The notes under the pieces are model-generated. The model saw only the letters and a list, made by a program, of their open reading frames with translations, was not told the DNA's origin and did no database searches. Source: Candidatus Saccharimonadales bacterium (GTDB lineage Bacteria > Patescibacteriota > Saccharimonadia > Saccharimonadales > JBGSXW01). Taken from it: 64,000 bases of DNA. The stretch covers positions 195,664-259,663 of the forward strand of contig JBGSXW010000005.1 in NCBI GenBank assembly GCA_041751215.1. Direction: 5' to 3'. A program made the translations under genes and the position numbers. Of the stretch, positions 1 to 64,000 are shown piece by piece. Positions within the stretch are counted from its first letter, which is position 1. Every line of letters begins with the position of its first letter.

Positions 1-62
1 TCTGAGTTTCCGGCCTCGTAGACCTCAAATTCAAGCTGGATTGCTGTCTCTAGTCCTGGCAT
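1..62 (-). CDS. N-terminal fragment of an unidentified CDS that runs off the window edge
   Basis: ATG (rc of 60..62) has GGAG 6 nt upstream. The frame stays open to position 1 (MPGLETAIQLEFEVYEAGNS...). Only about 20 codons are visible, so no family can be assigned. Confidence 0.3.
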   Translation of the reverse strand, partial: MPGLETAIQLEFEVYEAGNS

Positions 63-203
63 CGCTTACTCCTGTCATCTTATTAAACATCAACGGCCTA
101 AATAATCAAGCAAATGCGGTTTGGTTTAAAATACATCGACACTACTTAAGCTTGCAAAGTTAAGCCATAGTAATAGAATATAGTCAACTAAACTGAGCTT
201 AAT

Positions 204-1040
204 GTGAATGCCCCGAAGAACATCGTATTAGTAAGACACATGCAGTCAGAAGGCAATAAGGCTCGCCAAGATGTAATTGTCAGTGGTAGTGAGGGGAGAT
301 TTACGCAGAAGTTCGAGAACGCCTCAGGTCGATACTGGGACTTAACCCCCGAAGGCCATCGGCAGGCCAAGCTAGTTGGAGCCACAGTGGTCAAGCATGT
401 TGCTCCAAAATTCGATGCATATTACGTCTCACCGGCAGTCAGGGCGGGGTTATCTGCTCATGGCATGAACTTACCTGGAGCCAGCTGGGTGGTCGATCGG
501 CGTCTGCGCGAGCGTGACTACGGAGAGATTGAAACCATGGCGCCCACAAAGATTGAATCCGAGTACCCGAGATACGCCGTACTTAGAAAGACAGACTCTT
601 TGTACGCCCGCCCGCCAGGGGGAGAGTCAATGGCTGAGGTCATGGATCGTTTTGAGGGCTTTTTATCGCATCTTCACAGCGAGCACTGCGGAGACGACGT
701 GCTAATTGTTACGCATGGCGACTTGCTGTGGTCGGCTCGAGGCATATTTGAGAGTCTTACCGACGACCAATGGGAGGAGCTTTACGACGACGCCGATGGC
801 CGTATCAGAAACGGGCAGGTGCTTCATTACTCCCGCGTTAATCCCGAGACTGGTGAGGTGGAGGATTTGATCAACTGGTTCAGAACTATTCACTACGAAA
901 CTGGCGTAACAGATTGGCAGCACATACGTCCGCTAACCTACACCAACGGTGAGCTGCTTGAGCACATGGAAAAGTTACTCGATCGCCATAACCCCTCAGC
1001 TCAAACTGTCAGCGACACAGACCAAGGTCAATTGCAGTAA
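204..1040 (+). CDS. histidine phosphatase (phosphoglycerate-mutase-like) family protein
   Basis: The 278-aa ORF has an N-terminal VLVRHMQSEGN (RHG-type phosphohistidine motif). A later LIVTHGDLL supplies the second catalytic His. GTG start. Confidence 0.75.
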   Translation: MNAPKNIVLVRHMQSEGNKARQDVIVSGSEGRFTQKFENASGRYWDLTPEGHRQAKLVGATVVKHVAPKFDAYYVSPAVRAGLSAHGMNLPGASWVVDRRLRERDYGEIETMAPTKIESEYPRYAVLRKTDSLYARPPGGESMAEVMDRFEGFLSHLHSEHCGDDVLIVTHGDLLWSARGIFESLTDDQWEELYDDADGRIRNGQVLHYSRVNPETGEVEDLINWFRTIHYETGVTDWQHIRPLTYTNGELLEHMEKLLDRHNPSAQTVSDTDQGQLQ

Positions 1041-1082
1041 TCGGCGCAGTTTAACCGCAAAAGTATTATAATATCGATAGAT

Positions 1083-1472
1083 ATGAAGAAAATTTTGTTA
1101 ATCGCACTGCCCTTTGTTCTGCTTTTTCCACTTATCGTCCCAGCGCCCGTAGCCGAGGGGGCGGGGAAGTTTAAGTTTGCTTACAGTCAAGTGACTCCAA
1201 AAGTACCTTGCCAAAATTCGACCGTTACTTACAAGGCACGAATCGTTAAAAACCAGAAGCCTATAAGCGGGATAAACATAAAATTTAAGGTTTACTATAA
1301 GACCACAACCACGCGATATTCGACTGTCAAAACTAACAAGCAAGGGGTCGTAACTAAAAAATTCCGGATCGGCCGGGCTACGCCAAACTATCAAGTCAAA
1401 GTAGTGAGCGAAGCCAAAAAGAATGGCCAAATCTTTAAAGACAGCACAACTTTTAGACCAAAAAGTTGTTAG
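1083..1472 (+). CDS. small secreted protein, unknown function
   Basis: 129 aa with an N-terminal signal-peptide-like segment (MKKILLIALPFVLLFPLIVPAPVAEG) and a Lys/Thr-rich beta-type body. TATAAT lies at 1067..1072. No family recognised. Confidence 0.55.
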   Translation: MKKILLIALPFVLLFPLIVPAPVAEGAGKFKFAYSQVTPKVPCQNSTVTYKARIVKNQKPISGINIKFKVYYKTTTTRYSTVKTNKQGVVTKKFRIGRATPNYQVKVVSEAKKNGQIFKDSTTFRPKSC

Positions 1473-1496
1473 ATTTAGCGCTCGGTAAACGATTAT

Positions 1497-1955
1497 CTAA
1501 AAGTCAGCAATAACCAGTTTTTTCATCTTCATCATATTGGCGAAGGCGTTTGGTCTTTTCATTAGTTCTTCTATGTTTTCTGGAACTACTTGCCAGCTTA
1601 GGCCGAACTTATCTTTGCACCAGCCGCACTGCTCATTTTCTGTACCTGAAGACAGTCGCTCCCAGTAGTAGTCAATTTCTTCTTGATCTTTGCAGGGGAT
1701 CACAAAGGATACAGCTTCGGTGAACTTAAATTCTGGACCAGCGTTAATCGCGGTAAAGCTGTTGCCGCTTAGTTCAAAGTCAATTGTCAGAACCTTGCCA
1801 GCTAAGTCTTTTTGAAAGTCCGCCAAGCCATCGGCTTCACTTTTTGGGTAGTAAACAGTTGCGACAATCTTCGAATCCGGAAAAACCGACAGATAAAAGT
1901 CTACGGCTTCCTGCGCGTTGCCGTTGAACCATAAGTTAGGTGTGATTTTCTTCAT
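1497..1955 (-). CDS. PhnB/YjdN-like VOC (glyoxalase-fold) family protein with a 3-demethylubiquinone-9 3-methyltransferase-type domain
   Basis: 152 aa. ITPNLWFNGNAQEAVDFYLSVFPDSKI and CGWCKDKFGLSWQV are typical of this family. AGGAGG lies 9 nt upstream of the ATG. Confidence 0.75.
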   Translation of the reverse strand: MKKITPNLWFNGNAQEAVDFYLSVFPDSKIVATVYYPKSEADGLADFQKDLAGKVLTIDFELSGNSFTAINAGPEFKFTEAVSFVIPCKDQEEIDYYWERLSSGTENEQCGWCKDKFGLSWQVVPENIEELMKRPNAFANMMKMKKLVIADF

Positions 1956-2060
1956 TGCTGAGCGCCTCCTATTTTATTCATTATCTCACAAAACCTTGGT
2001 GTAGCTATGACTTGAGCCGCCATAGGAGGATGAGCAAAGTGCGCGGCTAGAAGTCGGTAT

Positions 2061-2825
2061 TTATGGCCGCAGCGTTCCTGCAAAAACCTGCCAAGCCAAT
2101 AATGACTTAGCGACCAGACTCAGAACAATATAAGCGTATTCACCGTAGATATAGTTTTTCCAGCGCCCAACCTGTTTGTACTGGAGCGCCATATTAATTG
2201 CAAAGCAGTTAAAGAAAAGGAATATGGATACAAATATCCAGTAAACAAACGTCGGCGCACTACTACCGTTGCTCGAGCCTAGCCAAAGGTAAAATGCGAT
2301 TACCAGCCAAGGGACAGCTCCTGCTAGACACCCAACCCAATAACTCAGCCAGTTCGTCTTTTTTGTTGATTGATTGTGAACTTCCATGACAAGTCCTAGT
2401 AAGTTCATAACTGCAACCAACGCAAACAACATCAAAAGACTCATGGCATCGTATACCCCAACAAGCAGGGCAATTGCGACGATCATGACACTTGCTGAGA
2501 GCGAGTACTCAACCCAGCGCGCAACGTTCATGCCGCGCGCAAGCTGCTCGTTATACTTCTTGTTATAAACAGTAGCGATACTAAAGTGCGCAGCCGAAGA
2601 CAAAAACAAAAAGATAGCGATTAAAATAGGTAGTGAAATATCAAAAAGAATCGTTGTTGCTGGCTCCAGAGTTTCGCTTGCCTGGTTGTATTCAAGAAAA
2701 CTACCGCTAACCGGAAGGGTAAAACTTTTGCTGAGCACAAGAATGGCAAAGCCCTGAACAAGGTGTAAAAACCCCGCAATAATATTAAGTTTGCGCAAGG
2801 ACGCTGGGTTAGGTGAGGTTTTCAT
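2061..2825 (-). CDS. heliorhodopsin (7-TM retinal protein)
   Basis: 254 aa with 7 predicted TM segments. It aligns by eye along its whole length with characterised heliorhodopsins. Shared motifs are GFLHLVQ, AAHFS, RWVEYSLSASVMIV (counter-ion Glu), FLFFNCFA, and C-terminal YIVLSLVAKSLLAWQVFAGTL with the Schiff-base Lys (K240 of this ORF). The promoter is leaderless: TATAGT (rc 2832..2837), 6 nt, then ATG. Confidence 0.85.
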   Translation of the reverse strand: MKTSPNPASLRKLNIIAGFLHLVQGFAILVLSKSFTLPVSGSFLEYNQASETLEPATTILFDISLPILIAIFLFLSSAAHFSIATVYNKKYNEQLARGMNVARWVEYSLSASVMIVAIALLVGVYDAMSLLMLFALVAVMNLLGLVMEVHNQSTKKTNWLSYWVGCLAGAVPWLVIAFYLWLGSSNGSSAPTFVYWIFVSIFLFFNCFAINMALQYKQVGRWKNYIYGEYAYIVLSLVAKSLLAWQVFAGTLRP

Positions 2826-2892
2826 ACTTAAACTATAGCACTGAGTTTGGGTGCGCTTTATATAACGGTGCAGCCTAAGGTAATATGTGTTT

Positions 2893-3204
2893 ATGGCTCA
2901 AAAAACAATTTCTGCCGGTGTCGCGCACAAACTTCCAGACGATATGAAGAGTGCTCTTAATTCTGCGCCAAAAGCCCTAAAAGCCTGGGAAAGCCTTACA
3001 CCGCTTGCTCGCAATGAGTGGATTTGCTGGAATATTACCGTCAAACAAGCCCACACAAGAGAAAACCACATCAAGCGAACAATCACAGAATTACAAGAAG
3101 GTAAGCGCCGGCCTTGTTGCTGGCTGGGTTGTATTCACCGAACCGATAAGCCAATAAACGCAACTCAAAAATGGATGCTGAGTAGGCAAAAGAAGAGTAG
3201 TTAG
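2893..3204 (+). CDS. YdeI/OmpD-associated (OmdA-domain) family protein
   Basis: LTPLARNEWICWNITVKQAHTRENHIKRTITELQEGKRRPCCW resembles the YdeI/OmdA domain. The ORF track starts at GTG 2887. TAATAT (2881..2886)-N6-ATG 2893 fits the leaderless pattern better. Confidence 0.55.
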   Translation: MAQKTISAGVAHKLPDDMKSALNSAPKALKAWESLTPLARNEWICWNITVKQAHTRENHIKRTITELQEGKRRPCCWLGCIHRTDKPINATQKWMLSRQKKSS

Positions 3205-3207
3205 AAA

Positions 3208-3789
3208 CTAACTAATCTGTAGTTTAAAGTCTTTGGTGCCGTCAATAACGATGTCGGAGGTTTCTAGCGGGCGAAACTTTTTAATATGGGCGTCCTCTGC
3301 TGGTTGCCAAACTTCCTTCCACGATCTATAGCCTTGCTCTAAGGGCATTTCGTCCCTTTCTTGCCCGCGCTGCAAGGCCAAGTCGGCAGGTGCCTCTACC
3401 CAGATTTTAATATCCCAGTCTAGATCAACGGCAAATATCAAGTTTCGTTCAATTATCAAACCGTCACCGATAGTTAACTGTCTTTCTGTGATATGTGGGG
3501 TTTTGTGCCAGTCGTACGGTCGGTAAGCGATAGAGCGCTCGTGCTTTTGTAAGTGCGATACGACATCATTATGGAATCGTTCGTCGTTAAACGAACCAAA
3601 GGCGATGGTATTTTCGTCTGGCTCAAAGTAATCATCACCATTAATTACGGTAAAGTTTGGCAGAATCTTGGTTACGTACTCTGTGAGAGTAGTTTTTCCT
3701 GCCCCGCCCCGACCATCAATAGCAACCAGATAGTACTTGCCATTTTTGGGCGGGTTTTTGTGTATAGTCTTTTTTAAGTCAGTAGCCAT
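3208..3789 (-). CDS. P-loop NTPase/kinase (uridine-kinase-like)
   Basis: Walker A is LVAIDGRGGAGKTTL. The start was moved from 3813 to the ATG at 3789, which is preceded by TATTAT-N6 (rc 3796..3801). Confidence 0.6.
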   Translation of the reverse strand: MATDLKKTIHKNPPKNGKYYLVAIDGRGGAGKTTLTEYVTKILPNFTVINGDDYFEPDENTIAFGSFNDERFHNDVVSHLQKHERSIAYRPYDWHKTPHITERQLTIGDGLIIERNLIFAVDLDWDIKIWVEAPADLALQRGQERDEMPLEQGYRSWKEVWQPAEDAHIKKFRPLETSDIVIDGTKDFKLQIS

Positions 3790-3847
3790 TGGGTAATAAT
3801 AACAAAAAGGCATTTCTGCTCGTTCATGGTCTTGTGTGTTTGAGTGA

Positions 3848-4117
3848 CTACTCCGGTCGATAATTTTTGACTACTTGTTGCGCGTTGATGCCGTTGACCA
3901 AATTTGTAAATCCCATTCCTTTCAGGATTTGAATAGACGTATTAGAGCGGCTCCCGGACCTACAGTAAACAATAATCTCGGTGTCTCTATCAATGCTCTC
4001 AAGTTCAGGTGGATTTGAAAGTATTGCGGTTGGAGGAATATTAATCGCACCGCCTACGTGGCCTGACTCGAACTCAAACGGTTCTCGTACATCAATAATT
4101 AACCGGCTTAACTTCAT
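3848..4117 (-). CDS. rhodanese-domain sulfurtransferase (single domain)
   Basis: IIDVREPFEFESGHVGGAINIP together with the active-site loop VYCRSGSRS. The start was moved to ATG 4117 (MKLSRLIIDV), preceded by TATAAT-N6 (rc 4124..4129). The longer ORF to 4210 would overlap the tRNA-like gene. Confidence 0.8.
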   Translation of the reverse strand: MKLSRLIIDVREPFEFESGHVGGAINIPPTAILSNPPELESIDRDTEIIVYCRSGSRSNTSIQILKGMGFTNLVNGINAQQVVKNYRPE

Positions 4118-4182
4118 GCCTCTATTATAATCCTCACCAAGATATAGAAAAAGCAGCAACCAAATGGCTACTGCTTTTTCTA

Positions 4183-4317
4183 TGGCTCCGGGGAAAGGAT
4201 AATCGCACATTTCCTCACGTGCTCTCCGCCTAAGGCGGATGCGCGCGCTCGTTATGACCGAACCTTCGACCTAGTGGTTAACAGCCACCCGTCCGCCAAC
4301 TGGCGGACTACCCCGGA
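4183..4317 (-). pseudogene. tRNA-Asn(GUU)-like gene with about 55 nt inserted in the T arm (interrupted or degenerate tRNA)
   Basis: On the minus strand the acceptor is TCCGGGG/CCCCGGA followed by G and CCA. The D arm is GTCC-GCCAGTTGGC-GGAC. The anticodon arm is GGTGG-CTGTTAA-CCACT (GUU). T stem GAAGG/CCTTT is split by about 55 nt that contains the hairpin TCCGCC-TTA-GGCGGA. Total length is 135 nt. Confidence 0.45.
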
Positions 4318-4331
4318 TTATTAACAATTCT

Positions 4332-4406
4332 TGGCTCCGGAGGCCGGACTCGAACCGGCAGCCCTCTGATTAACAGTCAGATGCTCTACCATTGAGCTAC
4401 TCCGGA
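4332..4406 (-). tRNA. tRNA-Asn (anticodon GUU)
   Basis: A manual 75-nt cloverleaf reads TCCGGAG TA GCTC AATGGTA GAGC A TCTGA CTGTTAA TCAGA GGGCT GCCGG TTCGAGT CCGGC CTCCGGA G CCA. Confidence 0.9.
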
Positions 4407-4657
4407 TTACCAGAATTGTTAATAATTCCTTTTACGAACTGTCGTCCTCTGAAGCTTTTGAGTTGATTTTCGCGCTGTATGGCTGCCTGGCGGGTAGGTT
4501 GTTCTTCTTGATAGATTAACGTCCAGTTGCCCTTTTGCGCCGTGAAATGTTTTTCGCGCTTTGCCCTATGTTCGGATAGACGACGTTCAATGTTTGAGGT
4601 CTGACCGATATAAATGCTTTGCGTTAGGTCATTGTATATAACGTAAACAATAAACAT
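4397..4657 (-). CDS. GIY-YIG nuclease family protein (small stand-alone type)
   Basis: 86 aa. VYVIYNDLTQSIYIGQTSNIERRLSEH gives the GIY...YIG and Arg motifs, and a later RENQLK supplies the Glu. The last 10 nt including the TAG stop lie inside the 5' end of tRNA-Asn. Confidence 0.8.
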   Translation of the reverse strand: MFIVYVIYNDLTQSIYIGQTSNIERRLSEHRAKREKHFTAQKGNWTLIYQEEQPTRQAAIQRENQLKSFRGRQFVKGIINNSGNPE

Positions 4658-4671
4658 TTAGTAATTTTACG

Positions 4672-4705
4672 GCCACCTGTCCGCCAACTGGCGGACTACC
4701 CCGAT
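4672..4705 (-). repeat. orphan copy of the variant tRNA-Asn 5' half (acceptor 5' strand, D arm and 5' anticodon stem)
   Basis: The minus strand reads ATCGGGGTAGTCCGCCAGTTGGCGGACAGGTGGC. It is near-identical to 4317..4284 and diverges exactly at the start of the anticodon loop. The GIY-YIG ATG follows 12 nt downstream. Confidence 0.6.
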
Positions 4706-4726
4706 TTCTAATGTGCGTCCAAGGCT

Positions 4727-4761
4727 AGCCACCCGTCCGCCAACTGGCGGACTACCCCGGA
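4727..4761 (-). repeat. orphan copy of the variant tRNA-Asn 5' half
   Basis: The minus strand reads TCCGGGGTAGTCCGCCAGTTGGCGGACGGGTGGCT. It is identical to 4317..4283 and then diverges at anticodon-loop position 33/34. Confidence 0.6.
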
Positions 4762-4863
4762 TTACGCTAGCTAATTGTAATCGTAACCAGCTGAGGAGTA
4801 AACAGGAAAGAAAACTTGCATTGACTGATATAATTACAAGCATAAGCAGAGTCAACACAAGAT

Positions 4864-5391
4864 ATGCGCGACGATCAACACGGCTTTACTATTATCGAAG
4901 TCGTGCTGGTATTGGCTGTTGCCGGCTTGATTTTTCTGATCGTGTTCGTGGCTTTACCTCAGTTGCAGCGTGCTCGGCGCGACACTCAGCGCAAATCACA
5001 TCTAGGTCAGGTCGCCGGAGCAATTGAATCATTTGCATCAAATAATCGTGGGCTATATCCGACGACCTCAGCCGGTACGTTTGATGACTTTGTAGATGGG
5101 GTAGAAGCGAACTTCATAAGTCCCAGCACTGGTCTTCCGTACGACTATCACTATCGAAGCGTTTCGGGAGCTTGGACTGCCAACACTTCGCCCGACGAGA
5201 TTTATATGGATGGGAGCAACGCTCGTTGTCGTGATCCCGGCGAAGTCCCGATTGGCTCGGAATATAATCCATTTGAATACTTCGATGAAGATCAGCAAGA
5301 TCACCGAAGTCTTGCATCTTTTGCGGTGGTAATTGGATTAGAAACTGGCGGCTGGTACTGCCTAGACAACAGCGGCCCGCAGCTGCCTTAG
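4864..5391 (+). CDS. type IV pilin-like protein with a prepilin-type N-terminal cleavage/methylation domain
   Basis: MRDDQHG|FTIIEVVLVLAVAGLIFLIV shows the G-F-T-x-x-E prepilin motif followed by a hydrophobic helix. 175 aa. Confidence 0.8.
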   Translation: MRDDQHGFTIIEVVLVLAVAGLIFLIVFVALPQLQRARRDTQRKSHLGQVAGAIESFASNNRGLYPTTSAGTFDDFVDGVEANFISPSTGLPYDYHYRSVSGAWTANTSPDEIYMDGSNARCRDPGEVPIGSEYNPFEYFDEDQQDHRSLASFAVVIGLETGGWYCLDNSGPQLP

Positions 5392-5459
5392 CATTATTTA
5401 GTTGACCGAGTTGAGCTAGTTGCCTAAAGTAATGGGTAATTAAGCGTAAGCAAAAAACA

Positions 5460-6431
5460 ATGGATCCAAACAATCAAACCCCTGCGCCGCTAACACCGGA
5501 GCCTCAACAGCCAATGCAACCGCAGCAGCAACCGGCTTCGCCGCCAGATTTTTCTCAAGCTCCACAACCGATGCCTCCACAGGCACCAGCAGCACCTCAA
5601 CCAATGGGAGTCCAGCAGCCTCCAACCCAACAGGTGGATTCGTTTAATCAGCCTCAGGCAACTCCTCCTCAGCCTATGCCCTTGCCTCAGCCGGTCATGC
5701 CGCCACAGCCACCAGCCCCAATGCAACCCCAGCAACCCCCGCAACCATTTACGCCTGATCCGCTGCCGATGGCTCCAGCGCCAAGCAGTGGCGGACTCGG
5801 TAAAATGCCCTTTATCATCGGTGGGGCAGTGCTTTTACTGATTGTCATTGCCTTGGCGGTGTTCTTTTTAGTATTTCAGTCCGATGACTCATCCGGAAGC
5901 TCAAATAGCGAACAACCAGCTACTACAACTACCGATGAATCAACCGACCCAATCGAAGAAGAGCCCGAACCAACCAGCCACTTTATTTCCCAGCCTTGCT
6001 TTACATTCGAAATGCCTCTAGAGGTAAAACCAGACGAAAAAGCTCAGCGCTGTCGAGCACGGGCCTTAGGTCCGCTGGTGTTTGAGATTGTCTTGAATGT
6101 AGATGGCCGGAATTTTGTCGGCGCTAGAAATACTCCCAAGGCCATAATTGATGACTGGATGAACACCAAACAGCGATCGTCGTTCACAAGAACTTTAAGT
6201 AAAAAAACCATTAGTCTTGACGGCATGAAGGCAATCGAGCTGATAGTTAATGATTCAATTTACAAGCGCAAGGATTTTTTCATCGCCGTTGATGTATCCA
6301 AGAAGAACTACCGCAACAACCGCGGAGCAAAGATACCGGTGATGATCATTAACGGTGTTTATGATGACCCTGACCAGCCTGAATTAAAGAAAATTCTGCC
6401 ACTACTTAAACAAACCTGGACCTGGAAGTAG
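5460..6431 (+). CDS. Pro/Gln-rich membrane-anchored protein, unknown function
   Basis: 323 aa. The first ~110 aa are a P/Q-rich low-complexity region. A single TM segment (MPFIIGGAVLLLIVIALAVFFLVF) and an acidic S/T linker follow. The globular C-terminal domain has no motif I recognise. Confidence 0.5.
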   Translation: MDPNNQTPAPLTPEPQQPMQPQQQPASPPDFSQAPQPMPPQAPAAPQPMGVQQPPTQQVDSFNQPQATPPQPMPLPQPVMPPQPPAPMQPQQPPQPFTPDPLPMAPAPSSGGLGKMPFIIGGAVLLLIVIALAVFFLVFQSDDSSGSSNSEQPATTTTDESTDPIEEEPEPTSHFISQPCFTFEMPLEVKPDEKAQRCRARALGPLVFEIVLNVDGRNFVGARNTPKAIIDDWMNTKQRSSFTRTLSKKTISLDGMKAIELIVNDSIYKRKDFFIAVDVSKKNYRNNRGAKIPVMIINGVYDDPDQPELKKILPLLKQTWTWK

Positions 6432-6523
6432 CTCAAACCGAACGTCATTGCGATGACTTAAAACATGCTTTATCCGAGCAGTGTTTAAGTGTATACTTAA
6501 ACATATACGAGAGGATGGTTTAA

Positions 6524-7078
6524 GTGAACGAAATAAACATATTAGTAATAGAAGGCACAAAACGAGTAAAGCGAGAATCGATCAAAGTTGCGAGATTGAT
6601 CGAGAAAATCGGCCAAGAAATTGACGGCGTAACTGTTAAGTTTGCTGATCCTAACGATTTTAACCTCGAGGGTGACGGAAACGACCCCGAAGGCAAGGAC
6701 GCCAAGTACACCGAGCTTACTAAGTGGGCAGACGGTTTCTTTATTGTTGTGCCAGAGTACAATCACAGCTTTCCGGGCACGCTAAAGCGACTACTTGATA
6801 GCGAACTAGCAACTTACAATCACAAGCCCGTAGCGTTTGCAGGAGTTTCGAGCGGCGCTTTTGGCGGAGTTCGAGCAATCGAAGCTCTGGCTACTGCGGT
6901 TAGAGAGCTTGGCTTAGTTGTTCTGGGATTTGACGTGCAAGTTCCGCGCGTTCAAGAGGCGTTTAATAAAGACGGAAGCGCCAAAGATCCAATGCTGGTT
7001 GCAAAGATTGGCCAGGTCTACAATGAGCTACTTTGGTTTGCCAGAATCCTCAAAGACGCTCGAGCCAAGCTAGACTAA
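6524..7078 (+). CDS. NAD(P)H-dependent FMN reductase family oxidoreductase
   Basis: 184 aa. VVPEYNHSFPGTLKRLLD and GVSSGAFGG are typical of the FMN_red family. GAGAGGA SD upstream. Confidence 0.8.
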   Translation: MNEINILVIEGTKRVKRESIKVARLIEKIGQEIDGVTVKFADPNDFNLEGDGNDPEGKDAKYTELTKWADGFFIVVPEYNHSFPGTLKRLLDSELATYNHKPVAFAGVSSGAFGGVRAIEALATAVRELGLVVLGFDVQVPRVQEAFNKDGSAKDPMLVAKIGQVYNELLWFARILKDARAKLD

Positions 7079-7085
7079 GATCTAA

Positions 7086-7622
7086 CTACTTTTTTGCCAG
7101 CTCTTTTTCTAAGGCAGCTTCTAGCTGATCGTTACTGATTGGTCTAAGCATTTTTGCCAGCTCTGGGTCGTCATCGAGGTTGATGCCGTTTTTATCTAGC
7201 AGAATCGCAAGCATTTTCATGACCTTGGTAATTTCGCCTTCGGCCATGGTGTTAATGTAGAGATCAACTTCTTCGCGAATTTCTGCGATTTTTGCTTCAC
7301 GGTTTTGCGATATTAAGACAATAATGGCTAAAAAGATGGCCTCTAAGGAAACTACCATCGTAAGTAGTCCAAACGGAAACGGATCAAAAGGTTCAACTCC
7401 AGGAATAATGTTTGTATTCCAAACAATCCAAACACTAAACCAAATAAAGTTTAGAGCCAAGAACCACACACTTCCAAACACGCCTGTCATCCAGTCGGCA
7501 AATTTTTCGGCTACGCTTCTACGAGCGTCGGCCTTAGCCTTGTAGGTCTTAATGGCCTGACGGCGACTTTTAATCTTGTCGTCGTGCGGAAAAAGGGAAA
7601 AGTTCATTATATTCATCTCCAT
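7086..7622 (-). CDS. DUF1003 family membrane protein
   Basis: ADWMTGVFGSVWFLALNFIWFSVWIVWN...PFDPFPFGLLTMVVSLEAIFLAIIVLISQNR matches my memory of the DUF1003 core. The C-terminus looks coiled-coil. Confidence 0.65.
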   Translation of the reverse strand: MEMNIMNFSLFPHDDKIKSRRQAIKTYKAKADARRSVAEKFADWMTGVFGSVWFLALNFIWFSVWIVWNTNIIPGVEPFDPFPFGLLTMVVSLEAIFLAIIVLISQNREAKIAEIREEVDLYINTMAEGEITKVMKMLAILLDKNGINLDDDPELAKMLRPISNDQLEAALEKELAKK

Positions 7623-7659
7623 TAGTATAAATCATTCGTGGTATTATGTAAGAACTTAA

Positions 7660-7830
7660 CAAATAGGCCTGAAGTAAGTGGAATTGGGTGTAAATCCCAG
7701 ACTGTGCCGCAACTGTAATCCCTGGTCCTTTTCAACATCAAGCGAGGTCACCCTGCTCGACGGCAAAGCCGTCAACTCTGGTGACTCATCGTCAGAAGCT
7801 CCGGTGCTCACCACACAATACGTCGAAAGT
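7660..7830 (+). promoter_or_regulatory. cobalamin (B12) riboswitch aptamer; the expression platform extends to about 8010
   Basis: GGAATTGGGTGTAAATCCCAGACTGTGCCGCAACTGTAA (7680..7718) matches the conserved core GGTGnnAAnTCCnnnnCnGnnCCGCnACTGTAA. The B12-box-like CGTCAGAAGCTCCGGTG lies at 7790..7806. Downstream, the hairpin ATCCCT...AGGGAT (7973..8010) can sequester the GGAGG SD of the 8018 ORF. A possible -10 (TATTAT) is at 7642..7647. Confidence 0.65.
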
Positions 7831-8017
7831 ATTGCTTGTGCGCTCCTCGTTTCTTCCTTGCGCTTGAAGCCGAAAAGACCCAGCATCCCAGGATGTTAGG
7901 GAAAGTCAGACACACGAACTAACAGGTTAAACTCCCGAGCAGGAGGAAACAAGGTGGCTTTGTCGCCTTTATATCCCTTTTTGCTCGAGAAGTCTCGAAG
8001 TAGGAGGGATTTTTAAG

Positions 8018-9496
8018 TTGGGTATAGATACACTCGAGCATCATGACCAGTTGGCTGAATACGAAATCAGCCAGTTATCTAGAGTCGCGGCGCTGGCCGA
8101 GTGGAGCCCAGAAATTTTTGAAGCTAGAGAACAGGCCTTAGTTCAGGCGCAGCAAATATATGATCGTAATCATGAACTGTTGATGGCCGGCGAGTTTGAT
8201 AAGGTTCCAATGCCAATCGATGCTATCGGCGATGCGCGCTTTCAGGTAGAGATGGAAGAAACGCACGGACCGTTTAGTCAACAAGCATTAGAAGCCGGCG
8301 AAGCCACTGTTTTATCGGCCGATCGAGCTCTGGGCGAAGCCATGCGCGCCTTAACCTGGGAGGTGTTTAAGCCAAAGCGGCGTCGTTTTGATGATGAACA
8401 AGAAGTCTTCGTCTCGGAGGGTCGCCGACCGATAATCAAACAACTCCACAAAGGTTTAAGTCCGATTGCGTCGGCCGATGAAGTCAGCCGTCGATTTCCT
8501 GAAACAATCGAAGAGGAAACCTACAACGCCATCGCCAAACATCGCAGTTTTGATCCCAACACCTGGATACTAACACTATCGCTAGCCGGAAAAGATAAAG
8601 ATATGGGCTACGTTCATAAGACCGACAAATGGATGGCGCGCGGTGTCAGTTTTGGTGAGGACGAGCAAGGAATATACCGAGATGACGAACAAGCTGGGTT
8701 ATCCGGAAGAGGTATAACCGAAGAAATTATTGACGAAACAATCGAAGAACTTGAAATTGTTGCCCCGGGCACCAGACTCACGCGCAGCGAAAAACTGGGC
8801 CTACAAATAGAGTTGGATAAAAAATACTTTCCGACCCTACTTAGTTTTATTGAGTACCTCGACGTAAAAGCCGGAACTCATATGGGTGAGCCAATCGAGC
8901 CGGGCACAGAGCGTGATTACGCTATGGTTGTAGCTGAGGCTGAGCGCCGCCACCAAGAGCAAGAAGCCAAGCGACTAGAAGTTGCAGCCTACTCGTTAGA
9001 GCTAGCCAGAAATAAAGTTGACGCTCACACTTCAAAGCAGTTGATGCATGTATTTATTGATAAAAAAGCCCACGAAATTGTTTGTCAACAACCTGAAGCC
9101 GCCCGGGCTGTGTTTGGCGATGAAACCGCTGATCGCTATCAAGAAGCTCTAGAACTTGAGCGACTAGGAGAATACGAAGCGGCCGAGGGAATGAGAAATA
9201 CTGCCGAAGAAGAAGCTCCGCTTGTAGGTTATTGCGGTGCTGGTTCGTGCGGACTCGAAAAACTAGCGGAGTTAGATCAGGCTGCCTTAAAAGCTAGGGC
9301 CGCCGGACTAGAGGGTGAGCTGCTTCGCTCTACTGAGTCAAAATGCCGCGGTGAGTGTCTTAAAGAAGGCAAAAAAGGCGATGTTCTGGTGAATATGAAG
9401 GGCAGTAAGTTCTGCGCCGAATGCGGCAGCTCAGACATTAAAGGCATTTCGGCCGCTCTTAGCGACTTCTTTGCCTCGAAAGCTAAGAGTAACTAG
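8018..9496 (+). CDS. hypothetical acidic cytoplasmic protein with a C-terminal Cys cluster (putative zinc ribbon)
   Basis: 492 aa with a TTG start 8 nt after GGAGG. The protein is helical and acidic, with no TM segment. The C-terminus carries CGAGSCG...CRGEC...CAECG. No family recognised. It lies directly downstream of the B12 riboswitch. Confidence 0.6.
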   Translation: MGIDTLEHHDQLAEYEISQLSRVAALAEWSPEIFEAREQALVQAQQIYDRNHELLMAGEFDKVPMPIDAIGDARFQVEMEETHGPFSQQALEAGEATVLSADRALGEAMRALTWEVFKPKRRRFDDEQEVFVSEGRRPIIKQLHKGLSPIASADEVSRRFPETIEEETYNAIAKHRSFDPNTWILTLSLAGKDKDMGYVHKTDKWMARGVSFGEDEQGIYRDDEQAGLSGRGITEEIIDETIEELEIVAPGTRLTRSEKLGLQIELDKKYFPTLLSFIEYLDVKAGTHMGEPIEPGTERDYAMVVAEAERRHQEQEAKRLEVAAYSLELARNKVDAHTSKQLMHVFIDKKAHEIVCQQPEAARAVFGDETADRYQEALELERLGEYEAAEGMRNTAEEEAPLVGYCGAGSCGLEKLAELDQAALKARAAGLEGELLRSTESKCRGECLKEGKKGDVLVNMKGSKFCAECGSSDIKGISAALSDFFASKAKSN

Positions 9497-9501
9497 CCAC
9501 C

Positions 9502-10092
9502 ATGGAAGAGAAAAAAAGCAAAGTTGGAATTCTCAGCGGAACTTTTGATCCAGTCCACGACGGACACATTGCTCTAGCTGATAACGCCGCACACCAACTA
9601 GGCTTAGAAAAAGTCATCGTACTCGTTGAGCCCAAGCCTCGCCACAAACAACGCACCACTAAATACGCACACCGACTGGCTATGACTAAGATTGCGACCG
9701 GTTCGCAAAAATTTATATCGGTCCATGAGGCATCTGCGGGTGATCAGCATTCGGTCGAGCACACGCTAAAGTATCTACACTCTCGCTTTCCTGACTCGGA
9801 GCTGATAATGATCATGGGCGGTGATGTTTTTGAATATCTTCCAAAATGGGACGGGCAGGATGAGCTCAAGCAGCTAACTTTTGCGGTCGGACTACGGACT
9901 GAGGACGACGGCGAATTGGCGGTTTCAATTGCGGCTGAGAACGGCTACAAACTTAAACTTATTCAGACCGAACTCCCAAGGATTAGTTCCAGTCATATCC
10001 GCGATCTGATTAAAAGCGGTGAAAAGCCGGGACACTTAAGTCCAAAAGTCTTTGAATACATAAAGAAGCACAATCTGTATGACGGTTCATGA
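9502..10092 (+). CDS. nadD: nicotinate-nucleotide adenylyltransferase
   Basis: GILSGTFDPVHDGHIALA gives the (T/H)xGH nucleotidyltransferase motif, and the C-terminal ISSSHIR is typical of NadD. Confidence 0.85.
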   Translation: MEEKKSKVGILSGTFDPVHDGHIALADNAAHQLGLEKVIVLVEPKPRHKQRTTKYAHRLAMTKIATGSQKFISVHEASAGDQHSVEHTLKYLHSRFPDSELIMIMGGDVFEYLPKWDGQDELKQLTFAVGLRTEDDGELAVSIAAENGYKLKLIQTELPRISSSHIRDLIKSGEKPGHLSPKVFEYIKKHNLYDGS

Positions 10093-10570
10093 CTCAACCA
10101 AACCAGCTCTGCGCGAGTACTACAGCGAAATGCGCCGTGCTCTTAGTCACTACCAAGTTGAAGCCGCCAGCTTGAGTGTCTTATCTAAGCTTAAAACTGC
10201 ACTTGATTGGACTAAGATTAAGTCAGTTCATGTCTACCAGGCAATTCCGCGCGAGAATGAAATTAACACACAAAAGTTTCAAGAATGGTTAACTGCGAAT
10301 CAGTCGCAAATAAAGATATATCACCCCGAAGATTCTCTAGACTTGCCGGAAGTTGATGTCGTTATTTTGCCAGTTATTGCTTTTGACGAGCGTGGCCATC
10401 GCTTGGGCTTTGGCGGCGGCACTTACGATAAGTGGCTAGCAAGTTCTAGGGCAATCAAGATTGGCTTGGCCTACCAGTTTGCGCGGGTGCCTAATACCCT
10501 GCCCGCCGAACCACACGATCAAAAACTCGATCTTATTATTACCGACCAGCGACTTCACACAATTGACTAA
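10079..10570 (+). CDS. 5-formyltetrahydrofolate cyclo-ligase
   Basis: VILPVIAFDERGHRLGFGGGTYDKWL is the family signature. Overlaps nadD by 14 nt. Confidence 0.8.
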   Translation: MTVHDSTKPALREYYSEMRRALSHYQVEAASLSVLSKLKTALDWTKIKSVHVYQAIPRENEINTQKFQEWLTANQSQIKIYHPEDSLDLPEVDVVILPVIAFDERGHRLGFGGGTYDKWLASSRAIKIGLAYQFARVPNTLPAEPHDQKLDLIITDQRLHTID

Positions 10571-10630
10571 ACCTCGGTAATATCGTAGAATAACTCCTAC
10601 ATTTGTCGTATCGATTAAGGAGTGTGACAG

Positions 10631-11026
10631 GTGAGCACATCATCAGCTGAAGTGGATGTACTGCACCTGCAGGCAACCATCCTCTACGCCCCAAGCAGCC
10701 CAGCCGACGAACGCGAGTTCCGAACTGCAATTGCTGCGGTAGCTGCAAGTTTCGGCGCAGACCAGCGAGTCGGCCCCGCTCGAGCCAACGTCCCCCGGGT
10801 GCTGGCCGAGATCGATCCAAGCAAGACCGTTCTCGACCATTCGACCCAGGTGCTGCGTTTGCGAACTGCAACCAGAGATGCTCTCGATCTGAATCAGATC
10901 TTCACGGTTCGTGAACTTTTGAGTCGCACCGAGAAGCAAACGCTGGCGTTGCCGTACATCGGTCCGGTTCGAATAGAAGAGATCAAGAAAGCTCTGATGT
11001 TGTTGGAGCTGGAACTCCCAGAGTAG
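10631..11026 (+). CDS. stand-alone RNA polymerase alpha C-terminal-domain (HhH)-like protein, copy 1
   Basis: 131 aa. C-terminal LRLRTATRDALDLNQIFTVRELLSRTEKQTLALPYIGPVRIEEIKKAL follows the alpha-CTD helix-hairpin-helix pattern. AAGGAG SD with a GTG start. The region is visibly more GC-rich than its flanks. Confidence 0.55.
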   Translation: MSTSSAEVDVLHLQATILYAPSSPADEREFRTAIAAVAASFGADQRVGPARANVPRVLAEIDPSKTVLDHSTQVLRLRTATRDALDLNQIFTVRELLSRTEKQTLALPYIGPVRIEEIKKALMLLELELPE

Positions 11027-11051
11027 GACTACTACAGAAGAGAGGAAAACA

Positions 11052-11447
11052 ATGAGCACCACACTAGGCGCATCTCTCACTTTCGAGGGAGAGCAAGACG
11101 GTGTCGAGGACCTTGTCAGATCGATCCTTGCTCTGAAGAAGGATCACCCGGATCTGTGCTTGAGCCTTAAGGTCACTTCTGAGGCCGAGGTCGAGGTTTC
11201 GGCTGAACCAGATCCCGATCCCGATCCCGATTCAGAGGCAGTCGGTACGAGCATCAACGATCTCGATCTGACCGAGCGCCCCAGGAACTGCCTGAAGAGG
11301 GTTGGGATCACCACCATCGAACAGCTGACATCGAAGACGGAAGATGATCTTCGAGCCATCACCAACTTCGGCGAACGCAGTCTCGAAGATGTGGTGATGA
11401 AGTTGGCGCAACGAGGCCTGAAGCTGCTCTCGTCGGACCTCAGCTGA
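11052..11447 (+). CDS. stand-alone RNA polymerase alpha C-terminal-domain-like protein, copy 2
   Basis: 131 aa. INDLDLTERPRNCLKRVGITTIEQLTSKTEDDLRAITNFGERSLEDVVMKLAQRGLKL lines up residue for residue with the RpoA CTD pattern (L-L-S-R--NCLK---I-----L-----E--LL-----G-KSL-EI---L---GL-L). A PDPDPD linker is present. Confidence 0.7.
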   Translation: MSTTLGASLTFEGEQDGVEDLVRSILALKKDHPDLCLSLKVTSEAEVEVSAEPDPDPDPDSEAVGTSINDLDLTERPRNCLKRVGITTIEQLTSKTEDDLRAITNFGERSLEDVVMKLAQRGLKLLSSDLS

Positions 11448-11588
11448 TGCATCAACTTGCGGCAAGCGCAGAGATGTAGATTAAGAAGGCAACCCTTCTT
11501 GCAAAATCTATCATCGTCTCTGCGCTTCGCCCTCTACAGTCAAGAATTGTGTAATTCTTCTGACGAGCTCAAAAGAGCGAAACTGTAA

Positions 11589-13268
11589 CTAATCATGGTG
11601 TGATTGTAGATATTCCAGATGCTTCTCGCGCTGCTTTTTGAATTCGCTCTTTCGTAGGCCGTTCTTTTTAACGAAGGCGCTGATTTTTTCGCTTCCTAAG
11701 TAATGAGGCATCATTACGTAAGTTGCGCCGGCTTCGTAAAGCTCCGAAGCTTCGGTTGCCGAATCGGAGTGACAAACGGTTACCGCATGTGGGTTAACGG
11801 CCGCCAAATGCTTTATTAAGAATAGGTTCGTTGAGTGATCGGTTATAACCGAAACAACCAACTTGGATTTACTTAACTGGAGTTCTTCCAAAAACTCTGG
11901 ATCCGTAGCATCGCCGTACATATAGTGAGCTCCGGCGTGCTCTAGGCTATCGATTGCTTCTGGGTCGTAATCTACCACTACATACTTACGGCCCATTCCT
12001 TTAAAGGTACGCAGGAATTCATTGCCGCCGCGTCTGAATCCAAACAACACTAGGTCGTATTGATGCGAGTCCGTGCGCTCACTTCTGGTTTTGCGTTTCT
12101 CAAAAAGCTGTAAGTATTTTTCTAGGAAGTTATAGAGCGAATCGCTGTAAATAATCATGTATGTAGAGACCGCGATTGTAATTAAGGCAACTAGGGTCAC
12201 CAAGGCAACGGCTTCGTCGGTAACTAGTGCTCCTCGTTGGGCTAGCAAAATTAATACAAGCGAGAATTCACTGATTTGTGCCACCGCAAGGCCGGCCTTA
12301 AAGGCGGTCTTTTTGGTGTAGCCGAGCATGCCCATAATTCCCATAACTACAATTGGGTTACCGATTAGTACCAAGGCCGACAACACTATCGCTGGCACCA
12401 TGACGGCACCGAGGCTATCAAACTCTAATCTTGCTCCTAACACAATAAAGAACACAACTAAAAAGAAGTCGCGCAGCGGACGAAGACGAGATCCAATTTC
12501 GGCAGCATAGGGCAGGGGCGCCAGTGTAACACCGGCAATTAATGCTCCAACTTCGATTGAAAACCCAGCGTTTGCAAACAGAGAAGCAATTCCAAATCCC
12601 CAGCCAATAGCAAACAAGAAGAGCAGCTCCTGGTTTTTGCTAACGTGGCCAACAAGTTTAGGCAAGATCTCGATGCTAACTATTGCCAGCAGCGCTGCCA
12701 TCCAAGTGCCTTTAACAATTAGTGCCACTAATTCAGGCGTACTGATTCCACCGCCCTCGCTAGCAGCCGAGGTTACAAGTAGGGCAAAGGTAGCCACCAA
12801 GTCTTGAACCAATAAGAAGCCAATCGAAATTTTTGCGTAAAGGCGAGTCTGCTCGTGTTTGTCCGAGATCAACTTTAAAACGATAATCGTGCTACTAAAG
12901 GCCAGCGAAATTCCGACAAACAAAGCAATAATGTGCTCGTAGCCTAGAGCGCGCGTCAGGGCGTATCCAATAGAAGTTGTAAAGGCAATCTGGCCAATTC
13001 CGGTGAACAGCGCAACCTTGCCGACTTCCTTAACTACCTGAGGGTTTAAGCCGAGGCCAATAATAAATAGCAGCAGAGCAACCCCGAGGCTGGCGAACGT
13101 ATCAACGGTTGCCTCAGAATGAACCAGGTCAAGCAAGGCCGGCCCAACAATAACGCCGGTTACGATGTAGCCAATAATAAGTGGCTGCCGCAAAACCCTA
13201 ATAATTATCGACACAACAGTGGCAATGGCTAGGATAAGGCTAATTTCTAAAAAAGCGTCGTGTTCCAT
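11589..13268 (-). CDS. monovalent cation:proton antiporter-2 (CPA2, Kef-type) with a C-terminal TrkA-N/RCK domain
   Basis: 559 aa. About 12 TM helices have a Na+/H+-exchanger-type layout. A C-terminal Rossmann-like segment (YDLVLFGFRRGGNEF) follows. Confidence 0.85.
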   Translation of the reverse strand: MEHDAFLEISLILAIATVVSIIIRVLRQPLIIGYIVTGVIVGPALLDLVHSEATVDTFASLGVALLLFIIGLGLNPQVVKEVGKVALFTGIGQIAFTTSIGYALTRALGYEHIIALFVGISLAFSSTIIVLKLISDKHEQTRLYAKISIGFLLVQDLVATFALLVTSAASEGGGISTPELVALIVKGTWMAALLAIVSIEILPKLVGHVSKNQELLFLFAIGWGFGIASLFANAGFSIEVGALIAGVTLAPLPYAAEIGSRLRPLRDFFLVVFFIVLGARLEFDSLGAVMVPAIVLSALVLIGNPIVVMGIMGMLGYTKKTAFKAGLAVAQISEFSLVLILLAQRGALVTDEAVALVTLVALITIAVSTYMIIYSDSLYNFLEKYLQLFEKRKTRSERTDSHQYDLVLFGFRRGGNEFLRTFKGMGRKYVVVDYDPEAIDSLEHAGAHYMYGDATDPEFLEELQLSKSKLVVSVITDHSTNLFLIKHLAAVNPHAVTVCHSDSATEASELYEAGATYVMMPHYLGSEKISAFVKKNGLRKSEFKKQREKHLEYLQSHHD

Positions 13269-13312
13269 GGTTCTTAAGCTTAAGCATACCCTCTTAAGCT
13301 AATAGATGGCAA

Positions 13313-13852
13313 CTAGCCAGTGGTGCCACTTAAGGCCAAGCCAGCAACAAGTCCAACATTTATCACTAATCCACCCATTATGATTAACTCCAACGCTTCG
13401 GTAAGTGGCTCCTTGCGCTTTAGCCAATAGCCGCGGGTCATTCCAATTGCAAACAACAACATTAAAGTGATGGTTACAACTTGAAGCAATGCCGTTTCAA
13501 GTCGAGGTGAGTAGACTAACGGTAGCAAAATAATTACACCACCGATTGCATGGGTAATAAACTGAGCGAATCCGTCTACCATTGGCTTACGGTAGCCATC
13601 TCGCTTGTCGCTATGATCAAGTGCGTCCTCGATTCTTTGGGCGGAAACGCGTGCCATAGAGCTATTAAAAGCCTGCACTAACATTGTAAGCAGCGCGGCT
13701 GTCAGAATAAAACCACGGTTTAGTGTTCCGGTTAACATACCCGCTACGATTCCGGCAGTGGTTGCCAAACCACCCTCCAGGCCACTCATTAATGACACAA
13801 AATATTCGGAGTCAATATTCAGGACTTTTTTTGATTTTCGTCTTATTCTCAT
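13313..13852 (-). CDS. VIT1/CCC1-like membrane protein (tentative)
   Basis: 179 aa. SGLEGGLATTAGIVAGM plus three further TM helices resemble the VIT-family C-terminal domain. The assignment is weak. Confidence 0.45.
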   Translation of the reverse strand: MRIRRKSKKVLNIDSEYFVSLMSGLEGGLATTAGIVAGMLTGTLNRGFILTAALLTMLVQAFNSSMARVSAQRIEDALDHSDKRDGYRKPMVDGFAQFITHAIGGVIILLPLVYSPRLETALLQVVTITLMLLFAIGMTRGYWLKRKEPLTEALELIIMGGLVINVGLVAGLALSGTTG

Positions 13853-13917
13853 ATCGCAAAATACTCCACCCTACTATACACTAGGCCCTAGAACGCTTAC
13901 TTCGACAAAAGCTAGTT

Positions 13918-14847
13918 ATGATCAAATATTTATACAAAACCGTCCGAAGTAAGGGCTTAGAAAAGCCTGAAAAATACAAACCCGGCTCGTGGGTTTATGT
14001 TGAAGACCCAACAAACGATGAAATAAATCACCTGATCGAAGAGTATGGTTTAGACCGCGGATTAGTTGCAGATGCGCTAGACGAAGATGAAATGCCTCGC
14101 ATGGAGCACGAAGGCGATTTAACTTATATCTTTGTTCGCTATGCCAGACGTGACGATGAACTGCAGATCTCGACCTCTCCGTTATTGTTCGTAATCGGCG
14201 AAAAGCTGCTTATTACTTTAGCGCTTAATCCCATGCCGCGACTGGATCGTTTTGAAAACGGCAAACTAGACTTTAACACTACGCAACGAACCAAATTGGT
14301 TTTGCAGATTATGGATCAAATTGTCGATCAATACGAAGTCTTTTTGAATAATATCTCCAGGCAGATTAAAACCATTCGTTCTAGGCTAAGAGTTGAAGAA
14401 ATTCGCAACCAAGACTTTATTAATTTTGTAGTTATTGAAGACGAACTCAACGAGTTCTTGTCAGCCCTAACTCCCACCAACGCCATTTTGCGGCGCCTGC
14501 TGCTGGGTAAACATCTTAAGCTTTATGCCGATGACGAAGATTTGGTTGAGGATCTTTTACTCAACAACGAACAATCGATTGAAGGCTGTAAATCTAGCCT
14601 TAAGTCGATCGTTAACATCCGCGAAGCGTACTCAACGATCATGTCTAACAATCTAAACCAAGTGATCCGAGTTCTAACAGTCATAACCGTTATTATTGCC
14701 GTGCCAACACTTATTACCAGTGCTTATGGCATGAACGTTCATTTGCCGTTTGAAAACTCACCGATTGCCTTTGTGGGCGTTATGACGATAACTTTTGTGC
14801 TGGCGCTGCTGATTTTAGCAGTCTTTAAGCGCAATAAGTGGCTCTGA
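13918..14847 (+). CDS. corA: CorA family magnesium/cobalt transporter
   Basis: 309 aa. The YGMNV (GMN) motif sits between two C-terminal TM helices, after a large cytoplasmic N-domain. Confidence 0.85.
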   Translation: MIKYLYKTVRSKGLEKPEKYKPGSWVYVEDPTNDEINHLIEEYGLDRGLVADALDEDEMPRMEHEGDLTYIFVRYARRDDELQISTSPLLFVIGEKLLITLALNPMPRLDRFENGKLDFNTTQRTKLVLQIMDQIVDQYEVFLNNISRQIKTIRSRLRVEEIRNQDFINFVVIEDELNEFLSALTPTNAILRRLLLGKHLKLYADDEDLVEDLLLNNEQSIEGCKSSLKSIVNIREAYSTIMSNNLNQVIRVLTVITVIIAVPTLITSAYGMNVHLPFENSPIAFVGVMTITFVLALLILAVFKRNKWL

Positions 14848-14851
14848 CAAA

Positions 14852-15012
14852 AGCACCTTTTCAAAAAGGTGCTCCAAAACTTTTACGCTGCTGTAAAAAC
14901 GCTCTTGATCTCGCTCGAGACAAAACTCGGGCAACTGCGGAATCCGTCTGAACAGTCCTCGTCGCGCCGGGCCTTGCTCTCACGGTCTCAGAGGTTTTTT
15001 ACAGATGCGTAA
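14852..15012 (+). repeat. structured intergenic repeat, copy A (divergent)
   Basis: H1 is GCACCTTTT-CAAA-AAGGTGC. The long hairpin has outer arms CTGTAAAAA/TTTTTACAG and a conserved apex TGCGGAATCCGTCTGAACAGTCCTC. It starts 5 nt after the corA stop. Confidence 0.7.
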
Positions 15013-15109
15013 GTGCACAAGCCGGCCGGCTTGTGCATGATTGCTGAAAAGAAGGTCAGAGAGTAGCTATGCTATTGCTGCAAAAACAGATCAAAGCTAG
15101 GCGGGTGAC

Positions 15110-15138
15110 TTGACACTGCTTAAGCAATTTGAGAGAAT
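15110..15138 (+). promoter_or_regulatory. sigma70-type promoter candidate
   Basis: TTGACA (15110..15115), a 17-nt spacer, then GAGAAT (15133..15138). Confidence 0.4.
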
Positions 15139-15224
15139 CTCACTCGTTGCTCAAAAAGTCTTAGAGAGACGATTGGGAACATAAAAACAATCAAAACAAA
15201 TAATTTCCGAGGAGGAATTTAACC

Positions 15225-15329
15225 ATGCCAATTGAGGTAAGGGATTTATCTTTGCGTGCCCGACGCGTAAACGTTGATGTAAGAATGCCAGAGTGGCGCG
15301 AGTTCTTAGTAATAGAACACGCCACATAA
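15225..15329 (+). CDS. candidate 34-aa small ORF
   Basis: The ATG is preceded by GAGGAGG 8 nt upstream. The peptide is MPIEVRDLSLRARRVNVDVRMPEWREFLVIEHAT. It is below the ORF-track size cut-off and no homology can be assessed. Confidence 0.25.
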   Translation: MPIEVRDLSLRARRVNVDVRMPEWREFLVIEHAT

Positions 15330-15416
15330 TAGGAGTACGAACGGTAGTTATAGTCTTTGTCCAATCTGCTTGATGTCAATCAAGTGCTGTAAGCGCGCAC
15401 CTGCTATCATTGAGTA

Positions 15417-16181
15417 ATGATTAAAGAGTGTAAAAATCGGCACAATCAAAAAATAGTCTTTGAGCTGAGTGGTGACTTAAGTTCGGACAACTTAGTGTTT
15501 ATTGTCCATGGGCTCGGTGGTTCAAAGGATCAAAAACATATCCAGACAATCAGCAAAGCCTTTGTTGAGGCTGGATTTAAAGCTGTCGCAGTTGATACTA
15601 CAACCGGCTTTGGCGATAGCGAAGGCGACACAATAAATGTCAGTGCCACTAGCTACTTGCAGGATCTAGAAGACGTCGTAAGTTTTGCTCGGACGCAAGA
15701 TTGGTTTAGAGAGCCCTTTGTGGTTGCTGGGCATAGCTTAGGTGGAATAGCGACTTTGCTCTACGCCAATAACCATCCAGAACAAGTAAAGGGCATCTTC
15801 CCAATGAGCACGGTTGTATCGGGCAAATTATGGCGCAGCGGTAAGTCCGAGGCAAAGTTTGATGAGTGGGAGGCTCAAGGTTACTTTCTTAAAGTTAGTA
15901 AATCAATGCCAGGTCGTTCGGGGAAGATCGGCTATGGTTTAGCGCGTGATCTCGACAAGATAGATTCTCTAGAGTTTGCACCAGACATTAAATGTCCGGC
16001 GTTGCTGATAGTGGGATCAGAAGACCCAGGCACCACGCCAGCTATGCACGAGATGTTGTTTGCAAAACTTGGCGGACCTAAAGAACTCCACCTGATCGAT
16101 AAAATGGGGCACGATCCAACGTTGCAAACCGAATTAGATGAATTAACTCAGCTAATAGTTAGCTGGGCTAAGAAACTTTAG
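15417..16181 (+). CDS. alpha/beta hydrolase
   Basis: 254 aa with the GHSLGG nucleophile elbow and a C-terminal His (MGHDP). Leaderless context: TATCAT (15405..15410)-N6-ATG. Confidence 0.8.
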   Translation: MIKECKNRHNQKIVFELSGDLSSDNLVFIVHGLGGSKDQKHIQTISKAFVEAGFKAVAVDTTTGFGDSEGDTINVSATSYLQDLEDVVSFARTQDWFREPFVVAGHSLGGIATLLYANNHPEQVKGIFPMSTVVSGKLWRSGKSEAKFDEWEAQGYFLKVSKSMPGRSGKIGYGLARDLDKIDSLEFAPDIKCPALLIVGSEDPGTTPAMHEMLFAKLGGPKELHLIDKMGHDPTLQTELDELTQLIVSWAKKL

Positions 16182-16184
16182 TTG

Positions 16185-16823
16185 TTAGAGCGCCTCGTCG
16201 ATTAACTGGTTCCAAGCCTCTAGAGTTTGTGGAATGTCACTAAGCTGTTCGCCGTTTAGAATAAAGCTTGGTGTTCCAGTAATGTTCAGACTTTGCCCAC
16301 TTTTCATATCTGCCGAAATGCGCTGGAATGTACTTTCATCGGCTACATCTTGGCGGAATTGCTCGAGATTAAGTCCAAGCTCGTCGGCGTAATCTTCAAA
16401 AATTGATGCCGGGTTGGGGCTGCTTGCCCAAAGATCTTGCTGTTCGTAGAGCATATCGTGCATTGGCCAAAACTTTCCTTGTTTGTGCGCAGCCTCGGCA
16501 GCGCGGTGCGAAGCCATGGCGTTGGCGTGGATGCTAGTTAGCGGGAAATGTCTAAATATTACTGTTAAATCCTCGGCGCGGTCGGCTTCTAGCTGTTTAA
16601 TTATTGGGTAGATTGATGCACAGCCTGGGCACTGAAAGTCACCGTATTCAATTAAGACTACTGGGCCGTCACCACGTTTGTGGTCCTGTTGCTGTGCGAC
16701 CTTTGCGTCTTCGTAAGCAAAGTCGCCCGGGTTGGTAGTTTGCTCCTCACCGCCAAAGACAAAGAAAACCCCGATCATAAGAGCCATTACTCCAAGTAAT
16801 ACTAACCAAAAACCTTTTTGCAC
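16185..16823 (-). CDS. DsbA-family thiol:disulfide oxidoreductase, membrane-anchored
   Basis: An N-terminal TM segment is followed by a thioredoxin fold with FQCPGCA (CxxC). AAAGGAGG SD with a GTG start. Confidence 0.8.
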   Translation of the reverse strand: MQKGFWLVLLGVMALMIGVFFVFGGEEQTTNPGDFAYEDAKVAQQQDHKRGDGPVVLIEYGDFQCPGCASIYPIIKQLEADRAEDLTVIFRHFPLTSIHANAMASHRAAEAAHKQGKFWPMHDMLYEQQDLWASSPNPASIFEDYADELGLNLEQFRQDVADESTFQRISADMKSGQSLNITGTPSFILNGEQLSDIPQTLEAWNQLIDEAL

Positions 16824-16914
16824 TGAGAACCTCCTTTATTGCCGTACTATCATAACATTTTAACTAGGCGACAAACACAAGCAACTAAGCGCTTCTGGTG
16901 TATGATTAGCTTGT

Positions 16915-17949
16915 ATGATGTTTATCCTTACCACGCTAGCTTTACTGGCACTTTTAGCAACTGCGACTTTGGCTACTGCCATGCAAATTGGTGTGCTTGG
17001 CGTAAGTCGATACGAGCTAAAACGTCGAAGTGAAGAAGGCGATGAAGAAGCGCGCTTAGTCTACCCACTCCGCAGTCGAAGCGGAGAACTAGTTACGCTA
17101 CTAACTTTAAAGAAGGTTTTTACCGAAGTTCTGTTCGTTGTCTTGCTGGCTTGGTGGCTTCCGGGAAGCAATATATTTACCTCGTTTCTTGCAATCGTAA
17201 TTGCCTCTGCAACTCTGGCAGCCATTGTTGAACTACTGCCTAGGGCTTGGCTTAAGCCATACGGTTTTAAGTTGGCTGCGCGCACAGCACCAATGGTTGT
17301 TTACGGCATGGATTTGATCAAGCCACTGAGCCTACCGGTAGTAAACAAATTTGGGATCGACGAACCCGATGGTCCAGAAGTTCACTCGGTCGAGGAACTA
17401 GTAGACATAATTAGCAACCGACGCACTCGTAAAGAGACAAAACTCGACGCGCAGCAAATTAGTGTCATCCAGGGAGCTTTGGGTTTTGGCACAATGGCAA
17501 TCCGGGAAATCATGACCCCGCGCAGTGTTATAACCGCCATTGATCAAAAAACTGAGCTCAATACTGGCCAGCTCAAAAAACTTCACGATAGTGGACATTC
17601 GCGGTTTCCGGTGTTTGAAGAATCCATTGATCACATAGTCAGCATCCTCTATCTTCACGACCTAGTGAGTTTGCGCCAAGAGCACATCACGGCTCGACAA
17701 GCTGCTAAAGGAAAGGTCTATTACGTTAACGAGGACGAAAACCTCGAGCATGTTTTAAACGCTTTTATCAAAACTCGCCATCATTTATTTATCGTTGTTA
17801 ATGAGTTTGAGGAAGTAGTCGGCCTAGTAACTATCGAGGATGTGCTTGAGCAAATTCTTGGTCGCAAGATCGTTGATGAGTTTGATAAGTACGATGATCT
17901 TCGTGAGGTTGCCGCTAAACGTAAACCTCAGGGCCAAAAGGCCACCTAA
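16915..17949 (+). CDS. CNNM/DUF21 transmembrane domain plus CBS-pair protein (HlyC/CorC family)
   Basis: 344 aa. About 4 N-terminal TM helices are followed by IREIMTPRSVITAID and VGLVTIEDVLEQI, typical of tandem CBS domains. Confidence 0.8.
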   Translation: MMFILTTLALLALLATATLATAMQIGVLGVSRYELKRRSEEGDEEARLVYPLRSRSGELVTLLTLKKVFTEVLFVVLLAWWLPGSNIFTSFLAIVIASATLAAIVELLPRAWLKPYGFKLAARTAPMVVYGMDLIKPLSLPVVNKFGIDEPDGPEVHSVEELVDIISNRRTRKETKLDAQQISVIQGALGFGTMAIREIMTPRSVITAIDQKTELNTGQLKKLHDSGHSRFPVFEESIDHIVSILYLHDLVSLRQEHITARQAAKGKVYYVNEDENLEHVLNAFIKTRHHLFIVVNEFEEVVGLVTIEDVLEQILGRKIVDEFDKYDDLREVAAKRKPQGQKAT

Positions 17950-17974
17950 TTTATCTTCAGTACAAACCGACCTG

Positions 17975-18170
17975 CTTTGTCGCTCCCGCGACGGGGGTTG
18001 TTGCCACTTTTTAAAAAGTGGCTCAAAACCTACCCGCTACTATAAAAACTCTCATGAGCCTGCTTCATCCAAACCTCGGGCGGCTGCGGAGTTCGTCCGC
18101 CAACTGGCGGACAGTCCTCGCCGCTCCGGGTTTTGACCTCGCAAGCTCAGAGGTTTTTACAGATGCGGAG
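17975..18170 (+). repeat. structured intergenic repeat, copy B (with an 11-nt apical insertion)
   Basis: It shares a 5' module (CTTTGTCGCTCCCGCGACGGGGG) with copy C. H1 is GCCACTTTT-TAAA-AAGTGGC. Helices are TCCAAACC/GGTTTTGA and GCGGC/GCCGC. The apex carries the perfect hairpin GTCCGCC-AACT-GGCGGAC (18095..18112). Confidence 0.7.
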
Positions 18171-18245
18171 GTGAAAAAGAGTTTCATGCCCTGTCTGCGA
18201 TTCGGACTCTGAGATCGGACCTGACTTCTGTTATAATTGGTCGCA

Positions 18246-19568
18246 ATGAGAACGTTAGCTAGAGACATCGCCGAACAGGTCGGCAAACCAACAACAATTC
18301 AGGGTTGGTTACATAAAAAACGCTTGCTTGGTGGACTGGCCTTTATTTTAGTTCGAGATCGCAGCGGTGTAGTTCAGGTTGTAGTGGAGGACAAAGACGA
18401 AGTCGAGAAGCTCCGAGGTTTGCAAATCGGAACAGTTCTAGAAGTTTCGGGCGACGTCACTAAAGAAGATCGAGCACCTGGCGGTGCCGAGATTCACGAG
18501 CCAAAGTTAAATGTTCTAGTTCCGGTGACCGACGAGCCCCCAATCGAAATCGATAAGCCTATTAGTCACAAGTCAGAAAACCTCGATACGCTGCTCGACT
18601 ATCGTCCGCTGACCCTGCGTAACCTACAAGAAAAAGCTATTTTTAAAGTTCAGGCAACAGTCTTAAAGGCTTTTCGTGAGTTTTTTGCCGACAACGATTT
18701 TACAGAGATAAATAGCCCCAAGCTTTTGGCCGAAGCCACCGAGGGCGGAGCCGAAACTTTCAAGCTAGACTACTTCGGCAAAACCGCCACGCTTGCACAA
18801 TCGGCTCAGTTTTATAAGCAAATGATGGTCGGTGTTTTTGAGCGAGTCTTTGAGACAAACCCAACTTATAGAGCCGAGCCAAGTGCCACGACTCGCCACA
18901 TGACCGAGTACATAACAATTGATGCCGAGATCGGGTTAATTGAGTTTGAAGAACTCATGAACTACGCCGGCGACTGCCTGGCTTACATAATCAAGACCGT
19001 CCAGTCTGAGTGTGCCCAGGAACTAAAATCTTGGAACGTGCAGTCCTTTACATTGCCAGAGAGTGGCAAAGATATTCCGCGACTTACCATTACTGAAATC
19101 CACGAACTTTTCTTACAGGCTACTAAAGAAGATCACACCGGTGAGGATGATTTGGCGCCCGCTGAAGAGAAATGGATTTGCGAACACGCCAAGAAAAATC
19201 TCAATTCCGAAGCCGTGTTTGTTGTAGGTTGGCCGGCAAAAAGTAAAACCTTTAAGTTTTATCATCGGGCAAACGAACAAGATCCTGAACTTGCTGATCG
19301 CGCCGACTTGCTATTCCGCGGAGTCGAGATCACCACCCTTAGCATGCGCGAAAACCGCTACGACAAGCTAATAGAACAACTCAAAGCCAATGGCGGCGAT
19401 CCAGATAGCGCCGGTTACGCACCGTTACTTAGCGCCTACAAGTACGGCATGCCACCGCACGGCGGGTGGGGTTGGGGACTAGAACGAACCGTGCAGCGTA
19501 TTTTAGGACTCAATAACGTCAAAGAAGCCACGCTTTTCCCACGGGATATTAATCGACTGAGCCCGTAG
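18246..19568 (+). CDS. aspS: aspartate--tRNA ligase, archaeal/eukaryal type (possibly non-discriminating)
   Basis: The N-terminal OB fold is IQGWLHKKRLLGGLAFILVRDRSG. Class IIb motifs are YRAEPSATTRHMTEY and GMPPHGGWGWGLERTV, ending in LFPRDINRLSP. At about 440 aa it matches archaeal-type AspRS length. The start is set at ATG 18246, 8 nt after TATAAT (18232..18237). The ORF track begins at TTG 18237. Confidence 0.85.
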   Translation: MRTLARDIAEQVGKPTTIQGWLHKKRLLGGLAFILVRDRSGVVQVVVEDKDEVEKLRGLQIGTVLEVSGDVTKEDRAPGGAEIHEPKLNVLVPVTDEPPIEIDKPISHKSENLDTLLDYRPLTLRNLQEKAIFKVQATVLKAFREFFADNDFTEINSPKLLAEATEGGAETFKLDYFGKTATLAQSAQFYKQMMVGVFERVFETNPTYRAEPSATTRHMTEYITIDAEIGLIEFEELMNYAGDCLAYIIKTVQSECAQELKSWNVQSFTLPESGKDIPRLTITEIHELFLQATKEDHTGEDDLAPAEEKWICEHAKKNLNSEAVFVVGWPAKSKTFKFYHRANEQDPELADRADLLFRGVEITTLSMRENRYDKLIEQLKANGGDPDSAGYAPLLSAYKYGMPPHGGWGWGLERTVQRILGLNNVKEATLFPRDINRLSP

Positions 19569-19570
19569 CT

Positions 19571-20524
19571 ATGAGTAATAGGATACTAATAACCGATAGC
19601 TTATTTATTAAAGAGGAACATGCTAGAAAGCTGACTGATGCGGGTTTTGAGGTTGAGCGATTAGACAAACCGGCCGCCACAGAAGATGAACTATGCGCAG
19701 CCGTAAAGGGTAAAGCTGGTTACATTTTAGGCGGCGTAGAAAAGGTGACAAAGAAAGTCATTGAGTCCGCCGATCAACTCAAGGCAATTGTATTTACAGG
19801 CACAGCTTGGGATGGATTTATTCCAGGGCACGAGCTTGCTACCCAAAAAGGGATTGCCATTGGTGCTGCGCCCCACCTGAATGCTTACGCGGTTGCCGAG
19901 TTTGGCTTTGCAACTACCCTGCTAATGACCCGCGACTTGATTGGTTTGCAGCGAGGAGGCAATAAGACATTTGAAACAACTAAGTCATTGCCAGATTTAA
20001 AAATAGGCATCGTGGGGCTCGGACATATCGGCAGACAGTACGCACAAATGGTTAGAGGCGCGGGTGCTAAACGCCTTTTTTATTACAACCGAAGCTCTCG
20101 TCCTGAATTCGAGAAAGAATTAGACATAAAGGCTCTTGATAAGGACCAGTTATTCGCAACCTGTGATGTCATCTTTGTAGCCCTTCATGTTGGTGCCGGG
20201 AAGCACTATATAGACCGAGATGATATTAATGCTATGAAGTCGAACTCACTGTTGGTTTCTATTGCCGACCCACTACTATTCGATCTTGACGCACTTCACG
20301 CTCGCTTAGTAAAAGATGAAATAAGAGGCGCATTTGACGAAAATATTAAAGAAGAAAGATTTACGAAGTTACCTCTTGATATTTGGTACACACCAAACGA
20401 ATCTTCAGCCTTTAATACCGGCAGAACAGTTCAAGAAGTAAGCGACAGTTGTGTGGATACAATGATCAATTTATTAAATACTGGCGAAGATAAGTATTTA
20501 ATGAATCCTGATTATAGAAAATGA
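19571..20524 (+). CDS. D-isomer-specific 2-hydroxyacid dehydrogenase family protein
   Basis: 317 aa with the NAD-binding segment IGIVGLGHIGRQYA. It starts 2 nt after aspS. Confidence 0.8.
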   Translation: MSNRILITDSLFIKEEHARKLTDAGFEVERLDKPAATEDELCAAVKGKAGYILGGVEKVTKKVIESADQLKAIVFTGTAWDGFIPGHELATQKGIAIGAAPHLNAYAVAEFGFATTLLMTRDLIGLQRGGNKTFETTKSLPDLKIGIVGLGHIGRQYAQMVRGAGAKRLFYYNRSSRPEFEKELDIKALDKDQLFATCDVIFVALHVGAGKHYIDRDDINAMKSNSLLVSIADPLLFDLDALHARLVKDEIRGAFDENIKEERFTKLPLDIWYTPNESSAFNTGRTVQEVSDSCVDTMINLLNTGEDKYLMNPDYRK

Positions 20525-21225
20525 AGCACGCCGATCAGCAACGCATTTGGGACGAGGAGCATGCAAATCCAACTGTTTTAATGCCAATGGATGAAGAGCG
20601 GCCGTCGGGTGCGATCGAACCCTTTTATGAATACATGCAAAGTTTGCCTGAGGCCGACAGTTATCAGACTGGTTTTGAGATTGGCTGCGGCAAAGGCCGA
20701 AACGTAAACTGGCTGGCTAATAAAGGTCTTGACGTCACTGGCTTAGATTTTTCGCCCAACGCAATAGCCGAGGCCCAAAAGCGAGCCAAGGCCCAGCATC
20801 TGAGCAGCGCCCACTTTATTGTTCATGACGTAATCAACCGTCTACCTTTTGCCGACGCTTCTTGCGACTTTGCCATAGATTGCTATGCCAGCACCGACAT
20901 CGAGAAGATTGCCGGACGGCAAAATGCTCGAGCCGAAATTACTCGCACACTGCGCTTGGGCGGCTTGTACCTGCTTTGTGTTATGGCCAGCGACAGTGAG
21001 TTTCACGAACAGATGGCACAAAAATATCCCGGCGATGAGCCTGGAAGTTTTCATCACCCAGAAAACGGCAAGTTTGAAAAAGCCTTTAGCGATGACGAGA
21101 TTAGCGATAACTTTATTGGTCAGGAATTTACCGTCGCTAAACGCGAAATTTATGAACGACAAACCGAGTTTGCCGGCCAAGCCTACAACACCCGGATGCA
21201 CCTTCTGATTATGAGAAAAAACTAA
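20521..21225 (+). CDS. class I SAM-dependent methyltransferase
   Basis: Motif I is FEIGCGKGRN and the post-I segment is VTGLDFS. An ATGA overlap with the upstream gene suggests translational coupling. Confidence 0.8.
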   Translation: MKHADQQRIWDEEHANPTVLMPMDEERPSGAIEPFYEYMQSLPEADSYQTGFEIGCGKGRNVNWLANKGLDVTGLDFSPNAIAEAQKRAKAQHLSSAHFIVHDVINRLPFADASCDFAIDCYASTDIEKIAGRQNARAEITRTLRLGGLYLLCVMASDSEFHEQMAQKYPGDEPGSFHHPENGKFEKAFSDDEISDNFIGQEFTVAKREIYERQTEFAGQAYNTRMHLLIMRKN

Positions 21226-21263
21226 ACCTGTTCTAAACAAACCGCTAACGGTATACTGCTAGC

Positions 21264-23087
21264 ATGCCAGAAAAAGACCTAGAGCCGAACGCAGACAAGG
21301 AAGAAACGTCGGTTGCACCAGAACCTGAAGAAACTCAGGACGATTCTGATGTTACCGAATCGGACGAGGATCAAGACGACTCCGAACTAGCAGAGGCCTT
21401 CGAGGATAAAGATAACGATAACGATAATGATGCTGACGAGCAAGAGTCAGAAGAACAGACCGAGGATGAGTCAGATGAAAAGTCAGATACAACGTCAAAT
21501 AAAAAGCCCAACGTCTTTAAGCGTTTTTGGGCTCACAAGAAGCTTCGTTACAGTGTAATAATCGCTATCTTGGCCGTAACCGGACTAATGATATTTGTGC
21601 CTAGTGCACGCTTTGCAACACTTGGCGCGCTGGGTTTTAGAGGTACGGTGATAGTTACCGTCAAAGACGCCGAGACTAGCCAGCCACTTAAAGATGTAAA
21701 AGTTTCGATCAATGGGCAAGACTCGAGTACTAACGAAGAAGGTTTAGCAACTATTAACGAAGTTAAACTGGGCAATCATAATCTAGAAGTTTCTAAAACG
21801 GCTTACGCTACCAGCTCCCAAACTTTGACAGTTAGTGTCGGTGATACCAGGCCTGACGAAGTTTTGTTGGCTCCTACCGGAACACCGTTTACATTTAACG
21901 TGACCGACTGGATATCAGACGCGGCCATTGTTAAAGCCGAAGTTAGCTATCAAGATAGTAGCGCGTTTTCTGACGAGGACGGACAAGTTCGATTAACTGT
22001 GCCACCGCTTAACGAATCTGAGTTTATCGTTTCTATTAAGGCCGAGGGTTTTAAGCCGGCTGAGGCCAAGATTCAAGCCAGCGTAGTCGAACCCACCAGC
22101 GTTAAACTTGTGCCCGTTGGTAAACGAGTGTTTATATCCAAGCGGGGTGGGGTCTACGATTTGTATAAATCTGACCTCGACGGTAAGCGCGAGCAAAAGC
22201 TTGTAGCCGGAACTGGCAAAGAGCGAGATGAACTGGCCTTAAGTGTTAACTACAAAGCTAACCGTGCCATCTTGGTTTCTAGCCGTGAAGGAAAACGAAA
22301 CACCAACGGTGAGCTAATGGATGGAATTTTCTCGGTCGATCTCAAAAGCGGTGAACTAACAAAAATTGCCGAGGCTTACCGAATTCAGTTGATCGGCTGG
22401 GTTGGAGATGCGGTTGTTTATACAAAATATTCATATCTTGCCCCCGTCAATAAACAGTATGTGATCAGTTCTTATAACGTAAGTGACGGTGCTACTGCCA
22501 ATATTGCTAACGCCTCTGGTTTTAGCGACATTTTAACAACTGATAGCTACGTTTTTTACATACCGGTTAGCTATAGTACCCCTGCAATCAAGCCATACCT
22601 TTACCGTAAAGACGTTAACGGCACAAATCGAACCATTATTCGAGCTTCCGAGACTTGGAGTGTGTTAAGGCAGGGCAGCAACAGCCTAATCATTAGTGCA
22701 CCTGACAATACTTGGCTAGAAGCAGACTTAACCGGCGCTAACTTGCTAACCCTAGACGGACCTCCGGCGCGCGCTTACCGCTCAGTGTCTCATCTTTATG
22801 TAGCTAATCCCGACAGCAACGAATCACTTTGGGTTGATCAGCGCGACGGCAAAGGGGTGCTCTTGCTCCATAAGCCCGGAACTCCCGATAGCAGCGACAA
22901 GGCCCTAGTCCGACAATCTGGGCTTCGCACTCCAGTGGCCTGGGTCGACAACACACGCGTGATTTTTAGGGTTAATACCGATCAAGAAACCGCCGACTAC
23001 ATCGTCAGCATAAACGGCGGCGAGGCAAAGAAAATTAGCGACGTTAGCGACGTAGGCTCAGAAGATCGCTATCACTACTATTACTAA
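21264..23087 (+). CDS. membrane-anchored surface protein with an acidic N-tail, carboxypeptidase-regulatory-like beta-sandwich repeats and a TolB-like beta-propeller region
   Basis: 607 aa. The order is a D/E-rich N-terminus, one TM segment, VIVTVKDAETSQPLKDVKVSINGQ-type repeats, then DLYKSDLDGKREQKLV / SSREGKRNTNGE propeller-like blades. The domain calls are pattern-based. Confidence 0.55.
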   Translation: MPEKDLEPNADKEETSVAPEPEETQDDSDVTESDEDQDDSELAEAFEDKDNDNDNDADEQESEEQTEDESDEKSDTTSNKKPNVFKRFWAHKKLRYSVIIAILAVTGLMIFVPSARFATLGALGFRGTVIVTVKDAETSQPLKDVKVSINGQDSSTNEEGLATINEVKLGNHNLEVSKTAYATSSQTLTVSVGDTRPDEVLLAPTGTPFTFNVTDWISDAAIVKAEVSYQDSSAFSDEDGQVRLTVPPLNESEFIVSIKAEGFKPAEAKIQASVVEPTSVKLVPVGKRVFISKRGGVYDLYKSDLDGKREQKLVAGTGKERDELALSVNYKANRAILVSSREGKRNTNGELMDGIFSVDLKSGELTKIAEAYRIQLIGWVGDAVVYTKYSYLAPVNKQYVISSYNVSDGATANIANASGFSDILTTDSYVFYIPVSYSTPAIKPYLYRKDVNGTNRTIIRASETWSVLRQGSNSLIISAPDNTWLEADLTGANLLTLDGPPARAYRSVSHLYVANPDSNESLWVDQRDGKGVLLLHKPGTPDSSDKALVRQSGLRTPVAWVDNTRVIFRVNTDQETADYIVSINGGEAKKISDVSDVGSEDRYHYYY

Positions 23088-23119
23088 GACTGATTTCTTT
23101 TCAGAATGAACCGAAGTGT

Positions 23120-23303
23120 CTTTGTCGCTCCCGCGACGGGGGTATTGCCACTTTTCATAAAGTGGCTCAAAACTCCCCCGCTAACTACCAAAACACTCTT
23201 GAAACTAGTTCAGCCAGACCTCGGGTAGCTGCGGAGTCCGTCCGAACAGTCCTCGCTACGCCGGGCTTTGGCTTCCTAGTCTCAGAGGTTTTGGTAGAGG
23301 CGG
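23120..23303 (+). repeat. structured intergenic repeat, copy C
   Basis: Very similar to copy D, with helices CTACCAAAAC/GTTTTGGTAG and GTAGC/GCTAC and apex TGCGGAGTCCGTCCGAACAGTCCTC. It also carries the 5' module shared with copy B. Confidence 0.7.
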
Positions 23304-23346
23304 TAAGGAGAAAATGCACCGGACCGAGTAATGATAGAATAAGGGT

Positions 23347-23637
23347 ATGTCTAAGCTACTAGCAGCAGATGAAATTCAAACGAACTTGGCGAAGCTTGAT
23401 CTTGAATGGGCAACACCTGGGCAAGCTACACTAACCCGAGTTTTTAACTTCGATGACTTTAAGCAAGCTTTAGCCTTTGTAAATAAAATCGGGGACCTGG
23501 CCGAAGAGCTAAACCACCACCCAGACATTGAACTTAACTACGGTAAAGTGGTAGTTAACTTGACTACTCATAGCGCCGGCGGTTTAACGAGCAAGGACTT
23601 CGAGCTAGCCAACCAGATTGATCAGCTGGTAAGTTAG
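23347..23637 (+). CDS. phhB: 4a-hydroxytetrahydrobiopterin dehydratase (PCD/DCoH)
   Basis: 96 aa. ELNHHPDIELNYGKVVVNLTTH is the family signature. Leaderless context: TAGAAT (23335..23340)-N6-ATG. Confidence 0.85.
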   Translation: MSKLLAADEIQTNLAKLDLEWATPGQATLTRVFNFDDFKQALAFVNKIGDLAEELNHHPDIELNYGKVVVNLTTHSAGGLTSKDFELANQIDQLVS

Positions 23638-23822
23638 TCTTCGATCCAGTCTTCAATAACTAGCTTATTGCGGGACTTTTTTATGACTAGCTTCTGGCCG
23701 TCTTTCCATTTGAGCTGACGAACTAAAGCAATAGGCAAGGTTACGAAGTAAGAAGGACTATCGGTGTTACCGGTTGTTCCGAGCTTACGAATCTGACGGG
23801 TGCGGTTGTTTGGTCTTGGCAT
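23634..23822 (-). CDS. AbrB/SpoVT-like DNA-binding domain protein (tentative)
   Basis: 62 aa. YFVTLPIALVRQLKWKDGQKLVIKKSRNKLVIED resembles the swapped-hairpin AbrB/MazE fold pattern. Confidence 0.5.
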   Translation of the reverse strand: MPRPNNRTRQIRKLGTTGNTDSPSYFVTLPIALVRQLKWKDGQKLVIKKSRNKLVIEDWIED

Positions 23823-23920
23823 CTTACCCTCACTTAGTTTGGTTAATTATATAACTAATTATATAACTTTCAAAACTCTCGGTTTTAACTTATGCGCACA
23901 GACTTTGCTATAATTTCAAC

Positions 23921-24247
23921 ATGAGAGAAGTAGTAAAAGTTGCAGTAACAGTACCCGAAAAGGACGCCGATAAACTTAGACTGGCTATCGGCAACGCCGG
24001 AGGCGGTGCAATTGAAGATTATTCTCACACTAGTCTTTCTGTTAAAGGTGTAGGTCGTTTTAAGCCGCTTGATGATGCAAACCCGACCATCGGCAAGTCT
24101 GGCAAGTTTGAAGAAGTAGCCGAGGAAAGAATTGAAGTCACTTGCTTTAAAGACGAGCTAAGCAAAATTATGCAGGCAATTAGAGACAACCACCCCTACG
24201 AGGTGCCAGTGATCGACGTCTATCCTTTACTGGCAATTAACGAATAG
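23921..24247 (+). CDS. stand-alone NIF3-insert (PII-like, COG3323-type) domain protein
   Basis: KVAVTVPEKDADKLRLAIGNAGGGAIEDYSHTSLSVKGVGRFKP...HPYEVPVIDVYPL follows the pattern of the insert domain of NIF3/YqfO proteins. Confidence 0.55.
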   Translation: MREVVKVAVTVPEKDADKLRLAIGNAGGGAIEDYSHTSLSVKGVGRFKPLDDANPTIGKSGKFEEVAEERIEVTCFKDELSKIMQAIRDNHPYEVPVIDVYPLLAINE

Positions 24248-24500
24248 CGTCTAGCGCCCGGCCGGCACGGTGGCTGGCGTCGTTGCTTTCATCAACAGTT
24301 TTTTGAGCTTCTTCGATGGTGCTAGTGTCGGGATTATTGTCGGTGTCAGCCTGATTCTGAGCAGTCATTACGCGGTACGTAAGCAACGAAATCATTCCAA
24401 CCAGCACAATGATGACGAAGATTATTATGCCGCTCTCATCATTTTTTATATTTGTGCGCTTCATGACGATAATATTACGACTATCTAGCTGGTTTGTCAT
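24237..24500 (-). CDS. small single-pass membrane protein, unknown function
   Basis: 87 aa with one TM segment (GIIIFVIIVLVGMISLLTY). No family recognised. Confidence 0.4.
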   Translation of the reverse strand: MTNQLDSRNIIVMKRTNIKNDESGIIIFVIIVLVGMISLLTYRVMTAQNQADTDNNPDTSTIEEAQKTVDESNDASHRAGRALDAIR

Positions 24501-24573
24501 GTCAAAATGTTTGCGCTTAATACTAAATGCTTAACCTTGCTACTTCTTCAAATAGATACCAGAATAGTTAATT

Positions 24574-25068
24574 ATGAGCTTTGAAGCACCAGAACCGGTT
24601 GATCCGAGCGACGTTAGGGCTGTCGCGGGACTAGACCCTCAAGTTAGGGCTTTTCTTGAGGGCATGCTCGCTGACGTTAACTTTGACCCCTCGCAAATTG
24701 AAAACTTTTATGCGCTACTGGGCGAAAGCGAATTTGCAGTCGATGCCATAGACGAGGAGGCACGGCGTAGCGATGTTCACTGGTATAACATCCAAGGTTC
24801 GTGGTCGGTCTACATTTTTGCCATTGGCATCGAGCCAGAAGGCGGAGCTGGTCACTTTAGACATCGACAATTTGGAAACCAAAATCGCTTTGATCAGGCG
24901 GCAACACTGGGCCAAAGTCCAGAAGCTAGAGCAAGACTCTATTCGGAACTAGATGACCGCGATAGCGAATCTATCAGGCAATCACTGGCAGCGTTGTTTC
25001 ACGCTTATAGCGGCCAGAAACAAATGTTTCCAACTGGACGCAACGAGAACGGGGAGAGATACCTTTAA
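24574..25068 (+). CDS. hypothetical protein
   Basis: 164-aa acidic ORF with no recognisable motif. Confidence 0.45.
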   Translation: MSFEAPEPVDPSDVRAVAGLDPQVRAFLEGMLADVNFDPSQIENFYALLGESEFAVDAIDEEARRSDVHWYNIQGSWSVYIFAIGIEPEGGAGHFRHRQFGNQNRFDQAATLGQSPEARARLYSELDDRDSESIRQSLAALFHAYSGQKQMFPTGRNENGERYL

Positions 25069-25949
25069 GACTTTTTAGCGGTCCTTTTTGGTTGGTGAAT
25101 AATTCTTTGAGGATAAGGGATCTCGATTCCGGCCTTCTCGAACGCAACTTTTATTCGCTTGCGGTATTCGCCGGCTAGCGCCCATTGCTGTGACGGGCGA
25201 ACTTTAGCAACAACCTTAACTTCAACGGCTGAGTCGGCAAAGTTGTCTACACGCAAGAATTCAGGAGGGTCAATAATGTGCTTAGCCCAATCCTCGTCTT
25301 TGGCCATGGCTTGACCGACTTCATTTATGACCTTGGTGACTTTATCGATATCAGCATCGTAACTAACGCTGATGTTTAAGTTAAGATTTGCGTACTCCAT
25401 GGTTAGGTTTGTCGCCACGTTTATTAGACCGTTTGGTACGTGATGAACGTGGCCGTCTAAGTCTCTTAGTACAGTTTCTCGTAGGGTTATTTTGCTAACG
25501 ACACCATCAACTCCTGCTATCTTAACCACATCGCCAACACGGTACTGGTTTTCGAGCACAATAAAAATGCCGTTAGAAATGTCTTTAATCATCGCTTGGG
25601 CTCCCAGCCCAATTGCAATCGCGGCCGCACCAGCTCCAGCGATCAAGGCAGCTAGGTCAACTCCTAGCAAGTAAAAAATTATCGCTCCACCGACCAGCCA
25701 AGATAAAAAGTGAGATGTGGCCTCAACCATGCTAAGGATGGTGTTGGCACGCTGCTCGACGTCGTGCTTATTGGTAAATGAACCACGTTCTATGGCGTGG
25801 TGGACTGCTCGAGAGGCAATCATCATGCCAAAGTGTCGAACCACCGCAACTACTAACAGGACTATGCCGATTTTTAAGCCAGTTGACGACAGCCATTCTA
25901 AGGCATCAGTAAAAATCTGTTCAATTGCTGGTACATCTTCCATCACCAT
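25065..25949 (-). CDS. MscS-family small-conductance mechanosensitive channel
   Basis: Three TM helices are followed by YRVGDVVKIAGVDGVVSKITLRETVLRDLDGHVHHVPNG, the MscS beta-domain signature. Confidence 0.85.
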   Translation of the reverse strand: MVMEDVPAIEQIFTDALEWLSSTGLKIGIVLLVVAVVRHFGMMIASRAVHHAIERGSFTNKHDVEQRANTILSMVEATSHFLSWLVGGAIIFYLLGVDLAALIAGAGAAAIAIGLGAQAMIKDISNGIFIVLENQYRVGDVVKIAGVDGVVSKITLRETVLRDLDGHVHHVPNGLINVATNLTMEYANLNLNISVSYDADIDKVTKVINEVGQAMAKDEDWAKHIIDPPEFLRVDNFADSAVEVKVVAKVRPSQQWALAGEYRKRIKVAFEKAGIEIPYPQRIIHQPKRTAKKS

Positions 25950-25981
25950 TAGTTTATCATGGAGGTAAAAGGGAGAGCTTT

Positions 25982-26314
25982 ATGAATTTTAATGATTATC
26001 AAAATAAAAGTGCTAAAACTATGATTGTTGAGGGCCCGGGCTTAACCAGGCTGTATTACTGCGCACTAGGCTTGGCAAATGAGAGTGGAGAAGTGGCCGG
26101 AAAAGTTAAGAAAGTAATTCGTGACCGCGACGGAAAAGTGGACGACGAGGCTAAAAGTTTAATCGGTGCCGAACTCGGAGACGTTTTGTGGTATCTAGCT
26201 CGCCTAGCCGACGAAATCGACTTAAAGCTAGACGACGTAGCCCAGGAGAATTTAGACAAACTTTTATCAAGGCTAGACAGAGGTACGATAAAGGGCGACG
26301 GTGACAAGCGTTAA
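25982..26314 (+). CDS. MazG-like nucleotide pyrophosphohydrolase
   Basis: GLANESGEVAGKVKKVIRD and ELGDVLWYLARLADEI give the ExxE / ExxD helices. The start was moved to ATG 25982 after GGAGG, which avoids overlap with MscS. Confidence 0.8.
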   Translation: MNFNDYQNKSAKTMIVEGPGLTRLYYCALGLANESGEVAGKVKKVIRDRDGKVDDEAKSLIGAELGDVLWYLARLADEIDLKLDDVAQENLDKLLSRLDRGTIKGDGDKR

Positions 26315-26427
26315 GAGATTTTTCATTTGTTTTTCATCCTACGCTAAGCAAACTTTAGCTAAAGTTGCATTGAAGGTAGGTTTGCCCCCTGGGAGGGCGG
26401 GGCTGTGCCAAGAAGCCAAGAGGTGCT

Positions 26428-27069
26428 ATGGCTGGTCGTAACATGCAACAACGAGTCAGAGAGTTCAATGAGCTTAGCAACTGCTTTAGCGAACTCCGCC
26501 CGCCAAAAGACTGGCAAGTTATTTTTGGGAACGAACACCCAATTAATCTAGAACTGGGCTGTGGAAAAGCCGAAGTCAGTGTCGCTCTGGCTAGTTTGCA
26601 CCCAGAACACAATTTTGTTGGAGTTGATCTTAAGGCCACCAGACTTTGGCGACCAGCTAAAACCGCGCTAGCAAATAACCAAACCAACCTAGCTTTTTTG
26701 CAGCTACACATTTTAACGCTTGGTGAGTTTTTTGCCGATAATTCTGTTGATTCGATCTGGATTACGTTTCCCGATCCATATCCCAAAGCCAGGCAAGCCA
26801 AGCATCGAATGCTAAACAATAACTTCCTAGACCTTTACAAACAGCTTTTAAAGCCCGGCGGGTCGGTTAACTTTAAAACCGATAACTTAAAATTGTTTGA
26901 GTATTGTCTAGAAGTACTAGCTGAGCGCCCAGACATAACAACTCATGAACTGTCTTTTGATTTGCACAACAGTGATCTGCCGGCTGCCACCAAGATCGAA
27001 ACAACTTACGAAAAAAAGTTTCGAGCAATGGGTGAGACTATTAACTATGTTCAGTTTACGTTTTCTTAA
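26428..27069 (+). CDS. trmB: tRNA (guanine46-N7)-methyltransferase
   Basis: LELGCGKAE (the SAM motif) and WITFPDPYPK are typical of TrmB. Confidence 0.85.
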   Translation: MAGRNMQQRVREFNELSNCFSELRPPKDWQVIFGNEHPINLELGCGKAEVSVALASLHPEHNFVGVDLKATRLWRPAKTALANNQTNLAFLQLHILTLGEFFADNSVDSIWITFPDPYPKARQAKHRMLNNNFLDLYKQLLKPGGSVNFKTDNLKLFEYCLEVLAERPDITTHELSFDLHNSDLPAATKIETTYEKKFRAMGETINYVQFTFS

Positions 27070-28348
27070 AGTTTTTATTAAAGTTTTCCCGGGCCCAATC
27101 GTCCAAATCTCCGGCCGCCATCAATATTACAATTCCCTGTGATCTAAAGCTATCAATGTTTTGCTTGAGATCTTCATTCATGTTCGCTTCTTGATAGCTT
27201 GGCCCGGGGCTAAGTCCGCTAATCATCTCGGTAGGAGTCAAAACGCGCTTGTTATCCTCTCGACTTAAGTAGGTCGGCAGCCAATAGACTTGGCTTGCGG
27301 CTGCAAAACAGTCTTGGTATTCGTTTTTAAGTTCGTGCTGGCGCATGTTTTGGTGGGGCTGATACACCACACAGATGTCCTTGCCGAGCTCAGACAAGGC
27401 CTGCAGGGTGGCTTTGATCTCAGCCGGGTGATGGGCATAGTCGGTATAGAGATTGCTAGCTAGGAGCTCCAGACGTCGCTCGGTTCCTGGGAAGCGATTT
27501 AAAGCGTCGGTAACTTTGTCGTAAGGAGCCAGCTCTAGATCTGTTATGGCCGTTCTAACTAAAGCCGCATTTTGTCGATTATGATCGCCCAGTTGCTCCA
27601 AACCCTCTAGGCTTGGCGCCCCCATTTCTAGCATGTGCCGATTGTCAGAAGGCTTTAGCTGCAGGTAGTTGGCGATTTGTTGCCACGTTATTACTTTTAG
27701 TGATTGGTCGGCAAACTGGTTAAAGGCTTGTTTGTAGTCATTGACTGTCGGGTAGATGTCGGCGTGATCGTAATCGACTGCAGTTAAGATTGATAGTTCC
27801 GGCCTAAAGGCAAGAAAGTTGCGATCATATTCATCGGCTTCATAAACAAAGTAACTACTATCTTCTCTAAATTGCCCGTTCGGGCCAAAGCTGATGTGCG
27901 TGCCGATTGAGTAGCTAACTGGGATGCCAAGGTCTTTAAAAGCCCAAACCAACATGGCCGTAGTCGAAGTTTTACCGTGCGTGCCGGCAATCGCAATTAA
28001 GTTGAGCCCGGTCTCTTTGATTAAATTGGCAATGAATTCATCGCGCTTACTGGTTTTAACGTTGTTTTCTAATGCAAATTTAAGCTGAGGATTATCTTCT
28101 GGCAGGGCCGAGCTGTAGACGAACCAATCAATCGGCTGCTCCTTGTGCAGCTGAGCAATCGAATCAGCAGTCTGGTCGAGGATGACTTTAATCCCGTCAG
28201 CCTCTACGCCGTCGGTGTACCGACTTTGGCTAAGATCAGAACCACTAACCTTGTAGCCCACATCTTTAGCGATCCGAGCTAGAGGACCGATCGCCACTCC
28301 GCCTACGCCGGCAAAGAATATGTGCGTATCTTTTGGGCTCTGTTTCAT
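27056..28348 (-). CDS. Mur ligase family protein (MurC/Mpl-like UDP-N-acetylmuramate ligase)
   Basis: The N-terminal Rossmann segment is FFAGVGGVAIGPLA and the ATP-binding P-loop is AIAGTHGKTSTTAML. I cannot separate MurC from Mpl by eye. Confidence 0.8.
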   Translation of the reverse strand: MKQSPKDTHIFFAGVGGVAIGPLARIAKDVGYKVSGSDLSQSRYTDGVEADGIKVILDQTADSIAQLHKEQPIDWFVYSSALPEDNPQLKFALENNVKTSKRDEFIANLIKETGLNLIAIAGTHGKTSTTAMLVWAFKDLGIPVSYSIGTHISFGPNGQFREDSSYFVYEADEYDRNFLAFRPELSILTAVDYDHADIYPTVNDYKQAFNQFADQSLKVITWQQIANYLQLKPSDNRHMLEMGAPSLEGLEQLGDHNRQNAALVRTAITDLELAPYDKVTDALNRFPGTERRLELLASNLYTDYAHHPAEIKATLQALSELGKDICVVYQPHQNMRQHELKNEYQDCFAAASQVYWLPTYLSREDNKRVLTPTEMISGLSPGPSYQEANMNEDLKQNIDSFRSQGIVILMAAGDLDDWARENFNKNFKKT

Positions 28349-28503
28349 GATTACATTTTATCCTAACGGTGCTAATTCGCGACGAAGCGCGCATGACTTA
28401 AAGTTCGTATCAATATTTGCGACCCTCATGACTAAACAGGGAACTAGCTAAATAGGGTCTAATTATACTTCACTCAGAGTGTATACTAAACTTAAGCATT
28501 AGC

Positions 28504-29112
28504 ATGAATAAGCTCAAAAACATCTTAGAACAGGTTAAACTTTGGCAGCTCATGCTTGCCTTTGTTGTTTCGTTGCCAATTAGCGCTTGGTTGCTTAGAC
28601 AAAACAATCTCGAGATGATCGAATTACGAGAAGCAGTAATTTTAGCCGACGAAGCAACCGGGGACATTGAGCAAGTTGAGCCAGCCTTAATCGATCTTCA
28701 AAATTACGTTACAAGTCATATGAATACCGATTTAGGGCAACCTCTTGAATTGCCTGGAGTTTATAACAGGGCGGTTAAGCAAATTCAAAATAATCTAAAG
28801 AGCGACACGGTAAAGCGTGCTTACCGACAGGCCGAACTGCAGTGTAGTAGGCCAAGCATTCCGATTAGCAACCAGGCTCAGTGTATTCAAGATTATGTTA
28901 TTAGTCGCGGAGGACCAGCCGCTCAGTCACTAGTATTCCCGCCCAAAGAGCGCTTTAGCTATTCATTTATTTCGCCTAGATGGTCGCTCGATCTTGCGGG
29001 ACTCAGCGTCTTAATCAGTGCCCTGCTGGGTCTGGCGATCATCGGCCAGTTGTTACTAGAGTTTGCTGCTCCAAGAATTGCTCGCTCACTAACCGATGAC
29101 GATTTGAGATAG
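28504..29112 (+). CDS. hypothetical membrane protein
   Basis: 202 aa with N- and C-terminal TM segments. No family recognised. Confidence 0.45.
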   Translation: MNKLKNILEQVKLWQLMLAFVVSLPISAWLLRQNNLEMIELREAVILADEATGDIEQVEPALIDLQNYVTSHMNTDLGQPLELPGVYNRAVKQIQNNLKSDTVKRAYRQAELQCSRPSIPISNQAQCIQDYVISRGGPAAQSLVFPPKERFSYSFISPRWSLDLAGLSVLISALLGLAIIGQLLLEFAAPRIARSLTDDDLR

Positions 29113-29113
29113 A

Positions 29114-29662
29114 TTATTCTGAGTCTTTTTGATCGACGTACTTCTCGATGGCTTCAACAACTTTGCTGCTGTCCTGGCTCTTGAGGTTTTCCCAGAACAT
29201 AACGCTTTCGCGGCTAAAGACAATTGTGTCTTCGGGGCCATGGAGTTCGTTACCAAGTTTTACTAGAGTGATCTTTGGCTGTTGCTCGCCGGCTTCTTTG
29301 CCTTTGGGTTGAATTTGCTGCTCAATTTGCAAGTAGTAAACATCTTCTAGGGTTAGCCAGCTGCTGTCGACGCTAGAGATTTTACCAAAGTAGACTTGCC
29401 GACCATCGTTTAGAAAGACGGCCTGGTATTGATCTTTATTAACTAGCGATCCAGGGTTAGTGCTGAGGTCATCGCTGCTATTTACAATAGCGTAACCTAC
29501 AAATGCAGTGACGGCGACTGAAACTACAATCAATGAAATCACTAAAAGCTTGCCAATAACACCAGACTTCTTAGCGGTGGCCGATGCCATTTCGGAGAAT
29601 GTTTCTCCGTTGTTACGATTCTTTGATTGGTCACCCTTTGGTGCTCTAAATCCTTCCATCAC
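29114..29662 (-). CDS. hypothetical membrane-anchored protein
   Basis: 182 aa with a basic N-tail, one TM segment and an extracytoplasmic domain. No family recognised. Confidence 0.45.
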   Translation of the reverse strand: MMEGFRAPKGDQSKNRNNGETFSEMASATAKKSGVIGKLLVISLIVVSVAVTAFVGYAIVNSSDDLSTNPGSLVNKDQYQAVFLNDGRQVYFGKISSVDSSWLTLEDVYYLQIEQQIQPKGKEAGEQQPKITLVKLGNELHGPEDTIVFSRESVMFWENLKSQDSSKVVEAIEKYVDQKDSE

Positions 29663-29780
29663 CCCTCCTAATTAGGTTGCTTGTGGTCAACCAACAGTTT
29701 AGCGTAAAAGCACTACCACAATCAATGCTTACTTTCTTAGAGTCCCAATACTGATGAAGTGTTTAAACTTTAAATAAGAA

Positions 29781-29808
29781 AACCGGCGGATTTTTGGTCC
29801 GCCGGTTT
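29781..29808 (-). terminator. Rho-independent terminator candidate (usable in both directions)
   Basis: The hairpin ACCGGCGGA-TTTTTGG-TCCGCCGGT is flanked by T-rich runs on both strands. It lies just downstream of the 29837..30037 gene. Confidence 0.6.
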
Positions 29809-29836
29809 ATGTTTGTTTGCGCTTACTGTTATACGC

Positions 29837-30037
29837 CTAGGCGCGCTTAAGAGTCAAGAAGCCATTGCGTGGGTTCTCAACAACTTGGCGGTCGCTAGGT
29901 ACAGCGTCGACTGCATCACCAGGACGCTCGTCCTTGGCAAAGTAGTAAATTCTCTGTTCCTTACCACCACGTAGGACAACGTCCTTAGCGTGTAGATAGT
30001 ACGTCACCCCTTTAGAGTTTGTGTGTGAATACGCCAT
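29837..30037 (-). CDS. small basic hypothetical protein
   Basis: 66 aa with GGAGG upstream. No family recognised. Confidence 0.5.
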   Translation of the reverse strand: MAYSHTNSKGVTYYLHAKDVVLRGGKEQRIYYFAKDERPGDAVDAVPSDRQVVENPRNGFLTLKRA

Positions 30038-30231
30038 GTCACCTCCTTAAAGTTTCTTGCGTACCCCTAAAATACGCTCGGCTCGGAGCCTTTGTCAACT
30101 AAATTCTCAGATCAAGGATTATTTCTTGAGTGGTTTTAACAGAGGCCAGAAGCGGCGGAATAATCCGCAGTTTAATTCCGGAAATTTTAGGGCTTTAGCG
30201 ACAGGTAATAGAGCGCTATACTGGCTGGGAA

Positions 30232-31014
30232 ATGACTAAAAAATCAAGCAAATCGGCCAAGCGTGACGTCGTAGTTGTTAAAGATCTTAAGAAGACCTAC
30301 GGCAAAAAAGACGTCGTTAAGGGTGTTAGCTTCTCGGTTCATGAAGGCGAAATCTTTGGAATTCTTGGCCCGAATGGGGCGGGTAAAACGACTACGCTTG
30401 AGATGATCGAAGCTTTGCGTCCGATCGATGGCGGCTCGGTTACGCTAGCTGGGATCGATGTAGCGGCAAATCCAATGGCCATTAAGGAAGTAATCGGCGT
30501 CCAACTTCAGGCCAGCGCTTTCTTTGAAAAGCTCAATCTTATCGAACAGCTTAATATGTTTGCCGCGCTTTACGGTGATACCGTTGACCCTAAGCAGCTG
30601 CTCGAAGAGGTCCAGTTAAGCGACAAGGCTAAGAGCTACGTTGAAACCATGTCCGGTGGGCAGAAGCAACGTTTTAGCATTGCCAGTGCACTTGTTCATA
30701 AGCCTAAAGTGCTGTTCCTAGACGAGCCGACAACTGGGCTGGATCCGCAGGCTCGGCGAAATCTCTGGGACCTTATCAAGGGCGTAAAAAAGAAGGGCAT
30801 CACCGTCATCATGACCTCTCACTACATGGAAGAAGCGCAGCTGCTCTGTGACCGTGTGGCAATTATGGACGATGGCAAAATTGTTGCGCTCGATTCGCCG
30901 TCTAAGTTGATCAAAGACCTGCTAGATTCTGGCTTTAAGAAATCCCAGCATGTAGAACAGGCCGATCTAGAAGACGTATTTATTCAGCTGACGGGTAAGG
31001 ATCTGAGGGAATAG
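30232..31014 (+). CDS. ABC transporter ATP-binding protein (ABC-2/DrrA-like)
   Basis: Walker A is GPNGAGKTT, the signature is MSGGQKQR, and Walker B is LFLDEPTTGLD. TATACT (30217..30222) lies 9 nt before the ATG. Confidence 0.9.
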   Translation: MTKKSSKSAKRDVVVVKDLKKTYGKKDVVKGVSFSVHEGEIFGILGPNGAGKTTTLEMIEALRPIDGGSVTLAGIDVAANPMAIKEVIGVQLQASAFFEKLNLIEQLNMFAALYGDTVDPKQLLEEVQLSDKAKSYVETMSGGQKQRFSIASALVHKPKVLFLDEPTTGLDPQARRNLWDLIKGVKKKGITVIMTSHYMEEAQLLCDRVAIMDDGKIVALDSPSKLIKDLLDSGFKKSQHVEQADLEDVFIQLTGKDLRE

Positions 31015-31015
31015 C

Positions 31016-32125
31016 ATGACTAGGCGATATCTAATCGGCGTAAGATCGTTAACCATCTCTTACATAAAGCGCTTTTTCCGCGACAAAATCGCGCTATTCT
31101 TTGTGTTTCTTTTCCCGCTGATGTTTTTGCTAGTTTTTGGCGCGCTCAACCGCGATGAAGGCGGCATTAGTTTTGAAGTGGCGTTGATTAACAAGTCTCA
31201 GAGCCAATTTGCTACGGAATTTGTAGCTAATTCCAAGGAGTCAACATCGCTCAAACTAAACGAGGAAATAACCGATATCGAGGACGCCAAGGAACGCATG
31301 GGCCGCGGCGAGCTTGATAGCATCATTGAGCTACCAGAGACTTTCGGTAATCCAAACACTGATGGCCTGCCGAGTGGCGAGATGATCGTTTACTACGAAG
31401 AGGCTAACCCTCAAACAGGCAAAACACTCGCTTCGGCCCTTCAAGGCGAGTTAGACGTAATTAACCGCAAACTAACTAAGGTTAAAGATCCGTTTGTGGT
31501 TAAAACTCAATCGACGGCAACCGCTAACCTGAGTTCGTTTGACTATGTATTCTCGGGCTTGCTTGGATTTTCATTGCTTAGCCTTGGGATCTTTGGAATG
31601 GCCAACAGCTTTCCGGCCGAGAAAAAGACTGGCGCCCTGCGTCGACTACGCGTTGCACCAATCGGCGCCTCGCAGCTTATTTTTGCAAACGGACTAAGCT
31701 ATCTGGTTAGTGGTCTGCTCAGTGCAGCGACTATGGTGATAGCGGCGTTGGTGATCTTTGATTTCAATATGCGCGGCGATTATCTGAGCTTGTCGTTGTT
31801 TGTGATTATCTCAATTGTGATGTTGTTTGGTTTCGGTCTAGCCATTGGTGGTTGGGCAAAGAACGAAAACCAAGCCGCACCACTTAGCAATATCGTCGCC
31901 TTTCCAATGATGTTCTTGTCGGGAGTCTTTTTCCCTCGATTCTTGATGCCAGAATGGCTGCAAATGGTTACCGATTATCTGCCTTTAACTCCAGTTGTCG
32001 ATGGCTTACGCGAGATAACTGCCGAGGGAGCAACAATTCTTGACCTCGGGCCAGAGTTGGCAATTATGGCGGGCTGGATTTTGGTTATTTACTTTGTTGC
32101 TATTCGCGTCTTTCGCTGGGAGTAG
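31016..32125 (+). CDS. ABC-2 type transporter permease
   Basis: 369 aa with an N-terminal TM segment, a large loop and 5 C-terminal TM helices. It starts 1 nt after the ATPase gene. Confidence 0.85.
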   Translation: MTRRYLIGVRSLTISYIKRFFRDKIALFFVFLFPLMFLLVFGALNRDEGGISFEVALINKSQSQFATEFVANSKESTSLKLNEEITDIEDAKERMGRGELDSIIELPETFGNPNTDGLPSGEMIVYYEEANPQTGKTLASALQGELDVINRKLTKVKDPFVVKTQSTATANLSSFDYVFSGLLGFSLLSLGIFGMANSFPAEKKTGALRRLRVAPIGASQLIFANGLSYLVSGLLSAATMVIAALVIFDFNMRGDYLSLSLFVIISIVMLFGFGLAIGGWAKNENQAAPLSNIVAFPMMFLSGVFFPRFLMPEWLQMVTDYLPLTPVVDGLREITAEGATILDLGPELAIMAGWILVIYFVAIRVFRWE

Positions 32126-32130
32126 AAGAT

Positions 32131-32288
32131 TGCCACTTTTTAAAAAGTGGCTCAAAACTTTCCCGCTGCTACCAAAACACTCTTGAAACTAGTTCAGCCA
32201 GAGCTCGGGTAGCTGTGGAGTCCGTCCGAACAGTCCTCGCTACGCCGGGCTCTGGCTTCCAAGTCTCAGAGGTTTTGGTAGGGGCGGG
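32131..32288 (+). repeat. structured intergenic repeat, copy D
   Basis: It starts 6 nt after the permease stop. H1 is GCCACTTTT-TAAA-AAGTGGC. Helices are CCCGC..CTACCAAAAC..CTCT/AGAG..GTTTTGGTAG..GCGGG, GCCAGAGC/GCTCTGGC and GTAGC/GCTAC. Confidence 0.7.
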
Positions 32289-32334
32289 CTCTAGCTTAAT
32301 TCTCCCCTGCCTGCAGGCAAGCTTGCATTGCATC

Positions 32335-32405
32335 GCTGAAAAGTGGTCAGTAACAATATCGTCATTCCTGCGCTCCTAGCTTCAGATGTTTTGGTAGGGG
32401 CGGGG
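32335..32405 (+). repeat. internally deleted second copy of the structured repeat
   Basis: AAAAGTGGTCAGTAAC resembles the H1 3' half. CTAGCTTCAGATGTTTTGGTAGGGGCGGGG duplicates the right arm of copy D (32258..32288). Confidence 0.55.
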
Positions 32406-32426
32406 TTGAGTTATAATCACAAAACT

Positions 32427-33368
32427 ATGAATATTTGGCAGGAATTAAAGAAACCATTTTTCGTATTGGCGCCGATGGACGACGTTACGGACACTGTGTT
32501 CAGGCAAGTGGTTGCTGAGTGCGCCCGACCTGATTTGTTTTTTACTGAGTTTGTCTCGGTTGACGGGCTGCAGTCCAAGGGACGGGAAGCGCTTCTGAAT
32601 AAACTTAAATTCACCGACCAAGAGACCCCACTGATTGCTCAGATTTGGGGCATGAATCCAGACAACTATGCTAAGACTAGCAAGCAACTTTACAAGATGG
32701 GTTTTGCAGGCGTTGATATAAACATGGGCTGTCCGGTTCCGAAGGTGATAAAACTAGGCGCCTGCTCTGCGTTAATGAAGGATCGGCCCTTAGTTACCGA
32801 GATCATCCAGGCCACCAAACAGGGCCGACTGCCGGTTAGCGTTAAAACCCGCCTTGGCTTTAACGAGATTGATTTGAGTTGGATCGAGTTTTTACTTGAG
32901 CATCAATTAGCTGCTCTGACTATCCACGTTAGAACCGTAAAAGAACTCTCTAAAGCTCCGGCCAAGTGGGAGTTATTGCCCGAGATCATTAAACTACGAG
33001 ACAAAATTTCGCCCGAAACCTTAATTATTGGCAACGGAGACGTGTTAAGCCACAAACAGGGCCTAGAGCTGGCCGCGGAAACTGGCGTGGGCGGTATTAT
33101 GATCGGCCGCGGAGTGTTTCAGGATCCGTATGTGTTTACACCAAAATCGCCGTGGCCAAAGCAGGATAAGAGCGCTCGACTTAAGTTGTTTGCTCGACAT
33201 CTCGATCTGTTTATTGACACTTGGAATGGCAATCAAAATCCGGCAGCATTAAAAAAGTTTGCCAAGATTTACATCAACGGATTTGCTGGCGCTTCGGATC
33301 TAAGGTCAAGGCTAATGGACTGCAAAACTGCTCAAGACATGAAGACTCTTGTGCTTAGTGAAGTTTAA
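32427..33368 (+). CDS. dus: tRNA-dihydrouridine synthase
   Basis: FFVLAPMDDVTDTVFR and GVDINMGCP are Dus family motifs. The start was moved to ATG 32427, 9 nt after TATAAT (32412..32417). The upstream part of the tracked ORF lies in the repeat. Confidence 0.85.
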   Translation: MNIWQELKKPFFVLAPMDDVTDTVFRQVVAECARPDLFFTEFVSVDGLQSKGREALLNKLKFTDQETPLIAQIWGMNPDNYAKTSKQLYKMGFAGVDINMGCPVPKVIKLGACSALMKDRPLVTEIIQATKQGRLPVSVKTRLGFNEIDLSWIEFLLEHQLAALTIHVRTVKELSKAPAKWELLPEIIKLRDKISPETLIIGNGDVLSHKQGLELAAETGVGGIMIGRGVFQDPYVFTPKSPWPKQDKSARLKLFARHLDLFIDTWNGNQNPAALKKFAKIYINGFAGASDLRSRLMDCKTAQDMKTLVLSEV

Positions 33369-33385
33369 GTTGGTAAAATTATCTA

Positions 33386-34258
33386 ATGAGCGAACAGTGG
33401 CGCTTTATAGATCCCAACTTTGAGTTAGCCGAGGCAATCGACGGCTTTGAACTCGTGGTTCATCCTAGTGAGACTGTTTTTAGACCTAATGCCGAACTTT
33501 TGCCGGATAGCGAAGTCGATGAGCGAGCAGTCATAGACGCGCTAAACGGAGTGGAATATGCTGTCGCGACTCCCGATGCTGGATACCGTTTCTTAGGTAA
33601 TCGAGACCTGCCTCACATACGAAACATGGCAGCCTACCTAGAGGGTTCAAGAAAGCGAGCCGCTAAGGATCTTGACCAAGATTATGATTCCGATCGTATC
33701 TGGAACAATCAGCAAGCAGCCGAGCGATCAGTTAGGCGCTTCCACCAAGATGACCTTTCCATGCGAGGTTTAGCTGCCCAGTGGCAGCACGATTTACTAT
33801 TTGAAGCTATTTGGTCTTTTGATGATAGAACCAAAACGCAAACGGATACCAGCGAAGCAAAAACTAGGCCTCGCCCAGAGGGCTACAACCTAGAAGAGCT
33901 CATCGGTATAGAGCTCATCAGGCGCATGCTCAATGACTTTAATGACGCCGCAGCTCGGCGTCCTTCGGCCCGTGACGAGCAGTTTGTTAACAAAGAAAAC
34001 CTTAGCCTGTTAGAGCGAGGCTTAAATCAGGCGGTTGCCCTTAATGATCTTGATATGCTAATGAGATTTAGTACTGTAGCTATGGCCCACTATGAAAAGA
34101 AAGCTCGGTGCATATACCTGGAACTGGTTCGCTTAACAGATTCTCGCAAAGGCGGCACTGAGCGACGAAGTCCAGAGGTCAGAGAAGCAGTGTTCTTGTA
34201 TCAGCAGGAACGCCAGCATGTGCGAAGGCAAGTTCCCTCTCGGTATAGCGCATCATAA
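33386..34258 (+). CDS. hypothetical cytoplasmic protein
   Basis: 290 aa, charged and helical. No motif recognised. Confidence 0.45.
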   Translation: MSEQWRFIDPNFELAEAIDGFELVVHPSETVFRPNAELLPDSEVDERAVIDALNGVEYAVATPDAGYRFLGNRDLPHIRNMAAYLEGSRKRAAKDLDQDYDSDRIWNNQQAAERSVRRFHQDDLSMRGLAAQWQHDLLFEAIWSFDDRTKTQTDTSEAKTRPRPEGYNLEELIGIELIRRMLNDFNDAAARRPSARDEQFVNKENLSLLERGLNQAVALNDLDMLMRFSTVAMAHYEKKARCIYLELVRLTDSRKGGTERRSPEVREAVFLYQQERQHVRRQVPSRYSAS

Positions 34259-34285
34259 GCCGCTAGCTGCCCAGAAACTCTCCAG

Positions 34286-34900
34286 CTAAAGTGCTACAAC
34301 TGTGTAAAGAACTGTCTGAGTATAGGTATCGGGAGCAACCCCGAAGTCAGCTCGAGCTCCATACCAAACGTAGGTTGTGTCGCCTAAGGTTGCACTTGAT
34401 GACGTGGTCTTGATGGTTGCCGCGCTACCAAGCAGGGGCATGCCAGCAAAAGTGAGACTAGATGACGGCTGATTAGTAACGGCAGAGGTTGGGCCAGCCC
34501 CAAAACCAGAGAAATCATCAATTCTATAGCCCCACTCATTGCCCGTTAAAACACTCGGGCTTGCTGGGGTTCCAGAAACAGCCGTCAGCTCATCGACTAC
34601 TCCTTCAAGGGAGTTTTCTGTAGCTGATGATGATTCGAGTGTCATGGTATAGCCTGCAGAGCTGTTTGTGATAACGTTGACTTCATCTTCATCAATTGTA
34701 ATGACACCGTCTACGGTTGGCTCGACCGTTAGGCTAACATTACTTATAGTTGCTATGCTAATTTGGCAAGCATCGTTGTAACTGCACCGCCCGTACATAC
34801 TGCGCCCGTACAAGCTCGCGGAGGTAAGTTCATTCTGGGCAACGACTAGTCCACTCAACAGAACAAACCCCAAAACAAGCCTTGATAACGGTCTCTTCAT
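34286..34900 (-). CDS. secreted WxL-like beta-rich surface protein, paralog 1
   Basis: The start is set at MKRPLSRLVLGFVLLSGLVVAQ (signal peptide). SAGYTMTLESSSATENSLEG, GNEWGYRI, TTYVWYGARADFGVAPDTYTQTVLYTVV parallel the two paralogs at 40.4-41.7 kb and the general WxL-domain layout. Confidence 0.55.
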   Translation of the reverse strand: MKRPLSRLVLGFVLLSGLVVAQNELTSASLYGRSMYGRCSYNDACQISIATISNVSLTVEPTVDGVITIDEDEVNVITNSSAGYTMTLESSSATENSLEGVVDELTAVSGTPASPSVLTGNEWGYRIDDFSGFGAGPTSAVTNQPSSSLTFAGMPLLGSAATIKTTSSSATLGDTTYVWYGARADFGVAPDTYTQTVLYTVVAL

Positions 34901-34961
34901 GAGCACTATGTTACCATGCTTATGTATTACAATAGTAGCGATAATCAGGGGAGAAGCAGCG

Positions 34962-35180
34962 ATGCAGAAGCACTTTGAAGCATTGTCACAGCGACACATG
35001 ACTCGGAGAGAATTTCTCCGCAACGTAGGCTTAGTCACATTATCCATTATTGGCGTCGGACGCTTCATAAAGTATTTGGACCAGCCTGGAAAAACTCCAA
35101 GCGGCCCAACAAGAGGCTATGGGCGCAACTCGTTTGGTGGCCGCGGCCGCAAAGCCGTCAAAGCCCAGTCAAAAACTTAG
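34962..35180 (+). CDS. small protein with an RR-containing hydrophobic N-terminus and a Gly/Arg-rich tail
   Basis: MQKHFEALSQRHMTRREFLRNVGLVTLSIIGVG looks like a twin-arginine-type signal. The start choice is uncertain (34962 or 34998). Confidence 0.35.
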   Translation: MQKHFEALSQRHMTRREFLRNVGLVTLSIIGVGRFIKYLDQPGKTPSGPTRGYGRNSFGGRGRKAVKAQSKT

Positions 35181-35257
35181 TAACTTATATCTGTGAAAAA
35201 GTACTTTGAGAGGTGTTTTTCTGCTAGAATAATGCTAATGACTTGGGGAAACAAATA

Positions 35258-37708
35258 ATGCCTAGACTACCCATACCTGGTGGCGACGAAGATACTTGGG
35301 GTGATATCCTCAATGAGTTCTTAGAAGTTGAGCATAACGCTGACGGCACTCAAAAGACAGTGGCTGTCACAAAGGGCGGTACAGGGCGAACCACCGGTAC
35401 TACAGCCTACGGTATTATTGCTGCCGGTACGACCGACACTGGAGCTCAACAAACCATCTCGCCCGGCTCAAGCGGCCAAATCCTAAAGTCCAACGGTGCT
35501 AGCGCGCTGGCTTCATTCCAAACTGGCGCACCAGGGGACGTGGGCTTGGGCAACGTTACCAACGACCTGCAGCTCAAAGCAGCTGATCTTGATATTGACG
35601 ATACGCTAGCGGCCAATAGTGACACTAAAATTGCCAGCCAGCAGGCCACCAAAGCCTATGTAGATAACTTGACTATCGATACTGCTCTCAGCACCGCTGG
35701 CCAACTACTAAAGTCTACTGGCCCAAGCACACTTCCAGCTTTCTCTACTGGCGCACCAGGCGATGTGGGGCTTGGTAATGTTACGAACGACCTCCAACTG
35801 AAAGCCGCTGATCTTGATATCGACGATACGCTAGCGGCCAATAGTGACACTAAAATTGCCAGCCAGCAGGCCACAAAAGCCTACGTAGACACTAATGTTT
35901 CTGGCATTGACGCAGACATCACTACCCTCGAGTCCAAAACTACACCCCTTGATGGTGGCATCTATTTGCGTGACCCCAATTTGCAAGCCTGGTTTGATGA
36001 TATCGATGATCCGGTGGCTAACCCTGTCGACCTGGTGGTTATTGGTGACTCTATTGCCCAGCTTTCTGCCTGGCCAGACGTATTGTATGGACAGCTGGCC
36101 ACTCGATTCAACGTGAATAACAGCAAGACAGTTACTCCAATCGTTGGTTTAAGACACCCCGCCTCAGGTATTGGCATCCCCAAGTTCACCTCTACCATTA
36201 ACGGCACCCAGGTAAGCGGTGCTGGGTCTGGTTTTGCCGGTTGGGCAGTGACTATGACTAATGGCCAGTCTAACGAAACAGTTCATATCTGTGATGGGGT
36301 ATTTATTATCTGGACAGAAGGTACTGGATCACTAATAGTGAAGGATGGTGGGTCTGGCGGTAGCACTGTTGCTACTATTGACACCAGTACTGGCAGTGGC
36401 TATAGCAACATTACGTCTATAGATCTTACGACCTACGCCAGCCACACTATTTACATAGAGTCTTCTGGTAACACCAAGCTTGAGGCTGTTATGCCAACTG
36501 TAGGGAACCGAACGGTGGGAATTCGCGTCTGGCGGGCTGCTCACGCTGGGTACACCACCGCCGGTTTTAACGATCAGCCGGAGTACGCTCTTGATTTTAT
36601 TGATAAACTCAAAGTTCTTTCGGGTAGAGAGCCTCACGTAATCGTGGCCACCGGCTATAACGACGCTGACGGTGCAACCTACGAAACTGAGATAACCGAA
36701 CTGATTACCACCATTCAAACTAAAACTACCGGCTCAATTGCTCTTTGGGTACCTTGGGGTAGGGCCGTGCCACAAGAGCGTCCAACACGAGCCAAACAGA
36801 TAGCTGAAAGCATGGGGTTGGGTCTAATTGATGCCAACAGAGCCTTCGGGAGTGTCTCCAGTGTTGCAGATTTAAACAACCTATCGGATGATCACATTCA
36901 TCCCAATAACAATGGTGTTGCAGCTCTCGCCACGCAGGCGCTGGCGGTATTAAGTGGCGATCCACTCGGCTCGCTCGTGACCATGATTCAGGGCAACACT
37001 GGTCTACAGTTTCGTGGCAACCTAACCGGTAACGTTACGGGTAATGTGACTGGTGCCTTTGACCTGGACTTAGGGGCAACAGGACGCTTGCAAGCAGCTA
37101 ATATATTCGGTTATCCTGGATTAACGCTACATAACGACTCGGCTGACGCTCAAGCATCAATGGCCTTCTACCCAGCCGGCCTAGCCGCATTCTTGTCTTA
37201 TCCAGCTGCATCACTTGCTTTTGGAGCTGGTGGAGCTACGTCACTTGATGTAGCGTTGTCTCGGTCTGCAGCAGGAGTTTTAACAGTCTATGGGGGGTCT
37301 GGCGCATCCCTCGGAAATATTGTGACAAGTTTAATTCGAAATAGCGCTGGTTCACCAGAATCAGTAGTCAGCGCACCAGTTGGTGCAATCTGCCACGACA
37401 CCACAAACGGTGATTTATACGTGAAAGAATCAGGCACGGGCAATACAGGTTGGGTGGCTTTAAGCACAGGAGGGGGTGGTGGATCTGTTTCTGACACCGC
37501 ATACGCCGACTCATGGAATGGGGTAACAACTGACGCGCCATCAAAGAACGCGGTATACGATGCCCTTAACACCAACGGCAAAGGGTTTGTAAATCACGGC
37601 TCAACTGCTAGTACCGCCAGACCGGAAGGCTTCGCATCGGTCGAATGGTACGGTACAGTCGAGCCAGATAACATAGCAGCAGGAGATACTTGGATTGACC
37701 CAAGTTAA
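35258..37708 (+). CDS. phage tail-fibre-like protein with a central SGNH/GDSL hydrolase domain
   Basis: The N-terminus MPRLPIPGGDEDTWGDILNEFL and the motifs DTKIASQQATKAYVD (x2), LYVKESGTGNTGWVAL and AYADSWNGVTTDAPSKNAVYDAL resemble actinophage minor-tail/tail-fibre proteins. VVIGDSIAQ (the GDS block) and DDHIHPNNNG (DxxH) define the SGNH esterase. ATG 35258 is preferred over TTG 35243. Confidence 0.7.
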   Translation: MPRLPIPGGDEDTWGDILNEFLEVEHNADGTQKTVAVTKGGTGRTTGTTAYGIIAAGTTDTGAQQTISPGSSGQILKSNGASALASFQTGAPGDVGLGNVTNDLQLKAADLDIDDTLAANSDTKIASQQATKAYVDNLTIDTALSTAGQLLKSTGPSTLPAFSTGAPGDVGLGNVTNDLQLKAADLDIDDTLAANSDTKIASQQATKAYVDTNVSGIDADITTLESKTTPLDGGIYLRDPNLQAWFDDIDDPVANPVDLVVIGDSIAQLSAWPDVLYGQLATRFNVNNSKTVTPIVGLRHPASGIGIPKFTSTINGTQVSGAGSGFAGWAVTMTNGQSNETVHICDGVFIIWTEGTGSLIVKDGGSGGSTVATIDTSTGSGYSNITSIDLTTYASHTIYIESSGNTKLEAVMPTVGNRTVGIRVWRAAHAGYTTAGFNDQPEYALDFIDKLKVLSGREPHVIVATGYNDADGATYETEITELITTIQTKTTGSIALWVPWGRAVPQERPTRAKQIAESMGLGLIDANRAFGSVSSVADLNNLSDDHIHPNNNGVAALATQALAVLSGDPLGSLVTMIQGNTGLQFRGNLTGNVTGNVTGAFDLDLGATGRLQAANIFGYPGLTLHNDSADAQASMAFYPAGLAAFLSYPAASLAFGAGGATSLDVALSRSAAGVLTVYGGSGASLGNIVTSLIRNSAGSPESVVSAPVGAICHDTTNGDLYVKESGTGNTGWVALSTGGGGGSVSDTAYADSWNGVTTDAPSKNAVYDALNTNGKGFVNHGSTASTARPEGFASVEWYGTVEPDNIAAGDTWIDPS
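35474..35892 (+). repeat. intragenic tandem duplication (2 x 225 nt, 75 aa) within the tail-fibre-like gene
   Basis: GQ(I/L)LKS..GAPGDVGLGNVTNDLQLKAADLDIDDTLAANSDTKIASQQATKAYVD occurs twice. The 3' ~75 nt of each unit are nearly identical at the DNA level, whereas the 5' parts differ at synonymous sites. Confidence 0.85.
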
Positions 37709-37714
37709 ATAATT

Positions 37715-38593
37715 ATGGCAAAGAGATACGTATATGACGGAACGGATTTAAAACGATTGGACGCACCAATCAGCTTTATGACACCCCTTCTACCCGACAA
37801 TGTGGATCCAGCTACCACTGGTGTTACTGCAATAACCTGTGTTGGTTCAGCTTCTCCTAATCAGTTTTCTACTCCTGGCTCATGGGTAGAGATAGACGCC
37901 TCATTGTCGGCTGATGCAGCCGGAATAATGTTTACACCAAGCGCCAATGTATTCTCCTCAGGCGTTAACACTTCAACTTTGATCCAAATCGGAACCGGTG
38001 CAGCCGCCGCGGAAACAGTGTGGGCTACAGTCTGTGTGTCCCAACTCACAACTTCACCAATTCTCTACATACCTGGATACATTGCTGCTGGCACTAGAGT
38101 TTCGGTTAGAGTGTTTAGTGCAGCACAGACAAGTAAAAGTGCCAGCATAAAGTACACTTTTGCTTCAGGGTCTAACATTTCTGCTCCGACAACCTATAAC
38201 GGGGCGAGTCCGGCCTCAAATGCTCAGGGTGTCAGCGTCCCATGGTCTGGAGCGGTCAACACAGAGGGCGACTGGACAGAAATTGTAGCCTCAACCACGG
38301 ACGACATTGATGTTATTGGTTTATTCGTAGGAACGGCTGGCGACGCTGCGACTGGTAACGCACAGTTTCAGGTAGATGTTGGATACGGCGCAGCTAGCTC
38401 AGAAGTTGCCTTAGCCGAGCATGTTACTTTTACCGTCGGAACAGCTGAGCAGCTCACTCCCCAATCAGTAAACGCATTTCAATTGCCAGAAACTATACCA
38501 GCAGGTTCGCGTTTAGTCGCAAGACTGCAGACTGGAACAGGTGCATCGGTTTCAGCTGTTGACGTAACCTTGGTAACGGCGAAAAAGCCCTAA
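37715..38593 (+). CDS. hypothetical protein with an internal two-domain duplication, coupled to the tail-fibre-like gene
   Basis: 292 aa, Ala/Thr/Ser/Gly-rich. The halves share W-EI-AS...D..GI/L, IQIGTGAAAAE vs QVDVGYGAASSE, and IAAGTRVSVRV vs IPAGSRLVARL. It starts 7 nt after the upstream stop. Confidence 0.5.
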   Translation: MAKRYVYDGTDLKRLDAPISFMTPLLPDNVDPATTGVTAITCVGSASPNQFSTPGSWVEIDASLSADAAGIMFTPSANVFSSGVNTSTLIQIGTGAAAAETVWATVCVSQLTTSPILYIPGYIAAGTRVSVRVFSAAQTSKSASIKYTFASGSNISAPTTYNGASPASNAQGVSVPWSGAVNTEGDWTEIVASTTDDIDVIGLFVGTAGDAATGNAQFQVDVGYGAASSEVALAEHVTFTVGTAEQLTPQSVNAFQLPETIPAGSRLVARLQTGTGASVSAVDVTLVTAKKP

Positions 38594-38678
38594 CTATCAA
38601 AGACAACTTAGTTTACGAGCTACACTAGAGCACTTATTAGCAACTTAAAACCACTTCTAACAAGCTGCTCCTGCAGCG

Positions 38679-39461
38679 CTAAGTAAACAGTAGAATCAAC
38701 AGCACAATAAAAGCAATCAAGGAAACTAACCTAACAACTCGAGTTAGAGGCACTCCCCAGAGAAGAGTGGTGTTGCTGATTCCAAAATCTGATAACAACC
38801 TGACAGCAAAGAACATCACACCCACTAAAAGAATGCTTGTAACAAAGCCAGTCCAATAAACAATTGGGCTAACTAAGCTATCGATAATGGTTGAGGCATT
38901 TTTGCTATCAATATCAATACGAAGTTTATCCCACAGCCTCTCAATAGGCGGGACATCTTCAGGCTCTTGCTCGCTCGTTACCACCACGCCTCCATCACTG
39001 TCATCGTCCCCAGAGGAAGGATCGGGTACACCGGTATCAATATCTCCACCATCTGAAGGTTGAGCAGCCGGTCTGTATGTTACGACAACAGTACTAACCG
39101 AAGAAGTTTGATTACAGCTAAAATATCCTTCAACACGGATCAAGTTGTCTCCTTCCAGTAGTGCAATCGTAGTTTCAAAATCCCCATCGGGTTCAATAGC
39201 CAACGACTGTGAATAGCTGTCGTTGATGAAAATGTCAATCTGGGTGGTACGCTGAGTTGTGCCGCCTAAGCCTACATTAGCGGTTGAGACGATACTGTCA
39301 GACACCGGCTCCTCTATGGTAATTTCCGGTGTGGATACTTCATCGCACAGTGTTGTGCGCACAGTGTTACTCTCTGCGTGAGCAGTGGAATTTGCTAAGG
39401 CAGAGACTCCGAGCATAACCAGTAACAGAGCATAGAAGCCGGTCTTTGTAAGTAGCTTCAT
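38679..39461 (-). CDS. membrane protein with a signal peptide, an Ig-like beta domain, an acidic linker and a C-terminal multi-TM anchor
   Basis: 260 aa. The order is MKLLTKTGFYALLLVMLGVSALANSTAHA, a beta-rich domain, a D/G/S/E-rich linker and 3 C-terminal TM segments. No family recognised. Confidence 0.5.
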   Translation of the reverse strand: MKLLTKTGFYALLLVMLGVSALANSTAHAESNTVRTTLCDEVSTPEITIEEPVSDSIVSTANVGLGGTTQRTTQIDIFINDSYSQSLAIEPDGDFETTIALLEGDNLIRVEGYFSCNQTSSVSTVVVTYRPAAQPSDGGDIDTGVPDPSSGDDDSDGGVVVTSEQEPEDVPPIERLWDKLRIDIDSKNASTIIDSLVSPIVYWTGFVTSILLVGVMFFAVRLLSDFGISNTTLLWGVPLTRVVRLVSLIAFIVLLILLFT

Positions 39462-39473
39462 GCATCCACCGAT

Positions 39474-40385
39474 TTATTTCTTCTTGTGTGTCGTCCGACG
39501 CTTTTGTGCCTGTGGTTTAACTACAAACCACAGGAAGCCTGCCGCGGCTAAGCCTGCAAGTATCCTCATCAACGAAGTTGGGAACAGGATAATCCACTGC
39601 TGTTCCAATTCTTCTGTGCCATCGAGCAAGCTTACGGTACCGCTCGCTTTGTAAATTCCAAAATACGGCGCACTATCCCAGTCGAAGACTACTCTTCTGG
39701 TTGTGCCTGGCAAGACCAGCACTTGCTGGTTGTTTTCATACTGCTTTTTGCCAAATATACTTGTGTACGTAACGCTAATATCAGATTGGAAGTGAACGTT
39801 ACCGGTGTTTTCAACACGAATGCTACTGGAAACGGGCTGTTTGGTCTGGAGTGTTTCTACGTCCCAGCTCGCCAGGCTACCCTTTTCAATTATGTCACCG
39901 GCGATTGTCATGTAGAGTAGTGACCCGACCCGTTTCTTACGTGCAACACTACTGTCTTCTTCTGGCGGTTGGGTTTCAGCAAACAGCACCGAGTAATGAC
40001 CGCCTGGAGCGGCGTCATCCGGCACCGTTACGGTGTAGCTTACCTCTACGCGCTGACCTGCCTTAAGTGATATCTTTGTTCGTGCAAACTCGACCCATTG
40101 ATAAGCCTCGGTGCGCTCGTTAACTTCAGTGTAATTTGGTTCGTAGGCTTCGTTACTAACAGAGAAAGGCCTTGCGTAAAGTAAGAATGTATATGGCACT
40201 GTACCGTCGTTGATGATAGTCAGTTTACCTTTGGCTTTTTGACCAGCAGCAAGTTCTGGTCTAGCAATTGCCGGAGAAAGAGTTATTCTCTCTTCGTTTG
40301 CCTCTTGAGCGGATGCTCTGTCTGGTATAAAAATCCCCCCTAATATAGCAACGCCAAGCGCTGCAATTATCAGCAGTTTCTTCAT
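39474..40385 (-). CDS. DUF916/DUF3324-like cell-surface protein (CscA-like)
   Basis: 303 aa. A signal peptide is followed by two beta-sandwich-like halves (ITLSPAIARPELAAGQKAKGKLTIINDGTVPYTF...; IRVENTGNVHFQSDISVTY...). The C-terminus has a TM segment plus the basic tail KRRTTHKKK. This layout is the one found next to WxL genes in Firmicutes. Confidence 0.55.
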   Translation of the reverse strand: MKKLLIIAALGVAILGGIFIPDRASAQEANEERITLSPAIARPELAAGQKAKGKLTIINDGTVPYTFLLYARPFSVSNEAYEPNYTEVNERTEAYQWVEFARTKISLKAGQRVEVSYTVTVPDDAAPGGHYSVLFAETQPPEEDSSVARKKRVGSLLYMTIAGDIIEKGSLASWDVETLQTKQPVSSSIRVENTGNVHFQSDISVTYTSIFGKKQYENNQQVLVLPGTTRRVVFDWDSAPYFGIYKASGTVSLLDGTEELEQQWIILFPTSLMRILAGLAAAGFLWFVVKPQAQKRRTTHKKK

Positions 40386-40447
40386 TCACAACTCCTTTTC
40401 TTTCCTGCAACTACGTTAAAGTATACAGTAAAAACTTCACCAGAAAA

Positions 40448-41044
40448 TCAGTTTGTTGTTGCGGTATAAGTAACAGTATCGCTGTAAGTACCGTTCGGGT
40501 TGGAGGTATCGGCCTTAACTGAGTACCAAACTGTTGTGGTGTCGTTCGAAGCAGTTGTACCAGTGGTCTTGATGGTGTTTGCCGCGCCATCGGCTGGTAC
40601 GCCGGCCCACACAGTAGAGCTGCTGGCAACGTTGTCTAGTGCGGAGTAGCTTCCATCAAAACCACCGACAGTCGCGACAGCGTAGCCCCAGGTATTGTTG
40701 GCTAGTGCACTTGGTGAAGCTTGGGTGCCAGCGTGAGCAGGTATGTCGTTGCCGCCGTTAACAAGATCGGTATTGGCATCGCTATCTGCGAGAGTCAAGT
40801 TATATCCAGATGCGTTATTCGTCGAAACGGTTACGGTGTCTGAAGCACTGGTTTGTGAACCACCACTGACAGGAGTGACGTTAAGCGTAACGGTACCGGA
40901 AGAACTGATGCTGATAACAGATGCGATACTGGCATTAATGGTAGTAGTATCAGAGTCAGTAGCAGCCATAACTGTTACGGGGGTTAGTATTAGTGATCCA
41001 AGACCTAAAGAGGCTCCTAGTACTAGTTTGCTTTTTTTACTCAT
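40448..41044 (-). CDS. secreted WxL-like beta-rich surface protein, paralog 2
   Basis: The start is set at MSKKSKLVLGASLGLGSLILTPVTVMA. The N-terminal ~125 aa are almost identical to paralog 3. It ends in TVWYSVKADTSNPNGTYSDTVTYTATTN. Confidence 0.6.
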   Translation of the reverse strand: MSKKSKLVLGASLGLGSLILTPVTVMAATDSDTTTINASIASVISISSSGTVTLNVTPVSGGSQTSASDTVTVSTNNASGYNLTLADSDANTDLVNGGNDIPAHAGTQASPSALANNTWGYAVATVGGFDGSYSALDNVASSSTVWAGVPADGAANTIKTTGTTASNDTTTVWYSVKADTSNPNGTYSDTVTYTATTN

Positions 41045-41115
41045 ATGATGATCGCTCCCTTTTATGTTGTTCTTCGTATGTTGTTTAGTATAAAACATAA
41101 GCTGTTTGGCGGCAA

Positions 41116-41730
41116 TCAGTTTGTTGTTGCGGTATAAGTAACAGTATCGCTGTATGTACCGTTAGGATTGGAGGTATCGGCCTTAACTGCATACCAAACT
41201 GTTGTAGTGTCGCCAGCGGCAGTTGTACCAGTGGTCTTGATGGTGTTTGGGGCACCACTAGCTGGCACACCGGCGTAAGTTATCGTGCTGGTTGTAACGT
41301 TACTCTCAACTGCACCGCCAGTAGAAAAGCCACCGATGCTGTCTACTCGGTAGCCCCAGGTATTGTTGGCTAGTGCACTTGGTGAAGCTTGGGTGCCAGC
41401 GTGAGCAGGTATGTCGTTGCCGCCGTTAACAAGATCGGTATTGGCATCGCTATCTGCGAGAGTCAAGTTATATCCAGATGCGTTATTTGTCGAAACGGTT
41501 ATTGTGTCCGAAGCACTGGTTTGTGAGCCGCCACTGACAGGAGTAACGTTGAGTGTGACGGTGCCAGAAGAACTGATGCTAATAGTTGAGCCGAGGTTGG
41601 CATTAATTGTAGTGGTGTCGGAGTCGGTAGCAGCCAGAACTGTTACGGGTAGTGCAATAACGCCTACCAGCAACAACAATGCGTTTACGCTAAAGAGTTT
41701 CAAGATTGATTTCTGATTTGATTGAGCCAT
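41116..41730 (-). CDS. secreted WxL-like beta-rich surface protein, paralog 3
   Basis: 204 aa with a signal peptide. NASGYNLTLADSDANTDLVNGGNDIPAHAG, NNTWGYRV and TVWYAVKADTSNPNGTYSDTVTYTATTN are present. Confidence 0.6.
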   Translation of the reverse strand: MAQSNQKSILKLFSVNALLLLVGVIALPVTVLAATDSDTTTINANLGSTISISSSGTVTLNVTPVSGGSQTSASDTITVSTNNASGYNLTLADSDANTDLVNGGNDIPAHAGTQASPSALANNTWGYRVDSIGGFSTGGAVESNVTTSTITYAGVPASGAPNTIKTTGTTAAGDTTTVWYAVKADTSNPNGTYSDTVTYTATTN

Positions 41731-41830
41731 GCTCGCTCCTGTTTAAGATATGCTTTATTGTCATTAAACCATAAGCGTCTGTTTTGGTAAAGAATGACGT
41801 TTTACAAAAACAGAACGAAGGACGGAGCCA

Positions 41831-41859
41831 TTGACAGATCATAAGCAGTATGGTATATT
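41831..41859 (+). promoter_or_regulatory. sigma70-type promoter driving a leaderless mRNA
   Basis: TTGACA (41831..41836), a 17-nt spacer, TATATT (41854..41859), then 6 nt to ATG 41866. Confidence 0.65.
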
Positions 41860-41865
41860 GCTACT

Positions 41866-42195
41866 ATGACATTACGCTCACCTGAGTCAACCGGCTTCGA
41901 ACCAGACGCCTACCAAGACGCCAAAGGCAGAACTGACGTTGATGATGCTCAGATTGCTAGGTACCGTGCCGCTGCAGCTGGCCGCCCCGACCAAGATTGG
42001 CGCCTCACGGACGCTGAACGCAAAGCAACTCCACCAGGTTTAGAGGGCGCTCGTGCCAAGCTTGGACCGGTTGAGAAGCTTGAGATAAAAGGCTATGACA
42101 GCCTTCACTACTACCGCGAATACTCTGGGGACAACCCGACACTAGCTGGTCAGCAAGAGCTGGTGGTTGAAGATCTTGACAGCGACGCTGCCTGA
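41866..42195 (+). CDS. hypothetical small acidic protein
   Basis: 109 aa with a leaderless start. No motif recognised. Confidence 0.5.
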   Translation: MTLRSPESTGFEPDAYQDAKGRTDVDDAQIARYRAAAAGRPDQDWRLTDAERKATPPGLEGARAKLGPVEKLEIKGYDSLHYYREYSGDNPTLAGQQELVVEDLDSDAA

Positions 42196-42235
42196 AAATC
42201 GCTTAAACTGATATAATCGTAAGCGTAATTAAGAG

Positions 42236-43471
42236 GTGGACTTGGCGCTTGGTCAGATAGTTGAACCAGCTTTACCCAGTAAGCGAGAAAAGCACGAAAT
42301 ATTTAGTGCGATTTTTGTTATTGTCTTAATTCCGACAGTAATTATGGTGGCAGCCTGGTTGGTACTGGCGGCTCAGCGCGATTTTGCTAGAAGTACAATG
42401 TCGAGTTTTGCTGCCTCAACCGCTAAAACTTCTGAACGAGTCCTCAGCCCCGAACTAGATAATCCAGCACAACTTGAGCAGATTGCAGCTCAGCTAGTTG
42501 ATGAAGATTTGGTTAGAATAATGGTTTTAAAGCCGGTAGGTGATCGCGGCAATCTACAAGTAGTTACAAGTACCGACCCATCCTTTGACAGCAGCTTGCC
42601 TGCAGAATCTATTTACAGGCTGGCAAACAGCGAGCAGCGAACAATTACCCGTGAACTTGCTCAGCTTCCGGGAACCGGTTTGCTTTGGCAGGGAGTCACG
42701 CCAGTTATCGAGGACGGAAAGGCCATCGCCTTTATCAACAGCACAGTGGTTGTTGAAGACATTGCCCAGTATTCAGATGATTTTGCGGCGCGATTGATTC
42801 TTATAAGCACAGCGTTAGTAATCGCCGTGATTTTCTTATTGGCGGCTCACTTCCGAATACTCGACTATGCCGAGCTGATTCAGCAGAAGAAACAAAACGA
42901 AAGTTTACGCCGCGACCTGCTTAAGGTGGTTGGTGGAGATGTCCATAAGGCTGTAACTGCACTTAATAAAGACCTCGGCAAATTGGAACAAACAAAAAGT
43001 CCAGCCGTAAGAAGGCAGGCGATTGCCGATCTTGAATCTAAGACGCAGGAACTGAGCAAAGACTTGTCGCTATGGAGGGCTGTGAGGGAAGTTGAAGACG
43101 GAGATGTTAAATACCAGCTAAAGCATGTGTCGTTGCCGAAACTACTAGAGCAGGTTGCCGACCGAAATCAGATAGTCAAACTCGATATTCCAAGCGGAGA
43201 TCATTTCGTTAACGTCGACAAAAAACATCTTCTAAAATCGATAGAGCTGGTGATCGATACCATTAAGGACGACAAGCCTCGATCGATCGAAGTCGGCTAC
43301 CGGGATCACGGAAGCTCGGTAGAGTTAATCTTAGAGCGATTACACAGCACACATCCGGGCGACCCGCGGCTTATTATCGCGCGCTACCACGTCGATGGTA
43401 TGGGCGGCAGCTTTAGGCGAGCTCGGCACGGCGATATCTGCATCAGCCTACCTGTAGTTGCCAACCGCTAG
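42236..43471 (+). CDS. membrane-anchored sensor-like protein, possibly a degenerate histidine-kinase fold
   Basis: 411 aa. The order is TM, a periplasmic-type domain, a second TM and a coiled coil. The C-terminal alpha/beta region is only vaguely HATPase-like (GMGGSF). No clear H-box or N/G boxes. Confidence 0.4.
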   Translation: MDLALGQIVEPALPSKREKHEIFSAIFVIVLIPTVIMVAAWLVLAAQRDFARSTMSSFAASTAKTSERVLSPELDNPAQLEQIAAQLVDEDLVRIMVLKPVGDRGNLQVVTSTDPSFDSSLPAESIYRLANSEQRTITRELAQLPGTGLLWQGVTPVIEDGKAIAFINSTVVVEDIAQYSDDFAARLILISTALVIAVIFLLAAHFRILDYAELIQQKKQNESLRRDLLKVVGGDVHKAVTALNKDLGKLEQTKSPAVRRQAIADLESKTQELSKDLSLWRAVREVEDGDVKYQLKHVSLPKLLEQVADRNQIVKLDIPSGDHFVNVDKKHLLKSIELVIDTIKDDKPRSIEVGYRDHGSSVELILERLHSTHPGDPRLIIARYHVDGMGGSFRRARHGDICISLPVVANR

Positions 43472-43536
43472 ACTTGACTAGCAATCGGCTCAGGTATAAA
43501 GTTTAAGCAGATACTTAATCTTTAGGGAGCAAAGAC

Positions 43537-43851
43537 ATGGCACTAAAACTTACCGACCAAGACTTTAAAGACAAAACCGCCAAAGGGTTGGTGCTAGTTG
43601 AGTTTTGGGCAGATTGGTGCGCTCCTTGCCATGCGCTGGCTCCAATACTCGAACAGGTTGAAGAAGAAGTAAAAGACAAAGCGGTGATCGCTAAGCTTAA
43701 TGTTGATGTAAACCCTAAGACATCAATGGAACACCGAGTAACTTCGATTCCAACTGTTAAGCTTTTTAAAGACGGCGAAGTTGTCGAAGAATTTATCGGC
43801 GTAAACCCCAAGCCAACTTACATCGAGATGATTAAGAAGCACTCAAGCTAA
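43537..43851 (+). CDS. trxA: thioredoxin
   Basis: 104 aa with the WCAPC active site and canonical thioredoxin length. Confidence 0.9.
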   Translation: MALKLTDQDFKDKTAKGLVLVEFWADWCAPCHALAPILEQVEEEVKDKAVIAKLNVDVNPKTSMEHRVTSIPTVKLFKDGEVVEEFIGVNPKPTYIEMIKKHSS

Positions 43852-45500
43852 GACTTTTTGGTGTTTCTTTTAGATTCTGATTTTGATTTAGATTTCGGCT
43901 TGACGAGTTTTTGCTTACGCAGACCTAATAATCCAATTAACAAAACAGCTCCAATACTTAAGTAAGCAAAAATTTCGCCGGCCAGGGTATAAAAGCTAGT
44001 TTGATTAGACAGTTTTAAATCAGAGGTTATGAGCTCAACAGGCCTATCGGCGTTCTCTGAGCGGGCTAGCCAGCTTCCGTTGCGATCAAGTATGAAGCTG
44101 TTTCCTTGTGCGGCAGATTGAACAAACGGTTTGTTATTGGCGACAGCATGAAAGCGCGCCATCTGCATGGCCTGGTTAAAGTACTTCGAGTTCTTCCCGA
44201 ATGCAGCCAGCGAAGCGCTGTTAGTTAAAACATTTGGGTTTTGCTGAGCTAAACGCTGGTACTGAAATGGCGATACCACTCCAGAACAAATCAGCGCGCC
44301 AATTTTTAGCTGGTCTTGAATAAAGATTGTCTCAAACGAACTGCCCTTTTTGACTGCTCCTTGAACGTAGAACTCATTAACTAGCGACTGGTGGCCTAGC
44401 AGCGATAATGCCCACTCGGTTCCAATCGGTAAGTACTCGCTGCCAGGGCTCAGCAAAGACTTATCATTCCATGCGAGCTCCTGGCCTGATCGGTCATAAA
44501 AGAACTGTCGGTTAGTCGTTAAGCTCGATTCGTCACTTTGATAAGCTGAGCTAGAAATAATTACAGTATCCGGTTTAGTAATCAGGTACAGTGCTTGGTC
44601 GCGCTCGCGGGTCTCCTGCATCTCAAACAAGTTTAAATATTCTGGAGTTACCAATAAGTCTAGCTTCAAATCGGCTTCTTGGCTCTTTGCTTTTGCCAGC
44701 AGTCCTGGCATGTACTCCTCAAGCAGAGGCGAATTTAGTTGGATGGCTCCCGCTTTAATAACCGCCCCGTCGTTTCTGTAGGGCACCGTCGATACTAAAA
44801 CTAAAATCACGATTCCAGCAGCTGCTAAAAGTGCTGGCTTAAAATTGCGATTCAAAATTTCGAGTAAGCAAGCGTTAATAGCTACTACTAACAAGCTAAG
44901 TCCGTAAACTCCTACCGTTCTTGCGATAATCACTAATGGTGTGGCTGAGGAAAAAAATCCCAGAGCGCCAAAGCCCCAATGAGCTCCGACTAGTGAATCC
45001 GGAGACCAAACTAATAACGACGCCAAGAAGGCCCTCAGCCACTCGGTTGCAACCCAGCCAGAAGCAAAAACAAGGTAAAGTCTAAAGCTACTTTTTTTGG
45101 ACCATTTTTGCGAAATCGAGAGTATATAACTGAGCGCGAGCCAGCTTGTTGCGCTTAGGGCAATCGCTAAAATGTAAAAAACATACAGTAAAACGCGGGC
45201 CTCGGATCCCTCAACCGGAACCCAGGTCACCGGGTCTGAGTAGGGGATCCAAATTAATACGCCAGCAAAAAAAAGCGAGCCGCCCAAGAACATATGTAGG
45301 CGATCCCTTACTTGCCAGTCTTGTCTTTGTCGGCGCCGAACAAACTCAAGCATCGGAACTAATGCAAATAAGCTTATCCAACCGAGACTATAACTTTGTG
45401 CCGCTAGGGCTAATAAAATGGCCGATAGGTAAATAGGCCAATACGGTTTAAAAAAACCAGAGAGCCGCTTAAACGGCGTGGTTGTAGTTTGGCTTTTCAT
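43848..45500 (-). CDS. lnt: apolipoprotein N-acyltransferase-like protein (multi-TM N-domain plus carbon-nitrogen hydrolase domain)
   Basis: About 7 TM helices are followed by a CN-hydrolase-like domain with LLVTPEY (Glu) and GALICSG (Cys), then a C-terminal TM segment. The start is uncertain: ATG 45500 (MKSQTTT) is preferred and the tracked ORF extends to 45575. Confidence 0.55.
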   Translation of the reverse strand: MKSQTTTTPFKRLSGFFKPYWPIYLSAILLALAAQSYSLGWISLFALVPMLEFVRRRQRQDWQVRDRLHMFLGGSLFFAGVLIWIPYSDPVTWVPVEGSEARVLLYVFYILAIALSATSWLALSYILSISQKWSKKSSFRLYLVFASGWVATEWLRAFLASLLVWSPDSLVGAHWGFGALGFFSSATPLVIIARTVGVYGLSLLVVAINACLLEILNRNFKPALLAAAGIVILVLVSTVPYRNDGAVIKAGAIQLNSPLLEEYMPGLLAKAKSQEADLKLDLLVTPEYLNLFEMQETRERDQALYLITKPDTVIISSSAYQSDESSLTTNRQFFYDRSGQELAWNDKSLLSPGSEYLPIGTEWALSLLGHQSLVNEFYVQGAVKKGSSFETIFIQDQLKIGALICSGVVSPFQYQRLAQQNPNVLTNSASLAAFGKNSKYFNQAMQMARFHAVANNKPFVQSAAQGNSFILDRNGSWLARSENADRPVELITSDLKLSNQTSFYTLAGEIFAYLSIGAVLLIGLLGLRKQKLVKPKSKSKSESKRNTKKS

Positions 45501-45540
45501 GCTAATGTTAAGCATAAGCAAGCAGCATGCGTAAAGCAAC

Positions 45541-45771
45541 ATGAGAGACATTAAGCCACAGTCCAAAACTATCAACAGCGATGTAATTAAGCACAGTCAG
45601 CTTAATCGTCAGACCTTGAGTTCAATTGAACACGAGCATGGCGGTTCAGTTAAATCCAGCGGCACCAAGATTAGCCCCCAGGCCATTAAGCTAATTGCGC
45701 TTGGTGGAGCCCTGATAGCACTGATTATTTTGGTTGCTGTGGCTTGGATATTTATGAAGGTATTATTCTGA
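45541..45771 (+). CDS. small C-terminally anchored membrane protein
   Basis: 76 aa with a C-terminal TM segment (LIALGGALIALIILVAVAWIF). Its stop overlaps the next ATG (TGATG), suggesting translational coupling. Confidence 0.4.
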   Translation: MRDIKPQSKTINSDVIKHSQLNRQTLSSIEHEHGGSVKSSGTKISPQAIKLIALGGALIALIILVAVAWIFMKVLF

Positions 45772-46373
45772 TGGATAAGGAGCGTTTCTTTCTTACCGAT
45801 TTGTTGGCGTCTAGCACCGGGGCTATATTTGTTTCTGGTTTGATCAGTGTTTTGCTGCCGATTTTTGTCTTGTGGGACGGAATCAATCAACGCTACATAA
45901 GTCAGGGCCTAATTGCCTTTGAAGTTAAAGCTGGCGACACCTCGGAGTTGCTTTTTGCTTACATTCCAAAAGAAGCACTAGGGACTATTAGTACGGCGAT
46001 TTTTTGGGGCCTGGCTGCAATGCTCGGCATCTTTATTGTTTGGATAGTAGAGTCAACGTATCGGCGAATTGTTTCAGTGTTAACTGTCGCGGCAGATTAC
46101 GAAAACAAATCACTTGGCTATATGGGTGAGGTTGCAAAGCTACTTATTGAGCGCATTGTTGTTGCAATTGTTGCAATGGGAGCACTGCTAGTTGTTTTGA
46201 AGTTAGTGATTCCTAAAATAATATCGCTCATTAGTCTTAGCTTACTTGCGAGTGAGGTCACGGTTTTTAGCGTATTGCTCACGCTATTTTGGATAGCGAT
46301 GCTTTGGCTGCTGTTGGTTGCCAGTTGGCTGATCGCAAAATTAACGTTTCAGAGCGTGAGCGCTGACGTTTAG
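45771..46373 (+). CDS. hypothetical polytopic membrane protein
   Basis: About 200 aa with 5-6 TM segments. ATG 45771 is preferred over TTG 45744. Confidence 0.5.
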   Translation: MDKERFFLTDLLASSTGAIFVSGLISVLLPIFVLWDGINQRYISQGLIAFEVKAGDTSELLFAYIPKEALGTISTAIFWGLAAMLGIFIVWIVESTYRRIVSVLTVAADYENKSLGYMGEVAKLLIERIVVAIVAMGALLVVLKLVIPKIISLISLSLLASEVTVFSVLLTLFWIAMLWLLLVASWLIAKLTFQSVSADV

Positions 46374-46385
46374 TTTATAGTTTGG

Positions 46386-47069
46386 CTAAAGGGGATAAAA
46401 TCTAAACAGCGCAGAGCCTTGGATTAGTTCAAGTGGCACAGTTCCTAGTCCGGTTCGTGAATCGTATGACCCGCCCGGCGAGCGGTTGTCGCCGGCAACA
46501 AAGATGTGATCAGCCGGAACAAACGTCTCGGCGTCGCCAGTTAGAGGGTGCTTTAGCTGGTCTAGGTAAGCTTCATCTGGATTAAATCCATCAGGGTTAG
46601 CATCGTTATAGACAGTGACAACTCCGCCCCTTAAGACTACTCGCTCGTCGGGGAGTCCGATCACTCGTTTTACAAATTGCTCGTCTGGGTTTTCTGGACT
46701 AATAAAGGTTATGATTTCGCCGCGCTTGGGTATAAAAGTCGAGCCAGTTATCGAAGAAATAGTTCGACCAAAAGCGTTTATGATCAATCGATCGCCGTCC
46801 TCATAAGTCGTTAACATGCTAGTGCCGTCTACCTGGTAGGTTCTTAAGCCCCACTGCAGCAGCGCGACAAAAAATAGCAAGATAAGCACCAAGAAGCCCA
46901 GATATTTTACAAGAGCAGACAGCAGGGTCGGCTCAACATTGCTGATTGTACCTACAGCTCCATCTGCATCTGGGCTGATCTTAGTAAAAGCATCGTAGGC
47001 TTCTGGTCGAATGTGGATGGAGCCGTCGTTGTCGTGTGATGGTTGTTGGTTGGGTTGTGGTGAATCCAT
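46386..47069 (-). CDS. lepB: signal peptidase I
   Basis: GTSMLTT carries the catalytic Ser and VKRVIGLPDERV the Lys box. GDNRSPGGSYDSR is also present. One N-terminal TM segment. Confidence 0.85.
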   Translation of the reverse strand: MDSPQPNQQPSHDNDGSIHIRPEAYDAFTKISPDADGAVGTISNVEPTLLSALVKYLGFLVLILLFFVALLQWGLRTYQVDGTSMLTTYEDGDRLIINAFGRTISSITGSTFIPKRGEIITFISPENPDEQFVKRVIGLPDERVVLRGGVVTVYNDANPDGFNPDEAYLDQLKHPLTGDAETFVPADHIFVAGDNRSPGGSYDSRTGLGTVPLELIQGSALFRFYPL

Positions 47070-47188
47070 ATCATAAGGATGATAGCACTCTTGAGGTTAT
47101 TCTGCTTGCGCTTAGAGTCCAGTCGTGGTTTACTGATGGCATATTGTAAAAATAAACACAAAATAAAACACAAAAAGGGGAAACTCTA

Positions 47189-47797
47189 ATGCCCGCCAAA
47201 AAAAAGCCAGAAACAAGCAAAACTGCTAAGAAGCAGCCAGCACCTACATTAAAGTCATCAAACAAGAATAAACTTCTATTAGCAGTCGTAGTATTAGCGG
47301 TTGCGTTAGTGGCTGGATTCTTTGTTTACAGAAGCCAAGCAGCTACTCACGTAGCTACAGTGGTGGCAACCAACTCGCTTACTTCAGAACGCAATATCAC
47401 AAAGTATAGAAACGGGGCGTTCAGGAAATTATCTGCGAACTTAGGTAAAAGCGCTGTTGATGTTGTGTGGATAAAAAAGGGGTATGATTTTTGGATGATC
47501 GCTCCGACATCAACCGATGGACGGCACAAGGCCTGCTTCGAGCTCTTTCTTTCTAAAAAGGCAACCCAGGTTAGACTTGATGTATACAGGCAGCAAACGG
47601 CCACAAATAATTTTCAGCCTTCGCCTTATATCCTAACGTTCAACGATCCCACGAAGACAATACCGGCTAAAAAGACTCTTCAGACTCACTGTGTTGAGTT
47701 CTACTCAAATATCAAAAATACTAAAGCGTATTATGGTGTCGTGACACCTATTGGCGGCAACGTTAACGTGCGCAAAGTAACCGTAATAAAGCTTTAG
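47189..47797 (+). CDS. secreted/anchored protein of unknown function, tandem family member 1
   Basis: A Lys-rich N-tail and a TM/signal segment end in YRSQAATHVATVVA. Conserved Cys residues are KACFELF and THCVEF. The C-terminus is RKVTVIKL. Confidence 0.6.
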   Translation: MPAKKKPETSKTAKKQPAPTLKSSNKNKLLLAVVVLAVALVAGFFVYRSQAATHVATVVATNSLTSERNITKYRNGAFRKLSANLGKSAVDVVWIKKGYDFWMIAPTSTDGRHKACFELFLSKKATQVRLDVYRQQTATNNFQPSPYILTFNDPTKTIPAKKTLQTHCVEFYSNIKNTKAYYGVVTPIGGNVNVRKVTVIKL

Positions 47798-47806
47798 GGA
47801 ATAGCC

Positions 47807-48355
47807 ATGGCTAACAAAAAAACCAAAAACATTTCTTTACCCAAAAACCGCAAGAAAATCTTGATCTTAATATCAATTCTGCTGGTATCGCTAGTTGGTA
47901 CATTCTTTTTATATCGCAGCCAGGCGGCAACGCATGTTGCGACTATAGTTGCATACCACAATTTTCCGGGCCATCTTAATAGCAAGTATTATCGACCCGT
48001 AACTATTCCGGTAGGCAAGAGCACCGATAAAGCGGTCTGGATAGCTAAAAGTACTACGGCGTACAATACCGGATTCAGCATTAAAAGTGGTGTTAAGTTT
48101 TCATCAGGGGTTTCCTACCGAGCCTGCTTTCAGTTCTACAACAAGAATCCCAATACCATTTTGCTTACAGTTAGCGATGGAGATTACGTTAGGCGTGAAG
48201 TCAATCGGGTCACAGTGAATACTCAGGGTAGCCCAAGTATCCAACAGCGATGCATGGACTTTAGACTTAGCAATCCCAGTTCTGAATTATGGTTTAAGCA
48301 CAAACCACTTGCCTATAACGGGATTTTCTATAAAGTAACCGTAATCAAACTCTAA
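47807..48355 (+). CDS. tandem family member 2
   Basis: The N-terminus is MANKKTKNISLPKNRKKILILISILLVSLVGTFFLYRSQAATHVATIVA. Also RACFQFY, QRCMDF and a C-terminal YKVTVIKL. Confidence 0.6.
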   Translation: MANKKTKNISLPKNRKKILILISILLVSLVGTFFLYRSQAATHVATIVAYHNFPGHLNSKYYRPVTIPVGKSTDKAVWIAKSTTAYNTGFSIKSGVKFSSGVSYRACFQFYNKNPNTILLTVSDGDYVRREVNRVTVNTQGSPSIQQRCMDFRLSNPSSELWFKHKPLAYNGIFYKVTVIKL

Positions 48356-48364
48356 GTAACAACC

Positions 48365-48919
48365 ATGGCTAACAAAAAAACTAACAAGATCTCTTTACCC
48401 CGAAATCGTAATAAAATTCTTGTTATCGCAACAATTCTGTTGGTATCCGTAGTCGGTACGTTCCTGGTATATCGCAGCCAAGCAGCAACGCATGTTGTAA
48501 CTATCGTGGCGAAAGATCAGGCAACTACCCTAGATGGTTACGGTAGCACTGTTAAACTCTTCACAATTCCTGCGGGCAAAGGTACCTTGCCCGGACTCTG
48601 GGTCAAGAAAGGAAAAGGCGTAGGCCTAAGCCACCAAGCTTCTTATGCCAAAGGCGCTACATATCAAGCCTGCTTTGCGCTATATAACACCAAAGACAAT
48701 AAAGTTAGGCTAAAGGTCACAGGATGGAATGGTACTGGCTATAATTCAGACATCGTTGACTTATCTGAACGGATAATCAGCATAGCTGGGCAGAAGAATA
48801 AAACCCAAAGTCACTGCGTTAAATTCAAGCCAGACCAACCTTATTCGCGGGTCATGCTTGGGTATGAGCCACTTGGAATGAATGGAGTTATTCATAAAGT
48901 AACGGTCATCAAACACTAA
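48365..48919 (+). CDS. tandem family member 3
   Basis: The N-terminal 49 aa are about 80% identical to member 2. Also QACFALY, SHCVKF and a C-terminal HKVTVIKH. Confidence 0.6.
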   Translation: MANKKTNKISLPRNRNKILVIATILLVSVVGTFLVYRSQAATHVVTIVAKDQATTLDGYGSTVKLFTIPAGKGTLPGLWVKKGKGVGLSHQASYAKGATYQACFALYNTKDNKVRLKVTGWNGTGYNSDIVDLSERIISIAGQKNKTQSHCVKFKPDQPYSRVMLGYEPLGMNGVIHKVTVIKH

Positions 48920-48931
48920 GAGGAAATAATT

Positions 48932-49516
48932 ATGCCAAGCAAAAAAAACAGCAAGCCCAAGGCAACTCCAAAGACATCCGCTTCAAGCCCAAAATTAAAT
49001 GTTAATAGGGCAACCAAGCAGAAAATACTGATGACGGTAGTTGTACTTCTAGTAGCACTAACAGCGGGACTGTTCGTGTACAGGAGTCAGGCAGCCGCTG
49101 GTGACATCAAGCGTTCCGCCCCACAAATGAACGGGGGAGTTTGTGTCTATGTTAACACCGGTAAAAGCTACAAGTGCATAGAGCGCACCCTGGTAAGACC
49201 GGTAAGCGTAACGATACCTGTTTATAGCGGCAGTAACGGCTCGGCCAAAAAAGTTTGTATTAACGGACGGGATGCGCGCAACGTGATTAACAAAATCCAT
49301 GCCAGTCTTTCAATCCGAAACGGAGTAAACCGAGGCTATGACGACGGAGTAAATGTTCGTTCGGGCTGGGTGCAAAGCTGGAGCTTTGGTTTGCCATCAG
49401 GAACTTCATACGTAACTCTTAAATTTGCTGGTACAAAATCTGGTGGATCAGACAGTTTAGCTCGCATACGCGATGTTGTAATCCGCAATACAAGCAAAGC
49501 CGGCTGTCAGCCGTAA
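48932..49516 (+). CDS. tandem family member 4 (divergent)
   Basis: It has the same N-tail/TM layout ending in VYRSQAAAG. The body differs and carries 4 Cys, ending in VVIRNTSKAGCQP. Confidence 0.5.
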   Translation: MPSKKNSKPKATPKTSASSPKLNVNRATKQKILMTVVVLLVALTAGLFVYRSQAAAGDIKRSAPQMNGGVCVYVNTGKSYKCIERTLVRPVSVTIPVYSGSNGSAKKVCINGRDARNVINKIHASLSIRNGVNRGYDDGVNVRSGWVQSWSFGLPSGTSYVTLKFAGTKSGGSDSLARIRDVVIRNTSKAGCQP

Positions 49517-49517
49517 A

Positions 49518-50102
49518 CTAAATCCTATCAATTTTTTGCTGGTGCTTATTGCTTGGTTTTGAGTAGGTTTTATAGACAATAAATACCGAAAGCAACACAA
49601 CATATAGCGGAAACAGAACTGTCTCGGCGTTGTAAGTGGTAAGCGACATCAAGCCTAACACACCAGATAACACCGCAATCGCCCAAAAGCTGCGAGACTC
49701 AGAAGTCGGATCAATAGTAAGTTTTCTGATTGTTAAGGTTGCCCCAATACCGTCAATGAAGAGCGCCAACAACAGACTAACTAACACGCCTTCTAGTACA
49801 AACAGCAAGACAAAGGCCGCTAAAGCCAGCACCAGAGAGTAGATGTCGAATCGGCTTTTGCCGCCCACCCCGTACTTTAGTGACAGTAGCAAGATAATTC
49901 CGGGTCCGATTAGTTCTCCGAACGTCATTAGGATCGCACCGTCCTCAAAGACGGCAGAAAAAAAGTAGGTTCCACCAAGCAAGGTCCACAATAGCCAAGA
50001 AATTCTCTCAGGTCTGGCTTGACCTTTTAGAATCTCGAATACGTAGGGAATATTGGCTGATAACGATGCAATTAGCGCTGCTACCGCTAAGGCTTCTTTC
50101 AT
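49518..50102 (-). CDS. hypothetical polytopic membrane protein
   Basis: 194 aa with about 6 TM segments. No family recognised. Confidence 0.5.
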   Translation of the reverse strand: MKEALAVAALIASLSANIPYVFEILKGQARPERISWLLWTLLGGTYFFSAVFEDGAILMTFGELIGPGIILLLSLKYGVGGKSRFDIYSLVLALAAFVLLFVLEGVLVSLLLALFIDGIGATLTIRKLTIDPTSESRSFWAIAVLSGVLGLMSLTTYNAETVLFPLYVVLLSVFIVYKTYSKPSNKHQQKIDRI

Positions 50103-50169
50103 GCGTTTAGTCTAGCATCTAAAGACGGCACTTAAAAAAGTGCCGTCTTGTGCCCATTTCGCTACCTGA

Positions 50170-50739
50170 CTATTTCTTGTCTTGACTGCCCTTGACGGCC
50201 GATTCTACGGCGTCGCGTGGTAAGGAAGCTGCTGAGAGCAGAGCTTCTCGAACTGTATCTATCGCATCGCCACCCACGCTGGTTGCGGCGTCTAAAGCGC
50301 CACCAACTGCGGATTTGGCTGCTTCTGAAGTATCGCCGCCAACATCACCGGCTGCCTTAACAGCACCCTGGACGGCGGCTACAGCTGCCGTACCAATGTC
50401 ACCACCGGTGTCGGCAGTTCCTTTTACAATACCTTCGGCACCGCCGCGTACTGCGTCGATTACATCACCGCCAACTTGGCTGACACCGTTTACGATGCCG
50501 CTCATAGTGCTGGTTGCCGTGTCAGTTAGTGATGAACCAACATCACCGGCACCCTTAATTGCGCCGCTGGCAACCGATGCGATTGCTTCGACTCCAGACC
50601 CGCCGATCTCGCCTGTACCTTTTAGTACATTAACGACTTGGTCTTTTACGCTACCAGTAATTGCGTCTAAAATATTATCTACACCCGTAACTGCTGTAGT
50701 TACTGCGTTTGCTGTCTCTTCGATTATTTTTGCAAGCAT
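50170..50739 (-). CDS. Gly/Ala/Val/Asp-rich tandem-repeat protein
   Basis: 189 aa with no signal peptide. Repeats of about 19-27 aa are of the type GGD(V/I)..A(V)..GA..(I/V)KG(A/T). AAGGGGG SD 4 nt upstream. The opposite-strand ORF 50192..50806 is its mirror image. Confidence 0.55.
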   Translation of the reverse strand: MLAKIIEETANAVTTAVTGVDNILDAITGSVKDQVVNVLKGTGEIGGSGVEAIASVASGAIKGAGDVGSSLTDTATSTMSGIVNGVSQVGGDVIDAVRGGAEGIVKGTADTGGDIGTAAVAAVQGAVKAAGDVGGDTSEAAKSAVGGALDAATSVGGDAIDTVREALLSAASLPRDAVESAVKGSQDKK

Positions 50740-50850
50740 CTTGCCCCCTTTGGCTAGTTTGTATTCGTACCTCTATTTTAACATGGGCTACAAGAAGGGT
50801 TATTAGAGGGGGTATCGCCTAGAACTAAAGGACTTTAATTGAAGCCTTTA

Positions 50851-51390
50851 TTATTTAGCCCGAACACCACTCGGCTTGATTACCCACCACAGACCTCCAT
50901 GGGTGCTGATGTTGTGGCACTCTACCTCTCCCGGCCCCTCATGGGCGTAGTAGTAGAGAGGGTGGCCGTTGTATGTAACCTGAGTGCTGCCGTCAGTGCG
51001 TTTGGTGGTGCCAAGCAAGTCAGCCTTGACGCTACCCGTTGCACGTGGTGCTCCGTTTGTAAGTACAGGTGGCCAGGCTTTGGCACAGTCCCCATAACAC
51101 TCAGCTTTGCTTGACTCTTCTACTTCCCAGATGTAGATGGCCTGCTGTTCATCGTTAAACAGCATCGGACCAAACTCACTGTCGCTAGTGGTTATGACTG
51201 TTCCGGTTGCTTCTTTCTTTTCTTCAGGCTCATTCTCTTGCGGCTCTTCGGTAGTTTCCTGGCTGCTTACAGGTTCACTGCTATCAGTGTTTGCTTGGTA
51301 TAAGAAATACCCAGCACCGGCAATTCCGATCACAGAGACAATCACAACCAACAAGACCAAACCAAAGCCGTTCTCGCTTTTGAGTATCAT
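50851..51390 (-). CDS. secreted-repeat protein (COG4315/lipoprotein_15-like), membrane-anchored
   Basis: The start is set at MILKSENGFGLVLLVVIVSVIG. CYGDCAKAWPP and QVTYNGHPLYYYAHEGPGE...GGLWWVIKPSG match the Y-x-Y-x-x-D secreted-repeat family pattern. Confidence 0.6.
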   Translation of the reverse strand: MILKSENGFGLVLLVVIVSVIGIAGAGYFLYQANTDSSEPVSSQETTEEPQENEPEEKKEATGTVITTSDSEFGPMLFNDEQQAIYIWEVEESSKAECYGDCAKAWPPVLTNGAPRATGSVKADLLGTTKRTDGSTQVTYNGHPLYYYAHEGPGEVECHNISTHGGLWWVIKPSGVRAK

Positions 51391-51480
51391 GAACTGATTA
51401 TATAACATAAGCATCAAAGCCGGGGCAGGATAAATCTCAGCGGCAGTAAGTGTGGCTCGGCAGGATAGTACAATGTATGT

Positions 51481-51945
51481 ATGACCGAGTTTGAAAACGA
51501 ATTTGTAGAAGCTGCACGCTCTCACTTAGGTGAGCCATTTTTGCACCATTTTATTCCAGAAGATTTATGTGATCGTGGTGCTAGGACTGAGGATGACTGT
51601 ATGGAACGTGGTTTGGGCGAGGATGGCTTTGATTGTAGTGGGCTGGTGGTTGTAAGTGCCTGCGAAGTCTTGGGAGTTAACGCAAGCGATTGGCCGCGCG
51701 AGTTCAGACACGCGAGACAGCTCGAGAGCTTAGCCGAAGAAAGGGAGCCAAACTTTGGCGAGGTAGGCCTGTTCTACTCGGCAAAGAGCCCCTACCCCCA
51801 CATGGGAATCTTGGTCACTAAACGAAGCATTATACATGCAGACGGACTTGACCCAAGAATGGTAGTGGAGCGTGAAGTCGCTGGAGGAGTTACGGCAGTT
51901 AAAGCAATCTCTACCTCTAGCCTTTTGGAGGCGGGGAGCAAGTAG
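51481..51945 (+). CDS. NlpC/P60 (C40) family peptidase-like protein, no signal peptide
   Basis: GFDCSGLVV carries the catalytic Cys, with PHMGILV (His) and IIHAD also present. Confidence 0.65.
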   Translation: MTEFENEFVEAARSHLGEPFLHHFIPEDLCDRGARTEDDCMERGLGEDGFDCSGLVVVSACEVLGVNASDWPREFRHARQLESLAEEREPNFGEVGLFYSAKSPYPHMGILVTKRSIIHADGLDPRMVVEREVAGGVTAVKAISTSSLLEAGSK

Positions 51946-52049
51946 GGCCTGGTTTGGGGCAGGATGAACCTGCGGTCCGTTTCCTCGCATGCTCGAACCC
52001 ATACTGGTCTATGCTTAACTTAAGCATGCTTATTAACTAGATCGCTAGA

Positions 52050-52337
52050 GTGTGGAAGTTTGCTAAAGTAGAGTACATGGGATTGTTTAGAAAAAAATAT
52101 CGCGCAGAAGGTTGTCATGTGTGTGGAGGCGAGCTGTCAAAGGTCGGAAACTACACTAATATGATTTTATCTGGAGTCAAGGACCCAAAAGTGTTCGACG
52201 AGTCTTATGGTATGAAGTGCGCAAAACACAGCTCTGAGCTGACAGACCTCATCATGAGCGAGGGAAAAATTAATGAAGCAGAATTCGAGGAAGCATTTAA
52301 GCAAGCCGAAAAACTAGCATACAAAGATATGGTTTAG
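52050..52337 (+). CDS. hypothetical small protein
   Basis: 95 aa with a CHVCGG...C..H pattern. The start is uncertain. Confidence 0.4.
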   Translation: MWKFAKVEYMGLFRKKYRAEGCHVCGGELSKVGNYTNMILSGVKDPKVFDESYGMKCAKHSSELTDLIMSEGKINEAEFEEAFKQAEKLAYKDMV

Positions 52338-52524
52338 CTTGTAGGGGGTACTTATTAGCGCGTGTTCTTCGCGAACTCGCTTGCGGAGGCAGGAGCGTGC
52401 TTGCTAACGCTCGCACTTCTTCCTGCGGTACTCGGCAAAGCTAAAAACAAGTTTTCGCTTTGGCCTGTGTTCCTCGTTCGCCGAACCTACGGTTCGGTTC
52501 CTGCCCACGATGCCGAGTGCAAAT

Positions 52525-52548
52525 GAAAAAACCACCCGTAAAGGGTGG
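52525..52548 (-). terminator. Rho-independent terminator downstream of tRNA-fMet
   Basis: The minus strand reads CCACCC-TTTAC-GGGTGG followed by TTTTTTC. It is nested in a larger inverted repeat, GTGCAAATG...CATTTGCAC. Confidence 0.7.
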
Positions 52549-52561
52549 ATCCATTTGCACT

Positions 52562-52636
<75 letters not shown>

Positions 52637-52695
52637 TTACTTGTGCTGCAAGTTACCGTAACAGACATAATTACCCCTGTCAATAAGGTAGGTGG

Positions 52696-52926
52696 CTAGC
52701 TGTTTACTCGCCAGTTTCCGTTACCGTCTCTTTCGTACACCTGCTTCACTGCTCCCCAGGCTACTTTGTGAGCTGTGGTCTCTAGATCTTCGTCTTCGCG
52801 GCGTTTAGAAGAACTTTTATATTGCTCTAACGCACTGTTATAGGCTTTCCTATAAATTTCCTGCGCCTTAACTGGTAGTGAATTTCTAACGCCCCGCGGC
52901 AGTTGAGTAATTTTTTGATAAGGCAT
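52696..52926 (-). CDS. ChaB family protein
   Basis: 76 aa. LPVKAQEIYRKAYNSALEQY...AHKVAWGAVKQVYERDGNGNW matches the ChaB domain pattern. Confidence 0.7.
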   Translation of the reverse strand: MPYQKITQLPRGVRNSLPVKAQEIYRKAYNSALEQYKSSSKRREDEDLETTAHKVAWGAVKQVYERDGNGNWRVNS

Positions 52927-52927
52927 T

Positions 52928-53251
52928 TTACTTAGTCCGCTTCGGACGATCTTCTGACAAAGGACTTAGGAGTATGGTTAAAAGGAATCCAACGATTAAC
53001 GCTACTAGTGTATAAGCTAACATTGCAAACAGAGTTGAAAATTCTAGTACATACCCGCCCTCGACGTTTTGCTGAGGGAATATCCCTCTGAACGGAGCCA
53101 ACACATCACCTGATGTGCGGTAAATCCATTCTACGAAGTCGTTACTTGCGTTTGCACCAAAGAGTTTGAGTACAAATCTAAGGCCCAGTAGGGTCAGAGC
53201 AATCGCTAGGATTACCCCGACCAAACTGTTAACAAATCGGCCTAGGTCCAT
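52928..53251 (-). CDS. YggT-like membrane protein
   Basis: 107 aa with 2 TM segments. LRFVLKLFGANASNDFVEWIYRTSGDVLAPFRGIFP resembles the YggT family. Confidence 0.5.
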   Translation of the reverse strand: MDLGRFVNSLVGVILAIALTLLGLRFVLKLFGANASNDFVEWIYRTSGDVLAPFRGIFPQQNVEGGYVLEFSTLFAMLAYTLVALIVGFLLTILLSPLSEDRPKRTK

Positions 53252-53484
53252 GAAGCCTCCTTTTGTTGTAGCAACTGCTTTCTTCGGATCTCTTTTAATT
53301 GAATGCCTCTTTCTATGCGAGCAGCGCTGCGCAAGCGATTCTGATTGGCTGCGATCAACAAAGCTCGGCCCACCACTCTCATTAACTTATGAATTGGCAT
53401 TTTTGCCTCTCGCGGCGCCTCATGCTCGCTGTTATAAAGTGGCTCCACGATGTACTTAGGTTGAAATTCATTACTCTCTTGCAT
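53242..53484 (-). CDS. hypothetical small protein
   Basis: 80 aa. It overlaps both neighbours by a few nt, giving an operon-like arrangement. No motif recognised. Confidence 0.35.
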   Translation of the reverse strand: MQESNEFQPKYIVEPLYNSEHEAPREAKMPIHKLMRVVGRALLIAANQNRLRSAARIERGIQLKEIRRKQLLQQKEASWT

Positions 53485-53740
53485 GGTGACGTACTCCCTT
53501 CCATACGAACAGTACGATTACCGCACCGATGAATGCTACTAATAGCTCGCCGATCAACGACATCTCTGAGGTTTCAGCCCCAGTTAGTCCTCGAACCAAG
53601 AAGCCACCAACAAAGGCTCCTAATATACCGACTATGATGTTGCCAAAGCCACCTTGCTCATCATCGGTATTCATTACGATTGATGCTAACCAACCCACAA
53701 GGGCTCCTAGCACAATCCACATTAATATTGATGTAATCAT
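53471..53740 (-). CDS. GlsB/YeaQ/YmgE family stress-response membrane protein
   Basis: 89 aa. WIVLGALVGWLASIVM and GNIIVGILGAFVGGFL are typical Gly-zipper TM helices of this family. Confidence 0.8.
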   Translation of the reverse strand: MITSILMWIVLGALVGWLASIVMNTDDEQGGFGNIIVGILGAFVGGFLVRGLTGAETSEMSLIGELLVAFIGAVIVLFVWKGVRHHARE

Positions 53741-53896
53741 CTTCCCTCCTTATTTATTAGCAACGGGAGGGGCGACTTAATTGCACCCCCGTTACCCATT
53801 GCTACCTCATAGTAACCAAGTTAATAAGGCTGCGCAGTTTCCTACTTCATAGGCAGCATGAGACAATGTACACACTGACTAAGTGAGGTATTTAAC

Positions 53897-54538
53897 ATGA
53901 AGAAAGTTGAGTCCTTCTTTGGAGACGGCACCCAGAGAGAATACCCAAACAAGCAAATCATTTTATACCAGGGCGAAAAAGCCCACGATATTTATCAAAT
54001 AAAAAGCGGATATATAAAGGCATACAACATAAACAGCCAGGGAACCGAGCAGCTTCTTCTCATATTGGGTCCTGGAGATATATATCCTCTCATCTGGTCT
54101 TATAAGAAGCCACCAATCAGCCATTATTTTTATGAAACAATTGGCGATACAGCAATTTCAGTAATAAGTCGCGAAGACTTCTTTGAAAAAATTGATGGCG
54201 ATCATGTAGCCACGAAAGAGCTTCTGTATTATTTCGCAGAGCAGTGGATGAACTTAATGTCTCGCCTTGAGACCATCGAAGCTTCCGATGCCAGCCATAA
54301 AGTTAAGCAGGTCTTTGCGTATCTAACCTTGGCGCATGCAAATCGAAAAGTAGACGGAAAAGCGCGGATTAAGGTCCAGCTAACGCAGCAACATGTAGCG
54401 GACATGGCAGGAGTTACAAGAGAGACCGCCAATGTTCAAATAAGGGAGCTTATGGCGGCAAAAATTTGCGAATACGATAAAGACGGACTTTTCGTCGTAG
54501 ACAGTAAGGCGTTAAACAAAGCTATCGAGAAGAGCTAA
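53897..54538 (+). CDS. Crp/Fnr family transcriptional regulator
   Basis: 213 aa. The N-terminal cNMP-binding beta-barrel is ILYQGEKAHDIYQIKSGYIKAY. The C-terminal HTH is QQHVADMAGVTRETANVQIRELM. Confidence 0.85.
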   Translation: MKKVESFFGDGTQREYPNKQIILYQGEKAHDIYQIKSGYIKAYNINSQGTEQLLLILGPGDIYPLIWSYKKPPISHYFYETIGDTAISVISREDFFEKIDGDHVATKELLYYFAEQWMNLMSRLETIEASDASHKVKQVFAYLTLAHANRKVDGKARIKVQLTQQHVADMAGVTRETANVQIRELMAAKICEYDKDGLFVVDSKALNKAIEKS

Positions 54539-54948
54539 GGTTGCTCGCGACCGCTTAAAAAGTCTAGCCAGGCGTTAAAGTTCGACGTTACCCCAGTTTG
54601 CTCGGGTAGCGGTGTTGGAGCTGATAGGTCCTCTTCAAAGGTAATTTCTGGATTAATGTCTTTTGGCAGTAAAACCACAGACTCGTTTGTATCCGCCTTG
54701 TTGAACTTGGCCCTGGCTTCTAATTCTAAAAATGCGTCGGTCTTAAAGTATTCGATGTTGAGCTTAAGATTGATATTCTCAAGATCCAACAGAGCCACTT
54801 CTTCTTCTAAAGTTTGAACCTGCTGCTGCAGATCGTAGTTTTTTTGGATAACCTTAATAGTGCTCCAAGAAAGCGAAAAGGCAATTAAAATAAACAAAAA
54901 GAAAGTTATGTTTTTGGTCTCAAAATAGGTGCGGAGTTTTTCTAGCAT
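54535..54948 (-). CDS. FtsB/DivIC-like septum formation initiator
   Basis: 137 aa. An N-terminal TM segment is followed by a leucine-zipper coiled coil (QQQVQTLEEEVALLDLENINLKLNIEY). Confidence 0.6.
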   Translation of the reverse strand: MLEKLRTYFETKNITFFLFILIAFSLSWSTIKVIQKNYDLQQQVQTLEEEVALLDLENINLKLNIEYFKTDAFLELEARAKFNKADTNESVVLLPKDINPEITFEEDLSAPTPLPEQTGVTSNFNAWLDFLSGREQP

Positions 54949-54999
54949 GTTTGTTTAAGTTTAACGTGACATAATTATAGCATCTTTAAGGAGTTAGCA

Positions 55000-55551
55000 A
55001 TGAGCCTGGATAGCAATAAACGCTGGAAGAAGCTAAGCGAGAAAGTCCTGCTTGAGAATAAGTGGATTAACGTGGTTGAAGACGAAGTTCAAACGCCGAG
55101 CGGCCACCGCACCAAGTACATTCGACTCGTCAATACAAAAGATGCCGTTACTGTTATTGCCATCAACAATCAAGATGAGGTTTTGCTCCAGCGACAGTAT
55201 TCGTATCCGTTAGATAAGGTAATTCTAGAAATGCCAGGCGGCGGAGTAGACGGCAACGAAACTCTAGAGTCAGCTGCGGCTCGGGAACTTGCCGAAGAAA
55301 CTGGCTACAGCGCAAAGCAATTCAAACATTTAGGCAGCTATTATATGGCTAACCGACGCCACAACGCCAAGATGCACGTCTTTTTAGCCAAGGATCTATC
55401 TAAAGGCAAAAGCAGCCTGGACGAGACTGAAGATATCGAAGTTCAGTGGCATAAGGTCTCAGACATCGATCGAATGATTCTGAGCGGCGAAATTGAGAAC
55501 GGATCACTGGTAGCCGCTTGGGCTTATTTTCGCGTCCACATGCGTAGTTAG
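55000..55551 (+). CDS. NUDIX hydrolase (ADP-ribose pyrophosphatase-like)
   Basis: The Nudix box is GGGVDGNETLESAAARELAEETG. Confidence 0.85.
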   Translation: MSLDSNKRWKKLSEKVLLENKWINVVEDEVQTPSGHRTKYIRLVNTKDAVTVIAINNQDEVLLQRQYSYPLDKVILEMPGGGVDGNETLESAAARELAEETGYSAKQFKHLGSYYMANRRHNAKMHVFLAKDLSKGKSSLDETEDIEVQWHKVSDIDRMILSGEIENGSLVAAWAYFRVHMRS

Positions 55552-55579
55552 ATCTGTTATACTCATCTCTGTTAGACGT

Positions 55580-55655
55580 GGGGGCGTAGCTCAGTGGTTA
55601 GAGCAGCCGGCTCATAACTGGTTGGTCGTAGGTTCAAGTCCTACCGCCCCCACCA
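55580..55655 (+). tRNA. tRNA with anticodon CAU, elongator type (Met, or Ile2 if lysidine-modified)
   Basis: The 76-nt cloverleaf reads GGGGGCG TA GCTC AGTGGTTA GAGC A GCCGG CTCATAA CTGGT TGGTC GTAGG TTCAAGT CCTAC CGCCCCC A CCA. Position 1:72 is paired and there is no GGG/CCC anticodon stem. Confidence 0.88.
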
Positions 55656-55674
55656 ATTCTTGAAAGGAAGCCCC

Positions 55675-57033
55675 ATGGCCAAGATAGACAGCAAGAAACT
55701 AGCCAATGCACTTAACTACCTAGACCGCTGGCTTGAGTTTAACGCTCAAGATTCTGAACACCTGGTTGGCGTGTCTGTGGCAATTCAACATAAGGACAAG
55801 ATCGTCTTTTCAAAGGCCTATGGTTATGCAAATTTGCAAAGCAAAGAGAAGATGACTCCAGATCATGCCTTTCGCATTGCTTCTCACTCTAAAACTTTTA
55901 CAGCCACCGCAATCTCACTTCTTTACGAACAAGGAAAACTGAGGCTAGATGACAAGGTCAGCGCTCATCTTGAATGGTTCCGCTCCGAGAACGATCCAGA
56001 AGTTGCCAACATCACTATCCGAGAGTTGCTCAATCACACATCTGGATTAAGCAGAGATAGTGAAGATGCCGACTTCTGGCAAAACAAACGAGCTTTTCCT
56101 GACGACAATGAGCTTAAAGAATACATAAAGACCGCCAAGCTGGTCATTCCTAGAAATGCTAGGTTCAAGTATTCAAATTATGGCTATGGTTATCTGGGTA
56201 TGGTGGTGACTGCGGCTAGCGGACAAACCTATAACGAGTTCGTTACCGAAAACATTATCAAGCCATTGGCCCTGAAACGCACCGCTCCTGAGCTTGATGA
56301 CCGCTTTGAAGAAATTGGCGCGACTGGTTACGGAAACAACTTCTTTGGACAGGGCCGAGAAGAAATGAAAAATCGAAACACCAAAGCTCTATCCTCGGCG
56401 GCTGGTTTTTACTCAACTGCCGAAGAAATGTGTAAGTTCTATGCGTCTCACTTTCATGGCAACGAATCTTTACTAAAAGACTCTACCAAGCGCGAAGTTC
56501 ATCACGGCTATTGGGAGGTTGGTAATAACAGCGGGCGATACGGTCTTGGTTTTGAAAACATTGATACCTCGGGCAACACGTGGGTTAGTCACGGTGGTGG
56601 CTTTCCCGGCTTCATTACCAACACACGCTTCTTGCCCGAGGAAGAACTAGTTATTGTGGTTTTGACCAACAATAATGGCAGCCCGCTTCTATTTATAAAA
56701 CAAGGCATAACCTCGATCATTAATTACTTTCAAATCACATCGCCAGACCATAAGGGTTTGGAGAAGTTGCAGGGTCGGTTTGAAAGCCTATGGGAAGTAT
56801 GCGATGTCCTAAATGTTAACGGCAAACTTGTTAAAATTGAGCCTCGTTTCTGGACGTCTTTTGACGACCCCGACTGTCTTGAGCCTACTAAGGACAGCAA
56901 TGCATTTCTACTTAAGACTGATTACGGTTTTTCCTCGCCGGAAGAAAAAGTTGAGTTTAGCTTTAACGATGACGGCAAGTTGTCCGGAATGAACTATGCC
57001 GGTACAAGCATGAAGTTTAAAGAAAAGCTTTAA
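55675..57033 (+). CDS. serine hydrolase (beta-lactamase/DD-peptidase, class C-like family)
   Basis: SxxK is ASHSKTF, YxN is YSNYGY, and the third box is HGGGFPG. ATG 55675 after AAAGGAAG is preferred over TTG 55660. Confidence 0.8.
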   Translation: MAKIDSKKLANALNYLDRWLEFNAQDSEHLVGVSVAIQHKDKIVFSKAYGYANLQSKEKMTPDHAFRIASHSKTFTATAISLLYEQGKLRLDDKVSAHLEWFRSENDPEVANITIRELLNHTSGLSRDSEDADFWQNKRAFPDDNELKEYIKTAKLVIPRNARFKYSNYGYGYLGMVVTAASGQTYNEFVTENIIKPLALKRTAPELDDRFEEIGATGYGNNFFGQGREEMKNRNTKALSSAAGFYSTAEEMCKFYASHFHGNESLLKDSTKREVHHGYWEVGNNSGRYGLGFENIDTSGNTWVSHGGGFPGFITNTRFLPEEELVIVVLTNNNGSPLLFIKQGITSIINYFQITSPDHKGLEKLQGRFESLWEVCDVLNVNGKLVKIEPRFWTSFDDPDCLEPTKDSNAFLLKTDYGFSSPEEKVEFSFNDDGKLSGMNYAGTSMKFKEKL

Positions 57034-57440
57034 TGAAAGCATTTATAGCCTACCGGCATACCGGCGAGAAGGAAGAAGATTTGCGTCAGCTTCTGACTGT
57101 GGTTTGTGATGCGCTAAAAAGTGCTGGGGTCGATAATTACTGCACCTTTTTTGACGAAGAGAACTTTAAGGCTCGCAGCAATTCTGCTCGCGAAATAATG
57201 GATCACGCCTTCGAGATTCTAGAAAACTCAGACGTTTTATTCGTGGTTCAAACCTCCAATGAAAAAAGCGAAGGCATGCTAATGGAAGTTGGTTTTGCTC
57301 GAGCCAGGGGAATCAGGGTTGTTGTTGCAACCAAGGACGGCGTAAGCAACAGCTATTTGCCCGCAATGGGCGATCTAAACTTTGGCTGGTCTGATCACTC
57401 AGATCTCAGTGCTAAAATTGCCGAACTGAACCTAGCCTAA
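57033..57440 (+). CDS. nucleoside 2-deoxyribosyltransferase-like (flavodoxin-fold) protein
   Basis: 135 aa. SDVLFVVQTSNEKSEGMLMEVGFARARGIRVVV resembles the NDT/Rcl motif with a conserved Glu. The N-terminal KAFIAYRH also recalls TIR-like domains. Its start overlaps the upstream stop by 1 nt. Confidence 0.45.
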   Translation: MKAFIAYRHTGEKEEDLRQLLTVVCDALKSAGVDNYCTFFDEENFKARSNSAREIMDHAFEILENSDVLFVVQTSNEKSEGMLMEVGFARARGIRVVVATKDGVSNSYLPAMGDLNFGWSDHSDLSAKIAELNLA

Positions 57441-58814
57441 CTGGGCACAGGCTACGCGCACGGCCTCTGACCAAGTCGGAAAAGCGTGGATGGTGCTAGC
57501 AACGTCATCGGCAGTCAGGCCGTGATTGATAGCCAAACCGAGTTCGTGAATCATTTCACCGGCGCGCGGCGCAACTATAGCAGCGCCAATAATCTTTTTG
57601 GATTGTTTAGATACGATGACTTTAACAAAACCATCCCTAAAGTTGGACGTGTTTGAGCGACCAATAACCGAGATTGGGACTACAACCTTCTCGACTGAGA
57701 TTTTTTGCTGAGCGATTTCAAATTCGGTTAAACCAACGGCTGCAACTTCAGGCCATGTAAAGATACATCGGGGCACAGCCTTATAGCTAGCCGATACCTT
57801 ATTGCTGCTAAACATATTATGGGCGGCAATGCGGCTCTGGTAAGAAGCCATGTGCGTAAATGCGAACGGCCCGGCTACGTCACCGGCAGCGTAAATGTGT
57901 TTGGCCGAAGTTTGCATCCGATCATTAACCTTGATTCCGCGGGCATCATACTTAACGCCGGCGTTCTCGAGGCCCAAATCGGTGTTCGGGCGCATACCAG
58001 CAGCTAGCAAAATCTCATCAGCGCGAACAGTTTTAGTTTTGCCGCTAGACTCCCACGACACGACCTTTTTTCCTTTTTCCATGCGAATTCCGGATACGTT
58101 GGCTCCAACCTGAACATCGATGCCATCAGCTTCAAACAAGTCTTTAATTATGTCTCCAACTTCTGGATCTTCGTGAGCAATTAAACGGGAGAGTCGCTCC
58201 AAGATCACAACTTTGCTGCCAAAACTGTTAAAAATATGGGCAAACTCGCAGCCAATTGGCCCGCCGCCAATAATTACTAGCGTGTGCGGTGGTTTTAAGT
58301 CGATGGCCTGACGGTGAGTTATAAAGCCAGCATCACCCAAACCTGGAATAGGCGGCACAGCATTGGTTGTTCCAGTAGCTAAGATGAATTTGCGCGCACT
58401 AAAGCGACGTCCGCCAACTGATATCTCATAAGGTGACAAAAAGTGAGCGCGGCCTTTAATGACATGAATTCCATCCTCTTCGTACATGGCCTCACCGTGA
58501 TCTACTCCAGTGCGGGCAATAGCCTTATCTTTCCAGCGCATGATCGCAGTGTGGTTAGCCGTTACCCCAGGAGAGCGGATACCAAAAGCGTTGCCCTTGA
58601 GCGCTGTATTAAAAGTATCAGCTGCTTGCAGCAACGCCTTAGTCGGTACGCAGCCATAATTTGGACATTCGCCTCCGGGCTTATCTTCTTCGACAATGGC
58701 AACCTTTTTTCCTTGGCCGGCAATAATATGAGACGCCACGCTACCACCAGCACCGCTGCCAATTGCAATTAAGTCATAGTCAAAGACATCGGGTTTGCGC
58801 CCACCCATGACCAT
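57432..58814 (-). CDS. class I FAD-dependent pyridine nucleotide-disulfide oxidoreductase (dihydrolipoyl dehydrogenase/glutathione reductase family)
   Basis: The FAD motif is AIGSGAGGS and the redox-active disulfide is GGECPNYGCVPTK. The NAD motif is IIGGGPIGCEFA, and the C-terminal dimer-interface segment is HAFPTWSEA. Confidence 0.85.
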   Translation of the reverse strand: MVMGGRKPDVFDYDLIAIGSGAGGSVASHIIAGQGKKVAIVEEDKPGGECPNYGCVPTKALLQAADTFNTALKGNAFGIRSPGVTANHTAIMRWKDKAIARTGVDHGEAMYEEDGIHVIKGRAHFLSPYEISVGGRRFSARKFILATGTTNAVPPIPGLGDAGFITHRQAIDLKPPHTLVIIGGGPIGCEFAHIFNSFGSKVVILERLSRLIAHEDPEVGDIIKDLFEADGIDVQVGANVSGIRMEKGKKVVSWESSGKTKTVRADEILLAAGMRPNTDLGLENAGVKYDARGIKVNDRMQTSAKHIYAAGDVAGPFAFTHMASYQSRIAAHNMFSSNKVSASYKAVPRCIFTWPEVAAVGLTEFEIAQQKISVEKVVVPISVIGRSNTSNFRDGFVKVIVSKQSKKIIGAAIVAPRAGEMIHELGLAINHGLTADDVASTIHAFPTWSEAVRVACAQLG

Positions 58815-59089
58815 TAGCCTCTTGCCACGTTACGGTGATTGCTGTAGATGTAACCGGCATCTGGCTGAATGACGCCTAAATGTTTTGCGGCGTGTCTAAA
58901 AATGTCTGCAGAAGTTACCTCGTGCTTGTCTCCGAGCCACGCCTCGACATGCTTACAGACCTCACTAGCTATTAATTCAGCCGAGCCTGCTGGTTCGCGA
59001 ACCGCTAAGCAAGCAGCAAAGATGCTAGCGTAGAGCTTTCTTTGATCGTATTGCTCGTTGTGACCGGCTCGCTTAACAATAAGTTTCAT
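58814..59089 (-). CDS. stand-alone ATP-cone domain protein
   Basis: 91 aa. IVKRAGHNEQYDQRKLYASIFAA matches the ATP-cone N-terminal pattern (V-KR-G--E-FD--KI--SI). Its stop overlaps the downstream ATG (TAATG). Confidence 0.65.
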   Translation of the reverse strand: MKLIVKRAGHNEQYDQRKLYASIFAACLAVREPAGSAELIASEVCKHVEAWLGDKHEVTSADIFRHAAKHLGVIQPDAGYIYSNHRNVARG

Positions 59090-59292
59090 CTCGCCCCCTG
59101 AACGCTTCTTGCTTCCAACGAGCCAAGCTCGCTGCGCCCAAGAAGCTTGCGACGCGCCGCTTTGTCACCAGCTCCAGTACTCGGGAGCGGTGCCATTTGC
59201 ACGGCACCACTGCGTGCTTCGCTGCTTCCTCGCTGCACCTTCACTTCAGTGGCCGAGCTGAAATTTTTGCTTGTCTTGGAATAAATACTCAT
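59086..59292 (-). CDS. possible small Ser/Arg-rich ORF
   Basis: It sits between the CcdA-like and ATP-cone genes with an ATGA overlap at its 3' end. There is no SD and no homology signal, so it may not be coding. Confidence 0.25.
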   Translation of the reverse strand: MSIYSKTSKNFSSATEVKVQRGSSEARSGAVQMAPLPSTGAGDKAARRKLLGRSELGSLEARSVQGAR

Positions 59293-59299
59293 ATTGTCA

Positions 59300-60004
59300 T
59301 TACCCAAAGTTAATTGTACCGTTAGCAATCAATATTAGGATCCAGCCGAGCGCTATCAGTAGCGAACCGATTGCCAGGCGCATTCCACCCTTACTTTCTT
59401 CTTTCCATTTGGCAATGTCGCTGACCTTGGTGCCGCCAGCGATTGAAAACAGGATAATAATGAGCGGAGCAACAAATATGAGGTTATAGAGAACCATTAA
59501 CAAGAATGCCCAGATACTAAAATCAACTCTTAGGATTGTAATAATCGCTAGGTAGGGCGCACCGGTGCACGGCAGTTCAACAGCTGCGACAAAGGCACCA
59601 AGCAACATCACACCGTAGACGCTTTTAGTGGAAGTTGAGTACTCATGAATTTTTTTAGCAAAGTAGGGAGGGATCTGTAAGCTCACACCTTTGCCGTACC
59701 AAAAGTAGTCTTTGATTTCGAGCAAACCGGCCAATATCACTAGCGTACCGACGGCGATCGATAGGTACTCGGCAAGTACAATCGGAATCTCGGAAAAGAA
59801 GTAAACCAGACCAAGGCCAGCAATTAAGTAAGTCATAAAGATTGCAAAAATGTAGGCGCTGCCCATGATAACCAGTCTTCTGGTGGAGCCGCCACCGCCT
59901 AGAATCACTGAGACCATCAGAATTAAGACACCAATAGCGCAGGGGTTAACCGAGTCAATCGCGGCTGATCCGACTACTAATCCGAGGGTTGGTAGGTCTA
60001 ACAT
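59300..60004 (-). CDS. ccdA: CcdA/DsbD-family thiol:disulfide transmembrane electron-transfer protein
   Basis: 234 aa with 6 TM segments. Conserved Cys residues lie in DSVNPCAIGVL and VELPCTGAPY. Confidence 0.8.
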   Translation of the reverse strand: MLDLPTLGLVVGSAAIDSVNPCAIGVLILMVSVILGGGGSTRRLVIMGSAYIFAIFMTYLIAGLGLVYFFSEIPIVLAEYLSIAVGTLVILAGLLEIKDYFWYGKGVSLQIPPYFAKKIHEYSTSTKSVYGVMLLGAFVAAVELPCTGAPYLAIITILRVDFSIWAFLLMVLYNLIFVAPLIIILFSIAGGTKVSDIAKWKEESKGGMRLAIGSLLIALGWILILIANGTINFG

Positions 60005-60972
60005 TAAACTTCCTCCCCAGGCTCTGGAGTTACATCTTTGCTGGTACAGAATTCCTTGGCCACATCTGCTTCCACGCCAAACTCAAGGCAGCGATCCACG
60101 TCTCTTACTCCGTATTGCTCGCAGAGTTTGTCGGTTCTATCACGTGCTGGACCAAACTCAAAGATCACGCAATCTCCTGGTGGAATGTTTGGATTGTCGC
60201 GAATCACGTAACTAGCTGGGTCTTCAAGTTTTGTTTGCTCGTAGGTGTTGTCGGTTTCGTTGTATTGATATACAAACACTTGAGCTTCGCTAGGCACACC
60301 GTTACACTCGCCGCCGTTCACAAAGCGTGCGGTTACTTTGCCGTCTTTTTTGACTAAATACGGCTCAATTGCTTCTTGGTTAGTGTCGCTCGGGCCGTCT
60401 CCATCGAGCTCGTCCTCAAAGTAGCGAGATGGTTCGAGCGGGACAATCATACTGTCTTTAGTTATTGAGCCATCTATTACATGCATAAATTTGCCAAGCG
60501 TTGCATCAACTTTTTCATCAACCACCACTCCTTCTAGGTGGATACGACGATCGTCGTGCTCGTGGAGCGTAGCCGTTCCAATCTTATTAGAAAGTCCAGT
60601 TGGGTTTCTAAGTTCCAGTTCGTTATCACATGCCCAGATTTCAATGTCGGCATGCCAGTGAACTGGCCCGCCTGAATCTGAGACCACGTTCAGGTATATC
60701 GTCAAAGACACCAGCAAAGTCGAGACGGCAACCGTAGTAAAGGCAATAAGTACAAAAACCGGAACCATTAACTTTTTTGCCCATTTTCTGCGCTTGAGCA
60801 CCATGCCAAAGGCAATTAACGACACCAAGGCAATGGTACCAATGAGTACGCTGCGCAAAGAAGTGCTAGAAATATCCCCCTCGAGGTCGTAACGGGAAGA
60901 GTAGTCGTAGCCCATTGCATCTTGGGCCGTTGAGGCAAACTTGAAGGCTTTTGCTACTAAATCATTGAACAT
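60004..60972 (-). CDS. membrane-anchored extracytoplasmic Cys-containing protein, unknown function
   Basis: 322 aa with two N-terminal TM segments. The extracytoplasmic domain contains VHWHADIEIWACDNELE and several Cys. Its stop overlaps the ccdA-like start by 1 nt. Confidence 0.5.
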   Translation of the reverse strand: MFNDLVAKAFKFASTAQDAMGYDYSSRYDLEGDISSTSLRSVLIGTIALVSLIAFGMVLKRRKWAKKLMVPVFVLIAFTTVAVSTLLVSLTIYLNVVSDSGGPVHWHADIEIWACDNELELRNPTGLSNKIGTATLHEHDDRRIHLEGVVVDEKVDATLGKFMHVIDGSITKDSMIVPLEPSRYFEDELDGDGPSDTNQEAIEPYLVKKDGKVTARFVNGGECNGVPSEAQVFVYQYNETDNTYEQTKLEDPASYVIRDNPNIPPGDCVIFEFGPARDRTDKLCEQYGVRDVDRCLEFGVEADVAKEFCTSKDVTPEPGEEV

Positions 60973-61078
60973 GTAAGTATATTTTTCTCACTCTAAGACG
61001 TTAAACCGCAAATTGTTAAGCGGACTATTAGCGCTTACGCTTGAGGCCAATATACCATATACTGAGATCTGAAATAAG

Positions 61079-63808
61079 GTGCAATTAGGAACTCTGGTGG
61101 CTGTTGAATGGTATAAAAAATCAGACAAAGAAGTATTTTCTAAGCTCGGCGTAAAACCACAACTGGGGTTAAGTATCGCTGAAGCGGCTCAGCGCTTGGA
61201 AAAATCTGGCAAAAACGAGCTTCATGCCGGAGCCAAAATTAATCCGCTAAAACTCTTTATTTCTCAGTTTCAGGACATTCTCATAGCGGTCTTGATTGTT
61301 GCAGCCATCGTCTCGTTAGTTTTGAGTTTGGTTGAAGGTCACAGCATGCCAACCGAGTCGATTTTAATTTTTGTAATTGTTCTAGCTATTGCAGTAATTG
61401 GATTTCTTAACGAGTACAAGGCGGAAAAAACGGTCGAAGCACTAAAAAAACTCGTTGGCCAAACAGCGCGAGTGCGCCGCGGCGGCAAAGAAATAGATAT
61501 TGATACTTCCGAACTAGTGCCAGGTGACATAGTACTTTTAAGCGAAGGCCAAAAGGTTCCAGGCGACCTAAGGCTATATCAAGTGAGATCACTGCAAATT
61601 AACGAGGCTTCGTTAACTGGAGAATCAGTTCCTGTTAGTAAAAAAACCTTTGCCATTAATAAAACGGCGGCACTAGGCGATCAAAAGTGCATGGCTTTTT
61701 CGGGAACAATTGTTACAACCGGTACAGCCGAGGGAGTCGCGGTTGAAACCGGCCAAGCCACTCAAATGGGTCACATAGCTGACTTAGTAAACGGAGTTCA
61801 AACCGAAGAAACACCCATGCAGCGAAAACTGGATTCACTCGGTCGCAAACTCAGCGTCTTAATTTTGGCAATTTGTGTGGTGGTATTCGCTGTAGTGTTT
61901 TTAGTCGATAACGACATAGCTGATGATCCACTCTTTGAGAGGCTAATATTTGCCTTTACGGTGGCAGTGGCACTAGCAGTTGCTGCAATTCCCGAGGGCT
62001 TGAGCTTTGTGGTTCGGATATCGCTAGCACTTGGTGCGCGTCGAATGGCCGCCAAGAACGCGTTGGTTCGTAAGCTCTCCGCCGTAGAAGCCTTAGGCTC
62101 AACAAACATTATTTGCTCAGATAAAACCGGCACCCTAACGCGGGGCGAGATGACAGTAAGAGAAGCCTGGACCGGTTCGATGTATGAGGTAGAGGGCAGC
62201 GGATACGGCGTCGAGGGTGGCTTTAAAAGTAGTGGCAAAGCTACAAAGCCTGATGCCCAGTTAGAGTTGCTGCTGCGCGTTGGGGTGCTTTGTAATAACG
62301 CCGCCCTAAAAGGCAAAGACACAATCAGTGGGGACCCAACCGAGGCTGCAATGTTGGTTTCTGGCGCCAAAGCCGGCCTGGAAAAGGCCGCGCTTAACAC
62401 TAAGTACAAACGCGTTAATGAGTTTCCGTTTAGCTCAGAGCGCAAACGTATGAGCACTGTCCATCACGGCGAACGAAACTATTTTGTTGCGACCAAAGGT
62501 GCTCCAGATGTCATTTTAGATTACTGTGATCAGATTATGATCAACGGCAAAGTCCAGAAACTAACCGACGCGCTTCGCAAACAAGTCTTAGATGCAAACG
62601 AACAAATGGCTAAGAACGCACTGAGAGTTCTCGGGTTTGCGTACAAAGAATCCAGCGCTCAACCTAAGTCTGCCAAAGACGGCGAGGCTGGGCTTGTCTT
62701 TGTTGGCTTGCAAGGAATTATGGATCCGCCCCGTGAAGAAGTAGCTGAAGTAATTAACCGTGTTCAAAGCGAAGCGGGCATGCGCGTAATCATGATCACG
62801 GGTGACTATATCGAAACTGCCAAGGCCGTTGCCGCCGAGATTAACATCAAAGGCGAGGCAATCTCGGGCCTTGAGCTAGATGAACTTAGCCAAGAAGAGT
62901 TCGAGAAAAAGGTTAATAAAATATCGGTTTACGCCCGGGTTAACCCCGAGCATAAGATCCGCATCGTGAAGGCCCTAAAGGCTCATGGACATCAAGTAGC
63001 GATGACTGGTGATGGGGTAAACGATGCGCCGGCCATTAAAGCAGCCGACATCGGAATTGCCATGGGAATAACTGGAACAGACGCCACCAAAGAAGCTGCA
63101 GATCTTATACTGCTAGACGACCAGTTCTTGACTATCATCAGCGCAATCGAGGAAGGCCGCGGGATTTTTGATAATGTGCGCAAGTTTGTGGCCTATTTGC
63201 TCGGCGCAAACATTGCCGAAGTAATGGTGGTATTTGGTGGCATTGTAATCCTGCAAGACCCAATCATGACGGCTACGCAGATTCTCTTCATTAACATCAT
63301 AACCGATGGCTTGCCGGCGGTGGCGCTGGGCTCAGACCCGGCAGAAAGGGGCATCATGCGCTACAAGCCCGTTCACTTTCAGGAGCAAATTATTAATCTC
63401 CGGATGTGGATCGAAATGTTTATCTTTGGCATAACTGCTGGGGCATTCTGCATTTGGCAGTTTTGGACACTCAGAGACGAGAACTACCAAGTTGCCGTGT
63501 CAGCCGTCTTTATGGCTATCGTCGTGTATGAACTGGTGCGATTGGTGGTGCTCAGAACGAATTACAAAATCAAATGGTTTAGCAATCCATGGTTGACGGT
63601 CGCAATTGTCGCATCGCTTATTGTACAGTTGGCAGTAATCTACATAACGCCAATTGCAAATCTGTTTAAGGTACAGCCAATACCCGCAAGTGCCTGGTTG
63701 GTAATTGCTGTGTGTTCAGTATTGTTATTAGTAATCATGAAAGTCTCGCGGCGTGTATTGATGGCTTTGATTCCAGAAGTTGCACCTAGAACTACCACTG
63801 TGCAATAA
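61079..63808 (+). CDS. P2-type cation-transporting P-type ATPase (Ca2+-ATPase-like)
   Basis: 909 aa. Motifs present are TGES, PEGL (AIPEGLSFVV), CSDKTGTLT, MITGD and MTGDGVNDAPAIKAADIG, with 10 predicted TM segments. GTG start. Confidence 0.9.
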   Translation: MQLGTLVAVEWYKKSDKEVFSKLGVKPQLGLSIAEAAQRLEKSGKNELHAGAKINPLKLFISQFQDILIAVLIVAAIVSLVLSLVEGHSMPTESILIFVIVLAIAVIGFLNEYKAEKTVEALKKLVGQTARVRRGGKEIDIDTSELVPGDIVLLSEGQKVPGDLRLYQVRSLQINEASLTGESVPVSKKTFAINKTAALGDQKCMAFSGTIVTTGTAEGVAVETGQATQMGHIADLVNGVQTEETPMQRKLDSLGRKLSVLILAICVVVFAVVFLVDNDIADDPLFERLIFAFTVAVALAVAAIPEGLSFVVRISLALGARRMAAKNALVRKLSAVEALGSTNIICSDKTGTLTRGEMTVREAWTGSMYEVEGSGYGVEGGFKSSGKATKPDAQLELLLRVGVLCNNAALKGKDTISGDPTEAAMLVSGAKAGLEKAALNTKYKRVNEFPFSSERKRMSTVHHGERNYFVATKGAPDVILDYCDQIMINGKVQKLTDALRKQVLDANEQMAKNALRVLGFAYKESSAQPKSAKDGEAGLVFVGLQGIMDPPREEVAEVINRVQSEAGMRVIMITGDYIETAKAVAAEINIKGEAISGLELDELSQEEFEKKVNKISVYARVNPEHKIRIVKALKAHGHQVAMTGDGVNDAPAIKAADIGIAMGITGTDATKEAADLILLDDQFLTIISAIEEGRGIFDNVRKFVAYLLGANIAEVMVVFGGIVILQDPIMTATQILFINIITDGLPAVALGSDPAERGIMRYKPVHFQEQIINLRMWIEMFIFGITAGAFCIWQFWTLRDENYQVAVSAVFMAIVVYELVRLVVLRTNYKIKWFSNPWLTVAIVASLIVQLAVIYITPIANLFKVQPIPASAWLVIAVCSVLLLVIMKVSRRVLMALIPEVAPRTTTVQ

Positions 63809-63848
63809 TAAGCATTAGCTTAACGAAATAACATATAAAACAAAACTA

Positions 63849-63877
63849 TTGACAAATAAGCAAAAGCACTATATAGT
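63849..63877 (+). promoter_or_regulatory. sigma70-type promoter
   Basis: TTGACA (63849..63854), a 17-nt spacer, then TATAGT (63872..63877). Confidence 0.6.
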
Positions 63878-63913
63878 AAGAGCTGTCATAAACAAAACAA
63901 AAGGAAAAAAATC

Positions 63914-64000
63914 ATGGCCACAGCAACCAAGAAAAAAACCAGCACCACAAATAGCGATGAGGCTAAAGAACTCTTAGCAAAAATGGATATAAAGAAGAAC
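63914..64000 (+). CDS. N-terminal fragment of an unidentified CDS running off the window
   Basis: The ATG follows AAGGA. The frame is open to the window end (MATATKKKTSTTNSDEAKELLAKMDIKKN...). Confidence 0.35.
   Translation, partial: MATATKKKTSTTNSDEAKELLAKMDIKKN

Follow-up and report, generated by a model that had tools for sequence, protein, structure and literature searches.

An esterase fibre gene sits in a chromosomal surface gene cluster

We analysed a 64-kb stretch of a Saccharibacteria chromosome (the window) and found on its forward strand an open reading frame (35243/35258..37708, +) that encodes, from the ATG at 35258, a protein of 816 aa, which we refer to as the fibre (35258..37708, +). 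The relatives of MurC and those of the fibre both mark the window as Saccharibacterial. The frame and all the motifs for which it had been singled out in a sequence-only reading are present: MPRLPIPGGDEDTWGDILNEFL at aa 1, DTKIASQQATKAYVD at aa 122 and 197, VVIGDSIAQ at aa 260, DDHIHPNNNG at aa 544, LYVKESGTGNTGWVAL at aa 720, AYADSWNGVTTDAPSKNAVYDAL at aa 748, and GDTWIDPS at aa 809. No signal peptide, transmembrane segment, or wall-sorting motif was found in the 816 amino acids (the highest 19-residue hydropathy is 1.26), and direct scans returned only a sub-threshold Lipase_GDSL match, with nothing from PHROGs, NCBIfam, or, at sequence level, the PDB. Antisense ORFs within the gene (e.g., 35446-35652 and 36332-36718) were rejected as frame shadows, their relatives elsewhere being the opposite strand of the same gene.

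The fibre gene is preceded, at a distance of 77 nt, by a small ORF of 72 aa (34962..35180, +) and is followed, 6 nt past its stop codon, by a partner gene of 292 aa (37715..38593, +). Directly upstream and in divergent orientation is the gene for a secreted protein of ~204 aa (34286..34900, minus strand), which is part of a WxL-like surface gene cluster. The rest of this cluster (38679..41730, minus strand) comprises, according to Pfam, an Ig-like/TM protein, a WxLIP_PGBD-like protein, and two paralogues of the 204-aa protein. A promoter-like site just upstream of the fibre gene (TTGAGA-16-AATAAT, 35206..35233, +) is a consensus match only (10/12), and the count of such sites does not exceed the shuffled expectation.

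The window otherwise contains chromosomal housekeeping and surface genes. Of the larger ORFs in the whole 64 kb, which were scanned with Pfam and PHROGs, none was recognised as a capsid, portal, terminase, tape-measure, or integrase gene, and neither attachment repeats nor further genes for phage structure, replication, or lysis were detected near the cassette. The 3 tRNA genes are all at least 14 kb away, and the cassette does not qualify as a prophage or cryptic prophage; nor does the fibre gene lie within a phage structural module in these 64 kb of context. The earlier impression that this is no obvious prophage, formed from a shorter flanking region, holds across the window.

The N-terminus is shared with phage tail proteins and is followed by an old repeat

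The fibre begins with an acidic 34-aa motif, M[AP]RLPxPGxDxxxWGxxLNxFLxVxHNxDGxLK (35258..35359, +), which is always located at residue 1. As 56 of 213 relatives start with it, we took the ATG at 35258 to be the real start. In PHROG-verified phage contigs, the motif opens the protein right after the tape measure (L032) and a protein that follows a tail tubular protein (L034); in L030, another such contig, its position relative to a tape measure is assigned by resemblance only. Among 50,697 cultured phage genomes, it matches Streptomyces phages only (BRock and GiJojo, E ~7e-9). The fibre thus has an N-terminal module that is common to virion tail proteins. Every chromosomal copy of the family carries the motif and five phage-borne relatives of the core lack it, for which reason we considered a cell-specific export adaptor; we rejected this idea because the motif opens tail proteins of verified phages.

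The shaft that follows contains two in-frame copies of a 75-aa unit (aa 63-137, 35444..35668, +; aa 138-212, 35669..35893, +), so that the 225-nt tandem unit noticed previously is real. A repeat search aligned 35474-35664 with 35699-35889 (191 nt, 83% identity, spacing 225). Divergence between the copies is uneven: 41/81 nt differ in codons 1-27, mostly non-synonymously; 12/63 nt differ in codons 28-48, all of them synonymously codon by codon (pS 0.67); and 6/81 nt differ in codons 49-75. Since synonymous divergence between the copies is near saturation, the duplication is old and not recent, as had been supposed. In the 3' part, a 53-nt run is identical between copies (35597-35649 and 35822-35874); only this tract looks recently homogenised.

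Repeat number varies in the family, from one in the nearest N-terminal relatives (P0018 and P0088) to between 1 and 7 in other members. Sub-modules of the shaft recur with 70-84% identity in proteins that have PTR, Collar, Phage_tail_C, BppL_N, or collagen domains. An AlphaFold2 model of the monomer has pLDDT values below 50 over aa 36-236.

The core resembles Ape1-type esterases

Invariant residues, an AlphaFold2 model, and Foldseek searches delimit an SGNH esterase core at aa 241-580 (35978..36997, +). The SGNH blocks are all there (GDS265, HAG431, GYN468D, and D545HIH548), and an alignment of relatives places the catalytic and oxyanion residues at Ser265 (36050), Gly431 (36548), Asn468 (36659), Asp545 (36890), and His548 (36899), all on the plus strand. 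Asp264, Ser265, Asn468, Asp545, and His548 are invariant in 17 relatives, and Gly431 is invariant in the 8 closest of them and nearly so in all 17. The fibre itself scores below the Pfam gathering threshold for PF00657 (20.1 bits, cut-off 23.6), and several relatives carry precomputed PF13472 or PF00657 matches. Over aa 240-580, the model is mostly above pLDDT 80, and it has an alpha/beta/alpha SGNH fold that matches Ape1, CE2, Axe2, and GDSL lipases with a Foldseek probability of 1.0. Invariant catalytic residues and fold together support the SGNH identity that had been proposed from short motifs.

The top PDB matches in Foldseek are Ape1 structures (8gkd and 4k3u; E 1e-12, TM 0.64-0.67), aligned over ~365 columns that span both domains. 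The second domain is a predicted beta-sandwich that resembles a carbohydrate-binding module (~aa 290-430, 36125..36547, +), recognised from the secondary structure of the model and from CBM6/CBM35-type fold matches. It is placed between SGNH block I and block II (Ser265 to Gly431), as is the CBM35-like sandwich of Ape1-type enzymes; in CjApe1, the sandwich is inserted within the SGNH domain with the same topology as in the fibre core (10.1101/2021.09.23.461501). Ape1 of Neisseria and Campylobacter and the fibre core are thus alike in the SGNH fold, in the CBM35-type sandwich after the block I helix, and in a Ser-His-Asp triad with a Gly/Asn oxyanion hole. They differ in that sequence identity is only 12-17% and that Ape1, a monomer of ~390 aa located in the periplasm, has a signal peptide, whereas the fibre, at 816 aa, has none. 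The fibre does not belong to the Ape1 sequence family and carries no Sec signal (the PDB sequence search gave no relevant match, and a hydrophobic N-terminus is absent). Modelling gives good support to the view that the core would be a carbohydrate O-acetylesterase of the SGNH type, similar to Ape1 and interrupted by a sugar-binding sandwich.

Tip and partner gene form a cassette also found in phages

The C-terminal tip module (aa 696-816, 37343..37705, +) is 54% identical to the C-terminus of a fibre encoded on phage contig L038 (E 1e-28; 54% for tip aa 696-814), and the partner is 52% identical to the gene next to it. A motif region that overlaps the tip (aa 691-734, ...GDLYVKESGTGNTGWVAL; 37328..37459, +) resembles the C-terminus of the tailspike-like protein CQ476_46 of a TM7 phage (MG269973; tblastn, 50% identity, E 3e-4), which is annotated as a 'pectate lyase superfamily domain protein'. 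Sub-motifs of the tip module recur in many proteins.

The partner has no signal peptide and is modelled with confidence (pLDDT 91) as two tandem jelly-roll beta-sandwiches, for which the fold search returned generic double beta-sandwich matches only (PHM and PNGase F, TM ~0.3). Its family has 93 members and no Pfam domain, and homologues come after fibre genes in phage contigs L038 and L039, the latter with two copies. A similar arrangement is seen with other modules: the tip of a mini-fibre at the chromosomal locus L017 and that of phage L013 are 66% identical, and LamG partners follow both. The fibre thus has an exchangeable C-terminal tip with a cognate downstream gene, and, judged by these identities, tip and partner are a cassette that is exchanged with phages.

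The closest relatives are encoded by low-GC phages

The esterase core is 41-44% identical over ~470 aa to proteins of phage genomes (P0008, P0014, P0015, and P0017 on contigs L011-L014, L026, and L027), which have the same catalytic residues. The hosts of these phages are inferred only from their GC content (0.42-0.46) and from three genes that one of them, L013, has in common with the TM7 phage DolZOral124 (MG269973); they probably infect Saccharibacteria. At 31% identity, a more distant relative of the core is a tail protein encoded between the tape measure and the endolysin of a high-GC siphovirus contig (L001). When compared with the 50,697 cultured phage genomes, the core gave weak matches, limited to minor tail proteins of Gordonia and an Arthrobacter esterase, and its best viral fold matches are tail proteins of Gordonia, Arthrobacter, and Rhodococcus phages (Foldseek against BFVD, E 1e-18 to 1e-13). 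The sequence-only reading was correct to point to actinobacterial phages, to which N-terminal motif, core, and fold all have matches, but the closest relatives lie elsewhere, in the low-GC phages.

Gordonia phage Sekhmet gp30, the Arthrobacter phage Thunderclap minor tail protein, and the Rhodococcus phage ReqiPoco6 tail fibre have the same esterase and sandwich fold as the fibre. They are 25-31% identical to it and differ in N-terminus, shaft, and tip; unlike their genes, the fibre gene belongs to a cellular chromosome and has no phage genes as neighbours. Fibres of the putative Saccharibacteria phages and the tailspike-like proteins of DolZOral124 have C-terminal motifs and tip cassettes in common with the fibre. 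The phage copies lack the MxRLP motif and several are encoded among head genes, whereas chromosomal copies all have the motif and several are located by Tat or surface-protein genes.

Homology places every module of the fibre with phage tail-type proteins and not with a non-phage family. In the label 'tail fibre', the word 'tail' is uncertain because some phage-borne relatives are located among head genes.

A parallel exists in Gram-negative hosts. Fibres or tailspikes of the Pectobacterium phages Possum and PP99 and the Acinetobacter phage Aristophanes are reported to deacetylate the receptor polysaccharide. These proteins are virion parts of Proteobacteria phages and are likened to the fibre by concept (an SGNH esterase on a fibre that removes O-acetyl groups from a receptor polysaccharide), not by sequence. 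G7C gp63.1, a polysaccharide-deacetylating tail fibre, follows the same concept.

Chromosomal copies are retained at conserved sites

In the window and in locus L016, the fibre cassette occupies the same position inside the surface cluster. The 204-aa protein upstream of the fibre (34286..34900) is 51% identical to L016 8526-9137(-), which likewise flanks the fibre gene there, and the cluster genes downstream (38679..41730) are syntenic with L016 14181-16617(-). Flanking genes are 39-74% identical between the two loci, and the fibres only 29%. The window has synteny with L016 only and has no neighbouring genes in common with L007 or L008.

The fibres of L017 and L018, which occupy the same locus in different species, have 77% aa identity with pN 0.16 and pS 0.83 (their TatC proteins are 74% identical); chromosomal fibre copies are under purifying selection. 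Conservation of two chromosomal sites extends over deep divergence (TatC 59-74% identical), two or three fibre paralogues are present per genome of about 1 Mb, and the chromosomal ORFs are intact (620-890 aa). No tube, sheath, baseplate, capsid, or lysis gene was found in the 64-kb window, nor up to 10 kb away at seven further chromosomal loci. Southlakia, a cultured model, appears to be without this fibre family; its supplement lists no TatC and, as its only SGNH protein, one of 190 aa.

Some fibre genes are linked to tat genes

The small ORF upstream of the fibre (in the same order as in L007) encodes a twin-arginine motif (TRREFL), one hydrophobic helix, and a basic Gly/Tyr-rich tail. Matches to the NCBIfam model NF038009 (TatB_1) are below the curated cut-off of 100, both for this ORF (E 3e-9, 36.8 bits) and for the small-ORF group (E 3e-9 to 8e-13, 37-48 bits), and profile similarity identifies it as a relative of the 'Tat system-associated protein' family. 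In L007, L017, L018, and L028, homologues lie between tatC and tatA (L028 small ORF against the window: tblastn E 1.8e-7), with fibre genes beside or inside the tatC-small ORF-tatA unit. The window contains neither tatC nor tatA in its 64 kb, and there are no Tat genes near the fibre loci L008 and L016. The association is drawn from the few loci returned by scans of metagenome and genome collections, and the four tat-linked loci may derive from a single ancestral insertion. The fibre itself does not have the signal of a Tat substrate: it starts with MPRLPIPGGDEDT, which has one Arg, and it has no hydrophobic region and no twin-arginine signal. The linkage nevertheless suggests that the signal-less fibre is exported in a folded state, a speculative idea.

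Possible roles of the fibre

It is well supported that the locus holds a phage-type receptor-binding fibre gene fixed in a Saccharibacteria chromosome, and that the fibre is made up of an N-terminal docking motif, a repeat shaft, an esterase, and an exchangeable tip with a cognate partner gene. Equally well supported is its membership of a cassette family that is maintained by purifying selection at conserved sites of Saccharibacteria chromosomes and that trades tip modules with phages. No earlier description of such proteins in Saccharibacteria was found in the literature.

For its role, the best explanation, favoured tentatively and at a little under an even chance, is that the cell has domesticated a receptor-binding esterase fibre of phages, with an envelope glycan as its target. 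Tip and partner protein would bind a cell-envelope glycan, from which the Ser265/His548/Asp545 centre would remove O-acetyl groups. Since the tips are 54-66% identical to those of phages that probably have Saccharibacteria as hosts, the envelope glycan of Saccharibacteria used by these phages is the most likely ligand. The cell might thereby strip or mask its own phage receptor, or remodel its own wall; we regard this self-envelope or anti-phage role as possible but on balance unlikely. Two features sit uneasily with the domesticated esterase: the virion-docking N-terminal motif and the long shaft are superfluous for a simple receptor-destroying enzyme, which counts against it, and, because the fibre has no signal peptide, transmembrane segment, or sorting motif, its extracellular action is only putative.

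The fibre could instead be directed at another cell, displayed to bind the envelope of the actinobacterial host and de-acetylating host peptidoglycan or wall polysaccharide for attachment or feeding. In culture, Saccharibacteria live on Actinobacteria and depend on several surface adhesins and on proteins that bind glycans (PMC10633639). In line with such a role, both this gene and its L016 counterpart are embedded in a cluster of cell-surface genes, peptidoglycan is what the Ape1-type fold acts on, and, the TM7 phage aside, the cultured-phage matches are all to phages of Actinobacteria. The last point is weakened by the remoteness of the actinophage similarity (25-31% identity, weak E-values), and the cultured phage collection may be biased towards actinophages. 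As the closest relatives and the tip cassettes occur in low-GC phages that probably infect Saccharibacteria and not Actinobacteria, and an export signal is absent from the fibre here too, we consider a host-directed adhesin or enzyme rather doubtful.

A selfish phage leftover, be it a recombination fragment or a reservoir for phage recombination with no function for the cell, would account for the phage-type character of every module, the 52-66% identity of tip and partner to phage genes, the GC content of the gene (0.51 against 0.47 for the window), and a fibre that diverges far more than its flanks at syntenic loci, as expected from repeated replacement. Intact ORFs with catalytic residues invariant in all copies argue against it, as do purifying selection between species at the same locus, the conservation of two chromosomal sites despite deep divergence, the two or three copies in such small genomes, and the lack of any other phage gene, integrase, or repeat boundary nearby; this explanation is improbable.

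The tat linkage raises the prospect that, in some Saccharibacteria, fibres are wired into the Tat pathway and displayed on the surface as 'hitchhikers', which is a long shot. Folded signal-less proteins are known to cross the membrane with a Tat partner, e.g., subunits of E. coli hydrogenase and DMSO reductase. The likeness is that the gene for a folded, signal-less protein is next to those for a small twin-arginine protein, TatC, and TatA; the difference is that the link of the fibre is known from gene neighbourhood alone, and the small ORF may be a Tat accessory protein. The fibre would fold, and probably trimerise, in the cytoplasm as a phage part does; its acidic N-terminal docking motif would bind the basic-tailed small twin-arginine protein encoded alongside; the complex would cross the membrane via TatAC; and the tethered fibre would bind and de-acetylate glycans on the envelope of the host or on the cell's own. 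If true, cells would have a novel means of presenting phage receptor-binding proteins, and ultrasmall episymbionts a new class of organelle for interaction or defence.

Very unlikely, finally, is a part supplied in trans, which its docking motif would attach to a virion (of an infecting phage or a satellite phage) or to a tail-like particle encoded elsewhere: the same motif opens phage tail proteins just after tape measure or tail tube genes and is kept in all chromosomal copies, and release by lysis would make an export signal needless, but neither the 64 kb of the window nor the stretches within 10 kb of the seven other loci contain a tube, sheath, baseplate, capsid, or lysis gene, and other N-termini are found in those likely Saccharibacterial phages that carry this esterase core.

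The structures implicated in how episymbionts recognise and manipulate other cells are limited to pili, a type IV secretion system, and a few adhesins (PMC10633639), and the fibre family provides a concrete candidate set of surface-recognition molecules in these ultrasmall organisms. In the exchange of tips with TM7-type phages, arms races between phages and hosts over receptors have left a natural record within the candidate phyla radiation. Should the Tat link prove real, the family would represent a new export route for folded phage parts, and the tips and the esterase could serve as probes for Saccharibacterial or host envelope glycans.

Modular make-up of the fibre protein

The fibre gene lies at 35243/35258-37708 on the + strand, and the ATG at 35258 is taken as its true start because M[AP]RLP stands at residue 1 in 56 of 213 collected relatives. 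The motifs quoted in the sequence-only reading were all found where it placed them, and BLAST mapping of 82 relatives revealed that the protein is a mosaic. The acidic N-terminal motif (aa 1-34) occurs at the very start of phage tail proteins, which rules it out as a cellular signal. It opens the protein after the tape measure in contig L032 (in L030 by resemblance only) and the protein after the tail tubular protein in L034; PHROGs searches verified that these contigs encode terminase, portal, capsid, and tape measure. The motif also occurs in Streptomyces phages, BRock and GiJojo among them (E about 7e-9), and we therefore regard it as a phage tail-protein N-terminal module.

Modules of the shaft (aa 35-212) turn up again, at 70-84% identity, in proteins with Pfam matches to PTR (phage tail repeat), Collar, Phage_tail_C, BppL_N, T7 tail fibre, and collagen. 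The proposed 225-nt tandem unit is real (copy 1 at 35444-35668, copy 2 at 35669-35893, in frame), with a detected core of 191 nt at 83% identity and a spacing of 225, but, contrary to the earlier suggestion, the duplication is not recent. Compared codon by codon, the two copies share little protein sequence over codons 1-27 (41 of 81 nt differ), show only synonymous differences over the next 21 (12 of 63 nt, pS 0.67), and are near-identical over the last 27 (6 of 81 nt differ), a stretch that includes a perfect 53-nt run (35597-35649 and 35822-35874). The duplication is therefore old and kept by selection on the protein, with recent homogenisation apparent only in a short tract at the 3' end. 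P0018 and P0088, which are the closest relatives at the N-terminus, have one copy of the unit, and between one and seven such units occur in other family members, so shaft length varies within the family.

The esterase core (aa 241-580) is recognised by its SGNH residues, an AlphaFold2 model, and fold matches. Asp264, Ser265, Asn468, Asp545, and His548 are invariant in 17/17 relatives, as is Gly431 in the 8/8 closest. The model is confident (mostly pLDDT >80), and its best PDB matches are to Ape1, the peptidoglycan O-acetylesterase, from Campylobacter and from Neisseria (E 1e-12, TM 0.64-0.67, about 365 columns), followed by CE2 esterases and CBM6 modules. In CjApe1 and the fibre core alike, an inserted sandwich of sugar-binding type separates the block I helix from the remaining SGNH fold. 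Among predicted viral structures, the best matches are minor-tail/tail-fibre proteins of Gordonia, Arthrobacter, and Rhodococcus phages (E 1e-18 to 1e-13). The direct Pfam hit of the fibre sequence is under threshold.

The beta-rich post-esterase region (aa 597-737) contains the motif GDLYVKESGTGNTGW, which matches the C-terminus of a tailspike-like protein in the Saccharibacteria (TM7) phage DolZOral124. The tip (aa 696-816) shares 54% identity with the C-terminal end of a fibre encoded by phage contig L038. The partner gene (37715..38593, +, 292 aa) begins 6 nt past the fibre stop and shares 52% identity with the gene after that L038 fibre. The partner model (pLDDT 91) comprises two tandem jelly-roll sandwiches, and a fold search with it returned no specific known relative. 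Sequence and predicted structure together identify the protein as a complete phage-type receptor-binding fibre with a putative Ape1-like O-acetylesterase.

Relatives on phage genomes

Proteins encoded on contigs of 20-40 kb (L011-L014, L026, L027) match the esterase core at 41-44% identity. These contigs are plainly phage genomes, with genes either for Gp19 adaptor, capsid, tail tube, TMP_3, and Dit or else for terminase, portal, Mu F, protease, and tube, and their GC content of 42-46% is like that of Saccharibacteria. One of them, L013, has three syntenic genes in common with DolZOral124 (28-52% identical), and a siphovirus contig of 72% GC (L001) encodes a 31% identical tail protein between tape measure and endolysin. 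The N-terminal motif is absent from all these phage-borne core copies. At the chromosomal locus L017, the tip of a 160-aa "mini-fibre" shares 66% identity with the tip of the phage L013 protein, and LamG-type genes follow both. The fibre exchanges tips with phages, and these sequences indicate that module exchange between chromosomal fibres and phages is ongoing.

The 1041-aa phage protein P0008 (L013/L014 10001-13126), which a LamG-type gene follows, has two tandem esterase cores, which share 31% and 44% identity with the core encoded in the window. On three contigs (L026 10001-11953; L011 10001-12103; L039 8599-11781), genes for the esterase fibre or of the partner family are placed in the head-gene region, with portal/Mu F or adaptor on one side and protease/capsid on the other, and not in the tail module, so some relatives could be head rather than tail fibres. 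Glycosyltransferase, epimerase, Stealth, pyruvyl-/rhamnosyl-transferase, and methyltransferase genes (L011 4149-6239; L026 1-4233; L027 2220-5393 and 8184-8708) hint that the putative Saccharibacteria phages remodel host surface glycans. L027 carries Cpn10/Cpn60, as does DolZOral124.

Chromosomal setting and retention

Relatives of the window's MurC-like ligase are 50-70% identical, and every one that bears a name belongs to Candidatus Saccharibacteria or Saccharimonadales; the fibre has three relatives in the genome collection, all of them from Saccharibacteria MAGs. The larger ORFs scanned over 64 kb are cellular (MscS, TrmB, Mur ligase, ABC transporter, Dus, Lnt, signal peptidase, CorA, P-type ATPase, a class II Asp/Lys/Asn-type aminoacyl-tRNA synthetase, and others) or lack a phage-family match; capsid, portal, terminase, tape measure, and integrase were undetected among them, which bears out the earlier remark that phage genes are missing nearby. 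Elsewhere in the window, four tandem paralogous ORFs (47189-49516, +, 182-202 aa) with a common basic N-terminus and signal-anchor "...LYRSQAATHV" adjoin a type I signal peptidase (S26) gene (46386-47069, -); they may encode secreted or pilin-like subunits of a single family.

The fibre gene lies within a WxL-like cell-surface cluster (34286-34900 and 38679-41730, both -) of three paralogous secreted ~205-aa proteins, a WxLIP_PGBD-like protein, and an Ig-like protein with a C-terminal TM. The arrangement is identical in a second species (L016 8526-9137 and 14181-16617, both -), where flanking genes are 39-74% identical and the fibre only 29%. Different phage-fibre cassettes interrupting the cluster at the same point in two species suggest a hot spot for cassette replacement.

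The N-terminal motif is present in 9/9 chromosomal copies at seven loci with cellular neighbours (the window, L007, L008 with two, L016, L017, L018 with two, and L028), and catalytic residues are intact in every one. The L017 and L018 orthologues are 77% identical (pN 0.16 versus pS 0.83), and their TatC proteins are similarly so (74%). Each genome carries two or three paralogues: P0003 shares a 262-kb contig with the window's fibre gene but lies outside the window, and L008 (8325-14496) has three MxRLP-motif genes in tandem (starts 8325, 10001, and 12310), the last two being esterase fibres 51% identical to each other. The fibre is resident and conserved in Saccharibacterial chromosomes, where its copies behave, in sequence, like functional genes. 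Other cassettes have different second genes, namely a pectate-lyase-like protein (L007 12256-13851), a 691-aa beta-helix-like protein (L016 12055-14130), or the mini-fibre and a LamG protein (L017 13473-15286). The chromosomal loci appear to hold interchangeable phage receptor-binding modules.

Association with Tat genes

Fibre genes directly adjoin a tatC-small ORF-tatA set in L007, L017, L018, and L028, with short gaps and all genes on one strand; in L007 and L017, motif-bearing genes sit inside the set, between the small ORF and tatA. The small ORF (L007 9785-9982; L017 13278-13451; L018 12738-12914; L028 7447-7641) encodes 57-65 aa that include the canonical twin-arginine motif SRREFL, a single hydrophobic helix, and a basic, Gly/Tyr-rich tail (GYGGG), and matches NCBIfam TatB_1 "Tat system-associated protein" (E down to 8e-13, score under the curated cut-off). 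A diverged but intact 72-aa homologue (34962-35180, +) lies 77 nt upstream of the window's fibre gene, in the gene order of L007 and without tat genes alongside; tatC and tatA were not found within the 64-kb window, and Tat genes are absent near the L008 and L016 fibre loci. The four tat-linked loci may descend from one insertion.

The basic tail of the small protein and the acidic N-terminal motif of the fibre are charge-complementary. Tat is the one general pathway known to export proteins and complexes in the folded state, and a sequence scan found no signal peptide or membrane segment in fibre or partner; co-export of the fibre with the small protein via Tat is therefore an attractive idea, one that the gene neighbourhood by itself prompts. 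Directly after tatA, L017 (15692-20257) and L018 (13267-17889) encode ~1500-aa proteins with purple-acid-phosphatase and PhoD_N-like matches, an arrangement reminiscent of Bacillus phoD-tatAd/Cd, but their N-termini show no clear twin-arginine motif.

Proposed function

Tip and partner would bind an envelope glycan, from which the esterase centre would then remove O-acetyl groups. Since the phages that share these tips have Saccharibacteria as their probable hosts, the simplest candidate for the ligand is the cell's own envelope, which would suggest receptor stripping or masking, or wall remodelling. The fibre might instead attack, or adhere to, the actinobacterial host, a reading favoured by the organism's lifestyle, the surface-cluster context, and the exclusively actinophage matches among cultured phages, although the underlying similarity is remote. 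The retained docking motif would be explained if the fibre were a part provided in trans to a phage or to a tail-like particle, but no genes of that kind were seen. A functionless phage remnant is disfavoured by the synteny, selection, and copy number of the chromosomal copies.

Esterase-bearing phage fibres are already known. Literature searches on Saccharibacteria turned up no description of fibre cassettes that are chromosomal, maintained by selection, and linked to Tat genes, and the cultured model Southlakia seemingly lacks them. Tat-mediated display of these domesticated phage fibres is a reading of low probability.

Follow-up and report, generated by a model that had tools for sequence, protein, structure and literature searches.

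The array and its surroundings

Within the window, by which we mean the whole 64-kb stretch of DNA analysed here, four consecutive and co-oriented open reading frames fill positions 47189-49516 of the + strand, with gaps of 9, 9 and 12 nt between them. These genes and the features around them are listed below; an arrow marks a predicted cleavage point.

43848..45575, - strand: homologue of Lnt (LNT_N + CN_hydrolase) that keeps the catalytic triad Glu-Lys-Cys
45541..45771, + strand: conserved 76-aa protein with a C-terminal TM helix, syntenic in the relative L006 (47% identity)
45744..46373, + strand: conserved multi-pass membrane protein of 209 aa, likely start 45771, syntenic in L006 (54% identity)
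46386..47069, - strand: lepB, bacterial-type signal peptidase I (Pfam PF10502, 6.5e-28; TIGR02227, 7e-30)
47106..47134, + strand: candidate array promoter, TTGCGC, 17 nt, (TGg)TTTACT
47189..47797, + strand: member 1, 202 aa; leader residues 1-51 (K-rich tail of 28 aa, h-region 29-47, RSQA↓A)
47774..47952, + strand: junction repeat, made of a gene's last 24 nt, the 9-nt spacer and the next gene's first 146 nt
47807..48355, + strand: member 2, 182 aa; leader residues 1-40, then a jelly-roll body
48365..48919, + strand: member 3, 184 aa; leader residues 1-40; the protein modelled by AF2
48932..49516, + strand: member 4, 194 aa; the same leader, with a body unrelated at the sequence level

The array is a real paralog family, as the preliminary description held. 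Each of the 4 members has a Lys-rich tail (17-31 aa, charge +6 to +9), a 19-aa hydrophobic stretch and the sequence YRSQAA, and members 1-3 carry both of the Cys contexts pointed out earlier together with a C-terminal KVTVIK(L/H); the body of member 1, for example, is a jelly-roll that has the Cys pair and finishes with KVTVIKL. Member 4 does keep the leader only, its body matching the family profile by hhalign with a probability of just 0.07%. Its leader is nearest that of member 1 (75% identity across the h and c regions), and its body has four Cys and is predicted to be beta-rich; an AF2 model of it, built without an alignment, is unusable (pLDDT 47.6). Two of the earlier figures need correction, as members 2 and 3 have leaders with 73% identity rather than about 80%, and the mature parts of these two proteins, said to be barely alignable, clearly align, with 34% identity over 134 positions (70 bits). 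The junction between members 1 and 2 recurs at 48332-48510 with 78% DNA identity (repeat family D1). An Rfam search of the DNA matched only tRNAs.

Upstream, lepB is divergent from the array, as had been described, but the array is not downstream of it, since lepB and member 1 stand head-to-head with 119 nt between them. The gene order lnt-x-x-lepB-array recurs in L006, and the L006 lepB-array spacer contains TTGCGC-17-TTTAAT, the same sequence and spacing pattern as the candidate promoter. The element TTGCGC-17-TTTA(C/A)T would, on this conservation, be the array promoter; a generic consensus scan for promoters and terminators, which performed at chance level, does not list it. No mobile-unit context is seen at the array.

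The leader

How are the array proteins exported? We aligned 22 leaders from six contigs (alignment A6), leaving out a looser leader-only match, P0016 (charge +2/-3). The n-region is unusually long, at 17-38 aa, with a charge of +6 to +13 and at most one acidic residue. The h-region has 17-20 uncharged residues, 19 in all four genes of the window, and ends with Tyr (Phe in two leaders); this is the long end of the range for Sec signal peptides, and the c-region that follows is only four residues long. Position -1 is Ala in every leader, and position -3 is Ser in all but one, which has Thr. At +1, Ala is found in 18 of the 22 and Pro never; Tyr at -5 and Gly at -10 are each present in 20, and the remaining positions have a mean identity of 40%. 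The best-conserved leader positions are thus exactly -3 and -1 of a signal peptidase I site, which bears out the earlier identification of an export-type leader, and since Ala at -1 with Ser at -3 is the signal peptidase I rule, cleavage at SxA↓A by that enzyme is the best reading of the sequences.

The leader behaves as a family-specific export tag under purifying selection, to judge from the sequences. It is found on unrelated bodies, both here (member 4) and in other contigs; one relative with the leader has a cupredoxin domain, which is extracytoplasmic. A six-frame translation of the window's 64 kb shows YRSQAA in the four members and nowhere else, and none of the window's other ORFs with a hydrophobic N-terminus has such a leader. 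Further exported cargo in these lineages could readily be sought with its motif, G-x4-Y-[RKS]-S-x-A-A behind a long Lys-rich tail.

The window also encodes other envelope proteins whose N-termini look alike, with a TM segment followed by Tyr but without SxA.

An h-region of 19 aa with a four-residue c-region would also fit an uncleaved anchor. In that case the leader would stay as a TM helix, the products would be type II membrane proteins displaying the jelly-roll on the surface, and Y-R-S-x-A-A would be an interface or packing motif. A core of 17-20 aa can span the membrane and varies unusually little in length; that the leader should be better conserved than its cargo is easier to understand if it is part of the mature protein; the helix of the AF2 model of member 3 (residues 15-39) is continuous and runs into the motif; and the TM-then-Tyr N-termini just mentioned offer a parallel. 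An anchor, however, has no reason to fix the two top-conserved positions at exactly -3 (Ser/Thr, 22/22) and -1 (Ala, 22/22), and because the helix passes into the first beta strand without a linker, the domain would be held against the membrane. We regard retention of the leader as unlikely, though it is the strongest of the alternatives.

One might also think of type IV pilins, in which a prepilin peptidase would remove the basic tail and the helix plus beta domain would assemble into a pilus. The basic tail, hydrophobic helix and beta sandwich do resemble those of archaeal pilins, and there are weak matches to Pfam Pilin_N (E 0.024, 16 bits versus a cutoff of 25.2) and to 6w8u, a molecule named 'pilin' (E 0.34). 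The boundary of tail and helix, though, reads K and then L, I or F, with neither G/A/S at -1 nor Glu at +5 nor any conserved column; N_methyl is not matched, and the most conserved part lies at the helix's other end. What the organism's class III signal looks like is seen in the window's canonical pilin, MRDDQHG↓FTIIE, which does match N_methyl. A pilin-like fate is extremely improbable for the array proteins, and it is on the missing class III motif that we rejected it.

The mature domain

The preliminary description recognised no known domain, and at the sequence level this holds: the members have no sequence-domain match and the family is without a Pfam or NCBIfam model. The structural comparison that it proposed gave a different answer, a jelly-roll resembling carbohydrate-binding modules (CBMs) and no recognisable toxin. 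In the AF2 model of member 3 (pLDDT 82.7, pTM 0.71), the helix is followed by about 10 beta strands. The top Foldseek matches of this model in the PDB are CBM16, CBM6, CBM4, CBM22 and CBM61, along with Eph ligand-binding domains and Cry protoxin domains. The CBM matches have E values of 1.6e-5 to 2e-4, probability 1.00 and TM scores of 0.4-0.5, a range that establishes the fold class and not the function. Fold matches in BFVD are to tail-fibre and CBM-like modules. At the sequence level, the family profile gave an indirect and weak match to a protein of four CBM_4_9 repeats (E 1.2e-8), in which V-P-V-G-Q-S-H-T-F-S-V-W-V-K aligns with the family's I-P-x-G-K-x-T-x-x-A-x-W-V-K-K; against a single CBM_4_9 repeat, hhalign gave a weak result (probability 4.6%), and the Pfam CBM_4_9 model matched no member at E<=0.1. 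The bodies of members 1-3 are accordingly assigned a beta jelly-roll fold, for which the closest known structures are the CBM4, CBM6, CBM16 and CBM22 modules.

Like the type B modules of the CBM_4_9 group (CBM4, CBM9, CBM16 and CBM22) and CBM6, members 1-3 have an extracytoplasmic jelly-roll of about 140 aa. Unlike them, they stand alone rather than being appended to an enzyme, fall below the Pfam model, and combine two invariant Cys with a conserved His/Thr strand at the N-terminus. Across the 10 sequences of the mature-domain alignment, both Cys are invariant and about 20 residues are invariant or nearly so, the best-conserved segments being the N-terminal strand straight after the cut and the C-terminal strand. 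The Cys pair is C103 and C151, and the polar residues conserved include H43, K72, K82, Y100, N108, Q148, K178 and T180. An ATCUN-like mature N-terminus (NH2-X-X-His) was considered and rejected, since the distance from the predicted cut to the invariant His varies among the members, between 3 and 5 residues.

Relatives, age and the effector question

The family is lineage-restricted, very rare and unannotated. An exhaustive search of 1.84 billion representative proteins found only seven full-length relatives besides the array; in word-indexed searches member 3 recovered itself only, the family profile five proteins and the leader profile three. Scanning a genome-contig set gave no match to the leader DNA pattern and 53 pattern matches to the LepB alignment, none of them confirmed, which places the source organism and its close kin outside that species set; a metagenome pattern scan gave two chance matches without ORFs. 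No relatives were found in phages, plasmids or viral contigs, and the PHROG matches are insignificant. The family is so far known only from poorly sampled, probably reduced monoderm bacteria, and the source of the window is itself probably a monoderm of a poorly sampled group. Most of the relatives sit in arrays, and tandem arrays recur in L002, L005, L006, L001, L007 and L011.

When did the array arise? The mature domain of member 1 groups with L006 a2 and with a 200-aa protein of L005, and that of member 3 with a 189-aa protein of L005, so that the paralog subtypes are older than the divergence from the nearest relative. Saturation of synonymous sites extends over the leader as well as the body (leader pS 0.53-0.96), and pN is 0.18-0.34 in the leader versus 0.44-0.55 in the body. 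Because the leader codons differ at synonymous sites, it is the peptide on which conservation acts, and recent gene conversion is not the cause. Saturation, together with subtypes that predate the split, indicates that the array is old and that its leader has been kept by purifying selection.

The preliminary description saw in the array a rapidly diverging payload typical of effectors or bacteriocins. By this account a constant export tag would deliver diversifying secreted effectors, toxins or bacteriocin-like proteins whose payload is under positive selection for interaction with a host or competitor. The lower pN of the leader, the sharing of that leader by unrelated bodies, and the possibility that the host is a reduced, host-associated monoderm are all in keeping with it, as is the identity between the window and L006, which is 31-42% for the array proteins and 47-65% for the flanking genes. 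But the flanking genes are themselves no more than 47-65% identical, the subtypes are shared with the relative, and the 20 or so residues and the fold are conserved. With dS saturated, no dN/dS estimate can be given and positive selection cannot be shown; rapid diversification of the array is likewise not shown by the sequences. Near the array there is no gene for a toxin, an immunity protein or a dedicated transporter, and no PHROG, phage or plasmid link. In the sequence-variable mosaic (SVM) proteins of phytoplasmas, too, the signal peptide is conserved and the mature part varies. The array has in common with them clustered genes, a leader better conserved than its cargo and the use of one leader for unrelated cargo; its leaders, however, do not match SVM_signal (Pfam) at E<=0.1, and members 1-3 carry a fold that is old and conserved, not a mosaic. 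We judge the effector interpretation to be improbable.

LepB and a fibre alternative

The LepB encoded beside the array has the boxes SM..., KRVIG and GDNR..S.DSR together with about 55 aa of conserved cytoplasmic extension at the N-terminus, and is 65% identical to its L006 counterpart. In L001, L007 and L009 lepB is absent from beside the array, and the enzyme may simply be the cell's sole housekeeping peptidase. The L007 array is followed by a membrane protein that the 209-aa protein of the window weakly resembles (E 0.002).

A signal peptidase gene next to secreted jelly-roll genes with a distinctive shared leader is also the arrangement of tapA-sipW-tasA, and the array likewise pairs a peptidase gene with distinctive-leader jelly-roll genes. 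Might the array proteins then be fibre subunits like TasA, processed by the adjacent peptidase, joined by donor-strand exchange that uses the N-terminal strand, and divided by paralog into major and minor subunits? The fold, the several paralogs per locus, the conservation of the strand after the cut and of the C-terminal strand, and the peptidase gene beside the array in two genomes would all suit such subunits. The peptidase, however, is a bacterial P-type LepB (TIGR02227), not of the SipW/ER type; the array proteins match neither Peptidase_M73/TasA nor the SipW-cognate signal TIGR04088 at E<=0.1; the best 50 fold matches do not include TasA; and lepB adjacency is not universal, being missing in the other clade. 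The fibre proposal seems to us very unlikely.

A model for the array proteins

The explanation that we favour, if by no wide measure of confidence, is that this old tandem array encodes lineage-restricted, Sec-exported jelly-roll proteins that are cleaved by signal peptidase I and act as extracellular binding modules. The four genes are probably one operon, driven by the conserved promoter in the lepB-array spacer. In each precursor a long basic tail would precede a hydrophobic core of 17-20 aa and the fixed end G-x4-Y-(R/K/S)-S-x-A↓A. Signal peptidase I would cut after the invariant Ala, and its simplest candidate is the LepB encoded head-to-head with the array. Cleavage would free a domain of about 145 aa starting with the conserved strand (A)T-H-V-x-T, a CBM4/9/16/22 (galactose-binding-domain-like) jelly-roll in which the two invariant Cys probably form a stabilising disulfide and which most likely binds a glycan or cell-surface ligand outside the cell. 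The paralogs would differ in their loops, and hence in specificity, and unrelated cargo, such as member 4 and the bodies in other contigs, would use the same leader as an export tag. The array proteins are thus probably cell-surface binding proteins rather than a fast-evolving set of toxins or effectors. Should their ligands be glycans of a host or of the environment, such organisms may use them as the surface for attachment or nutrient capture.

The Lnt connection

The binding-module model leaves one recurrent feature unaccounted for, the adjacency of Lnt. Lnt homologues adjoin leader-bearing arrays in two deeply diverged clades, between which Lnt identity is 28-29%. The array is upstream of lnt in L001, downstream of and overlapping it in L007, and divergent from it in the window and in L006. 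What is the role of Lnt where the neighbouring exported proteins have no lipobox? The resemblance to the bacterial lipoprotein pathway (Lgt-Lsp-Lnt) lies in a homologue with an intact triad beside the arrays in both clades; the differences are that Cys and lipobox are absent from all 22 leaders, and that the neighbouring peptidase is of type I, not type II.

One speculative answer, to which we attach little probability, is that the leader is the signal for an undescribed sorting route joining signal peptidase I to the neighbouring Lnt-like acyltransferase: LepB would cut S-x-A↓A, Lnt would N-acylate the exposed alpha-amino group, and the cargo would be tethered to the monoderm membrane by a Cys-independent lipid anchor. 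If true, such a route would explain why a leader without a lipobox recurs beside lnt in two clades, why the adjacency has survived local rearrangement, and why +1 is Ala in almost every leader.

The leader-bearing array and its predicted export

The four tandem genes at 47189-49516 form a real, old and lineage-restricted set of CBM-like jelly-roll proteins with a predicted export leader; the family itself is new, though of a familiar kind, and the leader is distinctive and conserved.

47189-47797, + strand: member 1, 202 aa
47807-48355, + strand: member 2, 182 aa
48365-48919, + strand: member 3, 184 aa
48932-49516, + strand: member 4, 194 aa

Gaps of 9, 9 and 12 nt separate consecutive open reading frames, and the ribosome-binding sites overlap the stop codons upstream, which suggests that the genes are one operon. 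A 179-nt junction unit (gene 3' end, spacer and next leader) is repeated at the boundaries of members 1/2 and 2/3 with 78% identity. In all four members an N-terminal basic tail of 17-31 aa, with a charge of +6 to +9 and at most one acidic residue, leads into a 19-aa uncharged hydrophobic stretch that ends in Tyr and is followed by RSQAA. Outside the array this motif is absent from the six-frame translation of the window, and none of the other window ORFs with an N-terminal hydrophobic segment carries the leader.

Is the leader cleaved? We aligned 22 leaders, taken from the window, from related contigs (L001, L002, L005, L007, L009/L010, and L006, the nearest relative) and from leader-only hits. 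Mean column identity is only 40%; numbered from the presumed cut, all 22 leaders have Ala at -1, 21 have Ser at -3 (the other has Thr), 20 have Tyr at -5 and 20 have Gly at -10; at +1, 18 have Ala and none has Pro. Since the (-3,-1) pattern is the signal peptidase I rule, the leader is best read as having a predicted cleavage site at S-x-A|A. An uncleaved signal-anchor, for which the hydrophobic core of 17-20 aa could also serve, is a plausible but less likely alternative. Leader codons vary freely at synonymous sites (pS 0.53-0.96), so that the peptide is conserved by selection and not homogenised by recent gene conversion. This leader class is one of two parts of the system worth following up.

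By leader sequence, member 1 pairs with member 4 (75%) and member 2 with member 3 (about 71-73%); the preliminary description had put the latter pair at ~80%, overstating a measured 73%. It was right that member 4 keeps the leader only, its body matching the family profile with an hhalign probability of 0.07%. Close leaders in front of unrelated bodies suggest, for member 4, either replacement of the cargo behind a retained leader or divergence from member 1 beyond recognition.

Mature bodies, rarity and age

As the preliminary description had it, members 1-3 have both Cys contexts in common, along with KVTVIK at the C-terminus. In sequence no known domain is recognisable: none of the four proteins has a match in Pfam or NCBIfam. 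AlphaFold2 on a 10-sequence alignment (pLDDT 82.7, pTM 0.71) predicts a helix at 15-39 followed by about 10 strands. Foldseek matches this model in the PDB to CBM16, CBM6, CBM4, CBM22 and CBM61 modules, to the ligand-binding domains of Eph receptors and to the jelly-rolls of Cry protoxins (E 1.6e-5 to 2e-4, TM 0.4-0.5), and in BFVD to tail-fibre and CBM-like modules. The family profile matches a protein of four CBM_4_9 repeats (E 1.2e-8); with one repeat alone hhalign aligns only weakly, mainly around the (I/V)Px G...WVK strand pair, and the array proteins fall outside the Pfam CBM_4_9 family. Together the fold and profile matches place the predicted bodies in the galactose-binding-domain-like jelly-roll class, which is typically a binding module. 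Invariant in the alignment (member 3 numbering) are Y36, A40, H43, T46, G71, K82, C103, Q148, C151, K178 and T180, with about a dozen further positions near-invariant; the invariant Cys pair fits a putative extracytoplasmic disulfide.

Among 1.84 billion representative proteins, searched exhaustively with the family profile, there were only seven other full-length members, and a few more proteins that share just the leader, one of which bears a cupredoxin domain, an extracytoplasmic domain. Phage, plasmid and viral-contig collections held no relatives of the family. Each array protein is a singleton 90% cluster, all four from one contig; even the housekeeping proteins of the window are singleton clusters. 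L001, L002, L005, L007 and L011 also have tandem arrays with this leader, in which family bodies are often mixed with unrelated ones. In L007, the gene at 4716-5759 encodes a protein of 347 aa in which the same leader precedes two jelly-roll-like bodies in tandem. hhalign matches the first body to the family profile at 97.5%; the second is similar to the truncated gene that comes first in L002 (3-503).

The bodies had been described as a rapidly diverging payload, barely alignable between members 2 and 3. These two align at 34% identity and 70 bits. Body synonymous sites are saturated, as in the leader, and nothing points to positive selection or fast turnover. Mature domains group across contigs, member 1 with L006 a2 and the L005 200-aa protein, member 3 with the L005 189-aa protein and L006 a1, so that the subtypes predate the split from L006. 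Between window and L006, flanking genes are 47-65% identical and array proteins 31-42%, and the array evolves somewhat faster than its neighbours. Diversifying effectors or toxins, for which there is no positive evidence, are an unlikely reading.

Could the proteins be TasA-like fibre subunits? An adjoining peptidase gene and conserved terminal strands favour this, but the proteins fail each family test that was run. A pilin reading was rejected, as the class III motif is missing, while the canonical type IV pilin of the same window (4864-5391, + strand; MRDDQHG|FTIIE; N_methyl motif PF07963, 9e-6) has it. Next after that pilin comes a Pro/Gln-rich protein of 323 aa (5460-6431) that has a single TM segment.

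Neighbouring lepB and lnt genes

The signal peptidase I gene lepB (46386-47069, - strand; PF10502, 6.5e-28; TIGR02227, 7e-30) and member 1 are arranged head-to-head, 119 nt apart. L006 has the same order: lnt(-), a 76-aa gene(+), a gene for a membrane protein of ~200 aa(+), lepB(-), array(+). Also conserved in its lepB-array spacer, and preceded by TG, is a TTGCGC-17 nt-TTTA(C/A)T element (47106-47134 in the window), which we read as a candidate array promoter. LepB begins with a cytoplasmic N-terminal extension of ~55 aa (residues 1-55). Its block HDNDGSIHIRPEAYDAFTK hardly differs from HENDGSIHIRPEAYDAFTK of the L006 orthologue, an unusual degree of conservation for a region before the membrane anchor.

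The association with Lnt is the other part worth following up. Leader-bearing arrays have an Lnt homologue next to them in two clades, the first that of the window and L006, the second that of L001 and L007.

Lnt homologues, each with the Glu-Lys-Cys triad intact
Window 43848-45575, - strand
L001 9120-10562
L007 2741-4165
L006 1876-3477

The triad is thus invariant (4/4), and a search with the Lnt profile picks up solved Lnt structures at about 4e-10. The second-clade proteins are only 28-29% identical to the window Lnt, and local order differs: in L001 the array precedes lnt, and in L007 lnt overlaps the first array gene. In one case a family member stands alone between rnc and rpsP, so that neither lnt nor lepB need be adjacent. 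Cys occurs in 0/22 leaders, and no lipobox was found among window ORFs of at least 100 aa. GAGYFLYQAN closes the N-terminal TM segment of a Lipoprotein_15 (PF03640) family protein (50851-51525, - strand), which has no lipobox Cys.

Other genes of the window

Converging on member 4, with 1 nt between stop codons, is a gene for a 194-aa multi-pass membrane protein without a family match (49518-50102, - strand). Beyond it, a 189-aa Gly/Ala/Val/Asp-rich protein (50170-50739, - strand) has reiterated GGD(V/I)...A(V/A) segments, lacks a signal peptide and resembles Phasin_2 only below threshold. The window also encodes many orphan proteins. At 35243-38593 (+ strand) lie a protein of 821 aa, which has a PIPGGDEDTWGDILNEFL motif in its N-terminal part and two copies of an internal ~70-aa repeat (GAPGDVGLGNVTNDLQLKAADLDIDDTLAANSDTKIASQQATKAYVD), and then a 292-aa orphan, neither with a significant Pfam or PHROG match. 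A heliorhodopsin gene, typical of monoderm bacteria, is found at 2061-2825 (- strand; Pfam PF18761, E 3.7e-97). Among CPR bacteria, heliorhodopsins are reported mainly in Saccharimonadia (PMC9166423). Two scans of a genome collection, one with the leader DNA pattern and one with the LepB alignment, gave no confirmed match; a reasonable guess is that the host is a sparsely sampled monoderm, perhaps CPR/Saccharimonadia-like. A surface-protein cluster occupies 38679-41730 and 34286-35068 (both - strand). It comprises two near-duplicate proteins of 204 and 216 aa with a WxL-like C-terminal motif (NTWGY ... GTYSDTVTYTATTN), and a third relative of these at 34286-35068. Also in the cluster are two proteins of other kinds, one DUF916/WxL-interacting-like (39474-40385), the other Glucodextran_B-like and with TM segments at its C-terminus (38679-39461).
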